Shown here: piece after piece, positions 1 to 64,000 of the stretch
Layout of the letters: every line of letters starts with the position of its first letter
How positions within the stretch are numbered: the first letter of the stretch is position 1
Assembly (NCBI GenBank): GCA_964544585.1
Contig: CAZJBV010000001.1
Coordinates: 119,717 to 183,716, forward strand
Direction: 5' to 3'
Length of the DNA stretch: 64,000 nucleotides
Source: an uncultured Gammaproteobacteria bacterium
Lineage (GTDB): Bacteria > Patescibacteriota > Microgenomatia > 2-02-FULL-39-11
The notes under the pieces: model-generated
What the model was told of the DNA's origin: nothing
The model's input: the letters and a program-made list of their open reading frames with translations, nothing else
The model's database searches: none
Translations under genes and position numbers: made by a program

Positions 1-75
1 AAATTTTTCGTGCTCGCGCGCTCCTCGCAGACTCGGGGGCATGACTGCGCGCGTAAAATTTGGGTTCGCCCTTTT
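1..75. repeat. GC-rich hairpin element, member A of a three-copy intergenic family (possibly truncated by the window edge)
   Basis: A GC-rich stretch in an AT-rich genome. Its right flank cgtaaaatttgggttc and left motif ttttcgtgctcg resemble the copies at 50040-50148 and 50959-51025. Confidence 0.5.
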
Positions 76-100
76 TGCTTATCATCAATTAGCCATTCAA

Positions 101-958
101 TTATACGAACTCTTCAATGAGTTTGGCAATGGTTTGATTTTCTAACTTGGGATGGTTTATAAGTGGGGTTTCTCCTAATTGAACTATTTGGTCCTCGTAA
201 GTCGGCTTTTCTTCTTGGTAAAATATGCCCATGGGGATTTTGTCGGACCATTCCAGAGCTTTTTTGTAAGCTTCTCCCCTATCGTTGGGAATGTAATTTT
301 CGGATAGGTCATAGATATGCTCTCTAAACCATTGATATGTATTTACATGGTTGAACGTGACGCAGGGCTGAAAGACATCAATGTATGAAAAACCCTTGTG
401 TTTTATGCCTGCAATTATTAGTTTGGTAAGATTGGGAATGTCTCCTGCGAATCCGCGAGCAACAAATGTGGCACCTGCGGCAAGGGCAATACTTAACGGA
501 TTGACTGGTACTTCTATTACACCTGCCGGAGTCGACTTGGTTTTGAATCCTTTTTGGGCGGTTGGAGCAGTTTGACCCGTTGTTAGGCCATAAACCTGAT
601 TGTCGTGGACGATCATGGTGATGTCATGGTTTCGCCGGGCGACGTGGACGAGGTGATTTGTGCCTTCACCAAATGTATCACCATCACCGGCCATGACTAA
701 AACGGGGAGTTTGTGGTTTGCCAATTTTACTCCCTCGGCAACGGGAATAGGCCGTCCATGAAGACCCTCTATGGAGTAGGATTTGAGAAAATTGACCAGA
801 TGACCGTGACAGCCGACACCATACACGGCACAGAAGTCTCCTGGAGTCCATCCGAGCTCTGTAATGGCAAGTTTGATTGCTGACCAAATACCAAAATCGC
901 CACAGCCTGGACACCAGTTTGGCTGGCAGGGTGTTTTGAAGTCTGAAAGAGAAGACAT
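101..958 (-). CDS. korB: 2-oxoacid:ferredoxin oxidoreductase beta subunit (TPP-binding)
   Basis: The N-terminal CPGCGDFGI motif and the GDG...TPP-binding region are typical of KorB/OorB-type beta subunits. It sits immediately downstream of the alpha subunit gene. Confidence 0.8.
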   Translation of the reverse strand: MSSLSDFKTPCQPNWCPGCGDFGIWSAIKLAITELGWTPGDFCAVYGVGCHGHLVNFLKSYSIEGLHGRPIPVAEGVKLANHKLPVLVMAGDGDTFGEGTNHLVHVARRNHDITMIVHDNQVYGLTTGQTAPTAQKGFKTKSTPAGVIEVPVNPLSIALAAGATFVARGFAGDIPNLTKLIIAGIKHKGFSYIDVFQPCVTFNHVNTYQWFREHIYDLSENYIPNDRGEAYKKALEWSDKIPMGIFYQEEKPTYEDQIVQLGETPLINHPKLENQTIAKLIEEFV

Positions 959-969
959 AATATGTCTAA

Positions 970-2697
970 TTAGGCTAATTTGGCTAATTTGTTAATAATT
1001 TCTTCCGGATAAAAGGGGCGGCCGTCGTATTTTAATATTTTATCCTTAATTTCTATGCCTGTTTTCATTCTAATCAGGTCGGCCATCTGGCCGTTGTGAT
1101 TTCCTTCGATATCGACGATGCGTTTTCTGGTGGAAAGATAATCTGAAACAAATTTCTTTGGGAATGGATTTATATAATTTAGATGTAAATAATTAGTTCG
1201 TAGTGAGTAGTTTGTAGTTTGTAGTTCTCGAATGGCTTCGAGGACTGGGCCTTTGGTTGAGCCCCAGCCGACAAGAGTTAATTCGGCATCGGGATTGCCG
1301 TAGACAGATGGGTCTGGAATATGATTTTCTGCTTCTTCTAACTTTTTCATTCTCTTTTCAATCATTTTTTTTGTATTTTCTCCGTCCTCGTTTGAATATC
1401 CATGGATATCATGTTCGTCTGAATTTCCTCTGAAGACTCCACCTTTTCTTCCAATTATTCCCCTTGGTGAGATACCGTCTGGTGAAAATTGATACCTGGC
1501 AAAATCGGTCATTTTATTTTGTTCTTCCTCGGTGAGCAATTTGCCGCGGTCAATAGTAATTTTGGCGTAGTCTAAAAAAGGAGTCGAATATCTGGTTTCC
1601 ATCAAAGCTTTGTCAACCAAGACAAAAGTGGGAGTCTGATAACGGTCGGCGAGATTGAGGGCTTCGGCGGTCAAATAAAAAGCTTCTTCGGGATCTCCTG
1701 GGGCAAGAACCAGACGGGGAAATTCTCCCTGGGCGGCATTTAAGATAAAATGGAGATCAGCTTGGGCTGTCCAAGTAGGGAGTCCGGTGGCAGGACCCGG
1801 GCGCATACCCATGATGATGACAACTGGGGTTTCGAGCATGCCGGCCAGGCCGGTTCCTTCGACCATCAGGGAAAAGCCTCCGCCGGCTGTAGCCACCATC
1901 GAGCGAACTCCAGTAAATCCGGCGCCGACGGCCATATTTATTCCAGCAATCTCATCCTCGGGCTGTTTATAAATAAAGCCACCCTTTTCCTGTTTTGCGG
2001 CCATGTATGCAAGAAGACCATTGATTGGAGTCATGGGGTATGCAGCAAAGAATTTTACTCCCCCGGCTATGGCACCCAAGCCTATTGCCTCGGCGCCTGT
2101 AAGGACAAGATTTTTTGGTTTTTCTTTTATTTCAAGTTTTTTTGTAGACTGGCTATTTTTTTGCACATAGTCGTATCCTGCCTGTGCCGCATTGACATTT
2201 TGGGCTACGACTTGTTCGCCTTTTTTGGCAAATTGAGCTGTCAAAATATCGGTAAGATACTCAAGCGGAAGGCCAAATGCGGCGAGGGTAGCGCCTAGGG
2301 CGACGGTATTTCTCATAAGCATTCCAGCACCAACACTTATGGCTATTTTTTTTAGTGGCACGGAGAGAAAATGAATTTGGGATGGATATTTGGTTTTGTC
2401 TATTTGATATTCAACGCCATCGAAGATGACGAGTGCATTTGGAGTCAACTCCCTTATATGAAAATCGATAGTCTCTCTATTTAAGGCAACTAGAATATCT
2501 ACTGGTTGCCATGAGGCGTGGATAGGTTGGTCACTAAATGTAACGGAAATGACATTGTGGCCGCCTCGAATAAGTGAGGGATAATCATTTATTTCATTGA
2601 TATAGTAACCGGCGCGGGAAAGTATCCGAGAAAAGGTCTGGCCTGCAGACATTATCCCGAAACCTGCTTCTCCACCTATTTTCCAGGTCATTCTCAT
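970..2697 (-). CDS. korA: 2-oxoacid:ferredoxin oxidoreductase alpha subunit (fused alpha/gamma type)
   Basis: A 575-aa protein starting MRMTWKIGGEAGFGIMSAGQTF, with PFOR domain order. It is adjacent to the beta subunit. Confidence 0.8.
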   Translation of the reverse strand: MRMTWKIGGEAGFGIMSAGQTFSRILSRAGYYINEINDYPSLIRGGHNVISVTFSDQPIHASWQPVDILVALNRETIDFHIRELTPNALVIFDGVEYQIDKTKYPSQIHFLSVPLKKIAISVGAGMLMRNTVALGATLAAFGLPLEYLTDILTAQFAKKGEQVVAQNVNAAQAGYDYVQKNSQSTKKLEIKEKPKNLVLTGAEAIGLGAIAGGVKFFAAYPMTPINGLLAYMAAKQEKGGFIYKQPEDEIAGINMAVGAGFTGVRSMVATAGGGFSLMVEGTGLAGMLETPVVIIMGMRPGPATGLPTWTAQADLHFILNAAQGEFPRLVLAPGDPEEAFYLTAEALNLADRYQTPTFVLVDKALMETRYSTPFLDYAKITIDRGKLLTEEEQNKMTDFARYQFSPDGISPRGIIGRKGGVFRGNSDEHDIHGYSNEDGENTKKMIEKRMKKLEEAENHIPDPSVYGNPDAELTLVGWGSTKGPVLEAIRELQTTNYSLRTNYLHLNYINPFPKKFVSDYLSTRKRIVDIEGNHNGQMADLIRMKTGIEIKDKILKYDGRPFYPEEIINKLAKLA

Positions 2698-2748
2698 ATG
2701 ATTATTTTGTCGGGAGTCACTTTTAAGTCATTCAAAGTTTTGTTCATT

Positions 2749-3000
2749 TTAGGGAAAGATTTGTTTTCCATTTTCGTCTTTTATGATAATTGCTGCGACC
2801 GGACATGCTTTGGCTGCGTCTAGAATTGTTTCTGATGATTCTTCTTCTGCCGTCGGCAGGAAAATCGCCTTTGCTTCATTATCCAAATTAAATGCCTTTG
2901 GTGCAACTGCGATACAGGAAGCGGCTCCAATACAGAGGTTTCGGTCAATTGCCACGGTCAGCTTCCTTATTTTTTGAGGAGAGGTAGGGTCAAAAGCCAT
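2749..3000 (-). CDS. small [4Fe-4S] ferredoxin
   Basis: CIGAASC...C and CPVAAI cysteine motifs. The start is trimmed to the internal Met (MAFDPTS) so it does not overlap sufU. Confidence 0.55.
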   Translation of the reverse strand: MAFDPTSPQKIRKLTVAIDRNLCIGAASCIAVAPKAFNLDNEAKAIFLPTAEEESSETILDAAKACPVAAIIIKDENGKQIFP

Positions 3001-3007
3001 TAACTTA

Positions 3008-3379
3008 TTATAACAGGGCCTTATGGAGGACTTCGAGGGGAAGAAGGGCGCATTTGAGGCGGGTGGGGGTGAGTTCGACGCCAAGCATTTGTAAAATATC
3101 GTCTTTGTTTAGCTTTTGCAGATCTTTCGTTGATTTTCCTTTGGCTAGTTCTGTAAGCATTGAAGCAGAGGCCATGGAGATGGCGCAGCCTTCGCCGGAA
3201 AAACGGATATCTTTAATAGTTTGTAGTTTGTAGTGGGTAGTGTGTAGTTTGAGAAATATTTTGAATTTGTCACCACAAAGAGGATTTTCCTCCTCTGCCT
3301 TTTTATCATGATTTTCCAACTCACCAAAATTTCTGGGATTTCTATAGTGGTCAAGGATATTTTCTCTGTATAAATCCAT
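3008..3379 (-). CDS. sufU: SUF FeS-cluster assembly sulfur-transfer protein SufU (IscU/NifU-like)
   Basis: Carries the LCGDKFKIFL and GEGCAISMASASMLTE conserved cysteines and the C-terminal KCALL motif. It lies downstream of sufS. Confidence 0.8.
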   Translation of the reverse strand: MDLYRENILDHYRNPRNFGELENHDKKAEEENPLCGDKFKIFLKLHTTHYKLQTIKDIRFSGEGCAISMASASMLTELAKGKSTKDLQKLNKDDILQMLGVELTPTRLKCALLPLEVLHKALL

Positions 3380-3404
3380 ATATGGAAATTTTAAATTTTT
3401 AATT

Positions 3405-4637
3405 TTAAATTTTAAATATCTTTTTTACTTTAAAGAGGCCTGCAACTAGTTTATCGACGTCTTCCTTTACATTATATATATAGAAAGAGGCACGGGATGT
3501 GGCGCCTAAGCCCAAGCGGATATGGAGAGGCATGGCGCAGTGGTGGCCTGATCTAATGCAAATGTTATCTTGGTTTAATATTTCTGCTATGTCGTGGGGA
3601 TGCAGACCTTTTATGGAAAATGCTACTACCCCACCTTTTATTTCAGGATCTTTTGGACCATAAATAGTCAATCCGGGAATTTCAGATAGTCTTTTTAGGG
3701 CGTATGATACGAGTTCTTTTTCGTGGGCACGAACGGCGTCTAACCCCAATGACGAGAGGTAATCGACTGCCGCACCTAGACCTATGGCTCCGGCGATATG
3801 GGGGGTACCGGCTTCGAATTTATGAGGAGGTTTTTTATAGATAGTATGATCAAGATGAACTTCTCTTATCATCTCTCCGCCCATCTGAAAGGGAACCATG
3901 GCATCAAGCAGATCGAATTTTCCCCAAAGAACTCCTGTGCCTGTCGGACCGAGCATTTTGTGGCCGGAGAAGACGAGAAAATCACAGCCAATTTCTTTGA
4001 CATTTACCGGCATGTGAGGGACGGATTGAGCAGCGTCGATAATGACTTTGATATCTTTGTTTCTTTTTTTGGCAATTTTTATGATTTCTTTAATAGGATT
4101 TATGGTTCCGAGAACATTGGATACGTGAGTGAGAGTAAGAATCTTAGTTTTGGGAGTGATTAGTTTATCTAAATTTTGCAAATTTAATTTATATTCATCA
4201 TTTATGTCGATGTACTTTAGGACTGATCCTGTTTCTGAGGACAACTCCTGCCAGGGAACAATATTGGCGTGATGTTCCATGACTGTGGAAATAATTTCAT
4301 CACCCTCTTCGATATTTAGTCTCCCCCAAGAATAGACAATAAGATTGATGGCTTCGGTGGCATTTCTGACGAATATGACTTCGTTTGGATTTTGGGCGCC
4401 AATAAATGTGGCGACTTTTTGCCGAGCCTGTTCATATTTTTCCGTTGCTTCTTCTGATAGAGTATAAAGACCGCGAAAGATATTGACTGAATACTGGGTG
4501 TAGTATTCGTTTATAGAATCGATAACTTTTTGAGGTTTTAATGAAGTAGCTGTTGAATCGAGATAGATGATAGGCTTGTTGTTTATTAGCCTTTTAAAGA
4601 TGGGAAAATCCACTTTGATTTGGGAATTAAATAACAT
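3405..4637 (-). CDS. sufS: cysteine desulfurase SufS (class V aminotransferase)
   Basis: A PLP-fold protein with the FSGHKMLGPTG lysine motif and the RSGHHCA active-site cysteine. The start is trimmed to the Met whose ATG abuts the upstream Rieske stop codon. Confidence 0.85.
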   Translation of the reverse strand: MLFNSQIKVDFPIFKRLINNKPIIYLDSTATSLKPQKVIDSINEYYTQYSVNIFRGLYTLSEEATEKYEQARQKVATFIGAQNPNEVIFVRNATEAINLIVYSWGRLNIEEGDEIISTVMEHHANIVPWQELSSETGSVLKYIDINDEYKLNLQNLDKLITPKTKILTLTHVSNVLGTINPIKEIIKIAKKRNKDIKVIIDAAQSVPHMPVNVKEIGCDFLVFSGHKMLGPTGTGVLWGKFDLLDAMVPFQMGGEMIREVHLDHTIYKKPPHKFEAGTPHIAGAIGLGAAVDYLSSLGLDAVRAHEKELVSYALKRLSEIPGLTIYGPKDPEIKGGVVAFSIKGLHPHDIAEILNQDNICIRSGHHCAMPLHIRLGLGATSRASFYIYNVKEDVDKLVAGLFKVKKIFKI

Positions 4638-4638
4638 T

Positions 4639-4947
4639 CTAAATCTCCACCAGTATATCATCCCCTTCAAGTTTGACGGGATAAATATTGATGGGAGATG
4701 GAGCTGGGGGTGAAAGCACCTTGCCGGTTGAAATATCAAACTGGGCTCCGTGACAGTAACATGTCAGAGTATATCCATCAAGGAAGCCGCCGGCCAAGGC
4801 GCAATGTTCGTGGGTACAAATACCATCAAAGGCAAAATAGTCGCCGTCGGTATTGGCAACGACAATAGTTTTGCCGTTTACATTATATTCGCGCATTTTG
4901 CCGGAGGGAAGGTCGGATTTTATAGCTACTTTGGTATACTCGGGCAT
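4639..4947 (-). CDS. Rieske [2Fe-2S] domain protein (suf-associated)
   Basis: Carries the two Rieske boxes, CTHEHC and CYCHGAQF. Confidence 0.75.
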   Translation of the reverse strand: MPEYTKVAIKSDLPSGKMREYNVNGKTIVVANTDGDYFAFDGICTHEHCALAGGFLDGYTLTCYCHGAQFDISTGKVLSPPAPSPINIYPVKLEGDDILVEI

Positions 4948-4950
4948 AGA

Positions 4951-5577
4951 TTAATTTTTCAATAATTGATCTATTTTATACTCTATTTTTTTTTCTAGAT
5001 CAATTTTAATATTTACATCTGTCACTTTGTTGACGACTTCTTGAAGGAAGCCTTTTATAATCAGCTTTTCGGCAAGTTTTCTTTCAAGGCCTCGTGTGGC
5101 TAAGTAAAATATTTCTTCCTCATTTATTTTTCCGATTGTGGCGCCGTGAGTGCAACGGACGTCATTGGCGAGGATTTCCAATTTGGGCCTCGAGTCGGCC
5201 CAAGCACTTTTCCCTATTAGTAAATTTTGATTTTTTTGATAGGCGTTGCTTTTTTGGGCGTCTTTTTCGATTTTAATGAGTCCTTCGTATGCCAGTCTTG
5301 CTTCATCAAAGAGGACCGACTTAATAAGGAGATCGCTGACGCTTTCTTTTTTTATATGATCCTGGAATGTATACAGTTTAATTTGTTGTTTTCCGGAACC
5401 GATAATTGTTCCTAAAATCTGGACATTGGAATTTGAGCCATCTATGTAGATTTTAACAGCGCCTTCTTGATTGTTATTATCAGTTAAAATAATAAAAATA
5501 ATTTTATCCTCGCCGGATTTGACGTAAAGTTCTTCTTCTTTTTGCAGTCGGTCAATAATAGAAATAGAATTTTTCAT
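4951..5577 (-). CDS. sufD: SufD-like FeS assembly protein (short form)
   Basis: Its position between sufB and sufS fits sufD. It has a beta-helix-like C-terminal region with the SAWADSRPKLEI...DVRCTHGATIG motif that resembles the SufB/SufD family. The start is trimmed to MKNSISII. Confidence 0.55.
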   Translation of the reverse strand: MKNSISIIDRLQKEEELYVKSGEDKIIFIILTDNNNQEGAVKIYIDGSNSNVQILGTIIGSGKQQIKLYTFQDHIKKESVSDLLIKSVLFDEARLAYEGLIKIEKDAQKSNAYQKNQNLLIGKSAWADSRPKLEILANDVRCTHGATIGKINEEEIFYLATRGLERKLAEKLIIKGFLQEVVNKVTDVNIKIDLEKKIEYKIDQLLKN

Positions 5578-5705
5578 CAACCTACGCTGCCTTCCCCCGT
5601 ACAATGCTTTCCGTTCGCGAGGGCTACGTCCTCGCCTCACGGTGGCGCATATACGGGGCTTCGAGCCGCAAAGCGGCTCTCGCATTTCTAACCTACGCTC
5701 CCTTC
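5578..5705. repeat. GC-rich hairpin insert flanked by 17-bp direct repeats (aacctacgctgccttcc / aacctacgctcccttcc)
   Basis: The second direct repeat encodes the last codons and stop of sufB. The first copy sits immediately before the sufD ATG. The interior carries the hairpins gagccgctttgcggctc and gcgaggacgtagccctcgc. Confidence 0.55.
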
Positions 5706-8102
5706 CATTTCCAGTTGAATAAGTCTATTTAGTTCGACTGCGTATTCGAGGGGGAGTTGTTTGACGATGGGTTCTATAAATCCATTGACGACCATGGCTT
5801 CGGCGTCTGGTTTGTTGATACCGCGACTCATGAGGTAAAATAATTGGTCATCGCCAATCTTTGAGACTGTTGCTTCGTGTTCGATGCGACAATCATTGTG
5901 TTTTATATCCATTGTCGGATATGTATCTGATCTAGACTCATCATCTATCAACAAGGCGTCGCAGACGACTTTGGATTTGGCGCCAATTGCACTTTGAAAA
6001 ACCTGAAGAAGTCCTCTATATGATGTCCTTCCTCCACCGTGACTGACCGATTTGGAAGTAATCTTCGAAGAAGTATATGGAGCAAAGTGAATGGCTTTTC
6101 CGCCTGCATCCTGGTGCTGGCCGGGTCCGGCATAGGCAACTGATAGCACCTCTCCTCGAGCTCCTTTGCCCATTAAATAGACGCTGGGGTACTTCATAGT
6201 AAGCTTGGAATTGTGAACTAAAATACCATTTGCAATAAAATTCCCTTTATCAACTTCTATATCAAATGTCTCTTTTGATCCTTGGGGTACAATGCTATTT
6301 ACTCGGACAAACTGAATTGTTGAATCTTTTTTATCATCTCCAAAATATAAGAAATGATGTTTATAAACTTTTTCTTCTATACCAAGTGGTTTTCTCTCTC
6401 TCCTTGTCCAAAGCGAAATTTTCCTTGGAGAAAATTTATCGGTTATGTAACTTAGGTCTTTGACTTGTTGTAATAATTTCTTATTTACCGATGTTATAGA
6501 TATATTTCTATGATTATCACGTCTATATCCATCTGCATCGATATAACCCTCGATGAATGATGTTATTTGGGATTTTGGTAATGTGTAGATCCATTCAGGA
6601 ACTTCTTTGTCTTGCGCTTTTCCTTTGAATCCAAGCTTTACCAAAAAATCAACAAATTTTGTGGAAGCATAACGAACAATATTTCTTTTTATTTCGGGTT
6701 TAAGTCCAAAAAGCTTATTTATTGTTTCAATAACCTTTTTAAAGCTTTTATCACTTTGTGGAACAGCTATATATACTCTTGTTTTGTCCATACATCCATC
6801 ACCAATGTAAAAACCTAGAAGCCATAGCAATTCTTCGCTGCTTATTTCCGGATAGAAAAACTCCTTTTTACCACGTTTGGGGTTAAAATGTATGGGATAA
6901 TTTTTTCCTACCCATGGAAGTTTTCCTGATACTGCAATTAAATCTCCAACTTTTATTTTATCTAAAGGCATCCAATTGAAGTAAGAAATTTTTCCTTTCT
7001 TTTTTAAGACAAGAAAAGGATGATTTGCAGTTGCTTCTACTTCACGAAAATCTTCTGTTGTGATTTTGAAAACTGGAAGGGGGGGATTTTTAACTTTAGC
7101 TAACAATTTGGCTCTTGTTAAGGTAAATTCTGGAGTCATCGAGTATAAATAGTCGCCCGGTCGAATGTCTTTAATGGAAAGAACATGATCATTTGCTATT
7201 ATTTTCGCATCCTCTGTTAAACATCCTAAATTACCGTCGATCCACTCGCCAATTCCCTCTTCTTCGACTCGCATTCTTTTGGTGACGAGATTGTAAACAT
7301 TGGTCGACCAGTTTTGAATGGTGGTATATCTGACTCGTGCTCCTTTTTTGACAAAAATTTCAACAACAGCGGCGTGAAGTGAATCTGTGGTATAAACGGG
7401 AGCGGTGCATCCTTCGACATAATGAACGAAACTACCCTCGTCGGCGATTATTAATGTTCTTTCAAACTGACCCATATTGGCGGCGTTGATACGAAAATAA
7501 GCTTGTAGAGGAAGTTCCACATTGACACCTTTGGGAACGTATATAAATGATCCGCCACTCCAAGTAGCCGAATTTAAAGCGGCGAATTTATTGTCATGTG
7601 GTGGAATGATTGTGCTAAAATATTCTTTGACCAAATCCGGATACTCACGAAGTCCTGAGTCCATATCCAAGAATACTACTCCTTTTTTGCCGAGAGTTTT
7701 TTGGATGCTTTTATATACGACTTCTGACTCATATTGAGCTGAAACACCGCCAAGATATTTTTTTTCTGCTTCTGGAATGCCAATTCGGTCGTAGGTTCGG
7801 CGAATTTCAATAGGTAAATCCTTCCAACTTCTAGCTTTTTTTTCTGTGGGTTTTATATAGTAATAAATGTTGTCGAAATTGATTTTGGAAAGATCTCCGC
7901 CCCAAGCAGGGAGTGTTTTTTTATAAAAGATGTCTAGAGCATCATGGCGAAATTTTCTCATCCAATCCGGTTCATTTTTGTGGTATGAGATTTCATCTAT
8001 CACTAAATGAGAAAGTCCTTTTTTAGACTTGAATGAATAGCGTTCGGCCTCGTGAAAGCCTAGAGGGTAGGAATCGTTAATTGCTATTTGTGATGTGGGC
8101 AT
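5688..8102 (-). CDS. sufB: FeS cluster assembly protein SufB interrupted by an intein
   Basis: An 804-aa ORF. The exteins carry conserved SufB blocks (NWSTNVYNLVTKR, WIDGNLG | SKLTMKYPSVYLMG, GEVLSVAYAGPGQHQDAGGK). A 338-aa insertion begins with Cys and ends with HN, followed by Ser. Confidence 0.85.
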   Translation of the reverse strand: MPTSQIAINDSYPLGFHEAERYSFKSKKGLSHLVIDEISYHKNEPDWMRKFRHDALDIFYKKTLPAWGGDLSKINFDNIYYYIKPTEKKARSWKDLPIEIRRTYDRIGIPEAEKKYLGGVSAQYESEVVYKSIQKTLGKKGVVFLDMDSGLREYPDLVKEYFSTIIPPHDNKFAALNSATWSGGSFIYVPKGVNVELPLQAYFRINAANMGQFERTLIIADEGSFVHYVEGCTAPVYTTDSLHAAVVEIFVKKGARVRYTTIQNWSTNVYNLVTKRMRVEEEGIGEWIDGNLGCLTEDAKIIANDHVLSIKDIRPGDYLYSMTPEFTLTRAKLLAKVKNPPLPVFKITTEDFREVEATANHPFLVLKKKGKISYFNWMPLDKIKVGDLIAVSGKLPWVGKNYPIHFNPKRGKKEFFYPEISSEELLWLLGFYIGDGCMDKTRVYIAVPQSDKSFKKVIETINKLFGLKPEIKRNIVRYASTKFVDFLVKLGFKGKAQDKEVPEWIYTLPKSQITSFIEGYIDADGYRRDNHRNISITSVNKKLLQQVKDLSYITDKFSPRKISLWTRRERKPLGIEEKVYKHHFLYFGDDKKDSTIQFVRVNSIVPQGSKETFDIEVDKGNFIANGILVHNSKLTMKYPSVYLMGKGARGEVLSVAYAGPGQHQDAGGKAIHFAPYTSSKITSKSVSHGGGRTSYRGLLQVFQSAIGAKSKVVCDALLIDDESRSDTYPTMDIKHNDCRIEHEATVSKIGDDQLFYLMSRGINKPDAEAMVVNGFIEPIVKQLPLEYAVELNRLIQLEMEGSVG
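6210..7223 (-). mobile_element. SufB intein with LAGLIDADG homing endonuclease domain
   Basis: Starts at Cys (CLTEDAKII) and ends in VHN followed by the +1 Ser. Two LAGLIDADG-like blocks are present (LLWLLGFYIGDGC and FIEGYIDADGY). It is inserted at the conserved GNLG/S site of SufB. Confidence 0.8.
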
Positions 8103-8874
8103 AGCCTTTTTCCTCCAATTCTTGGGCTAATTTTGGTCCTCCGGTTTTGACTATTTTACCATTAATTAAAATGTGGACAATATTGGGAGTAATATATTTT
8201 AAAATTCTTTGGTAATGAGTGATCATTAGTACTCCTGTACCATTTTTTTTCAATATATTTATACCCTGGGCGACGATTTTGAGAGCGTCGATATCAAGGC
8301 CGGTGTCGATCTCGTCAAAAATGACAAACTTTGGTTTCAATACCAATGCCTGTAGCATCTCAAGCTTTTTTTTCTCTCCTCCGGAAAAACTTTCATTTAT
8401 AGAACGGCGTAAGAATTCGTGAGGGATATGAAGTAAATCAGCTTTTTTTGCCAATTCTTCGTTGAATTTCCAAACTGTTTGCAAGGCAGGATTAGCGATG
8501 GTCTTTGGTCTTTGGTCTTTGGTCTTTGGTCCATGGAGAGATTCAAATGCATTTTTTAATAAATTGGCAACGGTGACACCTGGGACAGGGATGGGGTTTT
8601 GGAATGCTAAGAACAAGCCAGCCCTGGCACGCTTATCTGGAGAAAGATTTCTCATGTCCGTCTTGTCAATTTGAAATTTGATCCCGATTGAATCGGGATG
8701 AAATTTATAGGAGGGGTGTCCCATGAGAGCCTGAGCAAGGGTTGACTTTCCAGAACCATTGGGACCCATCAGGGCATGGACCTCTCCAGACTTTATTTGT
8801 AGCGATATGCCTTTCAAAATCTCTTTTTTTTCTAAGTAAACATGAAGATTCTCAATAGTTAGAGTGTGCTTCAT
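8077..8874 (-). CDS. sufC: FeS assembly ATPase SufC
   Basis: Has the Walker A motif GPNGSGKST, the ABC signature LSGGEKKK and Walker B. Its ATG overlaps the upstream stop in an ATGA arrangement. It contains an in-frame heptamer repeat (PKTKDQRPKT). Confidence 0.85.
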   Translation of the reverse strand: MKHTLTIENLHVYLEKKEILKGISLQIKSGEVHALMGPNGSGKSTLAQALMGHPSYKFHPDSIGIKFQIDKTDMRNLSPDKRARAGLFLAFQNPIPVPGVTVANLLKNAFESLHGPKTKDQRPKTIANPALQTVWKFNEELAKKADLLHIPHEFLRRSINESFSGGEKKKLEMLQALVLKPKFVIFDEIDTGLDIDALKIVAQGINILKKNGTGVLMITHYQRILKYITPNIVHILINGKIVKTGGPKLAQELEEKGYAHITNSN

Positions 8875-9440
8875 ATCGGTAATGTTAAGTCGACGGAAGT
8901 AAAACTTTTCCCTCGGGTGGCCCAATCGACTTTTATTTCTCGCCTTCCTTTGGCATCGAGGAAATACAAAGCGCCATATTTTTTGCCGTATTCGTAAAGA
9001 CTCCTGGTGATTTTAACATCTGAAAGGCAATATTGGCAAAGAGCGTCCCACTCTCCTTTTTTGAAGTACTCAATGGCTTTTAGTCCATGACCCTGCTTTT
9101 TTGTTCCAATTGTGGCTTTCGCAAGATCATCGAGGGCAACTCTAAAGCCGAGAGCTTTTTGGGCATCTTCGATAATATCAAGAACGGGAAATTTGAAAAT
9201 ATTACCGAGATAGTAAGGGGCAAGAACTTCGAGATCAAATTTGCGAATATTGAATCCGACTAAAAGTGAAGCGTGCTCTAATTTTTTAAAGAGATAGATT
9301 AAATCTTTTTCCAGATATGTTTCAAACTTGTTTGTGGCATAATCATAAATTCCCACAACTGAAACTTTGAGTTTTCTGTGGTCGTAGCCTACATCGGTAA
9401 AGAGATTTTGTGTTTCTAAATCAAGAACTATTGGGTGCAT
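8871..9440 (-). CDS. DEDD-family 3'-5' exonuclease (DnaQ-like fold)
   Basis: Has the N-terminal Exo I motif VLDLETQ and length and pattern consistent with RNase T/oligoribonuclease-like exonucleases. Confidence 0.55.
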   Translation of the reverse strand: MHPIVLDLETQNLFTDVGYDHRKLKVSVVGIYDYATNKFETYLEKDLIYLFKKLEHASLLVGFNIRKFDLEVLAPYYLGNIFKFPVLDIIEDAQKALGFRVALDDLAKATIGTKKQGHGLKAIEYFKKGEWDALCQYCLSDVKITRSLYEYGKKYGALYFLDAKGRREIKVDWATRGKSFTSVDLTLPI

Positions 9441-9446
9441 AGAAGT

Positions 9447-9983
9447 TTAGAACTTAAATTTTTGCAGAGCGATTTTGAGCCAGGGAGTATATTGATCAGG
9501 TTTTGCCTCTATATTTTTTTTCAGATCTTCAATTTTTACTTGTTGTGTCTGGGTAATTTCAACAGGATTGGGATGAATGACTTTATCAGTTTTCCCAACT
9601 AAAACATGGCAGTATTCATTTTCGCAACTTTGGCCATATTTGGCGAAATAATAAAACGCACCTAAATCTTTAAATTCAACTTCGACGCCTAATTCTTCTA
9701 ACCCACGTCGTTTGGCTGCACTTGTGACTGTCTCGCCTGGAAGGACATGACTAACTACTGATGCATCCCAAAATTTATTCCACAATGATTTTTTATCGCT
9801 TCTTTTTTGTAGAAAAATAAAGTCTTCCTCTGTGTAAAGTAAGGCTAGAAAGGCCAAATGGGGAATACCTTTTTCGAAATGGCATTGCCTGCGGGTGGCA
9901 GTGCCAATTATTCTGCCAATAGTATCAGTCGTTTGAAGAAGTTGATTTTCTCTTTCTCCTCTTAAATCATGAATATTATCCAT
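9447..9983 (-). CDS. NUDIX-fold hydrolase, IDI-1 (isopentenyl-diphosphate isomerase)-like
   Basis: The HLAFLALLY...LQKRS...W...ETV..AA.RR..EELGV pattern resembles type 1 IDI and the NUDIX fold. Confidence 0.45.
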   Translation of the reverse strand: MDNIHDLRGERENQLLQTTDTIGRIIGTATRRQCHFEKGIPHLAFLALLYTEEDFIFLQKRSDKKSLWNKFWDASVVSHVLPGETVTSAAKRRGLEELGVEVEFKDLGAFYYFAKYGQSCENEYCHVLVGKTDKVIHPNPVEITQTQQVKIEDLKKNIEAKPDQYTPWLKIALQKFKF

Positions 9984-10014
9984 AGGCTCCCATTATAGCA
10001 TCGAAAAATAAACT

Positions 10015-10040
10015 CACACGGCTTTAATTTAAGCCGTGTG
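10015..10040 (-). terminator. rho-independent terminator hairpin (cacacggctt-taattt-aagccgtgtg)
   Basis: A perfect 10-bp stem followed by a T-tract on the minus strand, immediately downstream of the small Pro-rich gene. Confidence 0.7.
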
Positions 10041-10061
10041 AGCTAAACTTTGTTCATTTTA

Positions 10062-10259
10062 TTACATTGCCGGACCCTGCGAAGGAGGTGCTGACGGTTG
10101 GCCACCGCCGGTATTGCCAGTATCTCCACCTGATGGCGGAGGTGTAGGTTGGGGTGGAGGCGGCATTGGACCTGAATCTCCCGGAGGAGTTGGTTGTGGT
10201 CCACCCGGAGTTTGACCTGGCATACCTGGAGCTGGTGCATTTGGATCTTGCTGCATCAA
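10062..10259 (-). CDS. small proline/glycine-rich protein (65 aa) in a GC-rich island
   Basis: A strong SD (ggaggtga) lies 7 nt upstream of the ATG. It is the only one of three overlapping frames with an RBS. Local GC is far above the genome background. Confidence 0.5.
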   Translation of the reverse strand: MMQQDPNAPAPGMPGQTPGGPQPTPPGDSGPMPPPPQPTPPPSGGDTGNTGGGQPSAPPSQGPAM

Positions 10260-10437
10260 TAATCACCTCCCTTCAAACGGGACAAAACCTATCGGTTTTT
10301 TCCCGACGATTTTCCCTAATTTGAATTTGCAAAGGGGAAAAATTCCAATCCACCCCTTTGCAAAGATTAGAACCTGTTTTTGTTTCTTTATTCTTCTTTA
10401 CAGTGTACTAAACGATCTCAGATTATACAAGAGTGAA

Positions 10438-10749
10438 TTATTTATTTAATTCATTTTCCATCCAGTTTTTGGCATCGCTATTTACTCTGGTTATGGGAGT
10501 TGCCGTCAAAACAAATGTTTCATAACTATGAAGTTTTTTTATTTCTTTTTCTATTTTTTCGAAATCAGATTCACGCCCATCCATCGTCAGTAATATTTCA
10601 TTTGCCTCTTCAACTTTTTCTTTCCACGGATATATTGAAGAGACAGGAATCCGTTTGGTGCAGACGACAAGATGTAATGAAATCAGGTGCGAAGCAATTT
10701 TTTTTGCTTCTTTATCACTCCCGCACGTAAGAAAATAGATGGCAAACAT
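10438..10749 (-). CDS. divalent-cation tolerance protein CutA-like
   Basis: About 100 aa with a CutA1-like pattern (C...A..IA..L.....V.C.....S.Y.W.G). Confidence 0.55.
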   Translation of the reverse strand: MFAIYFLTCGSDKEAKKIASHLISLHLVVCTKRIPVSSIYPWKEKVEEANEILLTMDGRESDFEKIEKEIKKLHSYETFVLTATPITRVNSDAKNWMENELNK

Positions 10750-10774
10750 ATACTAAATTTATTATACAGGAAGA

Positions 10775-11818
10775 TTAAAATGAGATGATATCGAGAATTG
10801 CGTTTAGAGGGTCTTTATTTTCTTGTAACAGCTCACCGGTTTCGGCGGAAACTATAACTTCTTCTTTTATAGAAACAGGAATTAATCCGAGAAGTTTTTG
10901 ATCAGAAATTCCACTAATTTCATAAACGGGTAGCTCATTTTGAAAACCTAATTCTATGACGCCTTGAATATTTGTCAGGCTTCCCTCCAAAACTTGGGAA
11001 GTTATGGCTTCGGTTCCCAAGCGATCGATGACATTAGCGGCAAGCATATTTTGTATTGCTTGATCGGGTAATATGGCAACTTCTTTGGTGCCGGCTGGTG
11101 TCGTAACTGTCAAAATATTTGTAGCCAGATCAACAGAGAGAGGAAAATTGGTTTGGGCGGCAAATTGTCCCCTGGAAAAAACCATTCTGTCACCGCCAGC
11201 AGTTGCTATTTTGACGACATTTTGATCCAATCTTTCTTCGATCTTAAATAATTCTTGTTCGCCAAGTTCGGATTCGGTGCCATCCTCATTTTCTGCTTTA
11301 ATGATGAGCCTGCCGTCTTTGGTTTCAAAGCGTACTTTTACTCCACCTGAATAAATATCTGTTCTAGTCTCACCGTCTTTAATTCTAGTTTTTATTTTTT
11401 CATCTTCACCAAAACGAATTTCAGTTTTTTGATCTTCTTGTCTTATTCTAATGCCTGATGTTGGCTGAACTGATTGTGTATTCTGGGATCCTGATGAGCC
11501 GTCTGAGGATGAGCCAGATGATCCGGAACCGGATGAGCCGGAATTATCATCGGAACTACCACCGTCGCCTGAACCTGAACTATCTCCCCCTCCACTACCT
11601 GACGAACCGCTACCTGATGAGCCACTTCCAGACCCACTTGATCCTCCACTATCTTCGCCTTCTTTAGCGTATACGGCGCCTAAAATATTGTCGTCTTTGT
11701 ATATGAGCTGACCTTGGCCGTCAACATACCATGCAGCAGAGATCTTGGTGGGAATAAAAAATGGAAAGGGAAAAAGAATAATTAGAAGAAAAATAAAAGC
11801 CGTATTCTTTTGGGACAT
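10775..11818 (-). CDS. secreted protein with Gly/Ser-rich low-complexity linker
   Basis: An N-terminal signal/TM segment, then a long SGSGSSGSG tract, then a beta-rich C-terminal domain. Confidence 0.45.
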   Translation of the reverse strand: MSQKNTAFIFLLIILFPFPFFIPTKISAAWYVDGQGQLIYKDDNILGAVYAKEGEDSGGSSGSGSGSSGSGSSGSGGGDSSGSGDGGSSDDNSGSSGSGSSGSSSDGSSGSQNTQSVQPTSGIRIRQEDQKTEIRFGEDEKIKTRIKDGETRTDIYSGGVKVRFETKDGRLIIKAENEDGTESELGEQELFKIEERLDQNVVKIATAGGDRMVFSRGQFAAQTNFPLSVDLATNILTVTTPAGTKEVAILPDQAIQNMLAANVIDRLGTEAITSQVLEGSLTNIQGVIELGFQNELPVYEISGISDQKLLGLIPVSIKEEVIVSAETGELLQENKDPLNAILDIISF

Positions 11819-11850
11819 TAATTAAGTATAGATTGAGAAAGATTATCGTG

Positions 11851-12663
11851 TCAAGAATTTGACCGGAAGAATTCGAGGGTGGTGCATTTGACCGATCCTC
11901 CGCCTTTGAAATATTCATTCATAGGTGTTTCAAAAACTTTTAATCCTTCTTTTTCCAGTGTCCTTTTTATATCTTTACTCATTCCCTTCCCTACAATTAC
12001 GGCATCATCGGTTGCTACTATATTACAACAAAAAAATGGGTTATCTTTTTTAGAAACTGTTATTACTTTGCGAAAATTCTTTTTTATTTTATCGATATCA
12101 TCATTTGAAAATGATGCTGGATGGATTATAACTTTGCCTTTTCCTAGAGGGGCAAAGCAGGTATCGAGGTGAAAGAAGTATGGATCTTTTTTTACCATAA
12201 AAGTAATAATTTTTTCTCCTAATATATTTTCAAGATGTCCGATTGCTTTTTTAGATGTTCTCCTGCCGTAGGCTGCGAAAAATTTACCATCTCTAAAAAA
12301 TAGATCACCTTGACCTTCAAAGTAGACATTTGATGGAAGAGTGGCTATTTTAAATTTTTTTTGGCGGAATAATTTTTCGGCAAAGTCCGATTCTTTTCTC
12401 CTTTGCTGGTAGCGGAAATTGGCTTTAATGAATAGATTGTCAATGACAAATCCGCAATTGGCAGTGTAAACCATATCAGGAAGGCCGGGTTCCGGATCCA
12501 TGATCCAGACATCAAGTCCGATTTTTTTGTAAATATTCTTGAGATTATCGAATTCTTCATGGGTTCTCTCGGGGTCGACTTTATTTTCCACGTGCATCCA
12601 GGGATTTATCTCGTATTCAATTTGATAGTATTTGGGCGGACACAAAAGGACTGTGTTGATCAT
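11851..12663 (-). CDS. amidinotransferase/DDAH-like guanidino-group modifying enzyme
   Basis: FHLDTCFAPL and the C-terminal GGGSVKCTT motif (catalytic Cys) are typical of the arginine deiminase/DDAH/amidinotransferase superfamily. Confidence 0.6.
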   Translation of the reverse strand: MINTVLLCPPKYYQIEYEINPWMHVENKVDPERTHEEFDNLKNIYKKIGLDVWIMDPEPGLPDMVYTANCGFVIDNLFIKANFRYQQRRKESDFAEKLFRQKKFKIATLPSNVYFEGQGDLFFRDGKFFAAYGRRTSKKAIGHLENILGEKIITFMVKKDPYFFHLDTCFAPLGKGKVIIHPASFSNDDIDKIKKNFRKVITVSKKDNPFFCCNIVATDDAVIVGKGMSKDIKRTLEKEGLKVFETPMNEYFKGGGSVKCTTLEFFRSNS

Positions 12664-12707
12664 ATTAGATAGGAATATACTACTTATGACGCATTAGTGC
12701 AAAAATG

Positions 12708-12779
12708 ACCTGCCTGCCGGCAGGCCCGCCTGCCGGACGGGCAGGCAGGTTGACATCGGATATTTGAAAGGACTACAAT
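12708..12779 (+). promoter_or_regulatory. GC-rich perfect hairpin abutting a sigma70-like promoter for corA
   Basis: acctgcctgcc...ggcaggcaggt forms an 11-bp perfect stem with an inner mini-hairpin. Its 3' arm runs into TTGACA, and about 18 nt later comes TACAAT. Confidence 0.5.
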
Positions 12780-12797
12780 TTTATTGAAATACGTTCT

Positions 12798-13820
12798 ATG
12801 AAACACACTGGTGGAATTTTCAATTTTCTATTTCCAAGGAAGAATGGCGCCAATGGACTTTCTGATGTGATAAAAAAAAATGCCGATCAGTCGGGATCTA
12901 AAGAGCATTTTCAGCAAATATCAATTCAAAAGACGAAGTTGACTGTCATCCGGCAACCAAAAGAAGAGCACGTAGAATTTTTACGCGATAATTATCACAT
13001 CCATCCAATCCATCAAGAAGATGTTCTGTCAGCGGTGCAAAGACCAAAAATAGACTTTGAAGACAATTATATTTTTTTTGTGCTCCATTTTCCCTGGTTT
13101 AATGAAACTACTCAACGAATTGAATCCAGAGAAATTGACTTTTTCTTTCTGAAAACTGATTTGGTGATTATTATTAATGATGATTATCCTCCGCTTGAAG
13201 AGATACTGGATGTAATTTTACATGAATCAACTGTTAAAGATAGATATTTTGCCAAAGGAGCAGGATTTCTTCTATATCGAATCATTGATAACCTGGTTGA
13301 TACAATATTTCCGCTGGTAGAACAAATAGAAAGAAGTCTAGAACAAATTGATAAAGATGTCTTTACAAAAACAGCAAGGCATGTAGTCAAGAAGATATCA
13401 TTTTTAAGAAGAAATGTTATCTATTTCCAAACCATGGTTAAGCCAGAAATGAATTCATTTAGAGCCATGGAAGAAAAGCCTCATCCCTTGATAAATAAGG
13501 AATTGAAAACATATTTTTCAAATGTGACTGATCATTTTAAAAAACTCTTTGATAGGCTGGAAGATGCAAAAGAATTGACTGATAATTTATCATTAACATT
13601 TGAAAACTATTTATCTTTTCGGACAAATGAAACGATAAAATATCTGACTGTTTTTTCGGCTATTCTTATGCCATTAACGCTTCTTACAGGCGTATATGGA
13701 ATGAATTTGAGATTTCTACCTCTGGCTTCCGATCCTAAGGCAATATTTTTATTTATGGGAATAAGTTTTGTGATAGTGGTATCAATGCTATCTTATTTTC
13801 GCTTTAAACATCTCATATGA
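12798..13820 (+). CDS. corA: CorA-family Mg2+/Co2+ transporter
   Basis: Has the YGMN motif before two C-terminal TM helices, with typical length and domain order. Confidence 0.8.
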   Translation: MKHTGGIFNFLFPRKNGANGLSDVIKKNADQSGSKEHFQQISIQKTKLTVIRQPKEEHVEFLRDNYHIHPIHQEDVLSAVQRPKIDFEDNYIFFVLHFPWFNETTQRIESREIDFFFLKTDLVIIINDDYPPLEEILDVILHESTVKDRYFAKGAGFLLYRIIDNLVDTIFPLVEQIERSLEQIDKDVFTKTARHVVKKISFLRRNVIYFQTMVKPEMNSFRAMEEKPHPLINKELKTYFSNVTDHFKKLFDRLEDAKELTDNLSLTFENYLSFRTNETIKYLTVFSAILMPLTLLTGVYGMNLRFLPLASDPKAIFLFMGISFVIVVSMLSYFRFKHLI

Positions 13821-14170
13821 GGCTTTTGGCAGAATGGATAATCAAAGCTTTTATACTCCTGATTACAACGAGATTGGTCCCTGGATTTACTATAGATTCA
13901 TGGCTGACTGCCTTGGTGGTAGCATTGGTTTTGGGAATACTCAATACTGTGTTGAAACCTATTTTGGTCCTTCTTACGCTGCCGGCAACTATATTGACTC
14001 TTGGACTATTTATGTTTGTAATCAATGCCGTGCTGTTAATTTTAACGTCAAAGTTTGTAACAGGATTTCAGATTGAATCCTTTGGGACGGCGATCATTGC
14101 TTCTATTGTGATTTCCTTACTTTCTCTATTGGTAAATATGGTATTTAAAAGCGAAGAAAAAAACTCTTGA
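13817..14170 (+). CDS. PF04020 (YvlD-like, phage-holin-4 superfamily) membrane protein
   Basis: A close pattern match to B. subtilis YvlD (LVPGF..D.WLTAL..AL.L..LN...KP.L..LTLP.T.LTLGLF.FVINA). Its start overlaps the corA stop (ATGA). Confidence 0.6.
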   Translation: MRLLAEWIIKAFILLITTRLVPGFTIDSWLTALVVALVLGILNTVLKPILVLLTLPATILTLGLFMFVINAVLLILTSKFVTGFQIESFGTAIIASIVISLLSLLVNMVFKSEEKNS

Positions 14171-14693
14171 GAACTTTGATTGCCTCTTCTGGATTTTTTA
14201 CGTACTGAAAATATTGGCCGAAATTGTGGTTTAAAAATCCTTCCGCACGCATTTTTTCCATGACCTGACCAAAGGGAATAAAATAGTCATCGATAAGAAT
14301 GAGGGGTTTGCCCTCGGGTACCTCCCCTTTCCTTTTAAGCGCTAAAACGGCTACTATCTCGTAAATAGTGCCAATACCACCGGGTAGTGAAAGAAAGGCG
14401 TCTCCGAGATTTAATAATTTTTCTTGACGAGGATTGAGGGCATCAAAAAGTAGATGTTGTGTAGCGTATGTGGAATGTACTCTGCCTGGAATTTGGAGTC
14501 TGACACCGATAGTTTTTCCCCCATTTTCAAAGGCGCCTCTCATGACTTCATTCATTAGACCTGGACCTCCTCCTGTGACTGTAACAAAGCCATTTTGTGC
14601 CAATAATTTCCCCATTTTGTAAGCCATGGTGTAATAATAATTTTCTCTTTCTTTTTTGACCTCATTGGCGGCAAAGACGACGATATTTCTCAT
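14145..14693 (-). CDS. LOG-family cytokinin riboside 5'-monophosphate phosphoribohydrolase-like
   Basis: Has the GGGPGLM and PGGIGTIYE signature motifs. Confidence 0.8.
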   Translation of the reverse strand: MRNIVVFAANEVKKERENYYYTMAYKMGKLLAQNGFVTVTGGGPGLMNEVMRGAFENGGKTIGVRLQIPGRVHSTYATQHLLFDALNPRQEKLLNLGDAFLSLPGGIGTIYEIVAVLALKRKGEVPEGKPLILIDDYFIPFGQVMEKMRAEGFLNHNFGQYFQYVKNPEEAIKVLKSFFLRF

Positions 14694-14882
14694 TAAGAAC
14701 TCCTTTCAAAATCCCATTTCTACTGCAAGCCTCTATATTCGGCTGCAAATGGTGCAAAATTCCTAGAAGTATATTGCCATATACTCCGTCGTCATTTCTT
14801 ACCATTTTCGCTCGAATATAGAGTCTTTCGCTACGAAAGCGGGATTATGAAATGAGTTCTGTTTCTGTATTATAATACTTTT

Positions 14883-15149
14883 ATGCCTTATATAAGAAAA
14901 GAAAAGAGACCAGAGGTGGATAAAATACTTGATCCTCTCATTGTATACCTTAAATCAAAACCGATGGAAGAGCAGGATGGGATAGTTAATTATGTAGTTT
15001 CCAAAATGATTTGGAGTTTATATCCTAAAAAATATTTTCACCTCAACCGCGCTCTGGGAGTCCTGACGGCAATTACTCATGAACTTTACCGCCGCATCGT
15101 TGCCCCATTTGAAGATGAGATGATTAAAGAAAGAGGAGATATAAAATAA
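14883..15149 (+). CDS. hypothetical protein
   Basis: An ORF with an upstream TATAAT-like box. No recognisable motif. Confidence 0.3.
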   Translation: MPYIRKEKRPEVDKILDPLIVYLKSKPMEEQDGIVNYVVSKMIWSLYPKKYFHLNRALGVLTAITHELYRRIVAPFEDEMIKERGDIK

Positions 15150-15720
15150 CTATTTCCCTTGTGCTGTCTTAAGGGCCTTTGCCCACCAGAGGAGTTCGTC
15201 TAAAAGATTTTGCAGTCGTTCATTAAAGTGACCTTTGAGTAGGTTTCCGTTTTCGTCTAAAGTATCTAATACATAACTTATATGAATTGATTGGCTTATG
15301 GGGGCCATCTGAAGTTCTATACTGGTAAGTCTTAGCTGTTCAACAGCGCGAATGCCTCCGGCTTGGTTGGGAGAATAACTTATAAAAGCAACCGGTTTTT
15401 TATTCCACTCGTAATAGACCCAGTCCAGGGCATTTTTTTAAAACTCCCGAAGTTCCGTGATTGTACTCCGGGGTTATTATAATAAATGCGTCTTTCTCAC
15501 CTATCTTGGCTGCCCATTTTTTAGCAAACTTATTTGTATATTTGCCTTCCAGTCCTTCGGGAGAATTTGATTCGTTGTAAAAAGGCAATGGGTAATCTTT
15601 CAAATCAAGGAGTTCGAATTCTATGCTTTTAAATTTTGGCAGTTGGGACATGAGCCATTTGGCGACTCTGCCTCCCCTTCTTATTTCCCTAATGCTGCCA
15701 AGAATTACGCCGATTTTCAT
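15149..15720 (-). pseudogene. NAD(P)H-dependent FMN reductase, frameshifted at an A7/T7 homopolymer
   Basis: The N-terminal 106 aa ORF ends shortly after TPEYNHGTSGVLK. Removing one A from the run at 15434-15440 restores ...VLKNALDWVYYEWNKKPVAFISYSPNQAGGIRAVEQLRLT... through to a stop at 15149. Confidence 0.6.
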
Positions 15721-15744
15721 GGGGGTATTATAGCAAATTTCGTT

Positions 15745-16068
15745 TTACAATTTTTTAGGTTCTAGTAATAGAAATACTGCTCTTTTTTTGGCCACAGGAC
15801 AATGTTTTATTCCCTTGGGGACGACGTAGCCTTCACCCTCTGCCAGCTCTATATTTCCCTTTTCCGTCTGAATTGTAACTTTGCCTTTATAGATAAGAAA
15901 GAATTCGTCATAATCGTGAGTATGCCAGTGAAATTTTCCTTTTACTGCAGCCGCCTGTAAAACCCAACCGTTCATAGACGCAACATCTATCGGCGACCAA
16001 TACTTTTCTCCTAGCTTTCTATCGATATCTTTAAGATTATATTTTGGAGGAAGTTTTTTTACTTTCAT
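15745..16068 (-). CDS. cupin domain protein
   Basis: The C-terminal 107 aa carry cupin motifs (HWHTHDYDEFFLIYKG ... G..VVPKGIKH). The N-terminal ORF extension has no support and is trimmed. Confidence 0.6.
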   Translation of the reverse strand: MKVKKLPPKYNLKDIDRKLGEKYWSPIDVASMNGWVLQAAAVKGKFHWHTHDYDEFFLIYKGKVTIQTEKGNIELAEGEGYVVPKGIKHCPVAKKRAVFLLLEPKKL

Positions 16069-16237
16069 TGGCGATATAATTTTTTGCTGCGGGACTTGGA
16101 CTCGGACCAAGATTACCAGATTCAGAGTCTGGCTGCCTACCATTAGCAGATCCCGCAATTTGTTATATTTTATCAAATTGAGGCTGAGATTACACTTTTT
16201 TATCCCTAGCGTAGCAGTGTTACAATAAGCACATTCT

Positions 16238-16513
16238 ATGGCAAATAAAAAATATTGGTCGGGGTATGTAACTAAACATAGTTTTGCGCTGGATTTGGAA
16301 GAAGGAGTGTTTACTTGGGATGATCCGAAGAAAATAGCTGCCTCACTTAAGAATTCTGCTGAGGACAGCACTCGACGCAAAGCATCACCATTTCAATCGG
16401 CAATGTCGATGCTTAATTTTTATATAAACCGGGCGGGCAAGAATCTGAAACCGGAGAGAAAATCTGTCTTGGAAAAGGCAAAGATGGAGTTGAGAAAACT
16501 ATATAATAGATAA
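16238..16513 (+). CDS. DUF3175 family protein
   Basis: The pattern DPKKIA.SLK.SAE.S.RRK..PF.SAMSMLNFYINRAGK matches DUF3175. Confidence 0.55.
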   Translation: MANKKYWSGYVTKHSFALDLEEGVFTWDDPKKIAASLKNSAEDSTRRKASPFQSAMSMLNFYINRAGKNLKPERKSVLEKAKMELRKLYNR

Positions 16514-17365
16514 ATGATCAAGGCGATAATACTGGACGTGGATGGAGTGATTGTAGGAGAAAAGATTGGTCACAATGCACCACATCCGCATGCTGAGGTG
16601 GTGCAGAGATTGGTGGAACTAAGAAAAAAGGGTATCGGTGTAGTTTTGTGTACCGCCAGACCTCATTATTCAATTCAAAAAATAATTGATGATGCAAAAC
16701 TTAATAACTTCCATATTACAGCCGGCGGTGCGGTGATCATTGATCCATTAGATAAGAAGATCTATAAGGCTTACCCTATCCAAAAGAAACAGGCAATACA
16801 AATTATAGAGACTTATTTGAATGAACAGGCATATACCGAACTTTATACTGTCGATCGTTATTTTATCCAAAAAGATCAGCAATCAGAGATCACAAAAAAA
16901 CATACTTTTACTTTGCAGAAAAATCCACAGATAGTTCCGTCTCTTGTAAGTGTGGCAGAGAAATATGAGACTATTAAAATACTGCCTATTGCTAAAGATC
17001 AATCCGATAAAACTCGACTGACACAAATTTTTAGACCTTTTGAGGGGGTGGCAACCTTGAGTTGGGGTATTCATCCTGCAATTGCCCCTTTGCAATTTGG
17101 AAATATTACTGCTGCCGGAATATCAAAAAGAGAATCGGCTATGGAGGTGGTGAAGTCTCTTGATCTTTCGTTTTCAGAAGTACTTGGAATTGGAGATAGT
17201 ATGAGTGATTGGCAGTTTATGGAACTTTGCGAATATGCGGGTGCAATGGAGAATGCGAGTGAAGAACTGAAAAAACTGGTTTTGGCAAAGGGGAATAAGG
17301 GATACGTTGGCAAGTCTGTTGATGAAAACGGAATTTTGGATATTTTAAAGTTTTTCGGGATTTAA
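16514..17365 (+). CDS. HAD-superfamily hydrolase, Cof-like (IIB) phosphatase
   Basis: Has the N-terminal DVDGV motif, the C-terminal GIGDSMSD motif, and a cap domain in between. Confidence 0.75.
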   Translation: MIKAIILDVDGVIVGEKIGHNAPHPHAEVVQRLVELRKKGIGVVLCTARPHYSIQKIIDDAKLNNFHITAGGAVIIDPLDKKIYKAYPIQKKQAIQIIETYLNEQAYTELYTVDRYFIQKDQQSEITKKHTFTLQKNPQIVPSLVSVAEKYETIKILPIAKDQSDKTRLTQIFRPFEGVATLSWGIHPAIAPLQFGNITAAGISKRESAMEVVKSLDLSFSEVLGIGDSMSDWQFMELCEYAGAMENASEELKKLVLAKGNKGYVGKSVDENGILDILKFFGI

Positions 17366-17838
17366 TTTAATATAATAATTGATACGTTGAGGAGGGAGGC
17401 AAAACTTACCCAGAAAAAATATGGAATGAGTAAATATGCCGCAACTTTGGATATTTTGGAAAATTTTAGAATAGTCAGAAGGATAAAAATCCAGAGAACT
17501 ATGATATCAATAAAGCCGAGTATTGGAGAGTGCAGTCCAAAAAAGAGAAAAGACCAGAGGGAATTTAGAAAAAGCTGGATGACGAAAAATAAGAGTGCTG
17601 TTTTGACTAAATTTTTGTTGATTCCTCTTTCCCATATTAGATAGGCCGCGTAGCCCATCATAAAATACAGGACAGTCCAGACGGGACCGAATATCCAATT
17701 TGGAGGTGAGAAAAAAGGTTTGGCGAGGGTTGCATACCAGACAGGAATTGCATTTATGGTCACGGGAGTAGCTATGAGTCCAACTAATTCGCACAGTAAA
17801 ATTGTAAATATCAGCCTGGCAGGGTGTTTTACTCGCAT
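17362..17838 (-). CDS. tspO: TspO/MBR tryptophan-rich sensory protein
   Basis: A five-TM, 158-aa protein with the PPNWIFGPVWTVLY motif. Confidence 0.8.
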   Translation of the reverse strand: MRVKHPARLIFTILLCELVGLIATPVTINAIPVWYATLAKPFFSPPNWIFGPVWTVLYFMMGYAAYLIWERGINKNLVKTALLFFVIQLFLNSLWSFLFFGLHSPILGFIDIIVLWIFILLTILKFSKISKVAAYLLIPYFFWVSFASLLNVSIIILN

Positions 17839-19026
17839 AATTTTACTATACTATATTTAGTGAAAAATATTTTAATTCTATTTGCTATTTTAATTTTTAT
17901 AGGAGCGGGAGGATTTTATTTTTGGACATCGAAGAATAAAAATACTCCCCCTTCCCCCATTCAACAAATTCCTTCTGTTTCTCGCGAAAAAATAGATAGT
18001 GAAAGTCCACCTATAGCAGTAGTAGCAGAAAATCTTGAAGTGCCATGGGCAATTGCTTTTTTGCCTGCCTCGCCGGCAGGCGGGCCAGACGGGGGAATGC
18101 TTGTAACAGAAAGACCAGGAAGAGTGAGATTTATTGATAATGATGGAAAACTAGATTCTACTCCAGTTGCGACTATAGATTCTGTCAATGCCGTTGGAGA
18201 GGGAGGACTGATGGGAATTGCGCTCCATCCAGATTTTGAGAAAAATCAATATGTATATCTTTACTATACTTATGATGGAAGTGGTAATAATACTTCAAAT
18301 CGATTGGTGCGGATGAGATTTGAAAATAATCACTTGGCAAACGAAGAAATTTTGGTAGATAGTATTCCAGGAGCAAGCAATCATAACGGAGGAAGAATAA
18401 AGTTTGGACCGGACGGATTTCTTTATATAGGAACGGGAGATGTCCAAGAGCCGTCACAATCACAGAATAGAAATACACTGGGAGGAAAAATTTTGAGAGT
18501 TACAGACACTGGTAAACCGGCGCCAGGAAATCCATTTGGAAATGAAGTTTACTCTTATGGACATAGAAATGTGCAAGGACTGGCGTGGGATAGTCGCGGC
18601 CAGATGTGGGCGACGGAACACGGACCATCAGGAATTTGGCCAAACTGTTGCCAGGATGAAATAAATCGAATTGAACAGCAAGGAAACTATGGGTGGCCTC
18701 AAAGTGTCGGAGATAAAGTTGCCGCTGGAACTGTTGGTCCTATGTTTCATTCAGGAAGAGATATTTGGGCACCGAGCGGCGCTTCCATTGTGGGAGACTC
18801 ATTCTTTTTTGCGGGTCTACGAGGAGTCACTTTGTATGAGGCAGTTATAGAAAATGGGGAGGTCACTGAGGTAAAAGAGCATTTCAAGGGACAATTTGGA
18901 AGATTGCGGGAGGTAGTTGTCGGGCCTGATAATATGCTTTATATAACAACTAGCAATAGAGATGGAAGGGGCAAACCTCAAAGCGGTGATGATAAAGTAA
19001 TAAGAGTGAATCCTAATCTTCTTTAG
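17824..19026 (+). CDS. PQQ-dependent soluble sugar (aldose) dehydrogenase, YliI/SGDH family, membrane-anchored
   Basis: Carries beta-propeller motifs (PWAIAF, GRVRFID, NHNGGRIKFGPDG, YSYGHRNVQGLAWD, YGWP) after an N-terminal TM segment. Confidence 0.75.
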   Translation: MFYSHNFTILYLVKNILILFAILIFIGAGGFYFWTSKNKNTPPSPIQQIPSVSREKIDSESPPIAVVAENLEVPWAIAFLPASPAGGPDGGMLVTERPGRVRFIDNDGKLDSTPVATIDSVNAVGEGGLMGIALHPDFEKNQYVYLYYTYDGSGNNTSNRLVRMRFENNHLANEEILVDSIPGASNHNGGRIKFGPDGFLYIGTGDVQEPSQSQNRNTLGGKILRVTDTGKPAPGNPFGNEVYSYGHRNVQGLAWDSRGQMWATEHGPSGIWPNCCQDEINRIEQQGNYGWPQSVGDKVAAGTVGPMFHSGRDIWAPSGASIVGDSFFFAGLRGVTLYEAVIENGEVTEVKEHFKGQFGRLREVVVGPDNMLYITTSNRDGRGKPQSGDDKVIRVNPNLL

Positions 19027-19074
19027 TCCCCCTTTTAACATTTAAGCGTTTTTTCAGAGTGGTCCTGTAATATA

Positions 19075-19404
19075 TTGCCAAGATTGGATGTAGAGAAAGT
19101 ATTTGATGAGCACCATCAAGAAATGCAGGCAAAAATGCAGGAGCAATTTGAACAAAGACTCTCTCAACTTGTAAGTGAGGAGAAAATTACAGAGGCCCAA
19201 AAAGAGCTAATAATCAAAAAGCATGAAGAGTTGAAAGCAGAAAAAGAGTCGCTCATGGAGGCGGGGAAAGATAAAACGCCTGAGGAAAGAAAGGCTCTGA
19301 TGGATGAACACAGAAAAGAACTGGAGACTTGGGCAGAAGAAAATGGGATAGATCTTCAATATATAATGTTTGGAAAGATGGGATTTGGTAATAGAATGAT
19401 GTAG
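19075..19404 (+). CDS. hypothetical coiled-coil protein
   Basis: A charged helical ORF with no motif. Confidence 0.3.
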   Translation: MPRLDVEKVFDEHHQEMQAKMQEQFEQRLSQLVSEEKITEAQKELIIKKHEELKAEKESLMEAGKDKTPEERKALMDEHRKELETWAEENGIDLQYIMFGKMGFGNRMM

Positions 19405-19457
19405 AAGTGATACTTGAGGGGAGTTGTGGTGGTGGGAAAGTGATAAAGTCCTTAAAA

Positions 19458-19748
19458 TCAGATGGGTTCTAAACTGCTGAGATTTGAGACTCCGAAAAAA
19501 GAGGACGCAATAAGAGTTATGGACCATAGAATGAAGGTTCCAATTAAAAGCGCCCATCCAGCTAGACTCAAAAGAGTTTTCTTCAAATATTTTTCTTTAT
19601 CATCCTGGGCCTGGCTAGAAATTAATTTTATGAGAAAAATAATTGCTAAGGGACTACCTATTATAATCCACAAAAATCCAATTAACGCTAAGATAATTAA
19701 TATAAGACTGAATCCCGCTAATACTATTGATCCAAATGTTGGTGTCAT
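19458..19748 (-). CDS. hypothetical small membrane protein
   Basis: Three predicted TM helices. Confidence 0.35.
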   Translation of the reverse strand: MTPTFGSIVLAGFSLILIILALIGFLWIIIGSPLAIIFLIKLISSQAQDDKEKYLKKTLLSLAGWALLIGTFILWSITLIASSFFGVSNLSSLEPI

Positions 19749-19935
19749 TTCTTTTTTATTTAATTATAATATTATAACATTCTGTTGATATAATCACTTT
19801 TTATGAAAAGCTATAGAGAGTTTGCGCTGGAATTGGCTTAAAGAGCTAAGGAAAATGCTGAAGTGTACTTGAAAGTTATTAAACAAGTCTTGTAGATAAA
19901 TAGATTACAATTAATAAAAATGACTTTACAAATAC

Positions 19936-19964
19936 TTGACAATTAATTTTTGTTAGTTTACAAT
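19936..19964 (+). promoter_or_regulatory. near-consensus sigma70 promoter (TTGACA-17 nt-TACAAT)
   Basis: TTGACA at 19936-19941, a 17-nt spacer, then TACAAT at 19959-19964, 12 nt upstream of the 19976 ATG. Confidence 0.65.
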
Positions 19965-19975
19965 TATGATTACCT

Positions 19976-21010
19976 ATGAATACTGTAGAAGCAATCAACG
20001 CCTTAGCTCGACGGAAGAATGTATTTAAAACCTCAGATGTAATTCGGATACTTGGGGGTAATGTGTCGCGTCAATTTGTAAGTCGTATACTGCGAAATCT
20101 GGTTTCTGAAGGACAACTCGTTAAGGGCGGCTCTACAAAAAGTGCAATCTATGCCCTTCCCCAGAATGCTACTTTTTTAAGAATTGGAACGAGAAAAAGA
20201 CTATTAAATAAAAATCTTAAGGAACATGAAGTATGGGAGAATCTGAAGGAGCAAACTCCTTTAATCAATAACCTCCCAGAAAATATTCAAAGCATACTTG
20301 ATTATGCTTTTACGGAAATGCTTAATAATGCTATTGAACATTCCCACTCTGATTATATTGAGGTTGGATTGAAAGAGGAATCCCGCTTTATTCGCTTTAT
20401 CGTTAATGATTTTGGAATAGGAGTATTTAGAAGTGTGATGAAGAAGAGAAAACTCCATTCAGAGCTTGAGGCGCTACAGGATCTTCTCAAAGGTAAAGTT
20501 ACAACACAACCCCAATCGCACTCCGGGGAAGGAATTTTTTTTACATCTAAAGTAGCGGATATTTTCATATTAGAAAGCTTTGACTTAAGACTTCGGATAG
20601 ACAATACTATTTCTGACATTTTTGTTGAGGAACTTAAACCTAAAAAGAATGGTACTAGGGTAATTTTTAGTATTTCCAAAGAATCTATTAAGCATTTAAT
20701 AAATATTTTTCAAAAATATCAATCCACAAAAGATACCTATGCATTTGATAAAACTGAAGTTCATGTTCGTCTATATACAATGGGAACGATATATATATCG
20801 CGATCACAAGCTAGGCGTATACTAGCAGGTTTAGAAAAGTTTAAACTTGTAATATTGGATTTTGACCGTGTTCCAACTATCGGTCAAGCTTTTGCTGATG
20901 AAGTATTTCGAGTGTTTAGAAATTTGCATCCTGAAATAGAGATTCGGCCAATCCATTTGAATGAGGCAGTCCGGTTTATGATCGAAAGGGTTGAACATGA
21001 AAAATTATAG
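19976..21010 (+). CDS. wHTH - GHKL ATPase - DUF4325 (STAS-like) domain protein
   Basis: An N-terminal winged-helix domain, then a HATPase_c-like N box (EMLNNAIEHS) and G box (DFGIGVF), then a C-terminal STAS-like block typical of DUF4325. Confidence 0.55.
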   Translation: MNTVEAINALARRKNVFKTSDVIRILGGNVSRQFVSRILRNLVSEGQLVKGGSTKSAIYALPQNATFLRIGTRKRLLNKNLKEHEVWENLKEQTPLINNLPENIQSILDYAFTEMLNNAIEHSHSDYIEVGLKEESRFIRFIVNDFGIGVFRSVMKKRKLHSELEALQDLLKGKVTTQPQSHSGEGIFFTSKVADIFILESFDLRLRIDNTISDIFVEELKPKKNGTRVIFSISKESIKHLINIFQKYQSTKDTYAFDKTEVHVRLYTMGTIYISRSQARRILAGLEKFKLVILDFDRVPTIGQAFADEVFRVFRNLHPEIEIRPIHLNEAVRFMIERVEHEKL

Positions 21011-21767
21011 AGAATTTTCAGAAGAGATGGCCGGGAAGGCGGGGAAAATAATACGGGAGAATTTTTCGTTGGGGATGAAGAAGGAGTGGAAAAAAGATAA
21101 TACTCCGGTTACTATGACTGATAAGGAAATTAATCGCATGATTATAGAATCTGTTAGAGAAAATTTCCCTGATCATGGGGTTTTGGGAGAAGAAGAAAAA
21201 TATAAGATAGATTCTGAATATGTCTGGGTTTGTGATCCTGTCGATGGCACAATCCCATTTTCTCACGGAGTTCCACTTTCGACATTTTCACTTGCGCTTA
21301 CATTCAGAGGAGAAAGTATACTTGGTGTCATAGTCGATCCATTTATGAATAGAACTGTGATGGCCGAAAAGAATAAAGGCGTTTATCTAAATGGAAAAAA
21401 TATTCAAGTATCTAAAGCTGAATCTATTAAAAATGCAATTGTTGCAGTCGAATATATACCCAGTTTTCCTCACGATCTGCATCTCGTCAAAAATAAATTA
21501 ATAAAAAAAGGGGCTTATGCATACTCAATCTATTCTGTATCGTATTCGGGAATGATGATTGCCATGGGAGAGTTTTTAGGTGTTGTAAGCAGTGTAATTT
21601 CCCCATGGGATGGGGCGGCGGTGAAAATAATTGTTGAAGAAGCGGGAGGGAAAGTGACAGATCTTTTTGGTCAAGAGCAAGATTATACAAAAGAGATAAA
21701 GGGATTTATTGCGAGTAATGGAAAAGTACATGATATATTGTTAGAATTGTTGAGAAAAAATATTTAG
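20991..21767 (+). CDS. inositol monophosphatase family protein (SuhB-like)
   Basis: Has the GEEE, WVCDPVDGT and later WDxAAG motifs. Confidence 0.8.
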   Translation: MNMKNYREFSEEMAGKAGKIIRENFSLGMKKEWKKDNTPVTMTDKEINRMIIESVRENFPDHGVLGEEEKYKIDSEYVWVCDPVDGTIPFSHGVPLSTFSLALTFRGESILGVIVDPFMNRTVMAEKNKGVYLNGKNIQVSKAESIKNAIVAVEYIPSFPHDLHLVKNKLIKKGAYAYSIYSVSYSGMMIAMGEFLGVVSSVISPWDGAAVKIIVEEAGGKVTDLFGQEQDYTKEIKGFIASNGKVHDILLELLRKNI

Positions 21768-21844
21768 TTTATAAAAATGGGTGGTGCATATTGCTTTTAC
21801 CGATGTGTCTAGCTTGTACACCCCGGGTGTGTGTATCACTTTTA

Positions 21845-22420
21845 TCAATTCTTGGCGCTTTTGGGGTCTTGAAGATCAGCGTATTTGTGCTCGTCTTTTC
21901 TCCATTCAAGTTCGAATGGTTTTTGGGGTTCATAGAGGGCGGCGAATTTTGCTGTTTCGTCGACCGGGAAATCGGTCGTGAGCATAAAATTTTCTATATC
22001 TTTGTCTTTGGCGGTTTTATAAAAAGGGGTGGCGGCGGCAAAAACCTCTTCCTTTTTTTCGGTAAGACTGGGGGTTACTAATATGCGATAAAAGTCTGAA
22101 TAATCGAGAATACGAGCAAATTCGTCGGCTCTCATTTCGGGATCAAATGTAATCCACGGATCATTCCAATATATTCTTTTTAAGGGAACATAAGAATGAA
22201 ATAATACCGGCATGATGATAAGGACATCATCGATGCGGAAGTCTTTGTTTTCGTATTCATTTCTAATCAAGCGAATATCCATGACAATTTCGGCGATTGT
22301 TTTTTGGAGAAGGTAAAATGGATGGATATGGACGATTTCTTCCTCCACTACAAGCGGAACCATGGCGATATAAGCTTTAGGGGGAAATTTAGGAATGCGA
22401 TAGCAATACTTCTTAAGCAT
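21845..22420 (-). CDS. hypothetical protein
   Basis: ORF trimmed to the internal Met so it does not overlap the upstream small gene. No motif. Confidence 0.35.
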   Translation of the reverse strand: MLKKYCYRIPKFPPKAYIAMVPLVVEEEIVHIHPFYLLQKTIAEIVMDIRLIRNEYENKDFRIDDVLIIMPVLFHSYVPLKRIYWNDPWITFDPEMRADEFARILDYSDFYRILVTPSLTEKKEEVFAAATPFYKTAKDKDIENFMLTTDFPVDETAKFAALYEPQKPFELEWRKDEHKYADLQDPKSAKN

Positions 22421-22445
22421 ATATGGAACTTTTGGCAAGTAATTT

Positions 22446-22706
22446 TTACTTCTTCCCAGATTTCTTGGAAGCCTCCCTGCTTGCTGGAGAGGCGGGCTTG
22501 GGTTTGTCTTCGAGCTCTTCATCGTCTGTGACAAGAATAGAAAAAAGGATAAAGCCGGCGAAGATGGGCATAATAAGAGTAAAGCGGGTTACTTCGTCGG
22601 GAACGACTATTAAAACTCCTATTGTTAAAACTATACCAACGACTGCTGCCCAAGTGATGAGTTTGTTATTTTTATAAAACTCTTTTAATTTCTTGTCCAT
22701 AACCAT
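22446..22706 (-). CDS. hypothetical small membrane protein
   Basis: Two TM helices and a charged C-terminal tail. Confidence 0.35.
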   Translation of the reverse strand: MVMDKKLKEFYKNNKLITWAAVVGIVLTIGVLIVVPDEVTRFTLIMPIFAGFILFSILVTDDEELEDKPKPASPASREASKKSGKK

Positions 22707-22743
22707 CTTTATAGTAGGTGATCAATGATATAATTGTCAAGTT

Positions 22744-23613
22744 ATGAAATCAGGGTATGTGGCTCTTGTGGGTCGGCCAAATACAGGAAAATCAACTCTA
22801 CTAAACAATATTCTGCAACAAAAAGTGTCGATAACATCTCCTTTGCCGCAGACGACTAGATTTTCTATTCAGGCTGTGTATGAGGATGACCGAGGACAAA
22901 TTGTATTTATAGATACGCCTGGGATATTTGGAAAAGTTGAAGACCCTGTTTCGAAAGTGATTAATCCAAAGGCAGAGAAAACTCTTAAAGAGGGAGGTGT
23001 CGATGTGATTGTGTATTTAATAGATCACACCAGAGATCGCAGTTTTGAAGAGAATAAAATTCTGGGGATGGTGAGAAAGATTGCTAAACCAAAGATACTG
23101 GCTTTTAATAAATCTGATATCAAAGAACCGGACTTTTATCCCCATTATCGCTTTATGGAAGAAGAATTTGACAAAACAATCCATATATCGGCAATGTTTC
23201 GACACAATTTAAATTATCTATTGGATGCGATATTTGCTTATCTGCCAGAACGAAAGAAAAAACTAGTTGATACAACGGACCGCCCGACACCCCTTCTTAA
23301 TATGGATAGTAAGATGTATATCGCTGATATAATCCGGGAAAAAGCTTATTTATTTTTGCGGGATGAAGTACCGTATTCATTAATGACAAAAGTCGAAGAA
23401 GTGGAGACGAGGGAAAATGGAATGGTTTATATTAAAGCGTCAATTATTACTACCCAAGAAAAATATAAAAGTATGATTATCGGATATAAAGCCCGAATGA
23501 TTAAAGAAATCGGAATGGCGGCGAGAAAAGAGCTTGAGACCGCCACAAATAAAAAAGTCTTTGTCGACCTCACCGTCGAAGTCAATCCCCATTGGACGGA
23601 GGAGTTGGTTTAA
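22744..23613 (+). CDS. era: GTPase Era
   Basis: Has the G1 motif GRPNTGKST, DTPG, NKSD, and a C-terminal KH domain. Confidence 0.9.
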   Translation: MKSGYVALVGRPNTGKSTLLNNILQQKVSITSPLPQTTRFSIQAVYEDDRGQIVFIDTPGIFGKVEDPVSKVINPKAEKTLKEGGVDVIVYLIDHTRDRSFEENKILGMVRKIAKPKILAFNKSDIKEPDFYPHYRFMEEEFDKTIHISAMFRHNLNYLLDAIFAYLPERKKKLVDTTDRPTPLLNMDSKMYIADIIREKAYLFLRDEVPYSLMTKVEEVETRENGMVYIKASIITTQEKYKSMIIGYKARMIKEIGMAARKELETATNKKVFVDLTVEVNPHWTEELV

Positions 23614-24443
23614 CTTTCACTAGATTTTCTCAAGAAAATATTAATACTGTTTGCGACTTCTTTTGGTTTTTCCCAGAAGGTCATGTGGCCAGCTTCCGGG
23701 ATGATTGAAATTTGAAGATTTCCGTTTTCTAAAGGCCTTGCATATTGTGGCGGTGCAACTTTGTCTTCTTTTCCATAAATAAGTAGTGTAGGTATATGAA
23801 GACTTCCTACTATTTCTTCTAAACTAGTACTACTGAATTCAACACCCATATCTATAAAGGCAGAAATTCTCATTTTTTTCTTTCCTTCTGTACCATAGGT
23901 ATCTACAAGAGTCTTATCAAATTTGTACATATTCATATATTTTGCCATAAAATATGCAAATTTTTTTGATACTACAATCCGTCGCAATATTTTTTGAGTA
24001 AAAACTGTTTTATCTAATGATCTTAGAGTTTTCCTTAAAAGAGAATTAGCTGAAAAATTGGTTCCTTTTTTTAACGGAGGACCGATAAGTATCAGTGATT
24101 TTACCAATTCTGGGAAGTTTTTTGCTGTCATGGATGCTACGAACGTACCCATAGAAAAACCCATAACCACAACGGGTGCAAGATTTAATAATTTAATGAA
24201 ATCTGCAATATAGAAAGATTGCTTTTTTAGTGTGTAGGTATGCAGGTCTCCCGAGTCTCCATATCCTGGTAAATCTATTAAATAAAGTTTATTATTTTTC
24301 TTTAGATGCTCGGCTAACGGTAACCATCCTTTCCAGTTGTTCGTCCATCCATGTATCAAAATTATTGGACTTCCGTAACCTACTGTTACAAAGTTTAGAA
24401 ATATTCCATCTATTCTAATTTTTTGCGGAGATATATTTTGCAT
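23610..24443 (-). CDS. alpha/beta-fold hydrolase
   Basis: Has the HGW oxyanion region and the GFSMG nucleophile elbow. Confidence 0.7.
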   Translation of the reverse strand: MQNISPQKIRIDGIFLNFVTVGYGSPIILIHGWTNNWKGWLPLAEHLKKNNKLYLIDLPGYGDSGDLHTYTLKKQSFYIADFIKLLNLAPVVVMGFSMGTFVASMTAKNFPELVKSLILIGPPLKKGTNFSANSLLRKTLRSLDKTVFTQKILRRIVVSKKFAYFMAKYMNMYKFDKTLVDTYGTEGKKKMRISAFIDMGVEFSSTSLEEIVGSLHIPTLLIYGKEDKVAPPQYARPLENGNLQISIIPEAGHMTFWEKPKEVANSINIFLRKSSES

Positions 24444-25003
24444 AGTTTCAATGCACGGGCTCTGTGACTGATTTTGTCTTTTTCTTTTTCTGAAGCTTCC
24501 CCAAATGTTTTTTCCAAATCATTACTCCAGAAGATGGGGTCGTAGCCGAAGCCGTTGAGACCTTCCATGTGGTCAAGTATTTTTCCTTTGGCTTCCCCAC
24601 GAAATAGTGATACCTTTTTGGTTGTCTTATCGTAAGCGGCTACTACTGCAACATATTTTGCGGATCTTTTGTTTGGTGGAATTTTTTTGATTTTTTTTAT
24701 GATAACATCGATTCGATCTTGATCCGAACCTTCTGTATGACGAGCAGATTTTATTCCTGGCCAACCTGCGAGCGTATCAATTTCGAGTCCCGAATCTTCA
24801 CCAAGAGTCAAAAGTCCTGACTTCTCGCCTATTGATTTAGCTTTTAATATGGCGTTTTCTTTGTAAGTTTTTCCTGTTTCGGCAATATCATCTTTTATGC
24901 CAATATCCGAAAGTGTTTTTATCTCGTAGGAAATATCTTTTAAAATATTTTTAATTTCTCTAATTTTTCCTTTGTTCCGGGTGGCGAGGAGGAGGATTTT
25001 CAT
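24410..25003 (-). CDS. rdgB: non-canonical purine NTP pyrophosphatase (RdgB/HAM1)
   Basis: Has the TRNKGKIREI and GFGYDPIF motifs. Confidence 0.8.
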   Translation of the reverse strand: MKILLLATRNKGKIREIKNILKDISYEIKTLSDIGIKDDIAETGKTYKENAILKAKSIGEKSGLLTLGEDSGLEIDTLAGWPGIKSARHTEGSDQDRIDVIIKKIKKIPPNKRSAKYVAVVAAYDKTTKKVSLFRGEAKGKILDHMEGLNGFGYDPIFWSNDLEKTFGEASEKEKDKISHRARALKLCKIYLRKKLE

Positions 25004-26439
25004 GAAGGTAATGATTGCAGGCGTTTTACAACCTCACCCTTGCCTAATATTTCCATAGACTCATTTAAGGGTGGAGAGATTTTTTTGCCGGTGATGGCTA
25101 CTCGGACTGCCATAAAAAAGTCGCTACTTTTGTAGCCCTCTTTGGCGACGAGGTCTTGCATTGCTTGGCCGATAGACGGGGCTGTCCAATTGTTTATCCG
25201 CTCTAAAGATTTGACTAATTGGGCTAATTGGTCTTTTTTGGAAGAAAGATCGATTTCACGTTTTTCGGGGCGGCGGAAGAAAAATTCACACAGAGGTAGA
25301 TAGTCTGATAATTTTTTAATACGCTCCTGAATTAATGGAATCGTCTTTTCGACAATATTTTGGTCATATTTTTTTCCAATAAAGTCTGTAATTTTAAATT
25401 TTAAATTTTCAATTTTGAATTTGCGTATGTATTCTCCATTCATCCATTCAAGTTTCTTAAGATCAAATGCTGGACCAATTGGCTTAACATCCTCGAGTCT
25501 AAAATTTTTTATCATTTCGGAGAGAGTAAATATCTCTCTTCCATCGGGCATAGACCAACCCATGAGGGCAAGAAAATTTAATATGGCTTCGGGGAAAAAA
25601 CCTTGCTCTATATACCATGATGCCCAAACGGGATTTTTTCTTTTTGAGAGCTTGCTTTTGTCGGGATTACGCAAAATCGGTCCATGGGCAAAAATGGGGA
25701 GAGGCCAGCCTAAAAATTTGTAGATGAGAATATGTTTGGGAGTTGAAGAAATCCATTCTTCAGCACGGATGACGTGGGTAATTTTCATAAGATAATCATC
25801 GACAACGACGCCAAGATGATAGGTTGGGTAGCCGTCGGATTTTAAGAGTACCTGATCGTCTATTAATTTATTTTCGAATGTTATTTTGCCGCGGATGACG
25901 TCGGTAAAATCTGTTGTTCCTGAATCAGGAACGTTGAGGCGGATGACGTGTTTAGTATTAGGTTGTAGGTTGTAGGTTGTAGGTTGTAGGTTTTTACAGT
26001 GGCCGTCGTACATGGGAGGCAATCCTTTTGCGGCTTGGTCTTTTCTCATTTGTTCTAATCTTTCCGGTGTACAAATGCAATAATAGGCATGACCTTTTTG
26101 TACTAACTCTTCGGCGTATTTTTTATAAAAATCTAGTCTTTCTGATTGCCTATATGGAGCATAGGGTCCGCCTATATCCGGACCTTCATCATAATCTAGG
26201 CCAAACCAATGAAGAGAAGTTAAGATCCTTTCCTCTCCCCCTTTTACTAATCTTGTTCTATCTGTATCTTCGATTCTGACGATAAATTTTCCTTTATTTT
26301 TTTGGGCAAAAACGTAATTTAAGAGCGCTGTATAGACATTTCCGATATGAAGATCTTCTCCGGTTGGGGAAGGGGCGATGCGAACACGAACAGCATGCAT
26401 AGACCGTTTGATAATAGCATAGGGACTTACTATACTCAA
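25000..26439 (-). CDS. gltX: glutamate--tRNA ligase
   Basis: Has the HIGH-type motif PSPTGEDLHIGN and the KLSKRK motif. The true start may be the internal Met 13 codons downstream. Contains two in-frame simple-repeat tracts. Confidence 0.85.
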   Translation of the reverse strand: MSIVSPYAIIKRSMHAVRVRIAPSPTGEDLHIGNVYTALLNYVFAQKNKGKFIVRIEDTDRTRLVKGGEERILTSLHWFGLDYDEGPDIGGPYAPYRQSERLDFYKKYAEELVQKGHAYYCICTPERLEQMRKDQAAKGLPPMYDGHCKNLQPTTYNLQPNTKHVIRLNVPDSGTTDFTDVIRGKITFENKLIDDQVLLKSDGYPTYHLGVVVDDYLMKITHVIRAEEWISSTPKHILIYKFLGWPLPIFAHGPILRNPDKSKLSKRKNPVWASWYIEQGFFPEAILNFLALMGWSMPDGREIFTLSEMIKNFRLEDVKPIGPAFDLKKLEWMNGEYIRKFKIENLKFKITDFIGKKYDQNIVEKTIPLIQERIKKLSDYLPLCEFFFRRPEKREIDLSSKKDQLAQLVKSLERINNWTAPSIGQAMQDLVAKEGYKSSDFFMAVRVAITGKKISPPLNESMEILGKGEVVKRLQSLPS

Positions 26440-26442
26440 TGT

Positions 26443-27507
26443 ATGGCGACACTTACTGAAGTATCAGTGATAACAAGAAAATTGATTATGTGGATTGTGA
26501 TTGGAATTGTAGCTTATTTTATCCTGCGCGTCGTATTTTCCTTTGCCGTATCTTATTGGCAAAGTTTAAATCCGGTAGAGGAGGCTCCACCTACTGTAAT
26601 CTTTGGGCCCATACCTCCTCCGCAATTTCTAGATACACTGTCTAAAACTGCGGGGCTTAATCTTAATCTTTTGACGATTGAGGGTGGACCACAAGAGGCG
26701 ACGTCTACTGGTAAGGTGTATTTCATGCCAAAAAAACTCCCTTCTCTTTTGACTTCTAAGCGGGCACGAGAAACTGCTGGAAGATTGAAATTTAGTGTCG
26801 AGCCGGCAATTGTATCATATACATTATATCGCTTCAGTGAGGGGAATAGGACTTTGGAACTGGATACGGTGAATAATAATTTTGTTTATACTTATAGATA
26901 TCAATCTGATGATTCCTTTTTTTCCCAAAATACTGCAATAGAGACGAATAAAGCCTTGTCTTTGACGACGGCATTTTTCCAATCGGCCGGAATTGTTGAC
27001 AGTTCTATTTATGCTAAAAATAATGTGGTCCTTTTATCGTATTCGAAAGAGACGGATATATTTACGCCGACTACAAATATGGAGGTAGCAAATGCTGCCA
27101 GGGTAAATTATTTCCGTGCCGATGTAGACGGCCTTGCCCTTTTGCCTCCTGAATATAATTTAAGTTATATATACGCTGTTGTATCTCCCAGTAATGATGA
27201 AAGTAAAAAAATTATCCGGGCGGAGTATAAATTCTGGCCGATTGATTTTAATAATTTTGGCACTTATCCACTCCGGACGTCGCTGTCTTCCTGGGAAGAT
27301 ATAAAAGAAGGACGCGGAGTGGTGGCAACATTTGGGCAAAATCCAAAAGAGGGAGAGATTATCATCCGGAAGGTATATTTGGCTTATTACGACAGCGGCA
27401 TGCCCGAAAACTACCTCCAGCCAATATTTGTGTTTGAGGGAGACAATGGCTTTATAGCCTATACCTCTGCTATAGATCCGCAGTATCTTACTCTACCGGA
27501 GAACTAG
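26443..27507 (+). CDS. hypothetical membrane-anchored extracytoplasmic protein
   Basis: A single N-terminal TM segment followed by a soluble domain. No motif. Confidence 0.4.
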   Translation: MATLTEVSVITRKLIMWIVIGIVAYFILRVVFSFAVSYWQSLNPVEEAPPTVIFGPIPPPQFLDTLSKTAGLNLNLLTIEGGPQEATSTGKVYFMPKKLPSLLTSKRARETAGRLKFSVEPAIVSYTLYRFSEGNRTLELDTVNNNFVYTYRYQSDDSFFSQNTAIETNKALSLTTAFFQSAGIVDSSIYAKNNVVLLSYSKETDIFTPTTNMEVANAARVNYFRADVDGLALLPPEYNLSYIYAVVSPSNDESKKIIRAEYKFWPIDFNNFGTYPLRTSLSSWEDIKEGRGVVATFGQNPKEGEIIIRKVYLAYYDSGMPENYLQPIFVFEGDNGFIAYTSAIDPQYLTLPEN

Positions 27508-28453
27508 CTCCATTTACCCAGGTATGATTATTAAAGACCCAGTTGATGAGATTTGCTGTTTCGCCGAAGCGGTCTTGACTTTTGAGAAGAACGACTAGAA
27601 TTGCGGTATTGTTTCTTTTGACTAGTGTCACAAGGCATTCTTCCGCATTTTCGGTAAAACCTGTTTTTATGCCGGCAACTCCGGGAATGCCTCCTAATAA
27701 TTGATTTACATTGTGAAGTTCATGAAAGTAAGTATATGAAGTATCCGAAACTGTGATGGAGCGGGTGGCGACAATTTTTCCGATATTTTTATTTTGAAGA
27801 GCCAATTTTGCCAGGCTCGCTAGCTCTTTTGCGGTGGTATAGTGATTTGTATCGTCAAAACCCATGGGGTTGGTGAAGCGGGTATTTATAAGGCTTAAAG
27901 TGGCGGCTTTTTGATTCATGGCTTCGATAAATTTGGTAATTCCGCCGGGGTAGTTTTCGGCAATTGTCAGGGAAGCGTCATTTGCCGAGGCAACCAGGAG
28001 TCCGTATAAAAGAGACTCGAAGGTGATTTTTTCACCGACTCTAAGACCCATCGAAGCCTCACGGGGGTCGATCTTATTGACAGTCAGGATGTCTTCTAGC
28101 TTAAAATAGTCAAAGGCTACAAGGGCGGTGACTATTTTGGTGGTGGAAGCCGGAGAAAGGCGAATGTCGGGATTTTTTTGATAGAGAATAGTACCCGATG
28201 GCAGGTCTAAAACGTATACTCCTTCGGCCGTAAGATAGGGGGCGGGAATATTTCTGGTGTTTTGGGGGTAGGGGGTGGGAGTGGCAGCGATTTTTATCTC
28301 TTCTGGTTGATATTGATCGTTTGAAATTGAGTATTCATATAACTTAAACCCTGGGAAAAGTGCCAAAAGAAAAGCAAAAAGGGCGATTTTAAGAGAAAGT
28401 AAAATATATCTTGAGTGAAAACTCTTGTCGGCTCTCTTTTTATTTTTTTTCAT
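27488..28453 (-). CDS. D-alanyl-D-alanine carboxypeptidase (S11, PBP5/6-like)
   Basis: Has the SxxK active site ASTTK, then SAN and KTG-like motifs, and an N-terminal TM anchor. Confidence 0.75.
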   Translation of the reverse strand: MKKNKKRADKSFHSRYILLSLKIALFAFLLALFPGFKLYEYSISNDQYQPEEIKIAATPTPYPQNTRNIPAPYLTAEGVYVLDLPSGTILYQKNPDIRLSPASTTKIVTALVAFDYFKLEDILTVNKIDPREASMGLRVGEKITFESLLYGLLVASANDASLTIAENYPGGITKFIEAMNQKAATLSLINTRFTNPMGFDDTNHYTTAKELASLAKLALQNKNIGKIVATRSITVSDTSYTYFHELHNVNQLLGGIPGVAGIKTGFTENAEECLVTLVKRNNTAILVVLLKSQDRFGETANLINWVFNNHTWVNGASSPVE

Positions 28454-29841
28454 CGCAATTTGATGCCTAATTCTTTTAACTGTTCATCATTAACTTTGCT
28501 GGGCGCATCCATGACAGAAATCTGGCCTCCAGCTGAAGCTGGGAAAGCCATGACTTCACGGACGCTTGGTTCACCTAAAACGGCCATGAGAAAGCGATCG
28601 ATTCCGGGGGCAATGCCGCCGTGAGGAGGAACCCCATATCTGAATGCAGCTAGCATGTGGGTGAACTGCTTTTTTTGGTCTTCTGTAAAACCAATAAGGG
28701 AAAATACTTTTTCCTGAATCTTGGGATCGTGGATTCTAATACTTCCTCCGCCGATTTCAAAACCATTGAGGACGAGGTCATGCTGGAGGCCACGGACTTT
28801 GAGGGGATCGGTATCCAGTAAGGGGATATCGTCAGAATGAGGGGCGGTAAACATGTGATGTGAAGGAGCAAACTTTGCTTGTCCTGAGCCGTAATAGAAA
28901 TCTTCTTTTGTTTGCTCCTTAAAAAGGGGAAAATCGATGGTCCAGGAAAAAGCTAGTTCGTTTGGATCACTTTTATTTTTTCTTAGATCGGGTTTGTCTG
29001 TGCCATATTTTTTTTGGACCTCGTTATGAGAAAGTCGCGGAAAAGGAATTTGGGTAATAGCTTTTTGGGGAAAATATTTTTTAACTATGCCTATATAAAG
29101 CTCCTCGGTTAAATTTAATATGTCTTCTTGGGTAACAAAAGACATTTCCAAATCGAGTTGAGTAAATTCTCCATAGGCTCTGTCTTTTCGCGGATCTTCG
29201 TCTCGGAAACACCGGGCTATTTGGAAATATCGCTCGAAACCGGCAACCATGAGAAGCTGTTTGTATTGTTGGGGGGATTGGGGCAGGGCGTAGAATTTAC
29301 CATTTTGGAGTCTGGATGGAACCAGAAAATCGCGCGCACCTTCTGGTGTAGTCTTGGTCAAAATGGGCGTTTCGATTTCGACAAAGTCTCTTTCGAGGAG
29401 AAAACTTCTGATAAAGGAAACTACTTTTGAGCGAATTCTCATATTTTTTGCCATTCGGGGTCGGCGAAGATCGAGGTAGCGATACTTCATCCGTAATTCT
29501 TCGTCGATATTGTAGCCATCATTATCAATCGGAAAAGGCAGATCTATTGCATGGGAGATAATTTCTATTTTTGAGGCTTCGACTTCGACTGAGCCTGTCG
29601 CTATTTTAGGATTAACCAGTTTTTCGGGGCGTTTTTTAACTGTGCCTATGATTTTTACTACGTCTTCGTTTCTAATTGAGCCTATTAAATCTTGCCTGAC
29701 AACGACCTGGATAATGCCGGTTCTGTCTCTAAGATCAATGAAGACTATTTTGCCGTGATCTCTTCTTGTTTCTACCCAACCTAAAAGCATGATTTCCTCA
29801 CCAATTTTTTTTAGTGTTTCGGCAGTGAGTGTTCTTGACAT
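28450..29841 (-). CDS. aspS: aspartate--tRNA ligase (short, GAD-less form; possibly non-discriminating)
   Basis: An anticodon-binding OB fold (GWVETRRDHGKIVFIDLRDRTGIIQVV) and class II motifs (FRDED, GGGSIRIHD). Confidence 0.8.
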   Translation of the reverse strand: MSRTLTAETLKKIGEEIMLLGWVETRRDHGKIVFIDLRDRTGIIQVVVRQDLIGSIRNEDVVKIIGTVKKRPEKLVNPKIATGSVEVEASKIEIISHAIDLPFPIDNDGYNIDEELRMKYRYLDLRRPRMAKNMRIRSKVVSFIRSFLLERDFVEIETPILTKTTPEGARDFLVPSRLQNGKFYALPQSPQQYKQLLMVAGFERYFQIARCFRDEDPRKDRAYGEFTQLDLEMSFVTQEDILNLTEELYIGIVKKYFPQKAITQIPFPRLSHNEVQKKYGTDKPDLRKNKSDPNELAFSWTIDFPLFKEQTKEDFYYGSGQAKFAPSHHMFTAPHSDDIPLLDTDPLKVRGLQHDLVLNGFEIGGGSIRIHDPKIQEKVFSLIGFTEDQKKQFTHMLAAFRYGVPPHGGIAPGIDRFLMAVLGEPSVREVMAFPASAGGQISVMDAPSKVNDEQLKELGIKLR

Positions 29842-29867
29842 ATGATTCCTTTCTTAGGGTCAGACCT

Positions 29868-31091
29868 TTAATGCGTTGAAGGTCTGACCCTGATATACTC
29901 ATTATACTTTTCTAATGCTAGGCCAAGAAGTTTTATAGCTCGTTTGAGTTTTTTTTCTTCCAAGACATAGGCGATGCGGATCTCCTGACGGCCTAAACCA
30001 GGGGTGGCATAAAATCCACCTGCTGGAGAAATCATGACCGTTTCTTTGTTGTGAGAGAAATCGGTAAGGAGAAAGCGGGCAAAATCATCGGAATTGTCAA
30101 CCGGGATTTCGACGATTATATAAAAGGCTCCAAATGAAGGAATGAATTTGGCTCCGTCTATTTTTCGCAATTCTTTAATTACCACATTTCTTCTACTAGC
30201 ATAGATTCTCCGTACCTTTTCGACATATTTTTGGTGATTTTTGAGTAAATTTATGACTGCAAGCTGTTCGACCGTGGCAACGGAGAGTCTGCCCTGGGCA
30301 AAGCGAAGTATACTACTCATTACTTCTTTGTTTTTGCTGACCACACAACCAATACGAGCTCCACAGGCATTGAACCTTTTGGAGACACTATCGACTATAA
30401 TGAGGCGGTCTTTCAATTGGTTAAATCTGGTGAGAGGGAAAACTTTTTGGCCCTCAAAAACTATCTCCTGATATGTCTCGTCGGAAATAATAAAGAGATT
30501 GTGCGTAACTGCAACCTCTGCTATCATTTCGATTTCCTTTTTGGTGTATACCGTTCCGGTGGGATTGTTGGGGTTGCAAATTATTATTCCTTTGGTTTTC
30601 TGGTTAATTGCCTTTTGGATTGTTTGCCTGTCAGGAAGGTGAAAACCCTCCTTTATGTGTGTCGTGACGGGTTTTAAATTGATGTTGCCCATTCCTGCAG
30701 AGATGGCATAGCTGGTATAAAATGGTTCAAAAACTAACAATTCGTCACCGGGATCTGCCACGGCAAAAAAGGCAAACATCAGTCCCTCCCCTCCTCCCGA
30801 AGTAACAATAATGTCTTCGGGTGCATAGTCGAAACCTTTATTCTGATAAAAGGTGCTCCATGCCAATCTTGTCTCTGGCATGCCGGTGGAGGGGGCATAT
30901 TCCAGAATTTTTCTTTTTAAGTGGCGAAATTCCCGCAGAATTTCGTCGGGAGTGGGAATATCGGGTTGTCCGATATTGACATGGTAAACTTTTATGCCTT
31001 TTTCTTTAGCAATATCTGCTAGTGGCACAAGTTTTCTGACTGCTGAGGCAGGTGTATTTATGGCGCGCTTTGAGACAGATAAGTTGGTCAT
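29868..31091 (-). CDS. class I/II PLP-dependent aminotransferase (aspartate aminotransferase-like)
   Basis: Has the N.GQPD motif, the SVSKRFNACGARIG lysine motif, and typical fold length. Confidence 0.8.
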   Translation of the reverse strand: MTNLSVSKRAINTPASAVRKLVPLADIAKEKGIKVYHVNIGQPDIPTPDEILREFRHLKRKILEYAPSTGMPETRLAWSTFYQNKGFDYAPEDIIVTSGGGEGLMFAFFAVADPGDELLVFEPFYTSYAISAGMGNINLKPVTTHIKEGFHLPDRQTIQKAINQKTKGIIICNPNNPTGTVYTKKEIEMIAEVAVTHNLFIISDETYQEIVFEGQKVFPLTRFNQLKDRLIIVDSVSKRFNACGARIGCVVSKNKEVMSSILRFAQGRLSVATVEQLAVINLLKNHQKYVEKVRRIYASRRNVVIKELRKIDGAKFIPSFGAFYIIVEIPVDNSDDFARFLLTDFSHNKETVMISPAGGFYATPGLGRQEIRIAYVLEEKKLKRAIKLLGLALEKYNEYIRVRPSTH

Positions 31092-31092
31092 T

Positions 31093-32592
31093 TTAGCCTA
31101 GACTCCTTCTTAGTTTTCCGGATGCGGTAATTAGGTTGGCAATATTATTTCTTTTTTCTATCCGCTTGTATATTTTATTTGTCAATAATTTGTGTTCATG
31201 ATGGATTGACCTTTTTGGTCCAAGTTCTATATTAAGTGTAGTTTCTATGCCTTCGATGTCTTCTTTTAATTCTTTTTCTAAGCCGATTTTTTGGCCAATT
31301 CTGGCGATATTTTCCTTGTTAAGAAAATAGCCTGCCATTATCATATCATTTTTTAGGTGTATGTAATGCTTTAAGACTATATCCATTAAACCCTTATTTT
31401 TAAGTCTTTTTAGTATCCTGCCAGTGCCGATTAATTCAGGGGGTAAACCTATTGAATAAAGGCTGCCTGTAAAGGGAATTGCGCGGGGAAGTTTTACTTT
31501 TCCTACACCCCGAGAATAACCAAATAGGCCAATATGCTGTAATCTTTCTCTTCTTTTGGGAAATGTTTTACTTATTTTATTGATAAGAGGAGCTAGAAGC
31601 TCGACGGAATTTCGATAGGGCAATTCTGCCTCGGGAATAATTTTTTTAATTATTTCCTTGTCCTTTGGCGAAACTTTTTGTGGGGTTTGGGGCAATACTT
31701 TTTTTAGTCGGGCAACAGCCTTTTTTACACTCTCTTTGGGATAGTCATAGCGGAAGGCGCTTTGAATAGTAAATGTGGCCACGCCTTTGTATTCCGAAAT
31801 TACATTGTCTAAGTTTTCCGGATTCATGCTGCCGCGGAAAGGCAAAGAACCTGTGCCAAGTAGCGGATACAGGGCGACACCTGACTTATCTTGAAATTTT
31901 TGATATTCGGAGAGAGCAACTTTGGCTGCCAAGACCGTGGGGACGATGCCGGAATTTAATGCAGGGTCACTGCGGGCTATGTAAGGACGGATATATTCGG
32001 GATGTCGTCGGAATTTATTTTTATACAATTTAAGGTATCTTCTGAGAATATCAGCTGAATTAATAATGATAGAAACCTGTTCAAATAAGGGGATAACTTC
32101 GAGTTTTTGGATCGAGTGGTCCATTTTTAAAAGAGGGTTTTTAACAGAAACCAGTTCGGCAAAAGCTTCCTGAATATTGAATATATCTTCGGCTGTTTCG
32201 GTCAAGGGTAGGATGGCCTCAAAAATGGGAGGAGAGCTAAATCCTAGACTTTTGGCGTGCTGACTTGAGGTGATGGCCACCATAAAGGCGCGGGCGAGGC
32301 GAAATTGAGATTCGACGCGGGGGTTTGGGATCCGGAATGTAATAAACTTTTCTTTACCGATGGGATGATCTGAAAAATAATTATAGAAATTATGGAGGAG
32401 ACGATCATATACTTCCTCGTCGACAAATTTTCCTTCCCAATCCCAGTTGTATTCGTCGATATCAAATTCTTTGAAGCAGAGAAAACTCTCTTTTAACTCG
32501 GCGAGGGTGGAAACGACGGGCCGCGGATACCAGGAAAGCTTCCGGGCATTGTCCGGATGCTGAGTTGCCATGGAGGTGGGGATAATTCTCAT
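31093..32592 (-). CDS. archaeal-type phosphoenolpyruvate carboxylase (PEPcase_2)
   Basis: About 500 aa starting MRIIPTSMATQHPDN, which is diagnostic of the archaeal-type PEPC family rather than the 900-aa bacterial Ppc. Confidence 0.7.
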   Translation of the reverse strand: MRIIPTSMATQHPDNARKLSWYPRPVVSTLAELKESFLCFKEFDIDEYNWDWEGKFVDEEVYDRLLHNFYNYFSDHPIGKEKFITFRIPNPRVESQFRLARAFMVAITSSQHAKSLGFSSPPIFEAILPLTETAEDIFNIQEAFAELVSVKNPLLKMDHSIQKLEVIPLFEQVSIIINSADILRRYLKLYKNKFRRHPEYIRPYIARSDPALNSGIVPTVLAAKVALSEYQKFQDKSGVALYPLLGTGSLPFRGSMNPENLDNVISEYKGVATFTIQSAFRYDYPKESVKKAVARLKKVLPQTPQKVSPKDKEIIKKIIPEAELPYRNSVELLAPLINKISKTFPKRRERLQHIGLFGYSRGVGKVKLPRAIPFTGSLYSIGLPPELIGTGRILKRLKNKGLMDIVLKHYIHLKNDMIMAGYFLNKENIARIGQKIGLEKELKEDIEGIETTLNIELGPKRSIHHEHKLLTNKIYKRIEKRNNIANLITASGKLRRSLG

Positions 32593-32957
32593 AGTAATCT
32601 AGCCATAATCCCGTACAAAGCTTACTTGCTCGCATGGTTTACATCCATGCCTCGCGAGGGCGCTTATACGGGATTGATCGGCTGGTAAACTCTCCGCTAG
32701 ATGGCGGATCGTTAACCAGCCATCAAAAAATCACCTTTCTGAAGGGTGATATAAATCACGGTGCCACCTTGCTTTTCCGCCAGAAATGGGCGGACTTATT
32801 TATTGCTATTACGGGCTTGCCCGGCAAGGTCTACTTATAAAGATATGAGGATAAATGATAAACGATATGAAGAAAATTATTTCTTATCTTTTATCTTGTA
32901 TCTCTTATCTTATATTTTCTTCTTGCGGCTCGGGTGTGTCTGGCACCGTCATCGCCT

Positions 32958-34598
32958 TTATTCATTTGGGATATTAACATCTTTTATATTTAATTGCAAA
33001 CTGGTTTTTCCATTCCAATGATTTTCTTCCAGGGAATAAGCGATATCCATATTTTTTTTCAATTGTTTAAATCTGTCTCCTAGGCCAAAGCCTATACCAT
33101 CAATAATGTCATTTTTGTTGGCGAATTGAACTTTTAAATGTTGTCCATAACTCCCTACTTTTTTGGCATTGATGATAGTTACCCTTTCTGTGGCAAAGAC
33201 TGGTTCGGGATTTCCTATACCGTAGGGAGATAATTTACTAACTACCGTTAACAAATCTTTGCCTATAAGGTCAAAAATGAGCGGACAGTCGATAGAAAGG
33301 GATTTTATCAGAAGATTTGGGTCGATTGTTGACTCTGCTATTTGATAAAGTCTTTTGATTAGAGAGGGGATTTTGTTTTTCTCGACCGTGAATCCGCCTG
33401 CCATCGGATGTCCGCCGACATTCTCTAAAAGATTGTCTATCGACCTTACCATTTCGGTAATATTTACTCCGGGAATAGACCTCATTGAAGCTTTTGCCAG
33501 AGGCCCAGTTTCGGAAATGACTATGGCCGGTTTATAAAAAATTTCGGCGAGTTTTCCGGCAACAAGCCCAATGATGCCTGGATTGTATTGTCCACTAATG
33601 GCAATAATTTTTTCATTATTTGCGGAATTTTTATATTGGTCTATTGCCTCTTTTAGAGCTATCTCTGAGGCTTGTTGGCGCGATTTATTTGTTTGATTTA
33701 AGAGAAAAGCCAATTTTTCGGCACGATCAATATCTTTGGTACACATGAGGCGGAGTGAGTCGAGGGCATGAGCAATTCTGCCCATGGCATTTATTCTCGG
33801 GCCGAGAATAAAGCCTATATCAAAGACGCCAATTTTTTCCTTTTTAATTCCTGCCTGTTTGATGAGGGCATTGAGGCCTATTCTTTTGGTTTTTCTTAGT
33901 TCATCCAGTCCATGCACGACTAGCGATCTGCCTACTCCCTGAAGGGGCATGCAGTCGGAAACTGTAGCAAGGGCACAGAGATCTAGGTTGGCGGCGCTTT
34001 CTGGCTTTTTTATTTTAGTTAGGTTATTTATTACATACCAGGCAATTGAGGTGGCGCAAATTTTGGTGGTATGAACGATTTTGGCGTCTATAATATTGCC
34101 TTTGGTATGGTGGTCAAGGACGATGGTTTCTATCCCGCAATCTTTTGCATACTGGATTTGTGATTGGGCAGATATGCCATTGTCAATGGTGATAATAAGA
34201 GATGGATTATATGCTTTTTTAATATTATCGATGCCTATTTTGCCTAGACCATATCCTTCTTTTTTCCTTTCTGGGACGTAGGGCATGACTTTGAGGCCAT
34301 ACTCGTATAGACCCTCCCAAAGGATGGTACCGCCTAAGATTCCGTCTACATCATAATCTGTGTAGATGACGATAGATTCTTTGTCTCTTTTTGCTTTATT
34401 TATTCTTTCTAAAACAATTTTGAGGTCTTTTTTATCTATATTGAGATCTTTTAGTGAAATGTCGGCAGGGTGAGACGGGTTCTGGAAAAATTTTTTTGCA
34501 TCTTCTGTTGCAAGTCCTCTATTTTGATAGAGAGTATTTTCTATGTCTTTAATACTTTTATGAACAGTACTGGAAATTTTTTTCCAAACTTGAGCCAT
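32958..34598 (-). CDS. recJ: single-stranded-DNA-specific exonuclease RecJ
   Basis: Has the DHH motifs (DYDVDG, DHH), a DHHA1 domain and a C-terminal OB region. The start is trimmed to MAQVWKK to avoid overlap with divergent cca. Confidence 0.8.
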   Translation of the reverse strand: MAQVWKKISSTVHKSIKDIENTLYQNRGLATEDAKKFFQNPSHPADISLKDLNIDKKDLKIVLERINKAKRDKESIVIYTDYDVDGILGGTILWEGLYEYGLKVMPYVPERKKEGYGLGKIGIDNIKKAYNPSLIITIDNGISAQSQIQYAKDCGIETIVLDHHTKGNIIDAKIVHTTKICATSIAWYVINNLTKIKKPESAANLDLCALATVSDCMPLQGVGRSLVVHGLDELRKTKRIGLNALIKQAGIKKEKIGVFDIGFILGPRINAMGRIAHALDSLRLMCTKDIDRAEKLAFLLNQTNKSRQQASEIALKEAIDQYKNSANNEKIIAISGQYNPGIIGLVAGKLAEIFYKPAIVISETGPLAKASMRSIPGVNITEMVRSIDNLLENVGGHPMAGGFTVEKNKIPSLIKRLYQIAESTIDPNLLIKSLSIDCPLIFDLIGKDLLTVVSKLSPYGIGNPEPVFATERVTIINAKKVGSYGQHLKVQFANKNDIIDGIGFGLGDRFKQLKKNMDIAYSLEENHWNGKTSLQLNIKDVNIPNE

Positions 34599-34620
34599 CT
34601 GTGATGATATAATAACACTT

Positions 34621-35994
34621 ATGAAATATGCTCTTCCAGAAGAAGTTGGGAAAACTTTGCAGAAATTGCGAAATGCAGGGTTTGAGGCGTATGCGGTCGG
34701 AGGATGTGTGCGCGATCTTTTGTTGGAAAAGGAAACAAAGGATTGGGATTTTACCACCAATGCAACTCCGGAACAGATACTCTCACTTTTTCCAGATGGC
34801 TTTTATGATAATAAATTCGGAACGGTAGGAGTGCCGATAGAGTTAAAAGTTAAAAGTGAAAAGTTAAAAGTTGTTTATGAAATCACAACATACAGGATGG
34901 AGCATGGATATTCTGATCACAGGAGACCCGATAAAGTGGTGTGGGGAACTAGCCTCTCCGATGATCTCTCTAGGCGCGATTTTACAATCAATGCCATGGC
35001 TTATGACGGAAAAAAATTTTTTGATCCGTTTGAGGGAAAAAAAGATTTGGAGAAAAAATTAGTCCGGGCAGTAAGAAATCCAGAAGAACGATTTGCCGAG
35101 GATGCGCTCAGGATGATGAGGGCGGTAAGATTTGCTAGTGAATTGAGATTTACTATCGAGGAAAAAACATTTGCGGCCATACAAAAACATGTAAAACTCA
35201 TTAGTCATGTCTCTCATGAAAGAATAAGAGAAGAACTCGTGAGGATACTTTCATCATACTCCCCTGCTGACGGAATACTTCTTCTGAGAAATGGCGGACT
35301 TTTGGAAGTTATTCTTCCTGAAGTGGAAAGATGTTTCGGCGTCGAACAAAAAAGTCCCAAACGCCACCATATTTATGATGTAGGGACACACCTCGTTGAA
35401 TCATTGAGACATTGTCCTTCTCACGATCCTATCGTCAGGCTGGCGACGCTGCTTCATGACACGGGAAAAGCAGAAACGTACGCAAAAACAGATGAGGGAG
35501 TGATTACTTTTTATAATCATGAAATATTAGGAGGATCGATAGTCTTCAATATAGCCGAACGATTGAGGTTTTCTAAAAAGGAGAGAGAAAAGTTGGTAAC
35601 TCTGGTGAGATGTCATCAATTTACTGTTGATGAGAGACAGACTGATAAGGCTATACGTAGATTTATTAGAAATGTTGGCAGCGAAAATTTAGATGATATG
35701 CTTGCAGTTCGTATTGGAGACAGACTGGGAGGAGGAGCGACGGAAACTTCGTGGAGGCTGGAACTGTTTAAGAAGCGGCTGGTGGATGTACAAAAGCAAC
35801 CTTTTACTGTGGCAGACCTCAAAGCAGATGGAAATGATGTGATGAAAATCTATGGAATAGGATCTGGACCGTTGGTTGGGGTAGCACTCGATATGCTTTT
35901 TAATGATGTAGTTGAAGGAAAAATCAAAAACGAGCGCGAAGCACTTTTGCAAAGAATTGAGGATTTGAAGAAGGAAAGTAAGATAGGAAAGTAA
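34621..35994 (+). CDS. cca: CCA-adding tRNA nucleotidyltransferase with HD domain
   Basis: Has the polymerase beta head GGCVRD..L.....D.D and an HD domain (HD...LLHDTGK). Contains an in-frame heptamer repeat (ELKVKSEKLKV). Confidence 0.8.
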   Translation: MKYALPEEVGKTLQKLRNAGFEAYAVGGCVRDLLLEKETKDWDFTTNATPEQILSLFPDGFYDNKFGTVGVPIELKVKSEKLKVVYEITTYRMEHGYSDHRRPDKVVWGTSLSDDLSRRDFTINAMAYDGKKFFDPFEGKKDLEKKLVRAVRNPEERFAEDALRMMRAVRFASELRFTIEEKTFAAIQKHVKLISHVSHERIREELVRILSSYSPADGILLLRNGGLLEVILPEVERCFGVEQKSPKRHHIYDVGTHLVESLRHCPSHDPIVRLATLLHDTGKAETYAKTDEGVITFYNHEILGGSIVFNIAERLRFSKKEREKLVTLVRCHQFTVDERQTDKAIRRFIRNVGSENLDDMLAVRIGDRLGGGATETSWRLELFKKRLVDVQKQPFTVADLKADGNDVMKIYGIGSGPLVGVALDMLFNDVVEGKIKNEREALLQRIEDLKKESKIGK

Positions 35995-36882
35995 TCATTT
36001 TTTCTTTTTCCATTCTTCCCAAATGACTAAGAGTGGGGCGGCGTTGAAGATGGAGGAATAGGTTCCGGAGATGATACCTATAAGAAGGGCTACGATAAAC
36101 CATTTTATAGATTCTCCACCAAAAAGAAGAAGGGCTGTCAGTGTAAATAAAACGGTGAGGGAGGTAGAAAGGGAACGGGCTAGTGTTTGGAGGATTGCCT
36201 CGTTGACAATGTCTGAAAATGACTTGCCGGCCATTTTGATGAGATTTTCTCTGATTCGGTCAAAGACGACGATCGTATCATGGACTGAGAAGCCCATGAT
36301 GGTAAGGAGGGCTGTTATAAAAAGGCTGTCAATTTCCACACCTCCGAAATGTCCAAATATAGAAAATACTCCTACAACTACTAATATATCGTGAATAAGG
36401 GCGGCAACTGCACAAATGCCAAATTTCCATGAGGAATATCCTTTGGGAATTTTTCTAAATGCCAGAGTTATATATCCAATGATGGCGATTGAGGCTATTA
36501 TAACTCCCTGGATGGCCTTTTCTGTAGTCTCGCGTCCAATGGTCGGCCCGATCGTCTCAAAACGAAGTTCCTCGATATTTTGATATTTTTTAGTTATTGA
36601 TTTCTGAAACGATTTATTTGTTTTTTGATCTATCGGATCTGTTCTTATCAAGAAAGTTCCCTTTTGTGTCTCTTGGATACTAACAACTTTTAATTTTGCC
36701 TTTTGGGCAAGATTTTTAAGATCATTAGGTTTTGCCTTTTCTACTTTTAGTTCGATGAGACTTCCGCCGGTAAAATCCTGGGAGAGATTTAATCCCCAAA
36801 GAGAGAGAGCTATTAAACCAGGAATAATCGTCAATCCCGAGATTAGAAAGAATAACCACTTTTTGTCGATAATGTTTATCAT
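35995..36882 (-). CDS. secF: protein translocase subunit SecF
   Basis: A six-TM SecD/SecF family protein immediately downstream of secD. Confidence 0.85.
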   Translation of the reverse strand: MINIIDKKWLFFLISGLTIIPGLIALSLWGLNLSQDFTGGSLIELKVEKAKPNDLKNLAQKAKLKVVSIQETQKGTFLIRTDPIDQKTNKSFQKSITKKYQNIEELRFETIGPTIGRETTEKAIQGVIIASIAIIGYITLAFRKIPKGYSSWKFGICAVAALIHDILVVVGVFSIFGHFGGVEIDSLFITALLTIMGFSVHDTIVVFDRIRENLIKMAGKSFSDIVNEAILQTLARSLSTSLTVLFTLTALLLFGGESIKWFIVALLIGIISGTYSSIFNAAPLLVIWEEWKKKK

Positions 36883-36886
36883 TTAA

Positions 36887-38188
36887 TTATTTATATAAAT
36901 ATCTTAAAAATGTCCTGGTGACGGTGATGGCGCTAAAAAGTGAAACCATGATGCCGATTGCCAGGGTTATGGCAAAACCCCTGACGATACCTGTACCAAA
37001 CCAATATAAAATCGCACAGGTTATGAGGGAAGAAATATTGGAATCCCTGATTGAGGGAAAGGCGCGCTCAAAACCTAATTTGAGGGCTGTCTCTTTATTT
37101 TTTCCCCAACGAATTTCTTCTTTCATTCTTTCGAAAATGAGAATATTGGCATCAACGGCCATACCTATTGATAGAATAAATCCAGCGATGCCAGCAAGGG
37201 TAAGGGTGATGGGAACGAGGCGGAAAATGGCAAAGGTAATGAGGGTATAGACAATAAGAGCAAGGGTAGCGGCAAGGCCTAATCTTCGATACATAAAAAG
37301 CATAAAGGCTACAATGGAAGACCCACCAATTATACCTGCAATAATACTCTTTTGAATCGACTCTTGACCCAGAGTAGCTCCGATACTTGTTTGACTGATA
37401 ACCTTTATGGGTACGGGGAGAGCTCCGGCGTTGAGGGCAATTGAAAGATTTTTTGCTTCGGCAGATGTGAAATTACCTCTAATAATGGCATTGCCGCCAA
37501 TAATTTTTTCATCTACAGACGGCGCGGAAATTAACTGATTATCCAAAAAAATGGCGATGGTTTTGCCGACATTTTTTTCCGTCAATTCTTCAAATAATTT
37601 TGAGCCCTCTTTATCAAATTCGAGGGTGACGACGGGATTTCCCGAAGTTGTGTCGATTGTGACTTGGGATTTTCTCAGATTTTTTCCAGATAGTTTGGTA
37701 GGTACTGTCCAGACATTGGTAAAAGCTGAGGTGGTGGCAATTTCGGCTGCATTGGTAGCTTCCTCCCAAAAGCGAAGTTCTGCTGTTTGGCCGATGAGAT
37801 CGACTGCTTGTCCGGTATCCTTGACACCTGGTAATTCGACGATAATTCTATACGAATTTCCTACTTTTGCGGACTGGACGATGGGTTCGGTCAAGCCGTA
37901 GAGATTGACGCGTCTTTCGATCACTTCTTTGGCACTTACGAGAGCATCATCGCGATCTGATGGATTAATATCTTTCATGTCTGTTTCTAAAACCAAGTGT
38001 GTACCACCGGATAAATCGAGTCCGTAGTGAGTGCTTATCTCTTTTTTAAAAGTAAAAGGGCCAATTGAAAAATCTATATTGGGGGAATTTAGGGTGTAGT
38101 TAAAGAGAGTTAAATTGTTGGGAATATCAATAATGGCGGCCAAAACTGTCAAGAAAAGGATGATCCAAATAATATATCTCGTTAGCAT
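36887..38188 (-). CDS. secD: protein translocase subunit SecD
   Basis: A periplasmic domain followed by a C-terminal six-TM RND-like bundle (LGLDL.GG pattern). Confidence 0.85.
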   Translation of the reverse strand: MLTRYIIWIILFLTVLAAIIDIPNNLTLFNYTLNSPNIDFSIGPFTFKKEISTHYGLDLSGGTHLVLETDMKDINPSDRDDALVSAKEVIERRVNLYGLTEPIVQSAKVGNSYRIIVELPGVKDTGQAVDLIGQTAELRFWEEATNAAEIATTSAFTNVWTVPTKLSGKNLRKSQVTIDTTSGNPVVTLEFDKEGSKLFEELTEKNVGKTIAIFLDNQLISAPSVDEKIIGGNAIIRGNFTSAEAKNLSIALNAGALPVPIKVISQTSIGATLGQESIQKSIIAGIIGGSSIVAFMLFMYRRLGLAATLALIVYTLITFAIFRLVPITLTLAGIAGFILSIGMAVDANILIFERMKEEIRWGKNKETALKLGFERAFPSIRDSNISSLITCAILYWFGTGIVRGFAITLAIGIMVSLFSAITVTRTFLRYLYK

Positions 38189-38192
38189 GTTT

Positions 38193-38384
38193 TTAGGACA
38201 ATTGTTTTTTTGTCAGTGTGAGAGGTAATTGAAGGGTGCCTTGGAATGTTAATGTAATACGACCTTTTTCTGGTTTGGCAAAAAGATTAACTTTGTCTCC
38301 AGCTTTTATCCCCATAACTCTGGTCACCCGGGATGGTATTACCACAGCCAGACTATGCCCTGCTCTTATAATTTTTTGCGTCAT
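38193..38384 (-). CDS. AbrB/MazE/SpoVT-family swapped-hairpin DNA-binding protein
   Basis: A 63-aa protein with the looped-hinge-helix pattern (IIRAGHSLAVVIPSRV...GIKAGDKV). Confidence 0.5.
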   Translation of the reverse strand: MTQKIIRAGHSLAVVIPSRVTRVMGIKAGDKVNLFAKPEKGRITLTFQGTLQLPLTLTKKQLS

Positions 38385-38467
38385 AAATTTATAAGGGTAT
38401 AGTTTGTAAGGGTATAGCGTCTAGTTTTTTATAACTATACCCTAAACGCTAATTTCTATACCCTTTT

Positions 38468-39043
38468 TTAGTGAATCAGTTCTTCTTCATCGCCTACAAT
38501 CATGAGTTTGGAACTGTTTAGTATACCCAAGATAAAAGGATCTTTTCTTTTTTTTCTAAACTCAAATTCGTCTTCGGTCATAACTGTATAGTTTATTTCT
38601 CCATTTCGCCTTCCCTCTTCGTGTCTGATCAATTGGGCTAATTCGGGGATGACTGCCTTTCCTACGACTAAAAGATCTACTTCATTTTGGGTCCGGGGTA
38701 AATTTCTGATAAATTTTCCTGAGAGACAGACGTATTTTAGTCTTCCTATCTTTACCCTATTTTTGAGAATACCTCCTCCAAGACCAGTCGTTTTGGCAGT
38801 GAGATAAAGCAGGTCAAAATGGAGGGGATAATCGCGGCGGAGGATATAAAATAGCCTATTGGCACGCCTGTCCTTTTGGAGGATACCTGCCTTTTCCAGA
38901 TGGAGAAGTTCACGTCTGACGGCATTTATTTCTTCGTCTACCCGTCTAACAATTTCTCGAACATGATACATTTGTCCAATATTTTGGAAAAAAAGCTGGA
39001 GTATTTTCACCCGGACTCTTGAGATAATTAGATCTTCTAACAT
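38468..39043 (-). CDS. wHTH transcriptional regulator-like protein
   Basis: An N-terminal winged-helix region (VREIVRRV..EINAVRRELLHLEKAGIL) with a C-terminal domain of unknown function. Confidence 0.4.
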   Translation of the reverse strand: MLEDLIISRVRVKILQLFFQNIGQMYHVREIVRRVDEEINAVRRELLHLEKAGILQKDRRANRLFYILRRDYPLHFDLLYLTAKTTGLGGGILKNRVKIGRLKYVCLSGKFIRNLPRTQNEVDLLVVGKAVIPELAQLIRHEEGRRNGEINYTVMTEDEFEFRKKRKDPFILGILNSSKLMIVGDEEELIH

Positions 39044-39077
39044 GATCCTCCTCCGGGCAGTCCCGATTAAATCGGGA

Positions 39078-40247
39078 TTAATATGTAACGTTTTCTTGGT
39101 CTGAAACTAATTCTATCCAGATAAGTCCTCGATCAAATGAGACTTCCTGACCTTTGGCGTCAAAAAACCTGGTCCTCGATATTCTTGACGGCTTTGACCA
39201 GGTGCCGACTATGGACTGGCCATCCTGAAAAATGATGGCTTTTCCCGAGCCAATTGTGGTATAGAGAAAATGGCCATTGGCATCGACGGGGCCTTGGAGC
39301 TTTGTAATTTGGGCGATGATATTTTTGGCCATGATATTTTCTTTCGACTCATGATCAGTGTGGACTACACCTCCGTTGTATCTGGTGTATGAGTCTGTTT
39401 TGGGATCAAATCTCCATTCGACGTCATACTTTGTATATCCAGGTGAAAAGACTATTTTTATATTGTTGACCTGGCCGAATTCAGAAGAATTGGCGTCGTC
39501 TTTAAATTTCCACTCGACAAAATTTTTATCCCAAGCAATACCATCTTCGTCTACATTGGTCCACTTCTTCTTTTCGGCAATTTTGTAGAGATTTTCGGAG
39601 AAACAGACCATTTGATGCTCGGTAGCAACGGGGTGGTCTAGCCTATCCGGATTTCTATAACAATCTGGAAAACCGATGCCGAATTCGTCCATGTCTTTGA
39701 TGCCATAGCGATCGATCTGGCCTAAGGCATCGGCGCGAGGATCGGTTGCCGCGGCATTGTCACCTAATCTGTTGGCTCCCCCGACATGATTGTAGAGGGC
39801 ATCGTATTCTGATACCCAATCAATAAAGTAGGTGCGGGCTGACCTCACCGGGGCGATGGGCATATTTTCAAAGGGAGTGTTGCAATAAAATACGCCCATA
39901 AAACGGGTAATCCAACCTTCGGCGAGAGCTTCGTAAACTATATCGGCGCGAGAAAGGGATGATTGGGGACGGGCATCTTCGCTATTTTCGATCATGACAG
40001 CAAGGGGCCGCCTTTTGTCATAGACGTCTGACTCTTTTTTGGTATATTTGGCGCCGTTGAGGGGACAGACCTGGTCGCGGGGGATTGAGGGGTCTACTTT
40101 GAACTTTGCTCTTTTCCCGGGAGTAGTTGAGATAGTAGTATCGACTGTCTCTGGGAATGTGCCTTTACTTCCTAAAACCGCATAAGTAATGCCGGTTGAA
40201 ATAAGATAAAGACCTAGATAAACGACGATGAGTAGTTTCTTATTCAT
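39078..40247 (-). CDS. DUF3048 (YerB-like) secreted protein
   Basis: A signal/TM segment and conserved DUF3048 blocks (PLAVMIEN, RPQSGL-like, RSARTYF). Confidence 0.55.
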   Translation of the reverse strand: MNKKLLIVVYLGLYLISTGITYAVLGSKGTFPETVDTTISTTPGKRAKFKVDPSIPRDQVCPLNGAKYTKKESDVYDKRRPLAVMIENSEDARPQSSLSRADIVYEALAEGWITRFMGVFYCNTPFENMPIAPVRSARTYFIDWVSEYDALYNHVGGANRLGDNAAATDPRADALGQIDRYGIKDMDEFGIGFPDCYRNPDRLDHPVATEHQMVCFSENLYKIAEKKKWTNVDEDGIAWDKNFVEWKFKDDANSSEFGQVNNIKIVFSPGYTKYDVEWRFDPKTDSYTRYNGGVVHTDHESKENIMAKNIIAQITKLQGPVDANGHFLYTTIGSGKAIIFQDGQSIVGTWSKPSRISRTRFFDAKGQEVSFDRGLIWIELVSDQENVTY

Positions 40248-40702
40248 TTTGTGCTTTTAATCGCCTCTATTTCTTCTTTTGATAATTCGTGATTTACTCC
40301 TTTTGACTGTTTAACATTTTTGGCATACCACCGGGTTATACCTCTGGTATGAAGAGAGGTAACTACAATACCTGTACCTTCTTCGTCGAGTAAAGCGATG
40401 ATAAAACTTTGATTTCCACCTGTATCACCAAAGGGATTGAAACGTAAAACGGATGCTTTCTTGATATGAAGCCTGGCATCCTTTTTTACTTTTTCAATTT
40501 CTTCTTTAATATTCCGGATTTCTTTTGCTGTAATTTCATTATTGGCTATTATCTCCTCCAGTAGAGACTCCAAATTAGTTTTGTTTGATCCTATTATGAG
40601 TCTTCTGTAATGATTTATTGTCTTATATAAAAAAAACCCTCCAATTATTAAGCTAATGGTTAGGGCTATTTCGCCCAAAAAAAGAATTTCGATATTTCCC
40701 AC
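40244..40702 (-). CDS. DUF4446 family membrane-anchored protein
   Basis: An N-terminal TM segment, a coiled segment, then RFNPFGDTGGNQSFIIALLDEEGTGIVVTSLHTR. Confidence 0.55.
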   Translation of the reverse strand: MGNIEILFLGEIALTISLIIGGFFLYKTINHYRRLIIGSNKTNLESLLEEIIANNEITAKEIRNIKEEIEKVKKDARLHIKKASVLRFNPFGDTGGNQSFIIALLDEEGTGIVVTSLHTRGITRWYAKNVKQSKGVNHELSKEEIEAIKSTK

Positions 40703-40781
40703 ATTTTTTGAGTAAACTATGTATACACATTGTAGAAACTTTACAAGGTAGTGTCAATATGATAATAGTGAGAAATATCCT

Positions 40782-41036
40782 ATGCCTAGGAAAACAAAAA
40801 AGAAAAAGATGCTTGCCGAAAAGCATCGATTGAGTCAAAGAGAAGATTTCACATTTCAATACACTCCAGTCAAAAGTCGAAGTTCACCAGCAGATATAAC
40901 TTATTCGGAGGCGCCGAAACAAGAATTGGCCGGTCAGTATGATTATGTTGGTCGTGACTTATTTAAGATTGTTATTTTTGCTTTGCTTGCATTTAGCTTC
41001 CAAGTTGTGCTAGTATTTCTCTTACGCACGAAATGA
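40782..41036 (+). CDS. hypothetical small membrane protein
   Basis: A basic N-terminus and one C-terminal TM segment. Confidence 0.3.
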   Translation: MPRKTKKKKMLAEKHRLSQREDFTFQYTPVKSRSSPADITYSEAPKQELAGQYDYVGRDLFKIVIFALLAFSFQVVLVFLLRTK

Positions 41037-41191
41037 AGCTGAATATGATTAAATGTTTCTGTCCGCCGGATCTTACTTCTCGCCTTTGCAGTTCTATTCG
41101 AACACGGCTCGAAGAGCGATCCATGGCGGATGCAAGAAACAGTATCCCGATAATTAATCGGGACTGTTTCTAGCAAAGGGGGTGATTATAA

Positions 41192-41335
41192 ATGGCAACG
41201 ATGTATTGTGTGAAATGCCGCGCAAAGCGAGATGATCCGAATGCAGTCAAGGTAACGATGAAAAATGGAAAACCAGCGATGAAAGGAAAGTGTCCAGTCT
41301 GCGGAACTGGAATGTATAAAATTGGAGCCGCATAA
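41192..41335 (+). CDS. small zinc-ribbon protein (47 aa; DUF5679-like), missed by the ORF track
   Basis: A strong SD (aaagggggtga) precedes MATMYCVKCRAKRD...GKCPVCGTGMYKIGAA, with two CxxC pairs. It is followed by a perfect terminator hairpin. Confidence 0.55.
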   Translation: MATMYCVKCRAKRDDPNAVKVTMKNGKPAMKGKCPVCGTGMYKIGAA

Positions 41336-41382
41336 AAGTATTAGTTAAATTAGACTAATTAGACTAATTAGTTTTGAAATTT

Positions 41383-41407
41383 AAACCCCCGATTTAATCG
41401 GGGGTTT
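41383..41407. terminator. bidirectional terminator hairpin aaacccccgatttaatcgggggttt
   Basis: A perfect 10-bp GC-rich stem with A/T tracts on both sides, lying between convergent genes. It contains the recurring CCCGAT-N-ATCGGG core. Confidence 0.65.
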
Positions 41408-41438
41408 TGGCATATATTAGGGTATAGTTAGTCAGCAT

Positions 41439-43373
41439 CTAGCGTCTAGTTTTCAGAAACTCTAAAATGGATCTTTTTTTCTCGTCAAAGAGGGCATCGA
41501 TATAAGAGAGAAGATTGGCAGGATTTAAAAGGCAGCTTTTTATATTATATTGGCAGTCGGGGGCGAAGAAAATGGGAATATTTTTGGCGAGAATCTTTCC
41601 GTCGAGACTAATATAAATTTCTGTGTTTATACTTTTATCGGAACTAATGTCGATAAACCAAGGAGAAATTCTATAGGAATAATCGGTTGGGTAAGAAAAA
41701 TTTTGGAAAGATAAACCATTTCCTTTAATGTCTACTTTTTCCACTTGAGTTGCGCGACTAAATTTATTTCTAGGGAGGATAAAAATTCGGATTGGGTTTC
41801 TTCCGGCTATGGCTTTGGTATTATTCCAATAGACTATAGTTTTTTTGGGATCCATTTCTAATGGGCTTTTGTCAGGCTGGAAAAGAAAATCGAGATTTGA
41901 CAAAAGGTTTTGGTTTTTTATTCCCGGAATAAGTTCAAAAGAATCTTTTTTATCTAGTATTTGCAAAAAAGGAATTTCGTTTCCATTTATATCCCATCCC
42001 ATTTCGATGTATCCACTGGTTGGATTGAGGAAGAGTTTAGGGTGCCTAGGAAATGATAGAGTTACTTTCTTTCGTTTCTTCAAAAGATCGGCAAATAACA
42101 TGCCATTTGTGAATGAAGGATTTCTGCTTTTAGCAATTGTGATCGAATGGGGTCCGAAATGGACTTTAGTGTCGATGTTTGTTTTGTCTAATGAAATGCC
42201 GAAATTGAATTGGGAATTATCTAAAATATAGGGAACAATCCAGTAGGCAAAATCTAATCTTGCTGGATTTTCTTTGTATGGATCGTTTAGATTGGCATAA
42301 ATGCGTAGATCATCGAGGATCCAGTGATCTTCTTTTTTTATGACTCTTGCCCTATATGTTTTGCTAAAGTACCAGAAGACGGAGTTATTTTCCAAAGTTC
42401 TAGACGGGTTTTGGCTGTTTTGAAATTGAAAAATCTCGATAAACTTGCTGATGGGGAGGATGGCAATTTTTTCTTTTTCCCTCAGATCTTTCAAGTAGTT
42501 GAGTTGTCTCATATACTCTTTACCATAGTCATCCCAGGAAAAAGAGTTTTCGAAACCTATTAGTCCAAATCCATCATTCTGTTTTACTATCTCTTTGACA
42601 AGCTTCTCAAAATAGTTTTTTTCTGCTTTTGGATTTGAGAGGTAGTCATTTGGTTGAGAAGTAAAATAGGCTTTGGACGAACCATAATTTTTGAGAATAT
42701 CGGAAATGGTTTGACGAACAATAATAATATCCAGTTTATCTTCATCATAACCCGGGAGGAGAGGATGATTTTTAGATGGATAATAGGGTAAATTGAACAT
42801 TCCGCCATATAAGGTATAAGAATCTGTCTCGTATTGTTCCTTTGTAAGCTCGTGAAGATTTACTCCGTAAATGTCGTGGATATAATTTAGTGACCAAGCA
42901 TCTATCATCCAAGCAACTGTAAATTCTGGATATGTGCCAAAAATATTTTTATACTTAGTAAAAAGTGTATCGATGAGTTTTTTTCTTTCTTCGATCGTGT
43001 ATCCAATAAGAAATGTATTTTTGGCACTATTCCAATTGCTACCATCGGGAAAGCCTTTGTAATCCACACCACTTGCTGACGCGAGAGAGGGAGTAATTTC
43101 AAGAAGTAGACCGAGTTCGTCATCTTTGATGGGAGAAATATATCTTTCATTTAAAGCGTCGAAGCGGAGGGCCCAGGCTGTGGGAAGAGTCTGAATTTCT
43201 TTATCCTTTGATATGGTTTTTAATATATCAGTACTTCCATTTTGACAGCATGATTCGTCACCCCTAACCTGATTGATGATAAGAAAAGTGGGTTCTTTGG
43301 AAAGTGCGGGTTTAGCGAAAATAAATAATAGAATGATGAAAAGTCCTATTTTTTTTAGAAAATTTAATACCAT
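41439..43373 (-). CDS. large secreted hypothetical protein
   Basis: A signal peptide and a 644-aa soluble protein with no firmly recognisable motif. Confidence 0.4.
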   Translation of the reverse strand: MVLNFLKKIGLFIILLFIFAKPALSKEPTFLIINQVRGDESCCQNGSTDILKTISKDKEIQTLPTAWALRFDALNERYISPIKDDELGLLLEITPSLASASGVDYKGFPDGSNWNSAKNTFLIGYTIEERKKLIDTLFTKYKNIFGTYPEFTVAWMIDAWSLNYIHDIYGVNLHELTKEQYETDSYTLYGGMFNLPYYPSKNHPLLPGYDEDKLDIIIVRQTISDILKNYGSSKAYFTSQPNDYLSNPKAEKNYFEKLVKEIVKQNDGFGLIGFENSFSWDDYGKEYMRQLNYLKDLREKEKIAILPISKFIEIFQFQNSQNPSRTLENNSVFWYFSKTYRARVIKKEDHWILDDLRIYANLNDPYKENPARLDFAYWIVPYILDNSQFNFGISLDKTNIDTKVHFGPHSITIAKSRNPSFTNGMLFADLLKKRKKVTLSFPRHPKLFLNPTSGYIEMGWDINGNEIPFLQILDKKDSFELIPGIKNQNLLSNLDFLFQPDKSPLEMDPKKTIVYWNNTKAIAGRNPIRIFILPRNKFSRATQVEKVDIKGNGLSFQNFSYPTDYSYRISPWFIDISSDKSINTEIYISLDGKILAKNIPIFFAPDCQYNIKSCLLNPANLLSYIDALFDEKKRSILEFLKTRR

Positions 43374-45004
43374 GCGTAAATTGTGACTGCATCGTTTTGA
43401 TAGACGGGTTTTAAAAAGGGATAAAATTCTGCGAGATTTTTGTTGCTAGCCCTTTCCCTCTCCTGTGGCCCAAAGAAGATATAACGAATACGTCCTGTAC
43501 GTAAAAACACTTGCGCTTCATTCCATGTCATGAGGCCAGTAAAAAATTTTTGTACTAGAGCATATTTTCTATCGTAGTCGTATGTGTTAACCTGACCAAA
43601 ATAGACTGTATTTCCGGCGTAGGCTGGGATATGATTTCCAGCCGAAATTTCGGCTACTATGACGTCGTCTCGGCGGGTGTTTTCACGTAAAAATCTCATT
43701 GCATCCATCCATTTTTTGAGGGGATGAACTGTTTGGGGTGGGTAGGCCACTGGGGGAATATTGGCGCGGGCTCGAGCGACATTGAATATATATTGCCAAT
43801 CCCAACTTAATTTCAAAATAAATAAATTTTCGATAAAATAAAGGATGAGAAATAGATAGATAATCGTTTTTGGAAAAATTTTTAACGATTGAAAGATTGC
43901 ATAATAACCTAAAATGCCTAATGGAATATGAATGCCCCCTTGGGTAAATCGGAGCGGGCTTTGTTCTTTATAATGAGTAAAAACTATAGAGTAGAAAAAT
44001 GAAACTACGATCCAAAGGATAAAAGGAGTCATTTTTTTGTCTTTTTGAAAAAGAGATACTATGATCCCGATAAACGCAAGGATGACAACTGGGCCAAGAG
44101 CCAGCAAATATTCGGTAAAGGGAATGAGCATATGATTTATTCTGTGGACATGGACGAGGGCAATCCAGGGGATTTGGCGGGTCAAATCCCAGATATAAAT
44201 TTGAGAGAGAAGGCTGACCAGCACAAAGAAAATGAGATATAAATGAGGATATAAATTTCGTGTTTTGATAATTTTTATAATGGCAAAAAGAATGATGACC
44301 GAATTAAGAGTGATAAGACTGGGGGGGAAAATTAGGCCTAAAATATTTCCAACTATTGCATAAATTAATATGTCTTTTGACGTCACGATCCAATTTTTTT
44401 TGAGAAGAAAATAAAAAACTAGAAATGAGACTATCTGGCCAAAAAGGATATGGGGGATAAAGGCAATTCTTTGGAGGCTATCGATATTTGACCACCATTC
44501 CATGTATCTTTGGACAATTAATTGCCCTCCTTCGCCTGTGGTAAATTTTGGAAAACTGCTCGAAACAACAATTGTTATAAATCCAATAATTTGCCAGAGA
44601 CTATTTTTAAATACATGAGTTGTAAGAAGGAAAATAACAAGTAGAAGAATTGGGGTGAGCATAAGTCTACCGAGCTGGTAGGAAAAATTGGGATCAAGGC
44701 CAATAATCTTTCCTATCATTCCTAAAATTGAATAAAAGATTTGGATGAGAGACCCTGAATGGGGTTCGCTTGAATAGAGTTCTTTGGGAAATAGTTTGCC
44801 TTCCTGTCCCTGGCGTATTTTTGAAAGATACAAATTGAAATCTGGCCAGTAATAGTTGTGTTCCAATATGAACTCCCGATTTTGATCGTAGAGTTTATTT
44901 GATAAAGATAGATCATGAATGGTGGGCAGAAATGAGAGGAAAGTAAAAAGAAAAATTAGAAAAGAAATAATGTGGAGTTTGTATTTTGCAAGAATCATTG
45001 ACAT
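43364..45004 (-). CDS. polytopic membrane protein (possible GT-C-like glycosyltransferase)
   Basis: At least 10 TM helices followed by a C-terminal soluble domain. The ORF's N-terminal 96 codons overlap rnpB and are trimmed to MSMILAKY. Confidence 0.4.
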   Translation of the reverse strand: MSMILAKYKLHIISFLIFLFTFLSFLPTIHDLSLSNKLYDQNREFILEHNYYWPDFNLYLSKIRQGQEGKLFPKELYSSEPHSGSLIQIFYSILGMIGKIIGLDPNFSYQLGRLMLTPILLLVIFLLTTHVFKNSLWQIIGFITIVVSSSFPKFTTGEGGQLIVQRYMEWWSNIDSLQRIAFIPHILFGQIVSFLVFYFLLKKNWIVTSKDILIYAIVGNILGLIFPPSLITLNSVIILFAIIKIIKTRNLYPHLYLIFFVLVSLLSQIYIWDLTRQIPWIALVHVHRINHMLIPFTEYLLALGPVVILAFIGIIVSLFQKDKKMTPFILWIVVSFFYSIVFTHYKEQSPLRFTQGGIHIPLGILGYYAIFQSLKIFPKTIIYLFLILYFIENLFILKLSWDWQYIFNVARARANIPPVAYPPQTVHPLKKWMDAMRFLRENTRRDDVIVAEISAGNHIPAYAGNTVYFGQVNTYDYDRKYALVQKFFTGLMTWNEAQVFLRTGRIRYIFFGPQERERASNKNLAEFYPFLKPVYQNDAVTIYAWY

Positions 45005-45048
45005 TATTATACAGCGAAATTTTAGAAAAAATGGTATAATATACTTAT

Positions 45049-45493
45049 CCTGCGGAGGCCGGATGACTGGGGGGTACCAGACGGTACCCTCAGGAAAGTC
45101 CAGACTGCTGTAGACAGAGGAATCGCGGCAACGCGTTATCCCGATTAAATTGGGACTGGTGCTTCGACGCCGAAAGGAGTCGGGGACGATTCCGGAATTG
45201 ACCGGATGAGAGAGCCACAGAGACGAGCAGTTATCTAAACCGCAAGGCATGATAGCTGGGTGAAACGAGGGAACGTAAAATTTGCTTCGCAAATTAACGT
45301 TCCTGTTGGCAATCCCACTTGCAGCAATCTCCGATTAGATCGACAAAGACTGATGTCTTCCAGATCCGCCAGTAGGCGGACAGGGATCTAAAGATTGAGA
45401 GCATCCCGCTCAGCGGGACGACAGGATGACTTTTATCATCAGTCGAGAGAAATGGTCATTTAAACAGAATCTGGCTTATGAGCCTCTGCAGGA
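45049..45493 (+). ncRNA. rnpB: RNase P RNA (bacterial type A)
   Basis: GGAAAGTCCAGAC (P4 5' strand), GGGTGAAACG and ACAGAATCTGGCTTATGAGCC (P4 3' strand) are conserved. The P1 helix pairs cctgcggaggc with gcctctgcagg. An extended -10 (TGgTATAAT) lies at 45032-45040, and a terminator hairpin follows. Confidence 0.85.
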
Positions 45494-45502
45494 TTAAATA
45501 GT

Positions 45503-45519
45503 TCCCCCGCTAAGCGGGG
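45503..45519. terminator. terminator hairpin cccccgctaagcggggg
   Basis: A perfect 7-bp GC stem followed by ATTATTTTT. It serves rnpB (+) and abuts the convergent AI-2E gene. Confidence 0.65.
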
Positions 45520-45521
45520 GA

Positions 45522-46502
45522 TTATTTTTGAGGGTGAGTTCGTGACTTGAGATATTGGGAAAATGCTGTTTCGACGGTGACGAGAATCGGGATGGAAAGA
45601 AGTGCACCTCCGATACCTGATATTTTTGCTCCTGCCATTAAAGCTATAATTGTGACAAGAGGAGGCAGACCCACTGCTTTTTTCATTACAAAGGGGACGA
45701 CCAGATTTGCTTCCAACTGCTGAATTAAGATATATGCTCCTGTGGTGATGAGTGCGTGAAAAGGAGAGATAGTGAAAGCAACCAAAATTCCCGGAATTGC
45801 GGCAATAATGGGGCCTATAATTGGGACAATTTCCAGAAGACCAGCAAGAAGAGCCAAGGGTAATGCGTAGGGGATTTTCAAGGCAAATAAAGCAATGTAA
45901 GTTACTACTCCGATGGTTACGGCTAAAATAAATTGTCCTCTGACCCATGCTCCAAGTCTCTCTTCGATTTTTGAAAGGACTTTGACGAAGGGATCTGCGC
46001 TTTCTTCACCCATGAATTGATCAAGATGATTTTTGAGTCTCCCCCGTTCTATGGTTAAATAAAAGGCGATAACGAAGATAGTAAATACCGCGAGAATATT
46101 GTTGAACAATCCTACTGTAACTCTAATGGCGTTTTCTCCTATAGAAGTAATCTGTTGTGTCATAATCTGTTGATCAACTTTTATAAAGGGTATGACTTGA
46201 TTTAAGAATCCAGGAAGTCTTTCGATAAGATGAGCAGATTGAACAACAAATGGAGGAAGGAGGGTGGTAACTGCAAGAGCTAGAATCCCAATTATTAGGA
46301 TATACATGATCATGACTGATAAAGCTCTCGGGACACGAAATTTTTCGAGACTTTCTGCCCAGGGTTTTAAGGCTGACATAAGAATAAAAGAGACAAATAT
46401 CCAAGAAATAATTTCTCTTACCTGATATAAAAACCAGAGAAGTAGTAGAAAAGCAACGATAAAGACTATTGTTTTATATGAAACTTCTACTTTAGTAGGC
46501 AT
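45522..46502 (-). CDS. AI-2E family transporter (PerM-like)
   Basis: An eight-TM protein with the pattern conserved in the AI-2E family. Confidence 0.75.
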   Translation of the reverse strand: MPTKVEVSYKTIVFIVAFLLLLWFLYQVREIISWIFVSFILMSALKPWAESLEKFRVPRALSVMIMYILIIGILALAVTTLLPPFVVQSAHLIERLPGFLNQVIPFIKVDQQIMTQQITSIGENAIRVTVGLFNNILAVFTIFVIAFYLTIERGRLKNHLDQFMGEESADPFVKVLSKIEERLGAWVRGQFILAVTIGVVTYIALFALKIPYALPLALLAGLLEIVPIIGPIIAAIPGILVAFTISPFHALITTGAYILIQQLEANLVVPFVMKKAVGLPPLVTIIALMAGAKISGIGGALLSIPILVTVETAFSQYLKSRTHPQK

Positions 46503-46503
46503 T

Positions 46504-47397
46504 TTATGGAGTATACCATTTTAGAACCATGGCTTCTATTTTGGCAATAAAATCTGAATTTTCGATATCAAACCAATTAATATCTTTTTCTTTTTTAAAC
46601 CAGGTTATTTGGCGCTTGGCATATTGATACTCGGCAAGATTCCATTTTTTTATCGCCTCGGGCAAAGATTCTTTCCCGTCGATATATTCTTTTAATTGTC
46701 TAATACCAGTAGAGGTGATTGCGGGGAGATTTGGATTTTTATATTTTTTCAAAATATTTTTTGCTTCTTCCAATGCACCCATTTTCAGGCGTTTATTTAC
46801 TCTTTGATCAATTTTTTTATTTATATATTCCTTGGATGCAGTAAGTCCAATTATGAGGGTGTCAAACTTCAGGAATTTTATACCCTGCCTCTTTTCTTTT
46901 GATAGTGCAATTTCGATGGCTCGGATGAGTCTCCTTGGATTGTTTTTGTCGGAATGATTTGCTTTTTTCCACCAATCAGGATTTAATTGACTAACTTTAC
47001 GCTGCAGCGAATATTTAGTCAATGATTCAAGTTGTTGTCTTAATTTTTTATCGGGAGGAATATTGATATCTTCGAGGGGTTTTAAAATGGAACGGACATA
47101 TAATCCTGTTCCGCCGACGATAATGGGCAATTTGCCGCTTCTTGAGACGTTGTTTACAGCTTTTAGCGTTAAAGTACGATACTCGCCGACGTTGAAGATA
47201 TAATCCGGCTCGGCAACATCAATAAGATGAATTGGGATATCTTTGGGCACGTCCTTTCCTGTAATAATATCAATTCCCTTATACACATGGCGGCTGTCGG
47301 CGGAAATGATTTCACCGTCAAATTTTTTAGCTAAATGCTCGCCTAGAGCTGTTTTGCCAGTTGCTGTCGGGCCGCAGATAATTAAGAGCTTGTTCAC
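46504..47397 (-). CDS. miaA: tRNA dimethylallyltransferase
   Basis: Has the P-loop GPTATGKT and the ISADSRHVYKG motif. Confidence 0.85.
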   Translation of the reverse strand: MNKLLIICGPTATGKTALGEHLAKKFDGEIISADSRHVYKGIDIITGKDVPKDIPIHLIDVAEPDYIFNVGEYRTLTLKAVNNVSRSGKLPIIVGGTGLYVRSILKPLEDINIPPDKKLRQQLESLTKYSLQRKVSQLNPDWWKKANHSDKNNPRRLIRAIEIALSKEKRQGIKFLKFDTLIIGLTASKEYINKKIDQRVNKRLKMGALEEAKNILKKYKNPNLPAITSTGIRQLKEYIDGKESLPEAIKKWNLAEYQYAKRQITWFKKEKDINWFDIENSDFIAKIEAMVLKWYTP

Positions 47398-47585
47398 TTG
47401 GCGTAACTTTCGAGGAACCCGCAGGATTTGCAGCGATAACTGGTTACTGATTTTTTATTTTCAATAGTTCCCCAAAATCTGTCGATTTCTGTTCCCCATT
47501 TAGTGCTTCCACCTCCACCTTTTGTGAATTCAATAAGTATACCTTCTTCCATTTCTCCTTGGCATTTGGGACATTTATTGTTCAT
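47394..47585 (-). CDS. small zinc-ribbon protein
   Basis: CPKC...CKSC cysteine pairs. It overlaps the miaA start by 4 nt. Confidence 0.4.
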   Translation of the reverse strand: MNNKCPKCQGEMEEGILIEFTKGGGGSTKWGTEIDRFWGTIENKKSVTSYRCKSCGFLESYAK

Positions 47586-47661
47586 AAAAGTTTTTCTTGC
47601 TCCCTACACCGTCCGAGGAGTCCCTTCGGGCCACCTCGGAGGTGTCTTTGGGCTAATTATA

Positions 47662-48894
47662 TTAATTTAAATTTCCTTTAGCAAGATTGGGTTTGTTGAT
47701 GAGGTTTTCGAGGATTTGCCAGCGGGATTTTTTTTCGCTGTGAGGAATGTCATCTTTGAAGGCTTTGTGGGCGGCGGTTGCGGGGCGGTCTGAATACATG
47801 GAAATGTAAGCTTTATAAAAACCGACTTTTTTGGCAAGGTCAACTGTATCTAAAAATTCCTCTTCTGATTCGCCGCAGAAACCAACAATAATATCAGTAC
47901 TCAATTTTAAATTTTCAATTTTAAATTTTAAATTTTTTACAAGATCTAAATATTGTTCCCTAGTATACCAGCGGTTCATGCGTTTTAAGACAGAATTGCT
48001 TCCTGACTGGACCGGCAAATGAATTGATCTTGTCACTTTTGGGTTGTGGGCGATAACGTCTATCAATACTTCGGAAAAATCCCAGGGATTTGAAGACATA
48101 AAATCTATTTCCCCAATTCCCTCAATTTTACAGATATCTTTTAACAGATAAGGAAAAAGAGTTGGGATGCGGTATCGGTTCAGGTGTTTAACATAAATTG
48201 GTTTTATTTGGGAATTTTCAATTTTAAATTTTAAATTTTCATTCAATTTTAAATTTTTAATTTTTGAATTATCAAAATATGTGTTTTTAATATCTCTCAT
48301 TACATGAATATTTTCGGAACCTAAAATTAGATCTGCACCGTATGAATTGACGTTCATACCAAGGAGGGTAATCTTTTTGTAGCCGTGGTTGGCAAGTTCT
48401 TGACATTCTTTTATAACTTCATTGTATGGCCTACTTATTTCGCGGCCGCGAGTAAAAGGGACGACGCAAAAAGTACAAAAATTATTGCAGCCGTTTGAAA
48501 TTGGGACCCAGGCATTTAGGGCATTTGTGCGAAGGGGTGCATGGTCGAAGCCTACTTCTTCAATGGGCAAAAACTCGTCAACTTCGGGCATTCTTATTTT
48601 TAGGAGTTTTAAAAATTTGCCTGTTTTATCTCTTGCGGCCATTCCGACCATACAGCCGGTAACGACAATTTTTTCGGGCATGCCTGTAGTACGCTTTTTT
48701 TTGGTCAAATTGTTGACAAGACCATAGACGCGGTTTTCCGCCATTTCCTTGACCATGCAGGTATTGATGATGATATGATTTGCGGCATCAATATTTTTTG
48801 CTTTTTCCATGCCGCGGGCTTCAGGCATGGCGGCAATACGCTCTGAATCCGAAACATTCTGCTGGCAGCCAAAAGTTTGGATAAAGTATTTCAT
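47662..48894 (-). CDS. miaB: tRNA methylthiotransferase MiaB-like (radical SAM)
   Basis: An N-terminal MTTase domain (FIQTFGCQQN...C), the radical SAM motif CNNFCTFC, and a TRAM domain. The start is trimmed to MKYFIQTFGC. Two in-frame AATTTTA-type repeat tracts are present. Confidence 0.8.
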   Translation of the reverse strand: MKYFIQTFGCQQNVSDSERIAAMPEARGMEKAKNIDAANHIIINTCMVKEMAENRVYGLVNNLTKKKRTTGMPEKIVVTGCMVGMAARDKTGKFLKLLKIRMPEVDEFLPIEEVGFDHAPLRTNALNAWVPISNGCNNFCTFCVVPFTRGREISRPYNEVIKECQELANHGYKKITLLGMNVNSYGADLILGSENIHVMRDIKNTYFDNSKIKNLKLNENLKFKIENSQIKPIYVKHLNRYRIPTLFPYLLKDICKIEGIGEIDFMSSNPWDFSEVLIDVIAHNPKVTRSIHLPVQSGSNSVLKRMNRWYTREQYLDLVKNLKFKIENLKLSTDIIVGFCGESEEEFLDTVDLAKKVGFYKAYISMYSDRPATAAHKAFKDDIPHSEKKSRWQILENLINKPNLAKGNLN

Positions 48895-48952
48895 TTGTAG
48901 GCCAATTTTACCAAATCTTAGTAAATTCCACCACATATGCTACTATTCATTT

Positions 48953-49255
48953 ATGGATTATGAGAAGACCGTTATAGTATTGCCTCCACAGCGCATAGAG
49001 GGGTTTGCTGGATATAATTGGTTTGACTGTGAAATTTTAGGTTCTTTACCGGGAGCGATGTTTACGTTTGTTGCCCTCTTTATTCTTAGTCTTATTGTGT
49101 ACGCTGTGTTTAAGCTTATTTTTAAGAAAACTACAGTAAGATTTTTTAAAGTAACAATTATTATTTTTCTTTTGATCGAAATCTTCTATCTGCTTGCAGG
49201 ATATTTTTGGGGTATTAGACTATTTCCATTTCCTCACCCATTTGCCTGTATTTAG
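48953..49255 (+). CDS. hypothetical small membrane protein
   Basis: ORF trimmed to MDYEKT with two TM helices. Weak. Confidence 0.3.
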   Translation: MDYEKTVIVLPPQRIEGFAGYNWFDCEILGSLPGAMFTFVALFILSLIVYAVFKLIFKKTTVRFFKVTIIIFLLIEIFYLLAGYFWGIRLFPFPHPFACI

Positions 49256-49259
49256 TAGC

Positions 49260-50039
49260 TTAACTCGAGGCGGAGGTGTAGCGGCGCAGAGCAAATTGCC
49301 AGAAGAAGAGGCTTATTAAAATAGATATCCCTGAAACAGCAAATGCAAAAATTACTCCGAAAGGCGAAACTAGTCCTAAGAGAGCTTTTGCCGGGGTTGT
49401 CATCATGATGCCAACTGGTACTATAAATGTGAGAAATCCGCGAACTGGCTCTCGATAGACATCAATTGGGATCCGACCTGTTGAAGTCAGATCACGGTAG
49501 ATCATGACTGCGTGGTCAATTTCTGTAGTTAGTATTCCAAGAGCTAAAACGAGAATATGAAAGGCTGCGGCAATCCCAAGACCTGAAAAAATAAGGAGAA
49601 TAAAAAGAATACTGTCTATGACTGTCGGATGCTGGAGGAGGGCAACCCAAGCTGTGGCAACAATAAAAGGGATGATCATAAAAAGATCAAAGATGTCTGC
49701 ACCTCCTAAAAGCGAGCGAAAAAGAGGACTGATTGGCTTTATCAAAACCAGGTCCAGATTTCCGGAAACGACCAGCTGGCGAAAGCGGTAAACTTCGCGA
49801 AAGAAAAACTGGGAAGTAGTGTCTATGACATTGAATGTCAGGAAAAAGAGAATAGCTTGAGATTGTGTATATCCTGCAATCGTTTGTTGCTTTTGAGTAA
49901 TAATCAGTAAAAAAATCAGAAAGAAAATAAAGCGAAGGGTTTTACCTAGAAGAAAAAGAAGTCCTCCCAGTCTGGAAACGAGCATTGAGGCAAAAGAATT
50001 GAGACTCATCAAATACCAGGTCGAGATATATTTGTTCAT
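49260..50039 (-). CDS. ABC-2 family transporter permease
   Basis: A six-TM permease downstream of the ABC ATPase. Confidence 0.6.
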   Translation of the reverse strand: MNKYISTWYLMSLNSFASMLVSRLGGLLFLLGKTLRFIFFLIFLLIITQKQQTIAGYTQSQAILFFLTFNVIDTTSQFFFREVYRFRQLVVSGNLDLVLIKPISPLFRSLLGGADIFDLFMIIPFIVATAWVALLQHPTVIDSILFILLIFSGLGIAAAFHILVLALGILTTEIDHAVMIYRDLTSTGRIPIDVYREPVRGFLTFIVPVGIMMTTPAKALLGLVSPFGVIFAFAVSGISILISLFFWQFALRRYTSASS

Positions 50040-50148
50040 AGTTTTATGGCTCGACCCCGTTTTTTTGAGGTGCTCGACTGCCCTCCGCCAGCTGGCGGAT
50101 TGCGGGGCCCGCCGCTGCGCTCCTAAAAAAAGGGGTCTTCGCCATTGA
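50040..50148. repeat. GC-rich hairpin element, member C of the intergenic family
   Basis: ttttgaggtgctcg ... ccgccagctggcgg (a palindrome) ... cgctgcgctcctaaaaaaa, with outer inverted flanks gaccccgttttttt/aaaaaaaggggtc. Confidence 0.55.
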
Positions 50149-50958
50149 TTATCTTCCTTCGGCTGTGTATAATCTGAGACCTTTTTTCCATAAATATTTA
50201 TAGGCGAAATAGAAAATGAAAAGCCAGAAAATTAAAACAGTAAATCCAGTAATGATTTCATTTCCCGAAAGTCCCCCGATATAAATTTTAAGGGGAAAAT
50301 ACATCATGTAGGGAAAGGGAGTCAACAAGAGAATCTTATATAAATTTTGGGGGAGAATGTCCAAAGGAAATAGACCGCCGGCGAGAAAATCGGAAATAAC
50401 AAAAAATAAAAATCTGTGGGCCCAGGACTCCTGCGTCCAGAAACTGACGAGGCTTAATAAGAAACTCACCATAAAATACATAATGATCCCTAAAATTATT
50501 GAGATAAAAACCCAGGGAAGTATATTTACGCTTTGCGAAATAAAAATGGGCGGACTAAAGATAATGAAAACTAAGGAGACTTCTGCTACAGAAAAAATGA
50601 AATTGAGTGATTTATCGGCTATATCCCGGGCGATCAAGTATTTAAAAATATTAATCGGTTTTGTCAACCAGTTTGAAAGGTTTCCGGTATAAATCAGTTC
50701 GCCAAATTCTTGTGTTTTTGAGGAAAATATAAAAGTTGCGACAATTTGAGAAAGAAGAATATAAGTAAGCATTTGGCTTTCGGAATAACCAAAGACGTTT
50801 GACTGGGAAGAATAAATTGCCTGCCAGAGAAAGAAAAGTATTAAAAGACGCAAAAGTAAGCGGAAGCGCCATAGGGTAAAATTTAATCTATAAGCGGTTA
50901 CCTCAGAGACTGAATTTCTAAATATTTGTAAAAATAATTTCATATGAAAACTGTTCAC
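50149..50958 (-). CDS. ABC-2 family transporter permease
   Basis: A six-TM permease. Confidence 0.6.
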   Translation of the reverse strand: MNSFHMKLFLQIFRNSVSEVTAYRLNFTLWRFRLLLRLLILFFLWQAIYSSQSNVFGYSESQMLTYILLSQIVATFIFSSKTQEFGELIYTGNLSNWLTKPINIFKYLIARDIADKSLNFIFSVAEVSLVFIIFSPPIFISQSVNILPWVFISIILGIIMYFMVSFLLSLVSFWTQESWAHRFLFFVISDFLAGGLFPLDILPQNLYKILLLTPFPYMMYFPLKIYIGGLSGNEIITGFTVLIFWLFIFYFAYKYLWKKGLRLYTAEGR

Positions 50959-51025
50959 CCTAAATTTTGAGGTGCTCGTCTCTCCCGTAAACAGGAGCCC
51001 TTCGCTGCGCTCCTAAAATTTGGGT
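50959..51025. repeat. GC-rich hairpin element, member B of the intergenic family
   Basis: ccctaaattttgaggtgctcg ... cgctgcgctcctaaaatttgggttc. It shares both conserved flanks with member C and the right flank with member A. Confidence 0.55.
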
Positions 51026-52018
51026 TCACACTTTTGAATTATCTTTTTCTCCAGCAAAAACTCTTCTTATGATATCTTCTATGTCTGGTTCTGTGATGTT
51101 GAGGTCGTCGATTTGGTAAGTTTCCAGAAGTTTGGCGGCAATGTTGTTTGAATCTTTTCTAGAAACGGCAAGTTCGACATGGGGAAAGATAAATTTTTTC
51201 AGATCTCCGAATTTTTCTAATTCGGATCGCGAAACTTCTTTTTCAAAAGTGATCGATAATAATTTTTCTTGGGCGAATTTTTTGACTATATTTTCAAGGA
51301 GTCCATCGAAGATGAGCTTGCCGTGGTCGATGATGATGACTCTTTTACAAAGTTGGCGGACATCTTCCATATAATGAGAGGTTAGAAGAATGGTTGCATG
51401 GTATTCCCTGTTGTAGTCTCTAATAAAATCCCTGATTGTCTTTTGCATGACGACGTCGAGACCGATGGTTGGCTCGTCCATAAAAATGACTTCTGGACTG
51501 TGAAGGAGGGAGGCGATGAGTTCGCATTTCATCCTTTCTCCTAGTGATAATTTTCTAACCGGGACATTGATCAAATCTTTGACTTTTAAAAGTGAAGTAA
51601 GTTTTGTCAGGGTTTTATTAAACTCATTTTCTTCTATTTCGTAGATTTCTTTATTTAAGAGAAATGAGTCCATGGGTGGTAGATCCCACCAGAGCTGGTT
51701 TTTTTGACCCATAATAAGGGAGATTTTTTTTAAGAAATCTTTTTGACGATTGAATGGATTGAAATCTAGAACTGAAATCTTGCCACCGTTGGGATAAAGA
51801 AGGCCAGAGAGACATTTTAAGGTTGTGGTTTTTCCTGCGCCATTTGGGCCAATAAATCCGACTAATTCCCCTTTTTGAATTTCAAAAGAAATGCCGTCAA
51901 CTGCTTTGACGTCGTAGAATTTGCGATTGACGAGAGACTTGAGTGAACCTATGAGTCCAGGTTCTTTTTGGTAGACAGGATAATATTTTTTTAGATGGGA
52001 AACACTGATCGCAATCAT
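51026..52018 (-). CDS. ABC transporter ATP-binding protein
   Basis: Has Walker A GPNGAGKTT, the signature LSLGERMK, and Walker B IIFMDEPT. Confidence 0.85.
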   Translation of the reverse strand: MIAISVSHLKKYYPVYQKEPGLIGSLKSLVNRKFYDVKAVDGISFEIQKGELVGFIGPNGAGKTTTLKCLSGLLYPNGGKISVLDFNPFNRQKDFLKKISLIMGQKNQLWWDLPPMDSFLLNKEIYEIEENEFNKTLTKLTSLLKVKDLINVPVRKLSLGERMKCELIASLLHSPEVIFMDEPTIGLDVVMQKTIRDFIRDYNREYHATILLTSHYMEDVRQLCKRVIIIDHGKLIFDGLLENIVKKFAQEKLLSITFEKEVSRSELEKFGDLKKFIFPHVELAVSRKDSNNIAAKLLETYQIDDLNITEPDIEDIIRRVFAGEKDNSKV

Positions 52019-52098
52019 AAGGGTTTCTTATTCTAACATAAAAAGAGAGCACCCCAATTAAAGGTAGACTCTCTTTTTATAAAAAACTTTTTGAGTTC

Positions 52099-52371
52099 TT
52101 AGCGAATAGATTTTTTGAGCGCTTTTCCTGCCGTAAAACCCGGAGTTTTTCTGGCCGGAATATTTATAGGAGCGCCTGTTTGGGGATTTCTCCCTTTGCG
52201 GGCGGCTCGAGATCGGACCATAAAAGTACCAAATCCGGTGACGACAACCTTGTCGCCTTTTTTAAGCGAGTCGGTAACCGCTCCAAAGACTGCATTGACT
52301 GCATCTTTGGCTGCTTTGGCTGTGAGACTAGCCTTTTTGGCGACGTGGGCGACTAAATCTGCCTTGGTCAT
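52099..52371 (-). CDS. hup: HU family DNA-binding protein
   Basis: A 90-aa protein with the GFGTF and RNPQTG arm motif. A strong SD ggaggtg lies upstream. Confidence 0.85.
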   Translation of the reverse strand: MTKADLVAHVAKKASLTAKAAKDAVNAVFGAVTDSLKKGDKVVVTGFGTFMVRSRAARKGRNPQTGAPINIPARKTPGFTAGKALKKSIR

Positions 52372-52575
52372 TTTTTAGAAATTCACCTCCTCCGGGCAGG
52401 AGATTTTATGCGATCTTTTGAACAGATCGATTTGACAATCTAATTAAAAATGTATGGTAAATATGTCGCGCTGTCAAGCCCCAAAAACTATATCAAATCA
52501 ATTATATCCGTAACAAAGATTGTCAGGATGAGAAATATTAGGGTATAGATAAGTTAGGGTATAGGGTATAGTTTA

Positions 52576-54069
52576 TTAATGGACAGTCTCTACAACCCGT
52601 AACTCACGAATAATAGTAATTTTTATTTGGCCTGGGAAGGTCGGGAATTTTGCGGCTATCTCCTCCTGAATTTTGTGAGCTAATACTGTAGCACCTGCGT
52701 CATCGATAATTCCGGGATTGACGATGACTCTAATTTCTCTTCCTGCCTGAAGGGCGTAAACACTTTCGACGCCTGGATGTTGTTTGGCTATGTCTTCTAA
52801 ATCTTTTAATCTTTTGACATATTGGTCGTAATCTTCATAACGGGCTCCGGGACGGGCGCCGGAAATGGCATCGGCAATGTAGACTATGACTGCCTCAAGA
52901 GAGGGAAAAGGGATGTCTTCGTGATGAGCGGCAACACAATCAATAACTGATTGAGGCATATTGTTTTTCTTTAAAAGTTCAATTCCCAGCTGGACATGGG
53001 AGCCCTCTTTGTCTGTAATTACTTTGCCTATATCATGAAGTAGACATCCTAGTCGAACGACGTTTACGTCTGCGCCTAGTTCGTGGGCTAGTGCTATACC
53101 GATTTTTGTTTCTTCGAGGGTGTGGGATATCATGTTTTGGCCGTAGGAAAATCTATATTTGAAGCGGCCTAAAAGGGCTACTTTATCTTGTGGCAAATTA
53201 TAGACTCCTACTGCCTGACAGAGTTTTCTTCCTTCTTCAAACATGATTTTTTCGAGCTCTTTTCTCGTTTCTGTGACAATTTCTTCAATTCTTACCGGTT
53301 GGATTCTGCCATCTTTCATAAGTCTTTCAAGTGAAATCCTGGCTATCTCCCTGCGTACTGGATCAAATGAGGAAAATCTGATGACTCCTTCTTCGTCCAA
53401 ATCTACATCTACACCCGTGGCCATTTCAAAAGCTCTAATATTTCTACCCTCTTTGCCTATGATTCTGCCTTTGAATTCTTCATCAGGAAGTTTTATAGTG
53501 GATACTGTATACTCAGAAACGTAGTCTGTGGCACCATGACGCATGGCTTCTATTAGAATCTCGCGGACTTTTTTGTCCGCTTCTTCTTTGGCTTGACTCT
53601 CTGCCTCGCGTATTTTTTTGGCGATTTCTTCTTTTAGTTTTTCTTCCCAGGCACGAAGAATAAGATCGCGGGCTTCGTCGCGGGTCAGGTGGCTGACTTT
53701 TTCGAGCTTTAAGAGAAGCTCTTGTTTAGTTCTGTCCAAAGTTTCAATGCGCTTTTTTATCTCTGAATTTTTGTATTCTATGTCTCGGCTTTCTCGTTCC
53801 AGTTGCCCCATTTTACTATCAACACTTTCTTCTTTTTGTAAAACGCGTCTTTCAATACTCAAAACTTCTTCTCTGAGTCTTCGCGCTTCTTCTTCGGCTT
53901 CTTTCCTTATTCTGAATGCCTCGTCTTTGGCTTGAAGTAAGATGGGGTTTACATCTGGAACTTCTTTGACAACCTCTTTTTTATCAATTGGCTGGACGAC
54001 TTTTTCTTCTTTATCTAGCCTACTTTCAATATTTTCCAATCTTTTGAGAATGGTTTTAAGAATATCCAT
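52576..54069 (-). CDS. rny: ribonuclease Y
   Basis: An N-terminal coiled coil, a KH domain (IGKEGRNIR), and an HD domain (HHEDIP...ADAISGARPGAR). Confidence 0.85.
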   Translation of the reverse strand: MDILKTILKRLENIESRLDKEEKVVQPIDKKEVVKEVPDVNPILLQAKDEAFRIRKEAEEEARRLREEVLSIERRVLQKEESVDSKMGQLERESRDIEYKNSEIKKRIETLDRTKQELLLKLEKVSHLTRDEARDLILRAWEEKLKEEIAKKIREAESQAKEEADKKVREILIEAMRHGATDYVSEYTVSTIKLPDEEFKGRIIGKEGRNIRAFEMATGVDVDLDEEGVIRFSSFDPVRREIARISLERLMKDGRIQPVRIEEIVTETRKELEKIMFEEGRKLCQAVGVYNLPQDKVALLGRFKYRFSYGQNMISHTLEETKIGIALAHELGADVNVVRLGCLLHDIGKVITDKEGSHVQLGIELLKKNNMPQSVIDCVAAHHEDIPFPSLEAVIVYIADAISGARPGARYEDYDQYVKRLKDLEDIAKQHPGVESVYALQAGREIRVIVNPGIIDDAGATVLAHKIQEEIAAKFPTFPGQIKITIIRELRVVETVH

Positions 54070-54240
54070 ATAGACTCCTTATAAATAAATCAATATTGGA
54101 ATTAAATAGCAGATTTAGATCGATGAGGAGATTACTTTTGCACTAAAAAATGACCCGTTGAAGGGTTTCTTGGGTCTTTTGATTCTGCGAAAAGCCGTCT
54201 TCTTATCATCACTAATAAACTATTTAATTATTGTCTTATT

Positions 54241-54726
54241 TTATTCTTTTTTGATCATAGTGTCAATTACATCGTAGATAGTATCCCAGTCAAAACCTCT
54301 TCTTGCCAGGGCTCCTTCCAGTTTTTGTTTTAGTTCGACTTTTGGGAGATTTTTATATAAATTCAGTTTTTTTTGGGCGACTGTGAGAGCTTTTTCAAAT
54401 TCGCTGCGATACAATTTATTTACAGAGAAAAACTCTTCAATATCGGCTGTCGCGATGCCTTTTTGGCGAAGTTCTTGTTTTAAAAGCATTTTTCCTTTGG
54501 GTCGGAAAGTGTCTCTTTGATCGACCCACCATGAAATAAAAGCTTTATCCGAAACTAATTTTCGCTCTTCCAAGTCCGTAATGACTTTGTCGATTGTTTT
54601 TTTGGCGATACCGCGTTTAAAACTATATTGAAAAAGTTTGCCATAGAGTTCTTTTTGGGAACGGGGGCGAATTGATAAAAGTTTTAGGGCTTTATCGATA
54701 AGAAGTTGGTATTGATCTTGATCCAT
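54241..54726 (-). CDS. recX: regulatory protein RecX
   Basis: A 161-aa helical-repeat protein immediately downstream of recA. Confidence 0.75.
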   Translation of the reverse strand: MDQDQYQLLIDKALKLLSIRPRSQKELYGKLFQYSFKRGIAKKTIDKVITDLEERKLVSDKAFISWWVDQRDTFRPKGKMLLKQELRQKGIATADIEEFFSVNKLYRSEFEKALTVAQKKLNLYKNLPKVELKQKLEGALARRGFDWDTIYDVIDTMIKKE

Positions 54727-55754
54727 TAATCAGATTTTTCTCTACCTGTTTTTTCTTTGGCGTGGCCGGTTTTATGTGCTTTATATATTTGTTCCAAAAT
54801 TTCGCGGGCTAATTTATGATTTTCTTTTAAGTACATTTTGGCTGCTTCTCTACCCTGACCGAGCATGGTCGTCCCATACTTTAGAAAAGCGCCGGATTTG
54901 GTGATAATGCTATATTCTAGGCCAACATCGATAAGACCCCCTTCTCTGGATATACCACTACTATCGATATCGAATTCTGCAATTTTGAAGGGAGGCGAAA
55001 CTTTGTTTTTGACTATTCTTACCCTATGACGTGTTCCTACCACCTGATCCCCATCTTTAAGAGTCTCTATTTTCCTGATATCGATCCTAATTGAGGCATA
55101 AAACTTGAGGGCCAAGCCTCCGGGAGTCGTTTCGGGATTGCCAAACATAATGCCTATTTTTTGGCGCAGCTGATTGGTAAAAAGACAAATTGTTTTGGAC
55201 TTGGAGATAACGCCTGTGAGTTTGCGAAGTGCTTGGGACATGAGGCGGGCCTGCATACCCATGACAGCATCACCCATCTCGCCTTCGATTTCGGCTCGCG
55301 GGACTAGAGCTGCGACTGAATCTATAACGACGACATCAACTCCCCCAGACCTTATTAATGTCTCTGCAATTTCTAGGGCTTGCTCGCCTGTGTCGGGCTG
55401 GGAAATAAGAAGATCTTCCAGTTTGACACCCAGTCTTTCTGCCCAGACGGGATCGAGGGCGTGCTCGGCATCAATAAAGGCGGCTACACCTCCGTGCTTT
55501 TGGGCTTCGGCAATAACAGTCAGAGCAAGGGTTGTTTTTCCGGATGCCTCGGGGCCGAATATTTCGGCGATTCGCCCTTTAGGTAAGCCTCCTATTCCTA
55601 GGGCAAGATCGACGGCAATAGAACCTGTGGGGATAACATCAATTGTTAGTTTTTGGGTTGACTCGCCTAATTTCATGATAGATCCTTTGCCGTACTGCTT
55701 TTCTATCTGCTCCATCGCCAGTTTAATTGCTTGGAATTTTTGGTCGTTTGTCAT
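54726..55754 (-). CDS. recA: recombinase RecA
   Basis: Has Walker [10 protein letters not shown], the L1/L2 loops, and highly conserved sequence throughout. Confidence 0.95.
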
Positions 55755-55808
55755 TGGGCCTCCTAATGAAATGTGGAAAATGTTTTGAGCAGGAATCGAT
55801 TTTTATTC

Positions 55809-57410
55809 TTACATAGATAATGCTAGAATACAATAGTTCAAAACGGGGTGTAGGTCATCGGTAGACCGCGCGCATGGGGTGCGTGAAGTAGTGGGTTCAA
55901 TTCCCGCCACCCCGACAGATAGAGAGTCCGCGAAGCGGACGGAAGGTTGGGTCTGCGCGCCCCCACTCGCGCAGACTTCTGCAAAGCCCTGATTATATTC
56001 TGGGACAAGCCGCCGATCAGTTAAAAAGAAGTTCGAGCCGACAGTTTTTGCCATGATCGACAGATCATGGGATGTATTTTTTGCGCGCGCGATTTTTGCG
56101 CACGATAGTGCGCTACCAATGAAGTTTTTGAAAGGTTCGAGCCAACTCGAACCATTTTGTTTTATTTGTTCTAATTCTTCACTTATTTTTAATTTTTCTT
56201 CGAAAAATTCGTTCTTTTTTGTCTTGTAAATTTCGGGGTCAATAATTCCTTCTAAGTAACCATCTAAGAGTTTATTAAGTTTTACATCAATATCTTTTAA
56301 TTGCTGCTCTAATTTTAGGGTATTATCGTGAATGGATACAGTCTCTAATTTCTCATCCTCATCTAGCCATTTATACCAATTACTAGCCCATTTTTCTGGT
56401 AATGCAACATCATCAATGGCTTTTCTAAATTGTTGTTCAAGCTCTGGTTCTGAAATGTAAGGTTGATTGCAGGGTTTAATTTTTTTAGTACATCTATAGT
56501 AAACATATTCAACAGTTCTATTTGTTCCTTTGTAGAATTTTTTATGAGATTCAGCGGTAATAGTTGCTCCACACTCTCCACATCTCATTAAACCCATAAA
56601 GGGGAAATTATATCTTCTTTTTTTATGTCTATCCCTAAACTTTAATTCTTGCTGGACTTTTTGGAATAACTCTTTACTTATAATAGTTTTATGAGTACCC
56701 TCGTGATATTCTCCGTTGTAATACATTATGCCTATGTAAAATCTGTCTGATAAAATCTGGCGGATTTGATTTATATGTAGGGGTTTATCAATTTTTCTTT
56801 TAAGGTCAAACTTATATAGAAAGGTCGCAATATCAGTAAAAGTTTTGTCGCCTTCGCTAAATAATTCAAAAGCCTTCTTAATTGCTTTTAGTTTTTCTCC
56901 ATCTACATCTATCCCACGGGTTTTAGGATTATTAATATACCCATAAGGAGCTTTGCCAGGATAAACACCATTGCGGATTTTTTGTCTTAACCCACGTCTT
57001 ACATTTTCAGATAAATTATCCACATAATATTTACTCTGACCAAAGGCAATATTTAACATAAATTTTCCCTGGGGAGTATTTTCAAACCAAGAGGTCGGAA
57101 ATTTTAAGTCCTTCAATTTCCCGGTATCTAAAAGGTAAATTATTTTCCCACCATCTATTGAGTTACGAGCTAATCTATCAGGATGCCACGCAATAATCCC
57201 TTGTATATGACCTTTTTCTATTTTCTTCAAAACTTCCGCAAATTTTTCTCTGCCCGGAATCTTGGCAGTTTTTTCTTCTTCAACAAATTCGGTAATTTCC
57301 AAATGCTCTCTTTTAGCGTATTCTTTTAGCTCGGCAATTTGAGCAGAGATAGATAAAATCTGTTTATCTTTTTCTTCTCTGGATTTTCTACAGTAAGCAA
57401 TGTATTTCAT
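55809..57410 (-). CDS. large serine recombinase (resolvase domain + recombinase domain + zinc ribbon)
   Basis: An N-terminal YCRKSREE...SISAQ catalytic-serine motif, a recombinase domain, and CGECG...YYRC. The last ~90 codons read through IR1-L and antisense tRNA-Pro (GIEPTTS), so the true C-terminus is uncertain. Confidence 0.8.
   Translation of the reverse strand: MKYIAYCRKSREEKDKQILSISAQIAELKEYAKREHLEITEFVEEEKTAKIPGREKFAEVLKKIEKGHIQGIIAWHPDRLARNSIDGGKIIYLLDTGKLKDLKFPTSWFENTPQGKFMLNIAFGQSKYYVDNLSENVRRGLRQKIRNGVYPGKAPYGYINNPKTRGIDVDGEKLKAIKKAFELFSEGDKTFTDIATFLYKFDLKRKIDKPLHINQIRQILSDRFYIGIMYYNGEYHEGTHKTIISKELFQKVQQELKFRDRHKKRRYNFPFMGLMRCGECGATITAESHKKFYKGTNRTVEYVYYRCTKKIKPCNQPYISEPELEQQFRKAIDDVALPEKWASNWYKWLDEDEKLETVSIHDNTLKLEQQLKDIDVKLNKLLDGYLEGIIDPEIYKTKKNEFFEEKLKISEELEQIKQNGSSWLEPFKNFIGSALSCAKIARAKNTSHDLSIMAKTVGSNFFLTDRRLVPEYNQGFAEVCASGGAQTQPSVRFADSLSVGVAGIEPTTSRTPCARSTDDLHPVLNYCILALSM
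55844..55915 (+). tRNA. tRNA-Pro (anticodon GGG)
   Basis: Cloverleaf: acceptor cggggtg/caccccg, D stem ggtc/gacc, anticodon stem cgcgc/gcgtg with loop aTGGGgt, T arm gtggg-ttcaatt-cccgc, discriminator A. Confidence 0.75.
55913..56015. repeat. IR1-L: 103-bp perfect inverted copy of 57519-57621
   Basis: Exact reverse complement of IR1-R. It starts 3 nt inside the 3' end of tRNA-Pro. It contains the internal hairpin gtctgcgcg-agtggggg-cgcgcagac. Confidence 0.9.
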
Positions 57411-57518
57411 TTTTTATTTTCCTCTTATAAGAAGAGTTCTTTTGCGAGCGAAGCGAGCAGTCCCGATGATATATCGGGACAAAATTTTTGCGTTCCTCGT
57501 TTTTTGTTCTTTTTAACC

Positions 57519-57700
57519 GGCGGCTTGTCCCAGAATATAATCAGGGCTTTGCAGAAGTCTGCGCGAGTGGGGGCGCGCAGACCCAACCTTCCGTCCGCTT
57601 CGCGGACTCTCTATCTGTCGACCTTTTTAAAAAAATCCGAACTCGCTTTAAGTCGAATCGGTAGGCGCGCTACGCGCGCCATCTTATCCGCTCGGCCTTC
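57519..57700. repeat. IR1-R (57519-57621) fused to IR2-L (57615-57700): the junction segment of two inverted-repeat-bounded modules
   Basis: The left 103 nt are the exact reverse complement of 55913-56015. The right 86 nt are the exact reverse complement of 62493-62578. Confidence 0.9.
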
Positions 57701-57850
57701 GGCCGAAGCTCTTAAACTGTCGGCCGAACCAGTCCGTAGGACTGCAAAAAACGCAAAAATTTTAAAGAACTTTTGTTATTTCTGTTTGCTTATTCCAATT
57801 TGGCATATTACATTTTGGAATATATCATATACTGTATCTTATTTTCAACT

Positions 57851-58078
57851 ATGAAAAAATCTATTTTTTCGGAGGATCATAAATATTTAGTAAGTCAACT
57901 TAAAAAAGCCAGAGAAGAAGCATCTCTTGAGCAAGAAGAGGTGGCTAAGTTACTTGGAAAAACTCAATCTTATATTTCAAAAATAGAGTCAGGTCAAAGA
58001 AGAATAGACATCGTTCAATTAAAACAATTTGCGAAGTTATACAAGAAAGAGGTTAATTTCTTTATTAAAAAGGCATGA
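57851..58078 (+). CDS. XRE-family HTH protein, probable R-M controller (C) protein
   Basis: A 75-aa Cro/C1-type HTH (QEEVAKLLGKTQSYISKIESGQR). Its stop overlaps the downstream ORF start (ATGA), as in C-R operons. Confidence 0.6.
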   Translation: MKKSIFSEDHKYLVSQLKKAREEASLEQEEVAKLLGKTQSYISKIESGQRRIDIVQLKQFAKLYKKEVNFFIKKA

Positions 58079-58920
58079 GAAGAAAAGAAATAATTAAATT
58101 TATCACCGGAATGATCGAAGAAGGTGGATTAACCTTTACTGATTATGCGACTAAACTCGAGGAGATAGTTAATAAACTATCGTTGGAAGATATAAAAATA
58201 AGCCTACTTGAATGTGGCGTAATCCCAGAGTCTTTTAATCACGATTCAACGGAAGAAAAATTATATTCAAAATATTCAGATATGTTACTTGCAAGAGCGT
58301 TCACATTCATCGGAATAGATTCCAAAGTTATTAAAGAAAGAGCAGATGCGGCAGATGTTGAGGGTAAAACTAAAGACTACACTCTTGTTGCAGATGGAAA
58401 GGTCTTTCGGTTAAGCCGAACTGCTAAGAATCAGAAGGATTTTAAGGTCGAAGCGTTAGATAAATGGAGGAACGGTAAAGATTTCGCTTGTTTGGTATCT
58501 CCTCTTTATCAATACCCTAAAAGTAAAAGTCAAATTTATAGACAAGCTATTGGTAGAAATGTTACCTTATTTTCCTATATCCACCTATATTTTATTCTCT
58601 CTCAAAATAAGTCGAACCAGTGCAACTATAAACCCTTATGGTTGGTTAGTAAGAAATTAAAAGGTGCAAAAGGAGCAGTAACTTATTGGAAGGGAATTGA
58701 TAAGACGCTTTGCAAAATCCTAAATAAAAGTCTAAAAGAGCTAGAAGCGATTAAAAAACTTGAGCTTGATTTACTAAAAGAATCTGCAAAAGAAGAAGTG
58801 GCATATATTGAAGGTAAAATTGAAACAATAAAATCATTATCACATACCGAGGCTATTGAGAGATTAATAAAAGCAGAAAAACTTGATCAGAAAATTAATC
58901 AAATAACAAGAATGGCTTGA
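58075..58920 (+). CDS. putative Type II restriction endonuclease (by context)
   Basis: A 281-aa protein with no family signature recognised. It is translationally coupled to the C-protein and convergent with the methyltransferase. There is a possible PD-(D/E)xK arrangement (GID ... DVEGK). Confidence 0.35.
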   Translation: MRRKEIIKFITGMIEEGGLTFTDYATKLEEIVNKLSLEDIKISLLECGVIPESFNHDSTEEKLYSKYSDMLLARAFTFIGIDSKVIKERADAADVEGKTKDYTLVADGKVFRLSRTAKNQKDFKVEALDKWRNGKDFACLVSPLYQYPKSKSQIYRQAIGRNVTLFSYIHLYFILSQNKSNQCNYKPLWLVSKKLKGAKGAVTYWKGIDKTLCKILNKSLKELEAIKKLELDLLKESAKEEVAYIEGKIETIKSLSHTEAIERLIKAEKLDQKINQITRMA

Positions 58921-60495
58921 TTAAAATAGAGGTTCCTGATTTACTTTACCATTTTTTGGATTAGAAACATAAGCTCCATTTAATCTTTTTTTGGCAATCT
59001 CGCAAAATTCACTGGAAATTTCAAAACCAATATATTTTCTATTAAGATTCTTTGCCGCAATAGCGGTCGAACCGGAACCAAGAAATGGATCCATAATAAC
59101 CTGACCATCTTTTGTTACAAGCCTAATTAAATATTCTAATAACTCCACTGGCTTCTGTGCTTCGTGTAGTCCTCCTTCGCCTTTGCCAAAACCAAACTGT
59201 AGAATATTTGTCGGAGATTTTCCGTTGATTAAAGACGCATCTATATTCATGGCTCCTACTTTATTTTTTAGTACATTATCTGTAATTGTAATTTCATAGG
59301 GTTTAAATAACCAGGCAATCGGTTCATATTTTGGCGCGAGATTACCAACCTTCCAACCTTCCCATTCCTTTGCTTCTTCTACCAATCCTCTTTTCTTAAT
59401 AATTTCACTTATATATTGAGCTCTGTGATGAGCATTTGGTTTTTCCCAAGCTAGGATATCTCTTAACAGAAACCCACTATCTTCAAGAGCTATAATTGCC
59501 CTGTGCAGAGTTCTTCTTGCGCCGAAAATAAATATACTTGCGCCTTCTTTTAAAGAAGGGTAGAGCTTTTTTGCCCACGAATAACACCATTCTTGGTATT
59601 CTTTTGGGATATTTCTGTCTGCGCTTGACCACCCATTAATAGGTTTTCCTCTTCTCCGAAATGCCTTTTTGCCTATCTGTGCAGGTGATTGTCCTAAAAG
59701 GGCGGAGTTTGTGTTAGCGTGTAAAACATCCCATTCATCCAGTGATATTCCATAAGGAATATCCGACAGAACTAGATCTATTGAATCCGGCTTCACCTTA
59801 TCTAGAAGTTCTATAGCATCACCACAAAGAATTTGATTTTCTTCAATATATTCGGATGGACTAACTTTATTTTCAGTTTCTGGAGGTAAATTAGTTTTGG
59901 TATTGAGATTTTTAATAATGTCAATAACAATTCCTTGCACAATTAAATTTTCTGGATCAACAAAAAATGGATCTAAACTTGAATTTGCTGGCTGAAGTCT
60001 TATTTTTCCTCTTTCCCTATATAATTTTTTCAAAGTTACTTCTGAATTGTTTATTAATGCAACTACTTTTTGTCCATTATCGGCTGTAGGTTGGCTTTTT
60101 ACTATTACTATATCTCCATGATCAATATTTTCATCAATCATACTTTGTCCAGCAACACGTAGGCCGTAGAAATCACCATTTTTCGGTATTTTTGATTTTG
60201 GTACTGCTATAAACTCTTTATCTTCAATAGCTAAAATTGGTTGTCCCGCAGCAATAGTGCCAAGCAGAGGAATCTGTACCATTTGCATCTCATCATACAC
60301 ATCAATTGCCCGAGGCTGATTTTCTTCTTTTCTTAACAAACCCAAATCTTCTAATGCCTTGACGTGATGATGGGCTGTTGAAACAGAGGATAGCCTTAAA
60401 TGCTTCTTTATTTCTTCCAAAGAAGGAGCATAACCATGTTTAGTTTTGTAGGATTTTATATATTCCAGAACTTGCTTTTGTCTTTTTGTAATCAT
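58921..60495 (-). CDS. LexA repressor (HTH + S24 peptidase) fused to a beta-class N4/N6 DNA amino-methyltransferase
   Basis: The N-terminal ~205 aa have the LexA architecture: a wHTH domain, the AAG cleavage site (TIAAGQP), catalytic Ser (AGQSM) and Lys (TLKKL). The C-terminal ~320 aa have motif IV SDIPYG preceding motif I DPFLGSGST (PF01555-like). It is a single open frame with no internal start. Confidence 0.75.
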   Translation of the reverse strand: MITKRQKQVLEYIKSYKTKHGYAPSLEEIKKHLRLSSVSTAHHHVKALEDLGLLRKEENQPRAIDVYDEMQMVQIPLLGTIAAGQPILAIEDKEFIAVPKSKIPKNGDFYGLRVAGQSMIDENIDHGDIVIVKSQPTADNGQKVVALINNSEVTLKKLYRERGKIRLQPANSSLDPFFVDPENLIVQGIVIDIIKNLNTKTNLPPETENKVSPSEYIEENQILCGDAIELLDKVKPDSIDLVLSDIPYGISLDEWDVLHANTNSALLGQSPAQIGKKAFRRRGKPINGWSSADRNIPKEYQEWCYSWAKKLYPSLKEGASIFIFGARRTLHRAIIALEDSGFLLRDILAWEKPNAHHRAQYISEIIKKRGLVEEAKEWEGWKVGNLAPKYEPIAWLFKPYEITITDNVLKNKVGAMNIDASLINGKSPTNILQFGFGKGEGGLHEAQKPVELLEYLIRLVTKDGQVIMDPFLGSGSTAIAAKNLNRKYIGFEISSEFCEIAKKRLNGAYVSNPKNGKVNQEPLF

Positions 60496-60602
60496 AGATA
60501 TTGACAGCTCAAGAATAATTCTATACAATTAGGTTAATCGAAAATGAATCGAAAGTCAAGTGGTTAAAATTTAACCTGAAGATTAAAGGGGGTGATGAAA
60601 AT

Positions 60603-60815
60603 ATGACTCATCGTAAAGGATCAAAACCAAATCATAAAGGAGAGCAGTGGACAGAATCACAAGTTGAGCGTCTTGAGAATTTGGCTAAAAGGAATACACC
60701 TACCCCTTTAATTGCAGATGCATTAGGTAGAACGGAGGGGGCAATAAGATCTAAAACATCGGAAGAGAATATTTCTCTTAAGCCAATCAATAAATCTCCC
60801 TATAGTAGAAGGTAA
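60603..60815 (+). CDS. small GcrA/Myb-like HTH protein
   Basis: W-T-E..V..L..L......P..IA..LGRT..A...K resembles the GcrA N-terminal/SANT-like DNA-binding fold. A good SD (aagggggtga) lies upstream. Confidence 0.35.
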   Translation: MTHRKGSKPNHKGEQWTESQVERLENLAKRNTPTPLIADALGRTEGAIRSKTSEENISLKPINKSPYSRR

Positions 60816-60836
60816 AATAGAATTGATAAAGCAATT

Positions 60837-61814
60837 ATGGACTTATTTTCGAAAGTCAAACCATCACTTTTTATAGCCCGTCCTTGGGATACATCCTTTG
60901 CTGAACTTTATGAACCCATTAAGAAAAACCTCGTTGGTAAATGGGAAATTAATGACGGCCCCCTTATAGTTAAAGAAGATGAGGCTCAAGCAGAAAGAGA
61001 AATGTTCATAGGTAGAAACAAGCAACTGTACGAACAGATTGTTTTAGGGATAAAGAAGTCAGATGTCTTTATTGCCGATGTAACAAATGCTAATGCAAAC
61101 GTTATGATGGAATTAGGAATTGCAATACAACTAAACAAAAATGTCATTATAGTGACAGGGCAAGATAGGAATAGACTCCCGTTTGATATACAGGGTTTTA
61201 AAGCAGAAAAATATGATAATATAAATGACCTCGGTGAAAAAATTGGAAATGGACTTTCTTTATATTTATCAATAAAAGAACAGAATTTTGATAAGCCCTT
61301 TCCAGAAAACCACATACCTATATCTGATGGGAAATTAACGGGACTTAGGGCAATAATGCCGATTCAACTTTCCAAACCTATTAAAAATTTAAAGCTGAGA
61401 ATCGAATACAAATTTGTAAATAAATCTGATGATCAGGATTGGCTAGGAATACATTTGCGAGCATCTCCCTCTATTCAACCTTCTGAATTAGTGTATGTTA
61501 GATCAAATGGTAGCTTAGAGATTGTAACGCTCCCTACCAGACCTGCACCCTCGGTAGGAGTAGATAAAGAAAATATAGATAACAGGTTAGAAGATGGATA
61601 CACTAGATTAGAACTAATTCTTGATGGCAATAAATTACTGGCCGCTACCTCAACTAAAGAGTTATATGACGATTTAATTCAAATAGAATCGTTCGGCAGT
61701 ATATTTCTTCAGGCAAATGGACATAGCCAAGATCCACAAAAACGAGAGAGTCTTGAGATTGATTTTAGAAATTTTGAAATTATTAATATAGATACGACAA
61801 GTCCTAACTCGTAA
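60837..61814 (+). CDS. nucleoside 2-deoxyribosyltransferase-like (NDT/TIR-like Rossmann) N-domain protein with unknown beta-rich C-domain
   Basis: The N-terminus (LFIARPW ... SDVFIADVTNANANVMMELGIAIQLNKNVIIV) resembles the PF05014/PF15891 fold. The C-terminal 180 aa are unassigned. Confidence 0.45.
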   Translation: MDLFSKVKPSLFIARPWDTSFAELYEPIKKNLVGKWEINDGPLIVKEDEAQAEREMFIGRNKQLYEQIVLGIKKSDVFIADVTNANANVMMELGIAIQLNKNVIIVTGQDRNRLPFDIQGFKAEKYDNINDLGEKIGNGLSLYLSIKEQNFDKPFPENHIPISDGKLTGLRAIMPIQLSKPIKNLKLRIEYKFVNKSDDQDWLGIHLRASPSIQPSELVYVRSNGSLEIVTLPTRPAPSVGVDKENIDNRLEDGYTRLELILDGNKLLAATSTKELYDDLIQIESFGSIFLQANGHSQDPQKRESLEIDFRNFEIINIDTTSPNS

Positions 61815-62492
61815 ATTATATTTTTATTTTTTAACCTTTGAAGCGGCTCCGCCGCCCCCGCCCTGTTGGGGATAATTTCCCTTAAAGGAGGGCTGCCGTC
61901 AGAAAAACTTTCAAGTAGGGAGCTAAAAGAAAATCTGGGATAGGCAGCCCGACAAACGCGAGAGCCGAGAGGAATATTTTCGGATTATAGAAAAACTCGG
62001 CTCGAGCCATCGGAATCAGTAGCGTAGCGAGCTCTCGAGAGCGAGCAAGCGGTGGGAAGCAGAAGGGGTACAAATAATAAAGGCGGGGGCGAAAAGCGGA
62101 ATACCCCCGCAACGGCAGGAGATACTAAAACAGAAAAAGGGGAGGCGAGGAGCGGCCGAAGGCTATTTTGTTCTTCGCTCCTCGCCGTGGTAGAGACTGT
62201 AAAGCGAAAATAGAAAACCCCTAATATGGGAAAGGCTCCCCCTAGGGAGCCCTCTCGCCCAAAAGCGGGGGTGCCGCTTCCTTTTAATTGGGTGGGAGGG
62301 ATGATGGGAATTTGTACCAGCGTATAGATATATGTTTTTAAAGGGAGCGTTAAGTTAGTTTTCCGCGGATGGGTGGGTTGGGCCAAGGAAAACATTTGTG
62401 TTTTTGTTACTTTACCTGTCCGCGTCAGCGGACTATAATAAATAAAAATCGCGCGCATTTCTGTCTTTGCAAAAAATACTAGAGCGAGGCCA
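61815..62492 (+). other. GC- and purine-rich non-coding segment with dense local hairpins (candidate structured RNA)
   Basis: No credible ORF. GC is far above background. There are multiple perfect hairpins (gaggcgaggagcg/cgctcctcgcc, ggctccccctagggagcc, gcgggggc...gcccccgc). Confidence 0.35.
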
Positions 62493-62578
62493 AAGGCCGA
62501 GCGGATAAGATGGCGCGCGTAGCGCGCCTACCGATTCGACTTAAAGCGAGTTCGGATTTTTTTAAAAAGGTCGACAGA
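62493..62578. repeat. IR2-R: 86-bp perfect inverted copy of 57615-57700
   Basis: Exact reverse complement. Contains the hairpin ggcgcgc-tac-gcgcgcc. Confidence 0.9.
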
Positions 62579-62651
62579 ATACGAATTCACAGAAGAAGAG
62601 TCACGGAGGCTCTGCGCGGGTGGGGGCGGGGGGGATCCTTCAAGAATTGAA

Positions 62652-63314
62652 TCAATTGCAGTTCCAATAACAAAAGGTAATTTTGCCAGTAATACTTTCT
62701 CTGGGAATAAATCCTATAAATCTAGAATCGGCACTATTGGGTCTATTGTCTCCTAAGACAAAATAATGACCGGAAGGAATAGTAACTTCATTATCCTCAG
62801 GAAGAAAAGTTCCCCCCATTGTCGTTATATTTGGGGGGAGGTATTTACTATCATCTAATTTTTTACCATTTATGTATACTTGACCACCTTGAATCATCAC
62901 TTTTTCACCTGGTAATCCTATGACTCTTTTGAAATAGTCGATATCTTTATTATCAGGTGCCTGAAATACAACAACATCATATCGATTGATCGTATCACTA
63001 GAGTAGACAACTTTAGCCACATAATATTGACCATCTTTATAAGAAGGATTCATCGCGATTCCCTTTATTTGAATTGGTTTAATAAAGAAGAGATATGTTA
63101 CAACACCAAATGACAAGGCTAATAATAATGCTAAGGGGAGAGTAAGAAGTATTTTAAGCCATTTGGGCCAGAAGGTAAATCGCCACATGATAATTATGCC
63201 AATTATAAATAGTAGGTTCCATATAATTCCTAGAACTAGTAATACAATTGTGATGATTGTAATCGTAGTTGGAGAAATACGGGCTTTGGATTGGAATTTA
63301 CTTGGCATAAACAA
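62652..63314 (-). CDS. lepB: signal peptidase I
   Basis: An S26 family protein with the SM(N)PS-like box (GIAMNPS), KR box (FKRVIGLPGE) and GDNR..S.DSR box. Confidence 0.85.
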   Translation of the reverse strand: MFMPSKFQSKARISPTTITIITIVLLVLGIIWNLLFIIGIIIMWRFTFWPKWLKILLTLPLALLLALSFGVVTYLFFIKPIQIKGIAMNPSYKDGQYYVAKVVYSSDTINRYDVVVFQAPDNKDIDYFKRVIGLPGEKVMIQGGQVYINGKKLDDSKYLPPNITTMGGTFLPEDNEVTIPSGHYFVLGDNRPNSADSRFIGFIPRESITGKITFCYWNCN

Positions 63315-63424
63315 TTCTATTCAAAAAGCAATATATGTTTATTTTATATTATCATAAAACAGAAATAAGGGACCGCAATTTTTTGTAATATATTGCAATA
63401 TATTGGAAAATATTGGAAGATGCA

Positions 63425-64000
63425 ATGAATAATTTGGGAATTACACTTGTATTGGGGCTTTTGTTGGGGCTTAAGCATGCGATGGAAGCAGATCATGTGG
63501 TGGCGGTGACGACGCTTCTTACCGAATATAAAAATCTGTGGAAATCTTCACTGGTGGGGATGTTTTGGGGACTTGGGCATACGACGATTCTTTTTGTCAT
63601 AGGGTTGGTAGTTCTAATGCTTAGAATAAATATTCCAAAAAATGTGTCGCTTTTTTTCGAAACTTTGGTGGGAGTGATGCTTGTAATTTTGGGTATAAGG
63701 GCTATTGTTGTAGGATCGTCAATACATATCCATAAGCATAAACATGAAAGTTTAGAGCATAGTCATGTCCATAGCGGTTTACATCACAGATCGTTTCTAA
63801 TTGGTGTTGTTTATGGAATAGCTGGCAGTGGAGCATTGATGCTTTTGGTTTTGACTTCGATTAATTCGATAGTTTTGGGACTGATTTATATAATTGTCTT
63901 TGGTATTGGATCTATTGCAGGAATGATGGGGATGAGTTTTGTTATTGGACTGCCGGTGTATTTTAGTATGCGAAAATTTAAGGCAATTGAATCGTGGATT
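63425..64000 (+). CDS. NicO/HoxN-like nickel/cobalt transporter family protein (3' partial at window edge)
   Basis: The HAMEADH (H-x4-DH) signature is in TM1, GLGH is in TM2, and there is a His-rich loop (HIHKHKHESLEHSHVH). Not in the ORF track because no stop falls within the window. Confidence 0.5.
   Translation, partial: MNNLGITLVLGLLLGLKHAMEADHVVAVTTLLTEYKNLWKSSLVGMFWGLGHTTILFVIGLVVLMLRINIPKNVSLFFETLVGVMLVILGIRAIVVGSSIHIHKHKHESLEHSHVHSGLHHRSFLIGVVYGIAGSGALMLLVLTSINSIVLGLIYIIVFGIGSIAGMMGMSFVIGLPVYFSMRKFKAIESWI

Follow-up and report, generated by a model that had tools for sequence, protein, structure and literature searches.

A GC-rich hairpin insert between 17-nt direct repeats at the sufB-sufD junction: a candidate non-autonomous insertion element

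A 94-nt, GC-rich and strongly self-folding sequence lies between two near-identical 17-nt direct repeats at the junction of sufB and sufD in the 64-kb window examined here (the term denotes the whole stretch of DNA that was analyzed). Comparison with related lineages suggests that this sequence is, on balance, probably a small non-autonomous insertion element whose entry duplicates 17 bp of the target and that belongs to a family present in some Candidatus Gottesmanbacteria. It is atypical in its 17-bp duplication, its want of inverted ends and its apparent site specificity. A near-identical element occupies the same position in another lineage, between duplicated bases of that lineage's own, and points to a small mobile element of a kind not yet catalogued. 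CPR/Patescibacteria have small, compact genomes, and catalogues of the mobile elements and non-coding RNAs in them are poor. The junction illustrates how an essential operon whose genes overlap can take up a tiny element harmlessly, since with the duplication one gene regains its end and the following gene its ribosome-binding site. Mobility of the element, which we infer, would point to a putative enzyme that makes 17-bp staggered cuts with a high site preference. Its larger hairpin, H2, represents a new structured RNA motif that is backed by compensatory changes and can be searched for in other CPR genomes.

The insert and its flanking repeats

The SufD protein places the window in a Candidatus Gottesmanbacteria (CPR/Patescibacteria) genome. 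The suf locus lies entirely on the minus strand, in the order sufC, sufB, sufD, Rieske protein, sufS and sufU. Pfam scans of sufB (L001) return Intein_splicing, LAGLIDADG_3 and SUFBD_core, so that the 804-aa product is SufB with an intein, and the 208-aa product that follows carries SUFBD_core; both gene identities assigned in a preliminary description of this DNA are borne out. The spacer between the two genes is 110 nt long on the minus strand, sufB ending at 5688 and sufD starting at 5577. The features of the junction are as follows.

sufC: 8077-8925, minus strand; taken from the ORF list
sufB: 5688-8102, minus strand; 804 aa, with an intein that contains a LAGLIDADG domain; stop codon TAG at 5690-5688
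Direct-repeat copy A: 5690-5706, minus strand; AACCTACGCTCCCTTCC on the plus strand, GGAAGGGAGCGTAGGTT on the coding strand
Inserted element: 5596-5689, minus strand; 94 nt, non-coding, 62% GC, absent from L002, L006 and L014
Hairpin 1: 5663-5679, minus strand; perfect 7-bp stem, GAGCCGC-UUU-GCGGCUC
Hairpin 2 (H2): 5596-5658, minus strand; 63-nt, 21-bp imperfect hairpin that ends 18 nt before the sufD ATG
Direct-repeat copy B: 5579-5595, minus strand; AACCTACGCTGCCTTCC on the plus strand, GGAAGGCAGCGTAGGTT on the coding strand; retains the sufD ribosome-binding region
sufD: 4951-5577, minus strand; 208 aa, ATG at 5577-5575; Pfam SUFBD_core, named SufD family protein by NCBI

The preliminary description had reported a near-identical 17-nt sequence occurring twice in direct orientation at this junction, and the repeat is indeed present: copies A and B agree at 16 of 17 positions and start 111 nt apart. 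Of the two variable positions it listed, the (g/c) mismatch is real and is the only one, the supposed (t/c) position being T in both copies; the repeat lies where it had been placed, except that the coordinates were off by one; the genes are on the minus strand. On the coding strand, with the two copies in brackets, the left half of the junction reads ...GAA ATG [G GAA GGG AGC GTA GGT T]AG AAATGCGA GAGCCGC-TTT-GCGGCTC GAAG, followed by CCCCGTATATGCGCCACCGTGAGGCGAGGACGTAGCCCTCGCGAACGGAAAGCATTGTACGGG, and the right half continues from CCCCGTATATGCGCCACCGTGAGGCGAGGACGTAGCCCTCGCGAACGGAAAGCATTGTACGGG into [G GAA GGC AGC GTA GGT T]G ATG AAA AAT.... Copy A thus comprises the final base of a Met codon, the five terminal codons of sufB (E G S V G) and the T of its stop codon. 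It had been described as encoding the last five codons together with the stop; the five codons are there, but only the T of the stop belongs to the repeat, and the first two bases of the insert (AG) complete the TAG. Copy B stands just before the sufD start, as had been claimed, and is followed by a single G and then by the ATG (5577-5575), which yields the sequence TGATG.

With the duplication, as this arrangement shows, the insertion does no harm: the five sufB codons survive in the upstream copy, with the stop formed as T+AG, and in the downstream one both the sufD ribosome-binding region and the old junction are left intact.

The stretch between the repeats had been put at about 90 bp and called GC-rich, which agrees with the 94 nt and 62% GC found here, against 39.2% GC for the whole window. 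A 90-nt frame placed over the insert reaches 65.6% GC and is among four frames tied for second-highest in the window. When we counted pairs of 17-mers with at most one mismatch and 30-300 nt apart, three were present in the 64-kb window and none in 20 first-order Markov randomizations, and because such pairs are absent from the randomizations, the repeat formed by copies A and B is beyond chance. As for the other two pairs, one (at 21768) falls within coding sequence and has no insert between its repeats, and the other (at 47917) has the look, by its sequence, of AT-rich, low-complexity DNA.

An assembly artefact is ruled out, because the spacer sequence is identical in GCA_016186845.1 and because a 244-aa ORF that reads through the spacer is recorded on 4 contigs. 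This ORF (recorded as P0125) is a longer version of sufD, in frame from an ATG at 5685 inside the element. It is probably a mis-call: SufD homologues all begin at MKNS..., and we therefore judge the extension of 36 codons to be a by-product of a GC-rich insert that happens to be free of stops. For annotation, the consequence is that some gene callers lengthen sufD by 36 codons through the element.

The 94-nt insert has a predicted minimum free energy of -47.2 kcal/mol, with z = -5.4 relative to dinucleotide shuffles. Both of the hairpins noted in the preliminary description were recovered, one as the perfect 7-bp stem of hairpin 1 and the other as a perfect 6-bp stem (GCGAGG/CCUCGC) that forms the tip of the imperfect 63-nt hairpin H2. 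H2 also contains a conserved 3x2 internal loop (GAG/GA) and a 7-nt loop that includes GUA, and it scores 93.5 bits against a covariance model, R2. The closing pair of hairpin 1 is G-U in L003, a relative that carries the same insert. Fold energy gave no preference for either strand, the two being about equally stable; the element lies inside the operon in sense orientation and is presumably transcribed within the suf mRNA. No terminator-like site was detected in 5300-6000, and the promoter-like matches lie outside the element. Rfam 15, searched over the element with E up to 10, returned best scores of 12-15.5 bits against thresholds of 37.8-70, with E at least 0.5; at gathering level, the whole window contains two tRNAs and nothing else, neither of them in the element, and ARAGORN found no tRNA or tmRNA at the element. 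We also considered a 15-nt inverted repeat outside copies A and B (5562-5576 / 5716-5730) as a pairing partner, and rejected it as chance, since it falls in conserved NRLIQ codons; nor is it conserved in L003.

Filled and empty junctions in related lineages

SufD homologues were gathered, their contigs retrieved and the sufB-sufD boundary compared. In the close relative L006, there is no spacer and the two genes overlap as TGATG (...GAA GGC TCA ATC GGC TGATG AAA AAC; GGCTGATGAAAAAC). A second close relative, L002/L015, is also without a spacer and has the overlap ATGA (...GAA GGA AGT GTT GGATGA AAA AAC; GGATGAAAAAAC), and in the more distant L014 sufB and sufD overlap by 8 nt. The junction at copy B in the window, GGTTGATGAAAAAT (GGT TGATG AAAAAT), has the same architecture as those of L006 and L002, though base for base only the tail TGATGAAAAA is common. 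Because the overlapping architecture matches L006 and L002, we read copy B together with the ATG as the intact ancestral junction. The proposal that had been made from the window alone, namely insertion with target-site duplication into a junction that once overlapped, is supported by these three kinds of empty, overlapping site.

A third close relative (L003, L016, L017, L018 and L019) carries the same insert at the same position; this L003-type lineage was seen in four metagenome assemblies (ANAN16, ERZ27254745, ERZ978281 and JGI 3300025308). Its junction consists of an ATG, GAAGGATCTGTAGGTT (the upstream repeat), AGAAAT...GTACGGG, GGAAGGATCTGTAGGTT (the downstream repeat), AGAAATTAAAC and, further on, ...ATG. 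In all five, GGAAGGATCTGTAGGTT stands on both sides of the insert, and the equivalent in the window is GGAAGG(G/C)AGCGTAGGTT. The duplicated codons are GGA TCT in the L003-type lineage versus GGG/GGC AGC in the window, and all three positions of the Ser codon differ between the lineages, yet both copies agree within each of them. The duplicated bases are each host's own, and the duplication therefore derives from the target and not from the element. A conserved spacer without repeat structure had been named beforehand as the pattern that would speak against insertion; the spacer of the L003 lineage, with a repeat in its own codons, is the opposite of this. None of the junction spacers of L011, L013, L020 and L021 is related to the element or flanked by repeats.

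The flanking repeats of L003 are identical at 17/17 positions, or at 23/23 if the next 6 nt are included, since the AGAAAT that stands after the downstream repeat equals the first 6 nt of the element. The last codon of the downstream repeat is followed in L003 by UAG and a further 33-nt spacer.

Between the window and L003, 91 of 95 positions of the insert are identical (95.8%). In 60-nt frames along the alignment of the two, the element is 87-93% identical, the sufB C-terminus 72-83% and sufD 52-85%, which makes the insert the best-conserved stretch of the whole locus alignment. At third codon positions in the last 150 sufB codons, the fraction identical between the window and L003 is 0.47, no better than for other pairs; because it is this low in the highly conserved C-terminus of SufB, we judge synonymous sites to be saturated. 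An ancient insertion that has drifted neutrally is excluded by the near-identity of the insert against these saturated sites. This leaves either mobility, with an element and duplications of young age in both lineages, or extreme constraint on the insert together with concerted evolution of its repeats.

A neighbor-joining tree on 672 aa (SufB exteins, SufD and the Rieske protein) groups the four closest lineages in a 100% clade, within which the two carriers are sisters in 4.7% of bootstraps. Each of the two carrier lineages would thus appear to have gained the element on its own, and recently. Joint transfer with the SufB intein (hitch-hiking) was also considered and rejected, the inteins of the carriers being at different SufB sites, unalignable, and unrelated to the element.

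A second copy and the origin of the insert

A covariance model, R1, built from the two suf copies (window and L003), matches a second site in the window, 32610-32678 on the minus strand, with 41.2 bits and E = 7e-08; the match corresponds to H2 only. The parts of this copy are as follows.

Diverged H2 copy: 32610-32673, minus strand; 27 kb from the suf copy; the gene that follows is on the same strand
Left part of the second copy: 32674-32726, minus strand; a CCGC-CAUCUA-GCGG hairpin within a GGCUGGU/ACCAGCC stem

R2 scores the second copy at 83.2 bits, a value that is not independent evidence, because this copy sits in the R2 training alignment. The second copy is 72% identical to the suf H2 and differs from it by compensatory changes at 5 of the 21 pairs (for example, AUGC/GCAU to AAGC/GCUU, and GCGAGG/CCUCGC to GCAUGG/CCAUGC); both copies keep the GAG/GA internal loop and the GUA in the 7-nt loop. 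Of 500 shuffles, a single one attained five compensatory pairs together with 96.8% of cells paired, and the result is far above slid controls. As judged from this alignment, H2 is shown to be kept by compensatory substitutions in what would be a second, older copy upstream of another gene. Given that the second copy reveals a structure tolerant of ~28% change, the 96% identity of the suf copies is hard to ascribe to constraint, and for the same reason we favor a recent common origin of the suf copies over constraint on their nucleotides. A blastn-short search within the window gave fragments of 10-14 nt only, two of which, near 32610-32672, were later assigned to the second copy.

Between the end of the second copy, which is on the sense strand, and the ATG of a gene for an archaeal-type PEP carboxylase (31093-32592, minus strand) there are 17 nt. 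Upstream of this copy is a T-box-like leader (44.9 bits, E = 1e-08, under the gathering score), and ~117 nt are interposed between the terminator U-run of this leader and the PEP carboxylase start codon; these extra ~117 nt look inserted. Homology probably extends beyond H2, as the full-length alignment and a shared left junction (...GGTT followed by A) suggest that the left part is homologous too. A candidate degenerate repeat pairs 32710-32726 (TTGATGGCTGGTTAACG) with 32593-32609 (ATTATGGCTAGATTACT), directly before the ATG, at 11/17 positions (shuffle p = 0.07); it may be what is left of a duplication, but by itself it falls short of significance and is suggestive only.

Further copies were sought at several depths. 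The R1 and R2 models found none in the rest of the 64-kb window or in the 10 kb beyond its start, and there is none in 21 kb of a close relative (L002 lineage). Exact 19-20-mers gave one chance match in the GTDB species genomes (a terminator-like hairpin of Alloprevotella) and the already known contig only in JGI metagenomes, both being searches that are blind to copies as diverged as the second. An exact-word scan of IMG/VR returned nothing, or chance matches of 17-mers without a model score, and blastn against phage and plasmid collections gave no match. Six-frame peptides of the element had no match in a protein database, a weak result in that the 244-aa ORF is hidden under a 208-aa cluster representative. 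Looking for other copies of the interior, as had been advised, thus turned up a single diverged, partial one within the window and, at exact-word sensitivity, nothing in public collections. The other origin that had been considered, a purely local duplication, fails, since the interior is unrelated to the neighboring sequence and has its relative 27 kb away.

Pfam scans identified no transposase among 45 ORFs of the window, and no gene for TnpA, TnpB, a RAYT (Y1 transposase) or an IS1202-like transposase was seen there either. The sole recombinase that Pfam detects in the window is a large serine recombinase near tRNA-Pro. Large serine recombinases do not make duplications of this type. The element has no terminal inverted repeats: its ends, AGAAATGCGAGA... 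and ...GCATTGTACGGG, are not complementary, and the only inverted repeats are the internal hairpins.

Based upon these observations, we propose that the element entered a compact sufB/sufD junction in which the sufB stop and the sufD start overlapped (TGATG), and that its insertion duplicated the 17 bp directly upstream of the sufD start codon. A putative trans-acting enzyme would cut with an offset of 17 bp between the strands and would prefer a target with (T)AGGTT at its end. Once in place, the element would separate sufD translation from sufB termination, with loss of coupling; cistrons that are translationally coupled in relatives are now separated, which may alter the SufB:SufD stoichiometry. 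Through the very stable hairpin located 18 nt before the sufD start, the element could help to determine processing or stability, and recombination between the 17-nt repeats would excise the element precisely. The case for mobility is comparative, drawing on two lineages and two loci. Several observations weigh against it. Insertion was seen at two sites only, the searches for further copies brought none, the ends of the element are not inverted repeats, and the Pfam scans show no transposase in the window; the candidate repeat around the second copy lacks significance by itself. Insertion at the same nucleotide on two occasions implies a strong target specificity, yet the second copy is in a different target. 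Finally, under a fixed 17-bp duplication the AGAAAT of L003 would be a coincidence, and it fits gene conversion or a template switch better.

A bolder version of this proposal, which we consider unlikely and put forward tentatively, is that the element represents an undescribed class of CPR-specific mobile hairpin elements that lack inverted ends, depend on an enzyme with a 17-bp stagger and target positions ~17 nt before start codons. Such elements would duplicate the ribosome-binding region and could colonize overlapping essential genes without damage. They would leave H2 at 17-18 nt from a start codon, where it might be co-opted for translation or mRNA stability.

The insert could instead be an old, vertically inherited, cis-acting suf RNA (a processing, stability or translational operator hairpin) under purifying selection, an explanation that we regard as the main rival but as rather unlikely. 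It would require a single insertion in the ancestor of the four-lineage clade, precise repeat-mediated loss elsewhere, and repeats kept alike by gene conversion or slipped-strand repair. The compensatory changes in H2 preserve structure, as expected of such an RNA, and both H2 copies, in sense orientation, are followed by a start codon at 17-18 nt, which suggests a role in translation initiation. The AGAAAT after the downstream repeat of L003 would be the product of a 23-nt conversion tract from copy A to copy B. The empty sites could reflect the tendency of direct repeats around hairpins to undergo precise deletion, and the absence of other copies from the public exact-word scans agrees with this explanation. 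However, the identity of 95.8% includes loops, linkers and hairpin 1 and contrasts with saturated synonymous sites, and the second H2 is only 72% identical, so that the structure does not require the suf sequence. Efficient RecA-dependent exchange usually needs roughly 20-30 bp, and the repeats offer only 17 nt. The carriers are not sisters (4.7% of bootstraps), which implies at least one or two precise losses, and in another Gottesmanbacteria pair, L011/L013, at a similar SufD distance (73%), the inherited spacer at the junction is only partly alignable.

It is improbable, in our view, that the insert arose by a one-off accident of replication or repair (a template switch or a microhomology-mediated insertion) and was then spread between lineages by recombination, incoming suf DNA having recombined via the microhomologies GGAAGG and GTAGGTT; the insert would then be neither a transposable element nor a selected RNA. 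Fork-stalling and template-switch events do yield insertions flanked by a short duplication, and GGAAGG and GTAGGTT are all that the two lineages have in common at the ends of the duplicated segment. An accident of this kind would account for recurrence at the same site without a site-specific enzyme, and also for the AGAAAT of L003. Yet an ordinary double crossover within the long homologous flanks would be by far the likelier event and would bring in the flanks of the donor, but what is seen are host-specific flanks up to the very edge of the element. Nor does such an accident explain the second H2 copy at another locus and its compensatory changes.

A translational bypass cassette like that of T4 gene 60, which would restore sufB-sufD coupling by take-off at the GGU before UAG, skipping of the 94-nt gap, landing on the GUA-GGU of copy B, a UGA stop and restart at AUG, has in its favor that the Gly take-off codon stands directly before UAG, that the gap is strongly structured and that the landing context is identical, but is very hard to credit: bypass would leave the SufB protein unchanged, a stop follows the landing (UGA in the window, UAG in L003) so that no frame is rescued, landing in L003 leads to UAG and a 33-nt spacer with no coupling restored, the gap is about 2x that of gene 60, and ahead of the second H2 copy, which is in a 5' leader, there is no ORF from which ribosomes could hop.

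Comparison with known systems

If the insert is a small insertion element, as we prefer, its long duplication has a counterpart in the IS1202 family, where insertion sequences of the ISTde1 subgroup produce direct repeats of 15-17 bp (doi 10.1101/2022.12.17.520857). The element's 17-bp duplication is within the unusual range of this subgroup. However, the ISTde1/IS1202 elements encode a transposase and have imperfect terminal inverted repeats, whereas the insert is 94 nt long and has neither an ORF of its own nor inverted ends. The resemblance would thus serve only to show that 17-bp staggered cuts exist in bacteria.

The gap of T4 gene 60 and the mitochondrial "byp" elements and GC clusters resemble the insert in being GC-rich and structured, in an AT-rich genome, with matching codons and a stop right after. 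Gene 60 and "byp" inserts interrupt a reading frame, but the suf element follows the last codon, and no bypass is needed. A different likeness is to Tn7 at attTn7 and to homing elements, which recur at a precise position, are found at the 3' end of a conserved essential gene, leave the host gene intact and are patchily distributed. In contrast to the suf element, Tn7 makes 5-bp duplications and is kilobases long, and homing elements (inteins and group I introns) make no duplication and carry or need a homing endonuclease. PATEs, which derive from IS200/IS605 elements, have subterminal hairpins at both ends and go in 3' of a short target with no duplication; the insert has two hairpins but also the 17-bp duplication.

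REP/BIME sequences with their RAYTs are, like the insert, GC-rich imperfect palindromes between operon genes, with compensatory stems and a presumed effect on mRNA stability. REPs are 20-40 nt long, exist in tens to hundreds of copies, are associated with RAYTs and have no target duplication, whereas the element is a 94-nt unit with a 63-nt hairpin and a duplication, seen in two copies in ~74 kb.

MITEs (for example Correia, ERIC/IRU, RUP and Nezha) differ from the element in two respects: the element lacks terminal inverted repeats, and its duplication is 17 bp, much longer than the 2-9 bp that MITEs typically make. The ~74 kb of this genome that were covered contain one full and one diverged copy, and no related autonomous insertion sequence came to light in the window. 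There is much that the two share: MITEs too are ~100 nt long, non-coding, strongly self-folding, intergenic within operons and co-transcribed (as the element presumably is), with a target duplication flanking the element and a presence/absence pattern at orthologous sites in relatives.

The sufB/sufD junction in Gottesmanbacteria

The junction between sufB and sufD varies across Gottesmanbacteria: the two genes overlap in some lineages, while others have spacers of 46-170 nt that are unrelated to the element, the GC-rich two-hairpin insert of the window, and each carry small hairpins of their own. Four relatives' loci have such spacers:

L011 1155-1200
L013 1093-1200
L020 305-474
L021 600-663

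The L011 and L013 spacers have in common GCRAAGCTAATTCCAC, followed by a CCAC..GGTGG hairpin. None of the four is flanked by a duplication.

A longer version of SufD begins within the element itself:

4951-5685, (-) strand, 244-aa version of SufD

This 244-aa protein is present in public protein sets, from four contigs. As its first 36 residues are the translated insert, its start is likely a start-codon mis-call.

SufB inteins and the remainder of the suf locus

SufB contains an intein in both lineages that carry the element, but at different sites (sufB at window 5688-8102 versus L016 1730-4192, L016 being a member of the L003 lineage). The window intein lies at ...GNLG|C...VHN|SKLT and that of the L003 lineage at ...HYVEG|C..., and the two cannot be aligned at the DNA level. 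SufB has no intein in L002 or L006, the close relatives in which sufB and sufD overlap.

Elsewhere in the suf locus, the L003 lineage has a 263-nt spacer after the Rieske gene (L016 5294-5556), whose GC-rich hairpins in L016 are CCCGC-CTCA-GCGGG and one with a CCGCC...GGCGG stem. Gene calling gives two ORFs, of 202 aa and 185 aa, in the sufS region of this lineage; the window differs in this.

Other repeats in the window

A second family of small GC-rich palindromic elements, unrelated to the sufB/sufD element, has three copies in ~74 kb (the window plus 10 kb beyond its start):

50040-50148
50959-51025
1-60, running on into L022 7020-7110

Their long-range stems follow the pattern GGCGAA.CCC(A/T)nTTTT...AAAA(A/T)nGGGT..GCC. 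They fill the spacer that separates two ABC-2 permease genes and the one that separates the ABC ATPase gene from a permease gene, and also occur between lon and the gene for the PFOR beta subunit.

A perfect inverted repeat lies beside a tRNA gene:

55844-55916, tRNA-Pro, within the region 55809-57620
55913-56015 and 57518-57620, arms of the 103-nt perfect inverted repeat

The repeat abuts the 3' end of tRNA-Pro, with a four-base overlap, and its arms enclose the greater part of the gene for a large serine recombinase with Resolvase, Recombinase and Zn_ribbon_recom domains. Inversion of the segment between them would exchange the C-terminal coding end of the recombinase. Neighbouring genes encode a HindIII-like restriction enzyme and a fusion of a methylase with LexA/S24 domains.

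A T-box-like leader and its downstream genes

A T-box-like leader precedes three consecutive genes on the same strand:

32739-32961, (-) strand, T-box-like leader
31093-32592, (-) strand, archaeal-type PEP carboxylase
29868-31091, (-) strand, class I/II aminotransferase
28450-29841, (-) strand, class II Asp/Asn/Lys-type tRNA synthetase

The leader scores 44.9 bits (E = 1e-08), short of the Rfam gathering score of 93; its Stem I is very short and its AU-rich insertion long, and its terminator is clear. The three genes apparently form one operon, and together with the leader they look like a unit for aspartate supply and charging.

Follow-up and report, generated by a model that had tools for sequence, protein, structure and literature searches.

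The sufB gene in the window, by which we mean the whole 64,000-nucleotide stretch of DNA that was analysed and which comes from a Gottesmanbacteria (CPR) genome, raises the question of why it encodes a protein of 804 amino acids rather than the roughly 466 expected of SufB. The open reading frame spans positions 5688..8102 on the minus strand (804 amino acids and a stop codon), and was identified from the list of open reading frames and by the models TIGR01980 and PF01458. Both models match the protein in two pieces. The TIGR01980 sufB profile (673 bits) breaks at profile position 285, and the PF01458 SUFBD_core domain is likewise split into two stretches, of which the one on the C-extein side covers amino acids 628-775 of the precursor. 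The N-extein (7224..8102, minus strand; amino acids 1-293) aligns to TIGR01980 positions 3-285 and has EWIDGNLG at its C-terminal end, while the C-extein (5688..6209, minus strand; 173 amino acids and a stop codon) runs from SKLTMKYP to MEGSVG. The intervening 338 amino acids (6210..7223, minus strand; precursor amino acids 294-631) start with CLTEDAK and finish with GILVHN, which is followed by a serine, and they are flanked by WIDGNLG and SKLTMKYP. This stretch consists of a HINT splicing domain within which a LAGLIDADG endonuclease is nested, and it is almost certainly an intein. The original prediction, made from the DNA letters, had placed such an intein at exactly these coordinates, and its lengths of 804 and about 466 amino acids agree with the precursor and the spliced protein.

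Removal of amino acids 294-631 yields a SufB of 466 amino acids that aligns without gaps, end to end, to 63 intein-free orthologues. Because the junction peptide, EW[IV]DGN[LI]GSK[LIV]TMKYP, is continuous in 63 related genomes, the boundaries of the intein are unambiguous, and the predicted WIDGNLG/SKLTMKYP junction is borne out by the same intein-free relatives. The insertion point lies in the beta-helix core, between the residues aligned with Gly322 and Ser323 of E. coli SufB; in that alignment the N-extein runs up to G322, and the C-extein corresponds to S323-G495 and includes the residues aligned with C405 and H433. The first residue of the C-extein, the second nucleophile Ser+1 (codon at 6207..6209, minus strand), is a serine in every SufB allele examined, with or without an intein.

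Could the insert instead be non-functional, either a chimera created by the assembly or a dead insertion that has turned sufB into a pseudogene? The contig of this organism at NCBI, which is identical in its DNA, breaks off inside the intein, and the GC content of the intein (32.3%, with a GC3 of 22.2%) is below that of any of 50 open reading frames in the window, both of which are consistent with such an origin. However, three independent read-set assemblies agree exactly in the DNA over both junctions, the frame of 804 codons is intact with all splicing residues present, homologues are found at this site in many phyla, and no second sufB was found among the window's open reading frames that were scanned, which form part of the full set. 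We therefore regard a non-functional insert as extremely improbable. The public contig carries only a fragment of 483 amino acids because it ends inside the intein; misannotation of this NCBI protein (“SufD family”) was considered and rejected, since the protein starts inside the intein, where the contig ends.

The surrounding genes are those of an iron-sulfur assembly operon. The gene upstream of sufB is sufC, encoding an ABC ATPase (8077..8925, minus strand; PF00005), and sufB is followed by a short sufD-like gene of 244 amino acids (4951..5685, minus strand; PF01458), a Rieske gene (4639-4947; PF00355), the cysteine desulfurase gene sufS (3405..4739, minus strand; PF00266), and a sufU-like open reading frame (3008-3379) with a NifU_N domain that was called on the identical NCBI contig. 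The order sufC-sufB-sufD-Rieske-sufS-sufU suggests that spliced SufB is needed. The locus should be annotated as a single SufB precursor of 804 amino acids with a product of 466 amino acids.

The splicing domain was recognised by three models, Intein_splicing (PF14890; 61.5 bits against a cut-off of 35.8), TIGR01445 for the N-terminal splicing region (30.7 bits against 24.5), and TIGR01443 for the C-terminal splicing region (23.8 bits against 15.6). The sufB and intein profile matches are far beyond chance. Residue conservation was assessed in an alignment of 12 inteins from the same site, here called site b (A1), and in a wider alignment of 25 homologues (A2). The block A nucleophile, Cys1 (codon at 7221..7223, minus strand), is invariant in all 12 site-b inteins. 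Block B reads TANHPF (7014..7031, minus strand) and provides the TxxH motif with Thr65 and His68; T65, N67, H68, P69, and F70 are invariant in A1, and H68 is so in all 25 sequences. Blocks F and G, TFDIEVDKGNFIANGILVHN (6210..6269, minus strand), contain Asp321, His337, and Asn338 and are backed by the TIGR01443 match; A1 shows no variation at D321, I322, E323, N328, F329, G333, V336, H337, and N338. One feature speaks against a canonical intein: the block F position at which a histidine is frequent is a glycine in the window intein (KGNF) and is variable within the family. Overall, comparison with up to 25 homologues shows C1, T65, H68, D142, K206, D231, D321, H337, and N338 to be either invariant or conserved at a level of at least 90%. 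The residues that the original prediction gave as bounds, a Cys1 and a terminal His-Asn followed by Ser, are thus all in place in the alignments, and the in-frame insertion, Cys1, TxxH, VHN followed by Ser, and HINT fold together place the insert among the class 1 inteins. The intein very probably splices.

The two predicted LAGLIDADG blocks were likewise recovered, and the Pfam model LAGLIDADG_3 (PF14528) aligns to two separate parts of the intein, with a score of 52.8 bits (cut-off 22.5). Motif 1, LWLLGFYIGDG (6795..6827, minus strand), carries the catalytic Asp142, and its G141, D142, and G143 do not vary among 25 sequences. Motif 2, FIEGYIDADG (6528..6557, minus strand), carries the catalytic Asp231, and here D231 and G232 are invariant in the same set. 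Lys206 (codon at 6606..6608, minus strand) does not vary in A1 and reaches at least 90% conservation in A2, and we take it to be the block D lysine of intein endonucleases, with a role by analogy with PI-SceI-type enzymes. The AlphaFold (AF2) model of the intein is confident (pLDDT 94.2, pTM 0.90), and the DSSP pattern of residues 130-258 fits a pseudo-dimeric alpha-beta-beta-alpha-beta-beta-alpha fold nested in the HINT domain, as in double-motif LAGLIDADG enzymes with an acidic residue in each motif.

The best Foldseek match to this model was TliVMA (E 9e-24, TM 0.78), which was also matched in sequence by phmmer (E 3.5e-13), and other matches included PhoVMA, PI-PkoII, PI-SceI, and PI-PfuI. 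These solved inteins (TliVMA/PhoVMA, 7QSU, 7QSS, and 7QST; PI-SceI, 1VDE; PI-PfuI, 1DQ3; PI-PkoII, 2CW7) have the same architecture, a LAGLIDADG endonuclease nested in a HINT domain, with Foldseek E-values from 9e-24 to 6e-14 and TMq values of at most 0.78. However, they reside in other hosts (V-ATPase, ribonucleotide reductase, and DNA polymerase) and share only 13-20% identity with the window intein, which is smaller than PI-SceI and PI-PkoII. The Ssp DnaB, Mxe GyrA, and Npu DnaB mini-inteins and the Hedgehog autoprocessing domain were also among the matches, and the mini-inteins and I-DmoI each cover one half of the model. Domain models, junction residues, intein-free orthologues, same-site inteins, and the structure model thus all agree with the predicted LAGLIDADG intein in SufB. 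We conclude with high confidence that this is a class 1 intein of canonical form, in which a double-motif LAGLIDADG homing endonuclease is nested; it is inserted in frame in SufB and predicted to splice and to home.

In the mechanism that we propose, the precursor of 804 amino acids would be translated whole. Cys1, aided by Thr65 and His68 of block B, would attack the carbonyl of Gly293 in an N-S acyl shift, and the N-extein would then pass to the hydroxyl of Ser+1 by transesterification. Cyclisation of Asn338, with the help of His337, would release the intein, and an O-N shift would restore a normal peptide bond, giving a SufB of 466 amino acids able to join SufC and SufD. Once free, the intein or its endonuclease domain would cut intein-free sufB across GAGTGGATCGACGGTAATTTAGGA/TCCAAGCTTACTATGAAGTACCCC, and repair of the cut allele from the intein-bearing copy would convert it. 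The predicted target is the 48-bp intein-less sufB junction, GAGTGGATCGACGGTAATTTAGGATCCAAGCTTACTATGAAGTACCCC. The empty site in one relative (L026) matches the spliced sufB junction of the window at 43 of 48 nucleotides and is a candidate cleavage target; L019 has another natural empty site.

The check for intein-free sufB that the original prediction had proposed gave a clear outcome: 63 of 80 relatives have no intein, among them the closest SufB relatives (86-87% extein identity). The prediction had also called the operon a homing target. Sister genomes do have empty sites, and it is from these sites that we infer the status of a target. Homologous inteins (16 matches by single sequence and 43 by profile) were found nearly all in SufB, and every complete one that was inspected lies at the GNLG/S site of this protein. 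The hosts of the close homologues are Patescibacteria, Chloroflexota, Actinomycetota, Dormibacterota, Eremiobacterota, Nitrososphaerota, Micrarchaeota, and Aenigmarchaeota. The site-b inteins (P0002-P0026, L004, L005, L014-L016, and L020) share the GNLG/S(K/R)(L/I/V)T site, the block structure, and the catalytic residues with the window intein, to which they are 33-55% identical over their full length, with none above 55%. No paper naming this group was found in a literature search. The closest relative of the intein shares only 55% identity with it and so gives no indication of recent homing, and the claim that the intein confirms that selfish elements are active in this genome went too far.

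A second type of intein, type 2 (L006-L013 and P0017-P0025), occupies the identical insertion site in SufB and also contains a LAGLIDADG endonuclease. However, the type-2 inteins are about 406 amino acids long, start with CLAEGS, finish with SQGFIVHN, and are 24-35% identical to the window intein. The exteins of their alleles are 76-78% identical to the window SufB, which makes them the closest among the intein-bearing alleles. One of the type-2 hosts (L008) is another Gottesmanbacteria genome. Two mini-inteins at the same SufB site (P0037 and P0042) are derivatives of type 2, which shows that endonucleases at the GNLG/S site do decay. These mini-inteins from other lineages, along with the 55% identity of the best relative and the much faster divergence of the intein than of its exteins, would fit a fixed resident late in the homing cycle, in which splicing is intact and the endonuclease is dead, and which is kept only since imprecise loss would destroy an essential gene. 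Such a resident seems somewhat improbable to us, since 25 sequences show no variation in either catalytic aspartate or in the flanking glycines, conservation of Lys206 is 90% or more, the endonuclease domain has no deletions and a pLDDT mostly above 90 in the model, and the plentiful empty targets in sister species mean that selection for homing could persist. The conserved catalytic residues are evidence of a capacity and not proof of endonuclease activity. We lean slightly towards an endonuclease that is still active.

GNLG/S may be a contested, cross-domain homing site at which at least two unrelated intein lineages circulate, with a Gottesmanbacteria copy that is still mobile and was acquired horizontally from a donor of lower GC content. 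We consider this scenario unlikely as a whole. The hosts would be the CPR, Chloroflexota, and Actinomycetota, and the DPANN and Nitrososphaerota among the archaea, all of them co-occurring and uncultured. If it were true, SufB would rank as an intein hotspot outside the replisome comparable to DnaB or RecA, having three or more occupied sites as well as double-intein alleles. In uncultured small-genome bacteria and archaea, sufB harbours inteins at no fewer than two sites, one of which is contested by two lineages, and provides material for studies of homing and cross-domain transfer beyond the usual replication genes.

Inteins in SufB are indeed known in mycobacteria, as the original prediction stated, but the characterised one lies elsewhere. 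The M. tuberculosis SufB (Pps1, Rv1461) intein is inserted between G252 and C253, with His-5, Gly-1, Cys+1, and a C-extein of 235 amino acids (PMC8891592). It resembles the window intein in its host protein, class 1 mechanism, Cys1, block B histidine, terminal His-Asn, and nested LAGLIDADG endonuclease, and measures 359 amino acids as compared with 338 (PMC8891592). However, its site, VEG/CTAP, is uninterrupted in the window SufB, where HYVEG-CTAPVY is contiguous (spliced amino acids 231/232) and 235 amino acids extend from CTAP to the C-terminal end. The window intein lies 62 residues downstream of this site and has Ser+1 rather than Cys+1, and is thus not an allele of the M. tuberculosis type. 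Inteins at the VEG/CTAP site do occur in related MAGs (L014-L017 and L020), and are 19-21% identical to the window intein. The intein sites of M. leprae “SufB-b”, M. gastri, M. xenopi, and Ferroplasma also differ from the M. tuberculosis site (PMC5050341, PMC8891592). The window intein is a new member of a well-known intein class, at a site other than that of the studied M. tuberculosis SufB intein, and leaves the knowledge of how inteins work unchanged.

Oxidative inhibition of splicing has been reported for the M. tuberculosis intein (PMC8529194), and the shared host protein, together with an insertion in the beta-helix core between the residues aligned with E. coli C254 and C405, invites the thought that the window intein was recruited as a post-translational switch, by which splicing would gate SufB maturation and iron-sulfur assembly under redox or metal stress, a role that has been proposed for the SufB of M. 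tuberculosis. However, the M. tuberculosis mechanism is a disulfide between Cys1 and Cys+1 (PMC8529194), and the serine at +1 makes this redox pair impossible here. The only cysteine besides Cys1 is C144, which is placed in the endonuclease domain, and the sporadic distribution among relatives argues against a needed function. A regulatory role is therefore very unlikely.

Several searches for further inteins or vectors gave null results. An HMM of the site-b family run against all six-frame open reading frames of the window matched sufB alone, and no intein or LAGLIDADG domain was found by Pfam in 20 other open reading frames that were scanned. No viral vector was identified, and viral contigs hold distant inteins that match over short stretches at about 35% identity or less. 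No att-like repeat was found that matches the tRNA-Pro beside the serine recombinase. A profile search with A1 returned no mycobacterial protein, with 8000 candidates scored, and is hence uninformative. An approximate query resembling the 235-amino-acid C-extein of M. tuberculosis matched actinobacterial SufB fragments at 97-99% identity; all of the 120 matches listed were at most 404 amino acids long, too short for an intein, and none was named M. leprae. Matches of about 1950 nucleotides were considered as mini-inteins and rejected, as tblastn revealed them to be SufB and the adjacent SufD, joined by the search tool, at loci that are intein-free. With 338 amino acids, a Cys1/Ser+1 pair, and an intact endonuclease sequence, the window intein is compact and may lend itself to tool development.

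The sufB precursor is encoded on the minus strand (5688..8102, 804 aa), and the insert comprises precursor residues 294-631 (window 6210..7223, 338 aa), an exact match to the coordinates of the original prediction, 6210-7223. The insert starts with CLTEDAK and ends with GILVHN, it is flanked by EWIDGNLG before and SKLTMKYP after, and 466 aa are left when it is deleted. The NCBIfam SufB equivalog model TIGR01980 matched the precursor with a score of 673 bits; the match is split, its first part stops at precursor residue 294 (profile position 285), and the Pfam SUFBD_core match was likewise broken in two. The insert alone matched Pfam Intein_splicing (61.5 bits vs a curated cut-off of 35.8), LAGLIDADG_3 in two stretches (52.8 bits vs 22.5), TIGR01445 for the N-terminal splicing region (30.7 vs 24.5), and TIGR01443 for the C-terminal splicing region (23.8 vs 15.6). 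The identification of a SufB intein with a LAGLIDADG endonuclease was correct; the intein in the SufB protein of this CPR bacterium, which includes a homing endonuclease, is real and canonical.

The gene sits in the suf operon of Gottesmanbacteria, all of which is on the minus strand, together with sufC (8077-8925), a short sufD-like gene (4951-5685, 244 aa) for which only the C-terminal part of SUFBD_core was matched, a gene for a Rieske [2Fe-2S] protein (4639-4947, 102 aa) between sufD and sufS, sufS (3405-4739), and a NifU_N/sufU-like ORF (3008-3379). The Rieske gene and the sufS ORF as listed overlap. In NCBI, a protein fragment with 100% identity comes from Candidatus Gottesmanbacteria (GCA_016186845.1, contig JACPKX010000015.1; locus L084), where the sufB entry is a 483-aa fragment named “SufD family” because the contig ends inside the intein, 86 nt upstream of intein Met29. 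An assembly chimera at sufB is very unlikely, since the DNA is identical over the whole gene in three separate read-set assemblies. SufB exteins with 75-87% identity to this Gottesmanbacteria protein are also found in many MAGs titled “uncultured Gammaproteobacteria bacterium” (L018, L024, L031, L033-L036, and other CAY.../CAZ... records), and the downstream SufD-like match in these MAGs has the same layout as in named Gottesmanbacteria loci. These titles look like a placeholder or wrong taxonomy.

The original prediction had proposed a check for intein-free sufB alleles in related genomes, and such alleles were found. In a scan of relatives with one genome per GTDB species, which gave 80 loci, the spliced extein was a single unbroken tblastn segment in most loci, and the peptide EW[IV]DGN[LI]G-SK[LIV]TMKYP was unbroken in 63 of them, which makes the intein boundaries exact. 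The closest SufB relatives are intein-free (L018 with 87% and L019, a 1.1-Mb Gottesmanbacteria contig, with 86% identity to the spliced extein by tblastn), and the best DNA match to the spliced junction was observed in L026 (43/48 nt). Unoccupied candidate homing sites are thus frequent among sister species.

As a single query, the intein retrieved 16 proteins, and a profile search retrieved 43, nearly all of which were SufB. In every complete homolog inspected, the insert is located at GN(L/I)G-S(K/R)(L/I/V)T, where the hyphen marks the insertion point. Among the named hosts are Patescibacteria, Chloroflexota, Dormibacterota, Eremiobacterota, Actinomycetota, Nitrososphaerota, Micrarchaeota, and Aenigmarchaeota, and the intein is a member of a cross-phylum family common to one SufB site. 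Its nearest relative, in the partial protein P0005, is 55% identical, while the N-extein of P0005 is far closer; one alignment without gaps gave an overall identity of 68%. Homologs were also seen in other host proteins (P0036, P0046, and P0048), of which one is a TPP_enzyme_C protein with 31% identity along the full length and the others are a DnaB helicase and an N6_N4 methyltransferase. The TPP_enzyme_C gene of the window itself (101-958, 285 aa) has Pfam matches to TPP_enzyme_C and PFO_beta_C only.

The same SufB site is occupied in L006-L013 and P0017-P0025 by inteins of about 406 aa, here called type 2, which begin with CLAEGS and end with SQGFIVHN; L008 is another Gottesmanbacteria genome. 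They look like a second, unrelated lineage at GNLG-S and are 24-35% identical to the intein of the window (type 1). Their exteins are 76-78% identical to those of the window, the closest among the intein-bearing alleles. The identities of inteins and C-exteins tracked each other weakly across pairs (Spearman r of 0.42 for type 1 and 0.16 for type 2, descriptive values because pairs are non-independent), which fits a mixture of vertical descent and horizontal transfer. P0037 and P0042 are type 2 mini-inteins without endonuclease. Since empty, full-length, and degenerated alleles were all found, GNLG-S shows all the classical stages of the homing cycle.

In an alignment of 12 inteins from this site, the invariant residues are C1 and L2 at the N-terminal end; T65, N67, H68, P69, and F70 in block B; W134, G137, G141, D142, and G143 in LAGLIDADG motif 1; K206 in block D; G226, D231, and G232 in motif 2; D321, I322, E323, N328, and F329 in block F; and G333, V336, H337, and N338 in block G. 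In a broader alignment of 25 sequences, H68, G141, D142, G143, P209, D231, and G232 are still invariant, and C1, T65, K206, D321, H337, and N338 are conserved in at least 90%. The AlphaFold model of the intein, built on the 25-sequence alignment, has a mean pLDDT of 94.2 and a pTM of 0.90, and its top Foldseek matches in the PDB are the endonuclease-bearing inteins TliVMA (E 9e-24, TMq 0.78), PhoVMA, PI-PkoII, PI-SceI, and PI-PfuI, followed by mini-inteins on the splicing half and I-DmoI on the endonuclease half. The residues and the predicted fold support a class 1 splicing mechanism, which would proceed via Cys1, Ser+1, and Asn338, and a potentially active endonuclease.

Aligned to E. coli SufB (5AWF), with residue positions counted along the printed alignment, the junction lies in the beta-helix core, where it is flanked by G322 and S323 and falls between the residues aligned with C254 and C405. 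SufB inteins had been described as known in mycobacteria and archaea, which holds in general, but the well-studied case occupies another SufB site, VEG-CTAP. The M. tuberculosis SufB intein has an N-extein of 252 aa and a C-extein of 235 aa, with Gly at -1, His at -5, C1 as Cys253, and C+1 as Cys612 (PMC8891592). In the window's HYVEG-CTAPVY, positions -5 and -1 are likewise His and Gly, and there are exactly 235 aa from CTAP to the end; the M. tuberculosis site therefore maps to residues 231/232 of the spliced protein, aligned with E. coli G253/C254, and it is intact in the window's SufB. The allele in the window thus differs in that it is located 62 residues downstream and has Ser rather than Cys at +1. 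An intein at VEG-CTAP only was found in L017, a Gottesmanbacteria genome, while L014, L015, L016, and L020 (hosts Fraserbacteria, Curtissbacteria, a Patescibacteria MAG, and Gaiellaceae) have inteins at both VEG-CTAP and GNLG-S. The VEG-CTAP inteins of related MAGs are 19-21% identical to that of the window. The 651-aa fragment P0031 has an intein at VEG-C and another, ending HN-SELVYHK, at a third site in the N-terminal region, AQYE-SE. A literature search found no paper that combined SufB, intein, and Patescibacteria, and by title and abstract, SufB is not the topic of any of the five papers found on inteins and the Candidate Phyla Radiation.

The intein has a GC content of 32.3% (GC3 22.2%) compared to 42.4% (38.5%) for the exteins, and each of 50 window ORFs exceeds the intein in both measures; the means of the ORFs are 39.1% and 35.4%, which places the intein at z values of about -1.9 and -2.3. 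At most other intein-bearing loci, the GC content of the intein is merely slightly under that of the host. The low GC content points mildly to a foreign source of lower GC content or to relaxed codon constraint, and does not prove recent transfer. A search of viral contigs gave distant inteins only, and no vector was identified. The HMM for the intein family matched no other ORF in the window, and intein and LAGLIDADG domains were absent from 20 other window ORFs scanned against Pfam. The original prediction took the intein as confirmation of active selfish elements in this small genome, which the intein does not establish, since it has no near-identical copy.

Another mobile element besides the intein may be present. 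A large serine recombinase (55809-57410, minus strand, 533 aa) with Resolvase, Recombinase, and Zn_ribbon_recom domains overlaps at its 3' end a plus-strand gene for tRNA-Pro(GGG) (55844-55916), suggesting a possible element integrated at the tRNA; a search of 55700-64000 revealed no direct repeat derived from this tRNA. Two adjacent minus-strand ORFs of 644 and 642 aa (41439-43373 and 43364-45292) gave no hit to Pfam at E <= 1e-5. An ORF of 535 aa on the minus strand (58921-60528) is an unusual repressor-methylase fusion of LexA DNA-binding, Peptidase_S24, and N6_N4 DNA methyltransferase domains and adjoins the serine recombinase.

Follow-up and report, generated by a model that had tools for sequence, protein, structure and literature searches.

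The window, that is the whole 64-kb stretch of DNA that was analysed, carries on its minus strand an intact coding sequence (8077..8874) for a 265-aa protein that is 100% identical to the NCBI entry 'Fe-S cluster assembly ATPase SufC [Candidatus Gottesmanbacteria bacterium]'. Its best matches among solved structures are SufC chains (2d2e, E = 3.5e-68; 2zu0; 11mp), and sufB, sufD and sufS adjoin the gene downstream. In an alignment of 29 SufC homologues, invariant residues are found in the nucleotide-binding segments MGPNGxGKST, SGGEKK, FDEIDTGLD and THY. The host gene thus combines the motifs of an ABC ATPase with similarity specific to SufC and a suf operon setting, and the name sufC, which a sequence-only reading of this DNA had given it, is confirmed by the identity to the NCBI protein and by the structural matches.

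Within sufC lies a perfect 33-nt array of period 7 (8499-8531, TGGTCTT x4.7), identified by TRF and by an exact-period scan with 26 of 26 period-7 matches, the period being broken at base 8532. The coding-strand unit is GACCAAA/AAGACCA, and the array is translated in frame with the minus-strand ORF as SufC residues 115-126 (GPKTKDQRPKTI). The sequence-only reading had described four copies in 28 nt at 8505-8532, which lies inside the real array but is a few bases off and understates its length; the peptide that it gave, PKTKDQRPKT, is right and corresponds to residues 116-125. Its point that seven bases are not divisible by three, so that a slip of one unit would shift the frame of sufC, also holds. 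As a programmed -1 frameshift site the unit was rejected, since AAGACCA does not match the slippery pattern X XXY YYZ. A G-quadruplex reading was rejected as well: it requires at least four tracts of G (or C), each three or more bases long, but TGGTCTT/AAGACCA has at most GG, and the remaining units in the window have no G runs at all.

In a structure model of SufC, residues 115-128 form a coil between helices H102-114 and H129-147, and mean pLDDT is lowest in the blocks 111-120 (66) and 121-130 (50). On this model the array product is, in the helical subdomain, a short surface loop that is probably disordered. From the anchor GV[ST]VxN[LF]L[KR] to the anchor NP the loop measures 20 aa in all four array-bearing SufC homologues and mostly 18-20 aa in array-less relatives, and the suggestion that the tract might be a lineage-specific insertion is not borne out by this alignment. 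Had homologues kept the same residues without nucleotide periodicity, chance would have been indicated, but the closest such homologue (L001, 69% amino acid identity) is equally periodic.

The sufC array had been said to be one of several in the window, and a scan of periods 4 to 15 found seven strong arrays, all of period 7, plus weaker ones. On the minus strand, imperfect arrays lie in the gene for the 2-oxoacid:ferredoxin oxidoreductase alpha subunit, PorA (ORF 970-2697; array at 1194..1226, coding-strand unit AAACTAC, peptide LQTTNYSLRTNY) and in a NifU/SufU-like gene (3217..3251, unit CAAACTA, peptide KLHTTHYKLQTI), and an array of AAAATTT units (3386..3417) extends from the end of sufS into the spacer that precedes nifU, supplying the stop codon of sufS (…KIFKI-stop). 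The minus-strand gene for GltX holds two arrays, of which site 1 (25959..25992) is a perfect 34-nt (AACCTAC) x4.9 with the peptide NLQPTTYNLQP, and site 2 (25390..25422) has the unit AAATTTA and the peptide KFKIENLKFKI, a T-to-G change having turned the in-frame TAA of the perfect array into GAA. A MiaB-like radical-SAM gene similarly contains, on the minus strand, an array of AAAATTT units with a TAA-to-GAA change (47903..47936, peptide NLKFKIENLKL) and a second, interrupted array of 58 nt belonging to the AAAATTT unit family (48213..48270). Plus-strand arrays are found at the N-terminus of a CorA-like gene (12815..12837; short and imperfect, AATTTTC x3.3) and in a gene of the CCA-adding/poly(A) polymerase family (34841..34872, unit AGTTAAA, peptide ELKVKSEKLKV). 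A degenerate array (32877..32915; 34 nt at 32877-32910, TRF 32884-32915, plus-strand unit TTATCTT) occupies the non-coding spacer between the end of recJ (32958) and the start of a PEP carboxylase-like gene (32592). The AAATTTA units that occur in the window outside sufC match the slippery pattern mentioned above.

In 30 second-order Markov shuffles of the window, the scan of periods 4 to 15 gave no arrays, and the density of arrays is ~109 per Mb in the window versus ~3.5 per Mb in unrelated genomes (5 arrays in ~1.41 Mb). A 238-kb set of Gottesmanbacteria DNA yields 22 arrays of period 7 and 0 of periods 4, 5, 6 and 8; in 2.1 Mb of background from other phyla, the counts for periods 6, 7, 9 and 12 are similar to one another. 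Contigs from SufC searches of genomes and metagenomes, almost only from distant phyla, served as background for array density. The lengths of the arrays cluster at 31-35 nt, around 33 nt or 4.4-5 units. Two intergenic arrays are also 33-34 nt long (32877-32915 in the window, 5156-5188 in the relative L090), and selection on the reading frame alone therefore cannot set the length.

Some slots are occupied by hairpins. SufC has another variable slot, site A (~residues 57-67; 8674..8706, minus strand), where the window has a 33-nt near-perfect palindrome, ATCCCGAT-TCA-ATCGGGAT, with AAATTTC heptamer units on its flanks and 16-nt arms that are 94% complementary (fold -17.9 kcal/mol, z = -2.4). When site A DNA was compared in six genomes, other lineages had plain heptamer arrays there, and array-derived peptides occur at this site in 21 SufC homologues. 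A GC-rich 21-nt hairpin, CCTGCCTCGCCGGCAGGCGGG (18064..18084, plus strand), is translated in frame in ORF 17824-19026 as PASPAGG, and near-identical copies of it in relatives are placed within heptamer arrays. A 21-nt hairpin, CCTGCCTCGCCGGCAGGCAGG, is present in four genomes, in two of which it lies inside a heptamer array whose 7-nt register continues across the insert. A 16-nt palindrome, TCCGCCAGCTGGCGGA (50084..50099), is intergenic in the window and also occupies the GltX array slots of L087 (with one substitution) and L089. Small hairpins embedded in arrays are found at GltX site 1 of L171, in RecJ of L088, at SufC site A of the window and L001, and in GltX of L087 and L089.

Comparison of homologues places the coding arrays in a small number of fixed slots. 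In a protein scan in which a perfect 7-nt array had to explain at least 9 of 10 residues of a peptide, 39/120 GltX and 27/120 SufC homologues gave matches, all of them at two slots in GltX and likewise in SufC except for P0098 (C-terminal). At GltX site 2, at least 9 of 11 residues were explained in 36/107 homologues, compared with 1/600 random control windows. The proteins are lengthened little by the arrays (no difference for NifU against orthologues, only +2 aa for PorA against that of L003, ~+1 aa for SufC against array-less orthologues), which on these alignments looks like overwriting rather than expansion. In GltX site 1, loop lengths fall into classes of 8-10, 13-18 and 22-25 aa, some 7 aa or three units apart, the long class combining an array with a GC-rich insert. 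Within GltX clusters of at least 90% identity there were no 7-aa variants at the array sites, the apparent differences of this size all being alternative N-terminal start calls, and no variants of plus or minus three units were seen among close relatives. The only event found among these, between P0161 and P0254/L174 (>90% identical), is a complex one in which unit and length were both replaced.

The slots persist and the units change. At both GltX sites and at the CCA site the same slot holds differing units in different lineages: the CCA slot has CCAACCA in L088 and CAATTAA in L090 and is missing (-9 aa) in L087, and units at GltX site 2 are highly diverse, of about 20 kinds. Some changes have passed through an entire array, as at GltX site 1, where every copy in the window (AACCTAC) differs at one base from L087, which has (AAACTAC) x4.7. 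Other arrays appear as blocks of neighbouring copies, as at GltX site 2 of L174 (AAAACTC x2 followed by AAATCTC x2). In GltX, in MiaB and in L090, a TAA-to-GAA change falls on exactly that codon of a perfect AAATTTA array which would give a stop. In many lineages the arrays of the same genes are decayed or missing (L003, L002, L089, and L087 at the CCA site). At GltX site 2, the likeness of units follows protein identity weakly and not significantly (Mantel-type test, r = -0.15; 173/2000 permutations as extreme). Units of different loci within one genome lie within one mismatch of each other in 26% of pairs, compared with 8% between genomes (19/5000 permutations), which purely local slippage does not predict.

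The sufC array itself is 29/30 nt identical between the window and L001, whose sufC genes are 65% identical overall and 41% at third codon positions; no other 30-nt segment of these two diverged genes is as well conserved. This is more conservation than neutral turnover would predict. The length of the slot in L001 equals that in the window, and the unit at this loop (loop B) is GACCAAA in both, TCAGAGG in L173 and, in a perfect array of 31 nt, ACAAACA in L172. A check of the tract for heterogeneity of length had been suggested. No instability is seen at the consensus level: compared with the window, the tract is free of indels in three further assemblies of this organism (L084, L085 and L086), one of them from a strain that is 99.88% identical, and it is the same in independent assemblies from NCBI and two SRA runs. 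The arrays are also no oddity of sufC; throughout the clade they occupy fixed permissive sites in a number of housekeeping proteins.

The reading favoured here, to which we give roughly an even chance, is that the sufC tract belongs to a lineage-wide set of heptanucleotide microsatellites that are renewed by templated copying of units and filtered by selection. Arrays in Gottesmanbacteria and neighbouring Microgenomates sit, translated, in a few permissive slots of ~11 codons in housekeeping proteins, and according to this proposal templated unit copying would both create and renew them. Slipped-strand or out-of-register replication and repair are candidates for the copying, with exchange between the arrays of one genome as a possible contributor. 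Between renewals, arrays would decay by point substitution, and turnover may be largely neutral apart from a filter that keeps the frame, excludes stop codons and retains peptides that the loop tolerates. Such a filter would leave A-rich units on the coding strand and peptides rich in K, T, Q, N and P. Slippage leaves the exclusivity of period 7 and the clustering at 31-35 nt unaccounted for. Selection at the protein level for a heptad helix is an insufficient explanation, because it is the DNA that is 7-nt periodic, often perfectly, and several of the peptides are proline-rich loops.

Heptanucleotide repeats have been described as the most abundant class of long SSRs in most prokaryotic genomes, an excess for which slippage tied to the contact length of the polymerase was proposed (Mrazek, Guo & Shah 2007, via PMC4692102 and PMC4679880), and units with a length that is a multiple of three were reported as likeliest in coding regions (Mrazek 2007, via PMC4679880). 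The arrays described here resemble these long SSRs in that tandem units of 7 nt occur in excess over units of other lengths, and the sufC tract has head-to-tail 7-nt copies beyond chance expectation. They differ in that period 7 occurs in housekeeping coding sequence, in conserved slots and at a narrow length of ~33 nt.

Alternatively, the arrays and GC-rich hairpins could together be very small dispersed or mobile elements, with the sufC tract as one of the ~33-nt patches written by copy-paste or ectopic conversion. A classical mobile element was rejected: the flanks of 11 window arrays have nothing in common beyond the array itself, and the conserved termini, target-site duplications and near-identical copies of MITE- or RPE-like elements were not found, the arrays adding little or no length. 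What speaks for a small-element system is the greater sharing of units between loci of a genome than between genomes, the nearly identical boundaries of unrelated units at one slot across lineages, the abrupt replacement between relatives >90% identical, and the ~33-nt length that intergenic arrays share. The hairpins add to this, with the 21-nt hairpin found inside arrays in two of its four genomes, the 16-nt palindrome at the GltX slots of L087 and L089, and the GC-rich inserts of the long GltX site 1 loops. However, the arrays have no conserved termini, target-site duplications or shared flanks, and no candidate enzyme emerged. The units are very diverse (see GltX site 2), gradients between neighbouring copies and one-base changes of whole arrays are typical of local turnover, and no second copy of the sufC unit AAGACCA was found in the 64-kb window. 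On balance we consider this explanation rather unlikely.

By description, a parallel for the combination of arrays and hairpins comes from cyanobacteria. We know of no explanation for the origin of the cyanobacterial STRR repeats. Genome-specific families of tandem heptamers in these organisms reportedly host hairpin elements of 21-27 nt, the SDR of Elhai and colleagues from 2008. The cyanobacterial heptamers (STRR; Mazel 1990) are mainly intergenic. STRR repeats have also been used for fingerprinting of cyanobacteria (PMC5088731). Both traits of STRR/SDR repeats, genome-specific unit families (26% versus 8% sharing) and hairpins embedded in arrays, here of 21 and 16 nt and GC-rich, are present in the lineage under study. 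The arrays differ from them in that they occur in an unrelated lineage with a reduced CPR genome and are translated as part of essential-type genes; the hairpins are presumably unrelated in sequence to the SDRs. In Geobacter metallireducens, dispersed elements are built of tandem heptanucleotides, GGACCGG in fours or MTYCTGA in fives (PMC2700814), and the number of units, the dispersed family and the occurrence both within and between genes are alike. There, one GC-rich unit is dominant (49 copies) and a regulatory role was proposed (PMC2700814), whereas here there are many A-rich units, a regulatory context is not evident, and slots recur across the clade with turnover of units.

A further possibility is that the array is functional as A-rich, unstructured, 7-nt-periodic mRNA or ssDNA that would be bound by a multi-domain or oligomeric protein, for example S1, a cold-shock protein or SSB, with an effect on translation, mRNA decay or replication. 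It is periodicity and not the peptide that recurs at a site, which is consistent with this idea, as is the finding that two diverged sufC genes are more alike over the array than over any other 30 nt. RNA of the array is also less structured than controls (z = +1.5), with 193/200 shuffles folding at least as well. Beggiatoaceae carry TAACTGA heptamer repeats, for which binding by S1, Csp or Csr has been proposed (PMC4679880), and in Xanthomonas and Nostoc GGGAATC / GGGGAYT heptamer repeats form G-quadruplexes (PMC4692102). All of these resemble the present arrays in having a genome-characteristic heptamer with few repeats (mode four, or two to six) at many loci, but the G-quadruplex explanation requires G3 tracts, which are absent from the window arrays. 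Against a nucleic-acid function stand the wide variation of units within and between genomes, which makes a single sequence-specific partner unlikely, the decay or absence of arrays in many lineages, and array positions that do not relate consistently to where genes start or end. Rfam searches of the whole window at gathering thresholds returned two tRNAs only and no match to an array. Such a function is therefore regarded as doubtful.

A contingency locus, in which slippage would switch SufC on and off, is very improbable. The model for it is neuO of the E. coli K1 phage CUS-3, where a 5'-AAGACTC-3' VNTR of 3-53 copies leaves 66% of genomes out of frame (PMC13001214). As in neuO, the sufC repeat is translated, its unit is similar (AAGACTC versus AAGACCA) and, not being a multiple of three, keeps the frame only at certain copy numbers. 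However, neuO is a hypervariable phase switch in an accessory gene, and sufC encodes a housekeeping Fe-S assembly ATPase with no surface or host-interaction role, in which 4.7 copies are invariant across assemblies. The identical length of the array in four assemblies argues against phase variation, copy number being constant in L084, L085 and L086, and the 69%-identical orthologue has the same length too. With like arrays in gltX, cca, nifU, porA and the miaB-like gene, phase variation of sufC is largely refuted by fixed length and housekeeping hosts. That the tract arose by chance, or as an artefact of assembly or sequencing, has nothing in its favour beyond the shortness of the tract and is practically ruled out by the absence of arrays from Markov shuffles, by the identity of the tract in independent NCBI and two SRA assemblies and by homologous arrays in different species from different studies.

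The value of the sufC array and its counterparts lies in their setting. A literature search, with a query that was partly too broad, found no description of such arrays in CPR genomes, and in the portions of the literature consulted the 7-nt unit and low copy number are treated by hypotheses only. Orthologous alignment in housekeeping genes fixes the position, register and length of an array, and from the reading frame it can be seen what changes are permitted by selection. Because the arrays lie inside conserved genes, their birth, renewal, unit turnover and decay are directly observable across hundreds of genomes. A bolder proposal, which we put forward only tentatively and think rather improbable, is that a hitherto unrecognised sequence-writing process of Microgenomates CPR time and again overwrites fixed ~33-nt patches of essential genes with tandem copies of a 7-nt seed, exchanges units among the loci of a genome and offers insertion sites to GC-rich hairpins of 16-21 nt. 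If true, this process would match, within coding regions, the heptamer/SDR system of cyanobacteria, itself unexplained, and the constraints of frame and peptide would leave a readable record, making the prokaryotic 7-nt rule testable. The sequence of these 11-residue segments appears to be dictated by a process at the nucleotide level, and annotation and alignment pipelines will read them as ordinary variable loops. The arrays thereby bear on how disordered loops are acquired and remodelled in the proteins of organisms with reduced genomes.

The array lies at 8499-8531 as a perfect period-7 run of TGGTCTT x4.7 on the + strand (33 nt; TRF is among the bases of the call), inside a minus-strand ORF (8077-8874, 265 aa) annotated as sufC. 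The product of this ORF is 100% identical to the NCBI entry 'Fe-S cluster assembly ATPase SufC [Candidatus Gottesmanbacteria bacterium]' on a 205-kb contig, SufC chains are its top matches among solved structures, and the gene is followed by sufB (intein-bearing), sufD and sufS. The sequence-only reading had placed four heptamers (28 nt) at 8505-8532, coordinates that are slightly off and a length that is too small, but the remainder of its observation holds: the tract is real and non-random. Markov shuffles of the window contain no arrays at periods 4-15, compared with seven strong arrays in the real window, each of period 7, plus further, weaker period-7 arrays in the TRF listing, which bears out the claim of several such arrays. 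With only five such arrays in 1.41 Mb of unrelated genomes, a chance origin is excluded. The tract has no indel in three further assemblies of the window organism, NCBI GCA_016186845.1 and the Logan assemblies of SRR12113430 and SRR12113424, which match the window at 99.88-100% identity. An assembly artefact is thereby excluded, no length heterogeneity is seen at consensus level, and the suggestion of an unstable tract gains no support. The surprise voiced at a heptamer array in this gene was nevertheless justified.

Translated in frame, the array supplies SufC residues 115-126 (GPKTKDQRPKTI). In a 29-sequence alignment this position is a variable loop, running from a helix that ends in …A[YF][EQ]S[LI] to a conserved NPAL, and in an AlphaFold2 model (mean pLDDT 86.6) residues 115-128 are modelled as coil between helices 102-114 and 129-147, the part of the protein modelled with least confidence. 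Measured from anchor to anchor, the loop spans 20 aa in each of the four SufC proteins with an array and 18-20 aa in most of those without one. Lengths so nearly equal reject an insertion of 11 residues compared with sister lineages, and the proposed lineage-specific insertion is therefore not supported. Among homologous loci, the slot holds the window's unit with one mismatch in L001 (SufC 69% identical to that of the window; CCAACGACCAAAGACCAAAGACCAAAGACC), a decayed period-7 remnant in L002 (65%), no array in L003 (68%), a perfect (ACAAACA) x4.4 of 31 nt in L172 (60%) and (TCAGAGG) x4.9 of 34 nt, with 23/27 period-7 matches, in L173 (63%). The array codons of the window and L001 agree at 29 of 30 nt, against 65% identity for the remaining gene and 41% at third codon positions, making the array the most conserved 30-nt stretch of sufC.

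Fixed slots of this kind recur in other proteins. In GltX, site 1 directly follows the YDGxC motif and holds (AACCTAC) x4.9 in the window, (AAACTAC) x4.7 in L087 (protein 76% identical), where the same single base is changed in every copy, a perfect (AAAACCA) array in L088, a degenerate AAGTTAA array in L090 and a GC-rich palindrome in place of the array in L089. Site 2, after NGEYIR, holds AAATTTA/AAATTGA in the window and L090, a perfect (AAATATC) x4.9 in L088, an interrupted AAAACTC array in L089 and the palindrome in L087. At the CCA-enzyme slot the window has AGTTAAA, L088 has CCAACCA and L090 has CAATTAA; L087 lacks the slot, and its protein is 9 aa shorter. A protein-level scan for peptides that could arise from a perfect 7-nt array explained at least 9 of 11 residues at GltX site 2 in 36 of 107 homologues, drawing on about twenty units, compared with 1 of 600 random control windows. 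Over whole proteins, matches of at least 9/10 were found in 39 of 120 GltX homologues, only at the two slots, and in 27 of 120 SufC homologues, again at two slots except for a C-terminal match in the homologue P0098.

Nearly all arrays in the window fall within long ORFs, their hosts being porA, nifU, the sufS stop codon, corA, gltX (two), cca and a miaB-like gene (two); one is intergenic. When 238 kb from twelve Gottesmanbacteria loci were scanned under one rule, 22 arrays had period 7 and none had period 4, 5, 6 or 8; a 2.1-Mb set from other phyla shows similar frequencies for periods 6, 7, 9 and 12. In this census 17 of the 22 arrays measure 27-35 nt (mode 33-34 nt, as in two intergenic arrays), and arrays cover an estimated 0.5% or so of the DNA. 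Beyond Microgenomates, an uncultured gammaproteobacterium (L048) has two period-7 arrays at 12342-12373 (32 nt) and 20390-20424 (35 nt), and a Peribacteria contig (L078) a perfect 57-nt (TGCTTAC)n array at 1486-1542.

Coding-strand units are A-rich, giving peptides rich in K/T/Q/N/P. A perfect AAATTTA array would carry an in-frame TAA, and exactly that codon is GAA in GltX, MiaB and L090; units that would yield TGA have TTA at the corresponding codon. This avoidance of stops indicates that the arrays are translated and filtered by selection. Loops at GltX site 1 fall into length classes of 8-10, 13-18 and 22-25 aa, spaced by about seven residues (three units), the long class combining an array with a GC-rich insert rather than having a longer array. 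Within GltX clusters of at least 90% identity, array sites show point changes, and site 2 contributes 7 of 125 variable columns yet only ~2.4% of the length; no variants of +/-7 aa were found at array sites in these clusters, apparent ones being alternative start-codon calls. Two proteins of one 90%-identity cluster, P0161 and P0254 (L174 3001-4386), differ wholly at site 1: KKDQRSKIKDQKY, which probably derives from an AAAGATC array, against KESQISGKKY, from 2.3 units of AATCTCA. This is a single complex replacement, abrupt in unit and in length (9 nt). Copying of neighbours is seen at site 2 of L174, where AAAACTC x2 is followed by AAATCTC x2.

Hairpins also occupy these slots. Four Gottesmanbacteria genomes share a GC-rich hairpin of 21 nt, CCTGCCTCGCCGGCAGGCAGG, each time in frame and in unrelated genes (window 18064-18084; L171 3224-3244; L088 2813-2833; L001 1695-1715). 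It interrupts the GltX site 1 array in L171 and a recJ heptamer array in L088, with the 7-nt register kept across both inserts. As arrays cover ~0.5% of the DNA, two of four copies within arrays would be very unlikely by chance (~1e-4 by our own arithmetic). A 16-nt palindrome, TCCGCCAGCTGGCGGA, lies in an intergenic spacer of the window (50084-50099) and in the GltX array slots of L089 (1622-1637) and L087 (10992-11007), where it translates to IRQLAD; in L087 the slot length is unaltered. The second variable slot of sufC (8674-8706) is a 33-nt near-perfect palindrome encoding KFHPDSIGIKF (16-nt arms, 94% complementary; RNA fold -17.9 kcal/mol, z = -2.4) with AAATTTC units at its flanks, and L001 has another GC-rich hairpin at the same position. 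In Nostoc, SDR hairpin elements of 21-27 nt reportedly sit in tandem heptamers, as described by Elhai in 2008. A dispersed micro-element or ectopic-conversion system behind the arrays is a less likely rival to the main reading, and a functional nucleic-acid element is slightly less likely again. The array RNA has less structure than its shuffled controls, and an Rfam search matched no family.

Plain slippage leaves several features unexplained: the exclusive occurrence of period 7, the 33-34 nt length of the two intergenic arrays, the conservation of the sufC array beyond neutral expectation, and the fact that proteins with arrays are mostly not longer than orthologues lacking one (NifU 0 aa, PorA +2 aa). 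It likewise does not explain why unit similarity hardly tracks phylogeny at 55-80% protein identity, or why units are shared more within than between genomes (pairs within one mismatch: 26% between loci of one genome, 8% between genomes; 19/5000 permutations).

Other features of the window were also recorded. SufB (5688-8102, 804 aa) contains an intein with a LAGLIDADG homing-endonuclease domain, based on Pfam Intein_splicing and LAGLIDADG_3 matches to the identical gene in two of the further assemblies (L085 and L086); SufB without the intein in L001, L003, L172 and L173 has 461-466 aa. A large serine-recombinase-like ORF (55809-57410) runs at its 3' end antisense through a tRNA gene (55844-55915), and is followed by an ORF of 281 aa (58075-58920) and one of 535 aa (58921-60528) whose sequence alone suggests a LexA-like domain joined to a DNA methyltransferase; together these may mark the edge of an element integrated at the tRNA. 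A perfect 9-nt repeat, AATTAGACT x2.7 (41348-41371), simultaneously a 93%-complementary palindrome, lies immediately downstream of a minus-strand ORF (41439-43373). The spacer adjoining a signal-peptidase-like ORF (62652-63314) holds an AT-rich stretch (63375-63418) with 10/20-nt periodicity and overlapping inverted repeats (CAATATATTG motifs). A 65-aa Pro/Gly-rich minus-strand ORF (10062-10259; …PAPGMPGQTPGGPQPTPPGDSGPMPPPPQPTPPPSGG…) lies within a locally GC-rich patch in a genome of 39% GC, and a further assembly (L084) has a 64-aa gene call there.

In most prokaryotic genomes, heptanucleotide repeats are described as the commonest class of long SSR, with polymerase slippage proposed as their cause (PMC4692102, PMC4679880). 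Known cases include 49 elements of four tandem heptanucleotides in and between genes of Geobacter metallireducens (PMC2700814), repeats of the GGGAATC type, most often of four units, in Xanthomonas and Nostoc (PMC4692102), TAACTGA repeated two to six times in Beggiatoaceae (PMC4679880) and the translated, hypervariable AAGACTC repeat of E. coli neuO, which works as a phase switch (PMC13001214). A literature search on CPR and heptamer repeats found no description of such arrays in CPR genomes. The present arrays share with known systems the 7-nt unit, the few-copy length, genome-specific unit families and embedded hairpins. However, they differ in being translated at conserved slots of housekeeping genes and in being length-stable, with unit turnover across a whole clade of CPR bacteria. 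Templated unit copying would renew the arrays, and selection would restrict them to permissive protein loops. The sufC array may belong to a lineage-wide set of heptanucleotide microsatellites renewed and confined in this way, and may have no function of its own; this is the best-supported reading, and we consider its chances evenly balanced.
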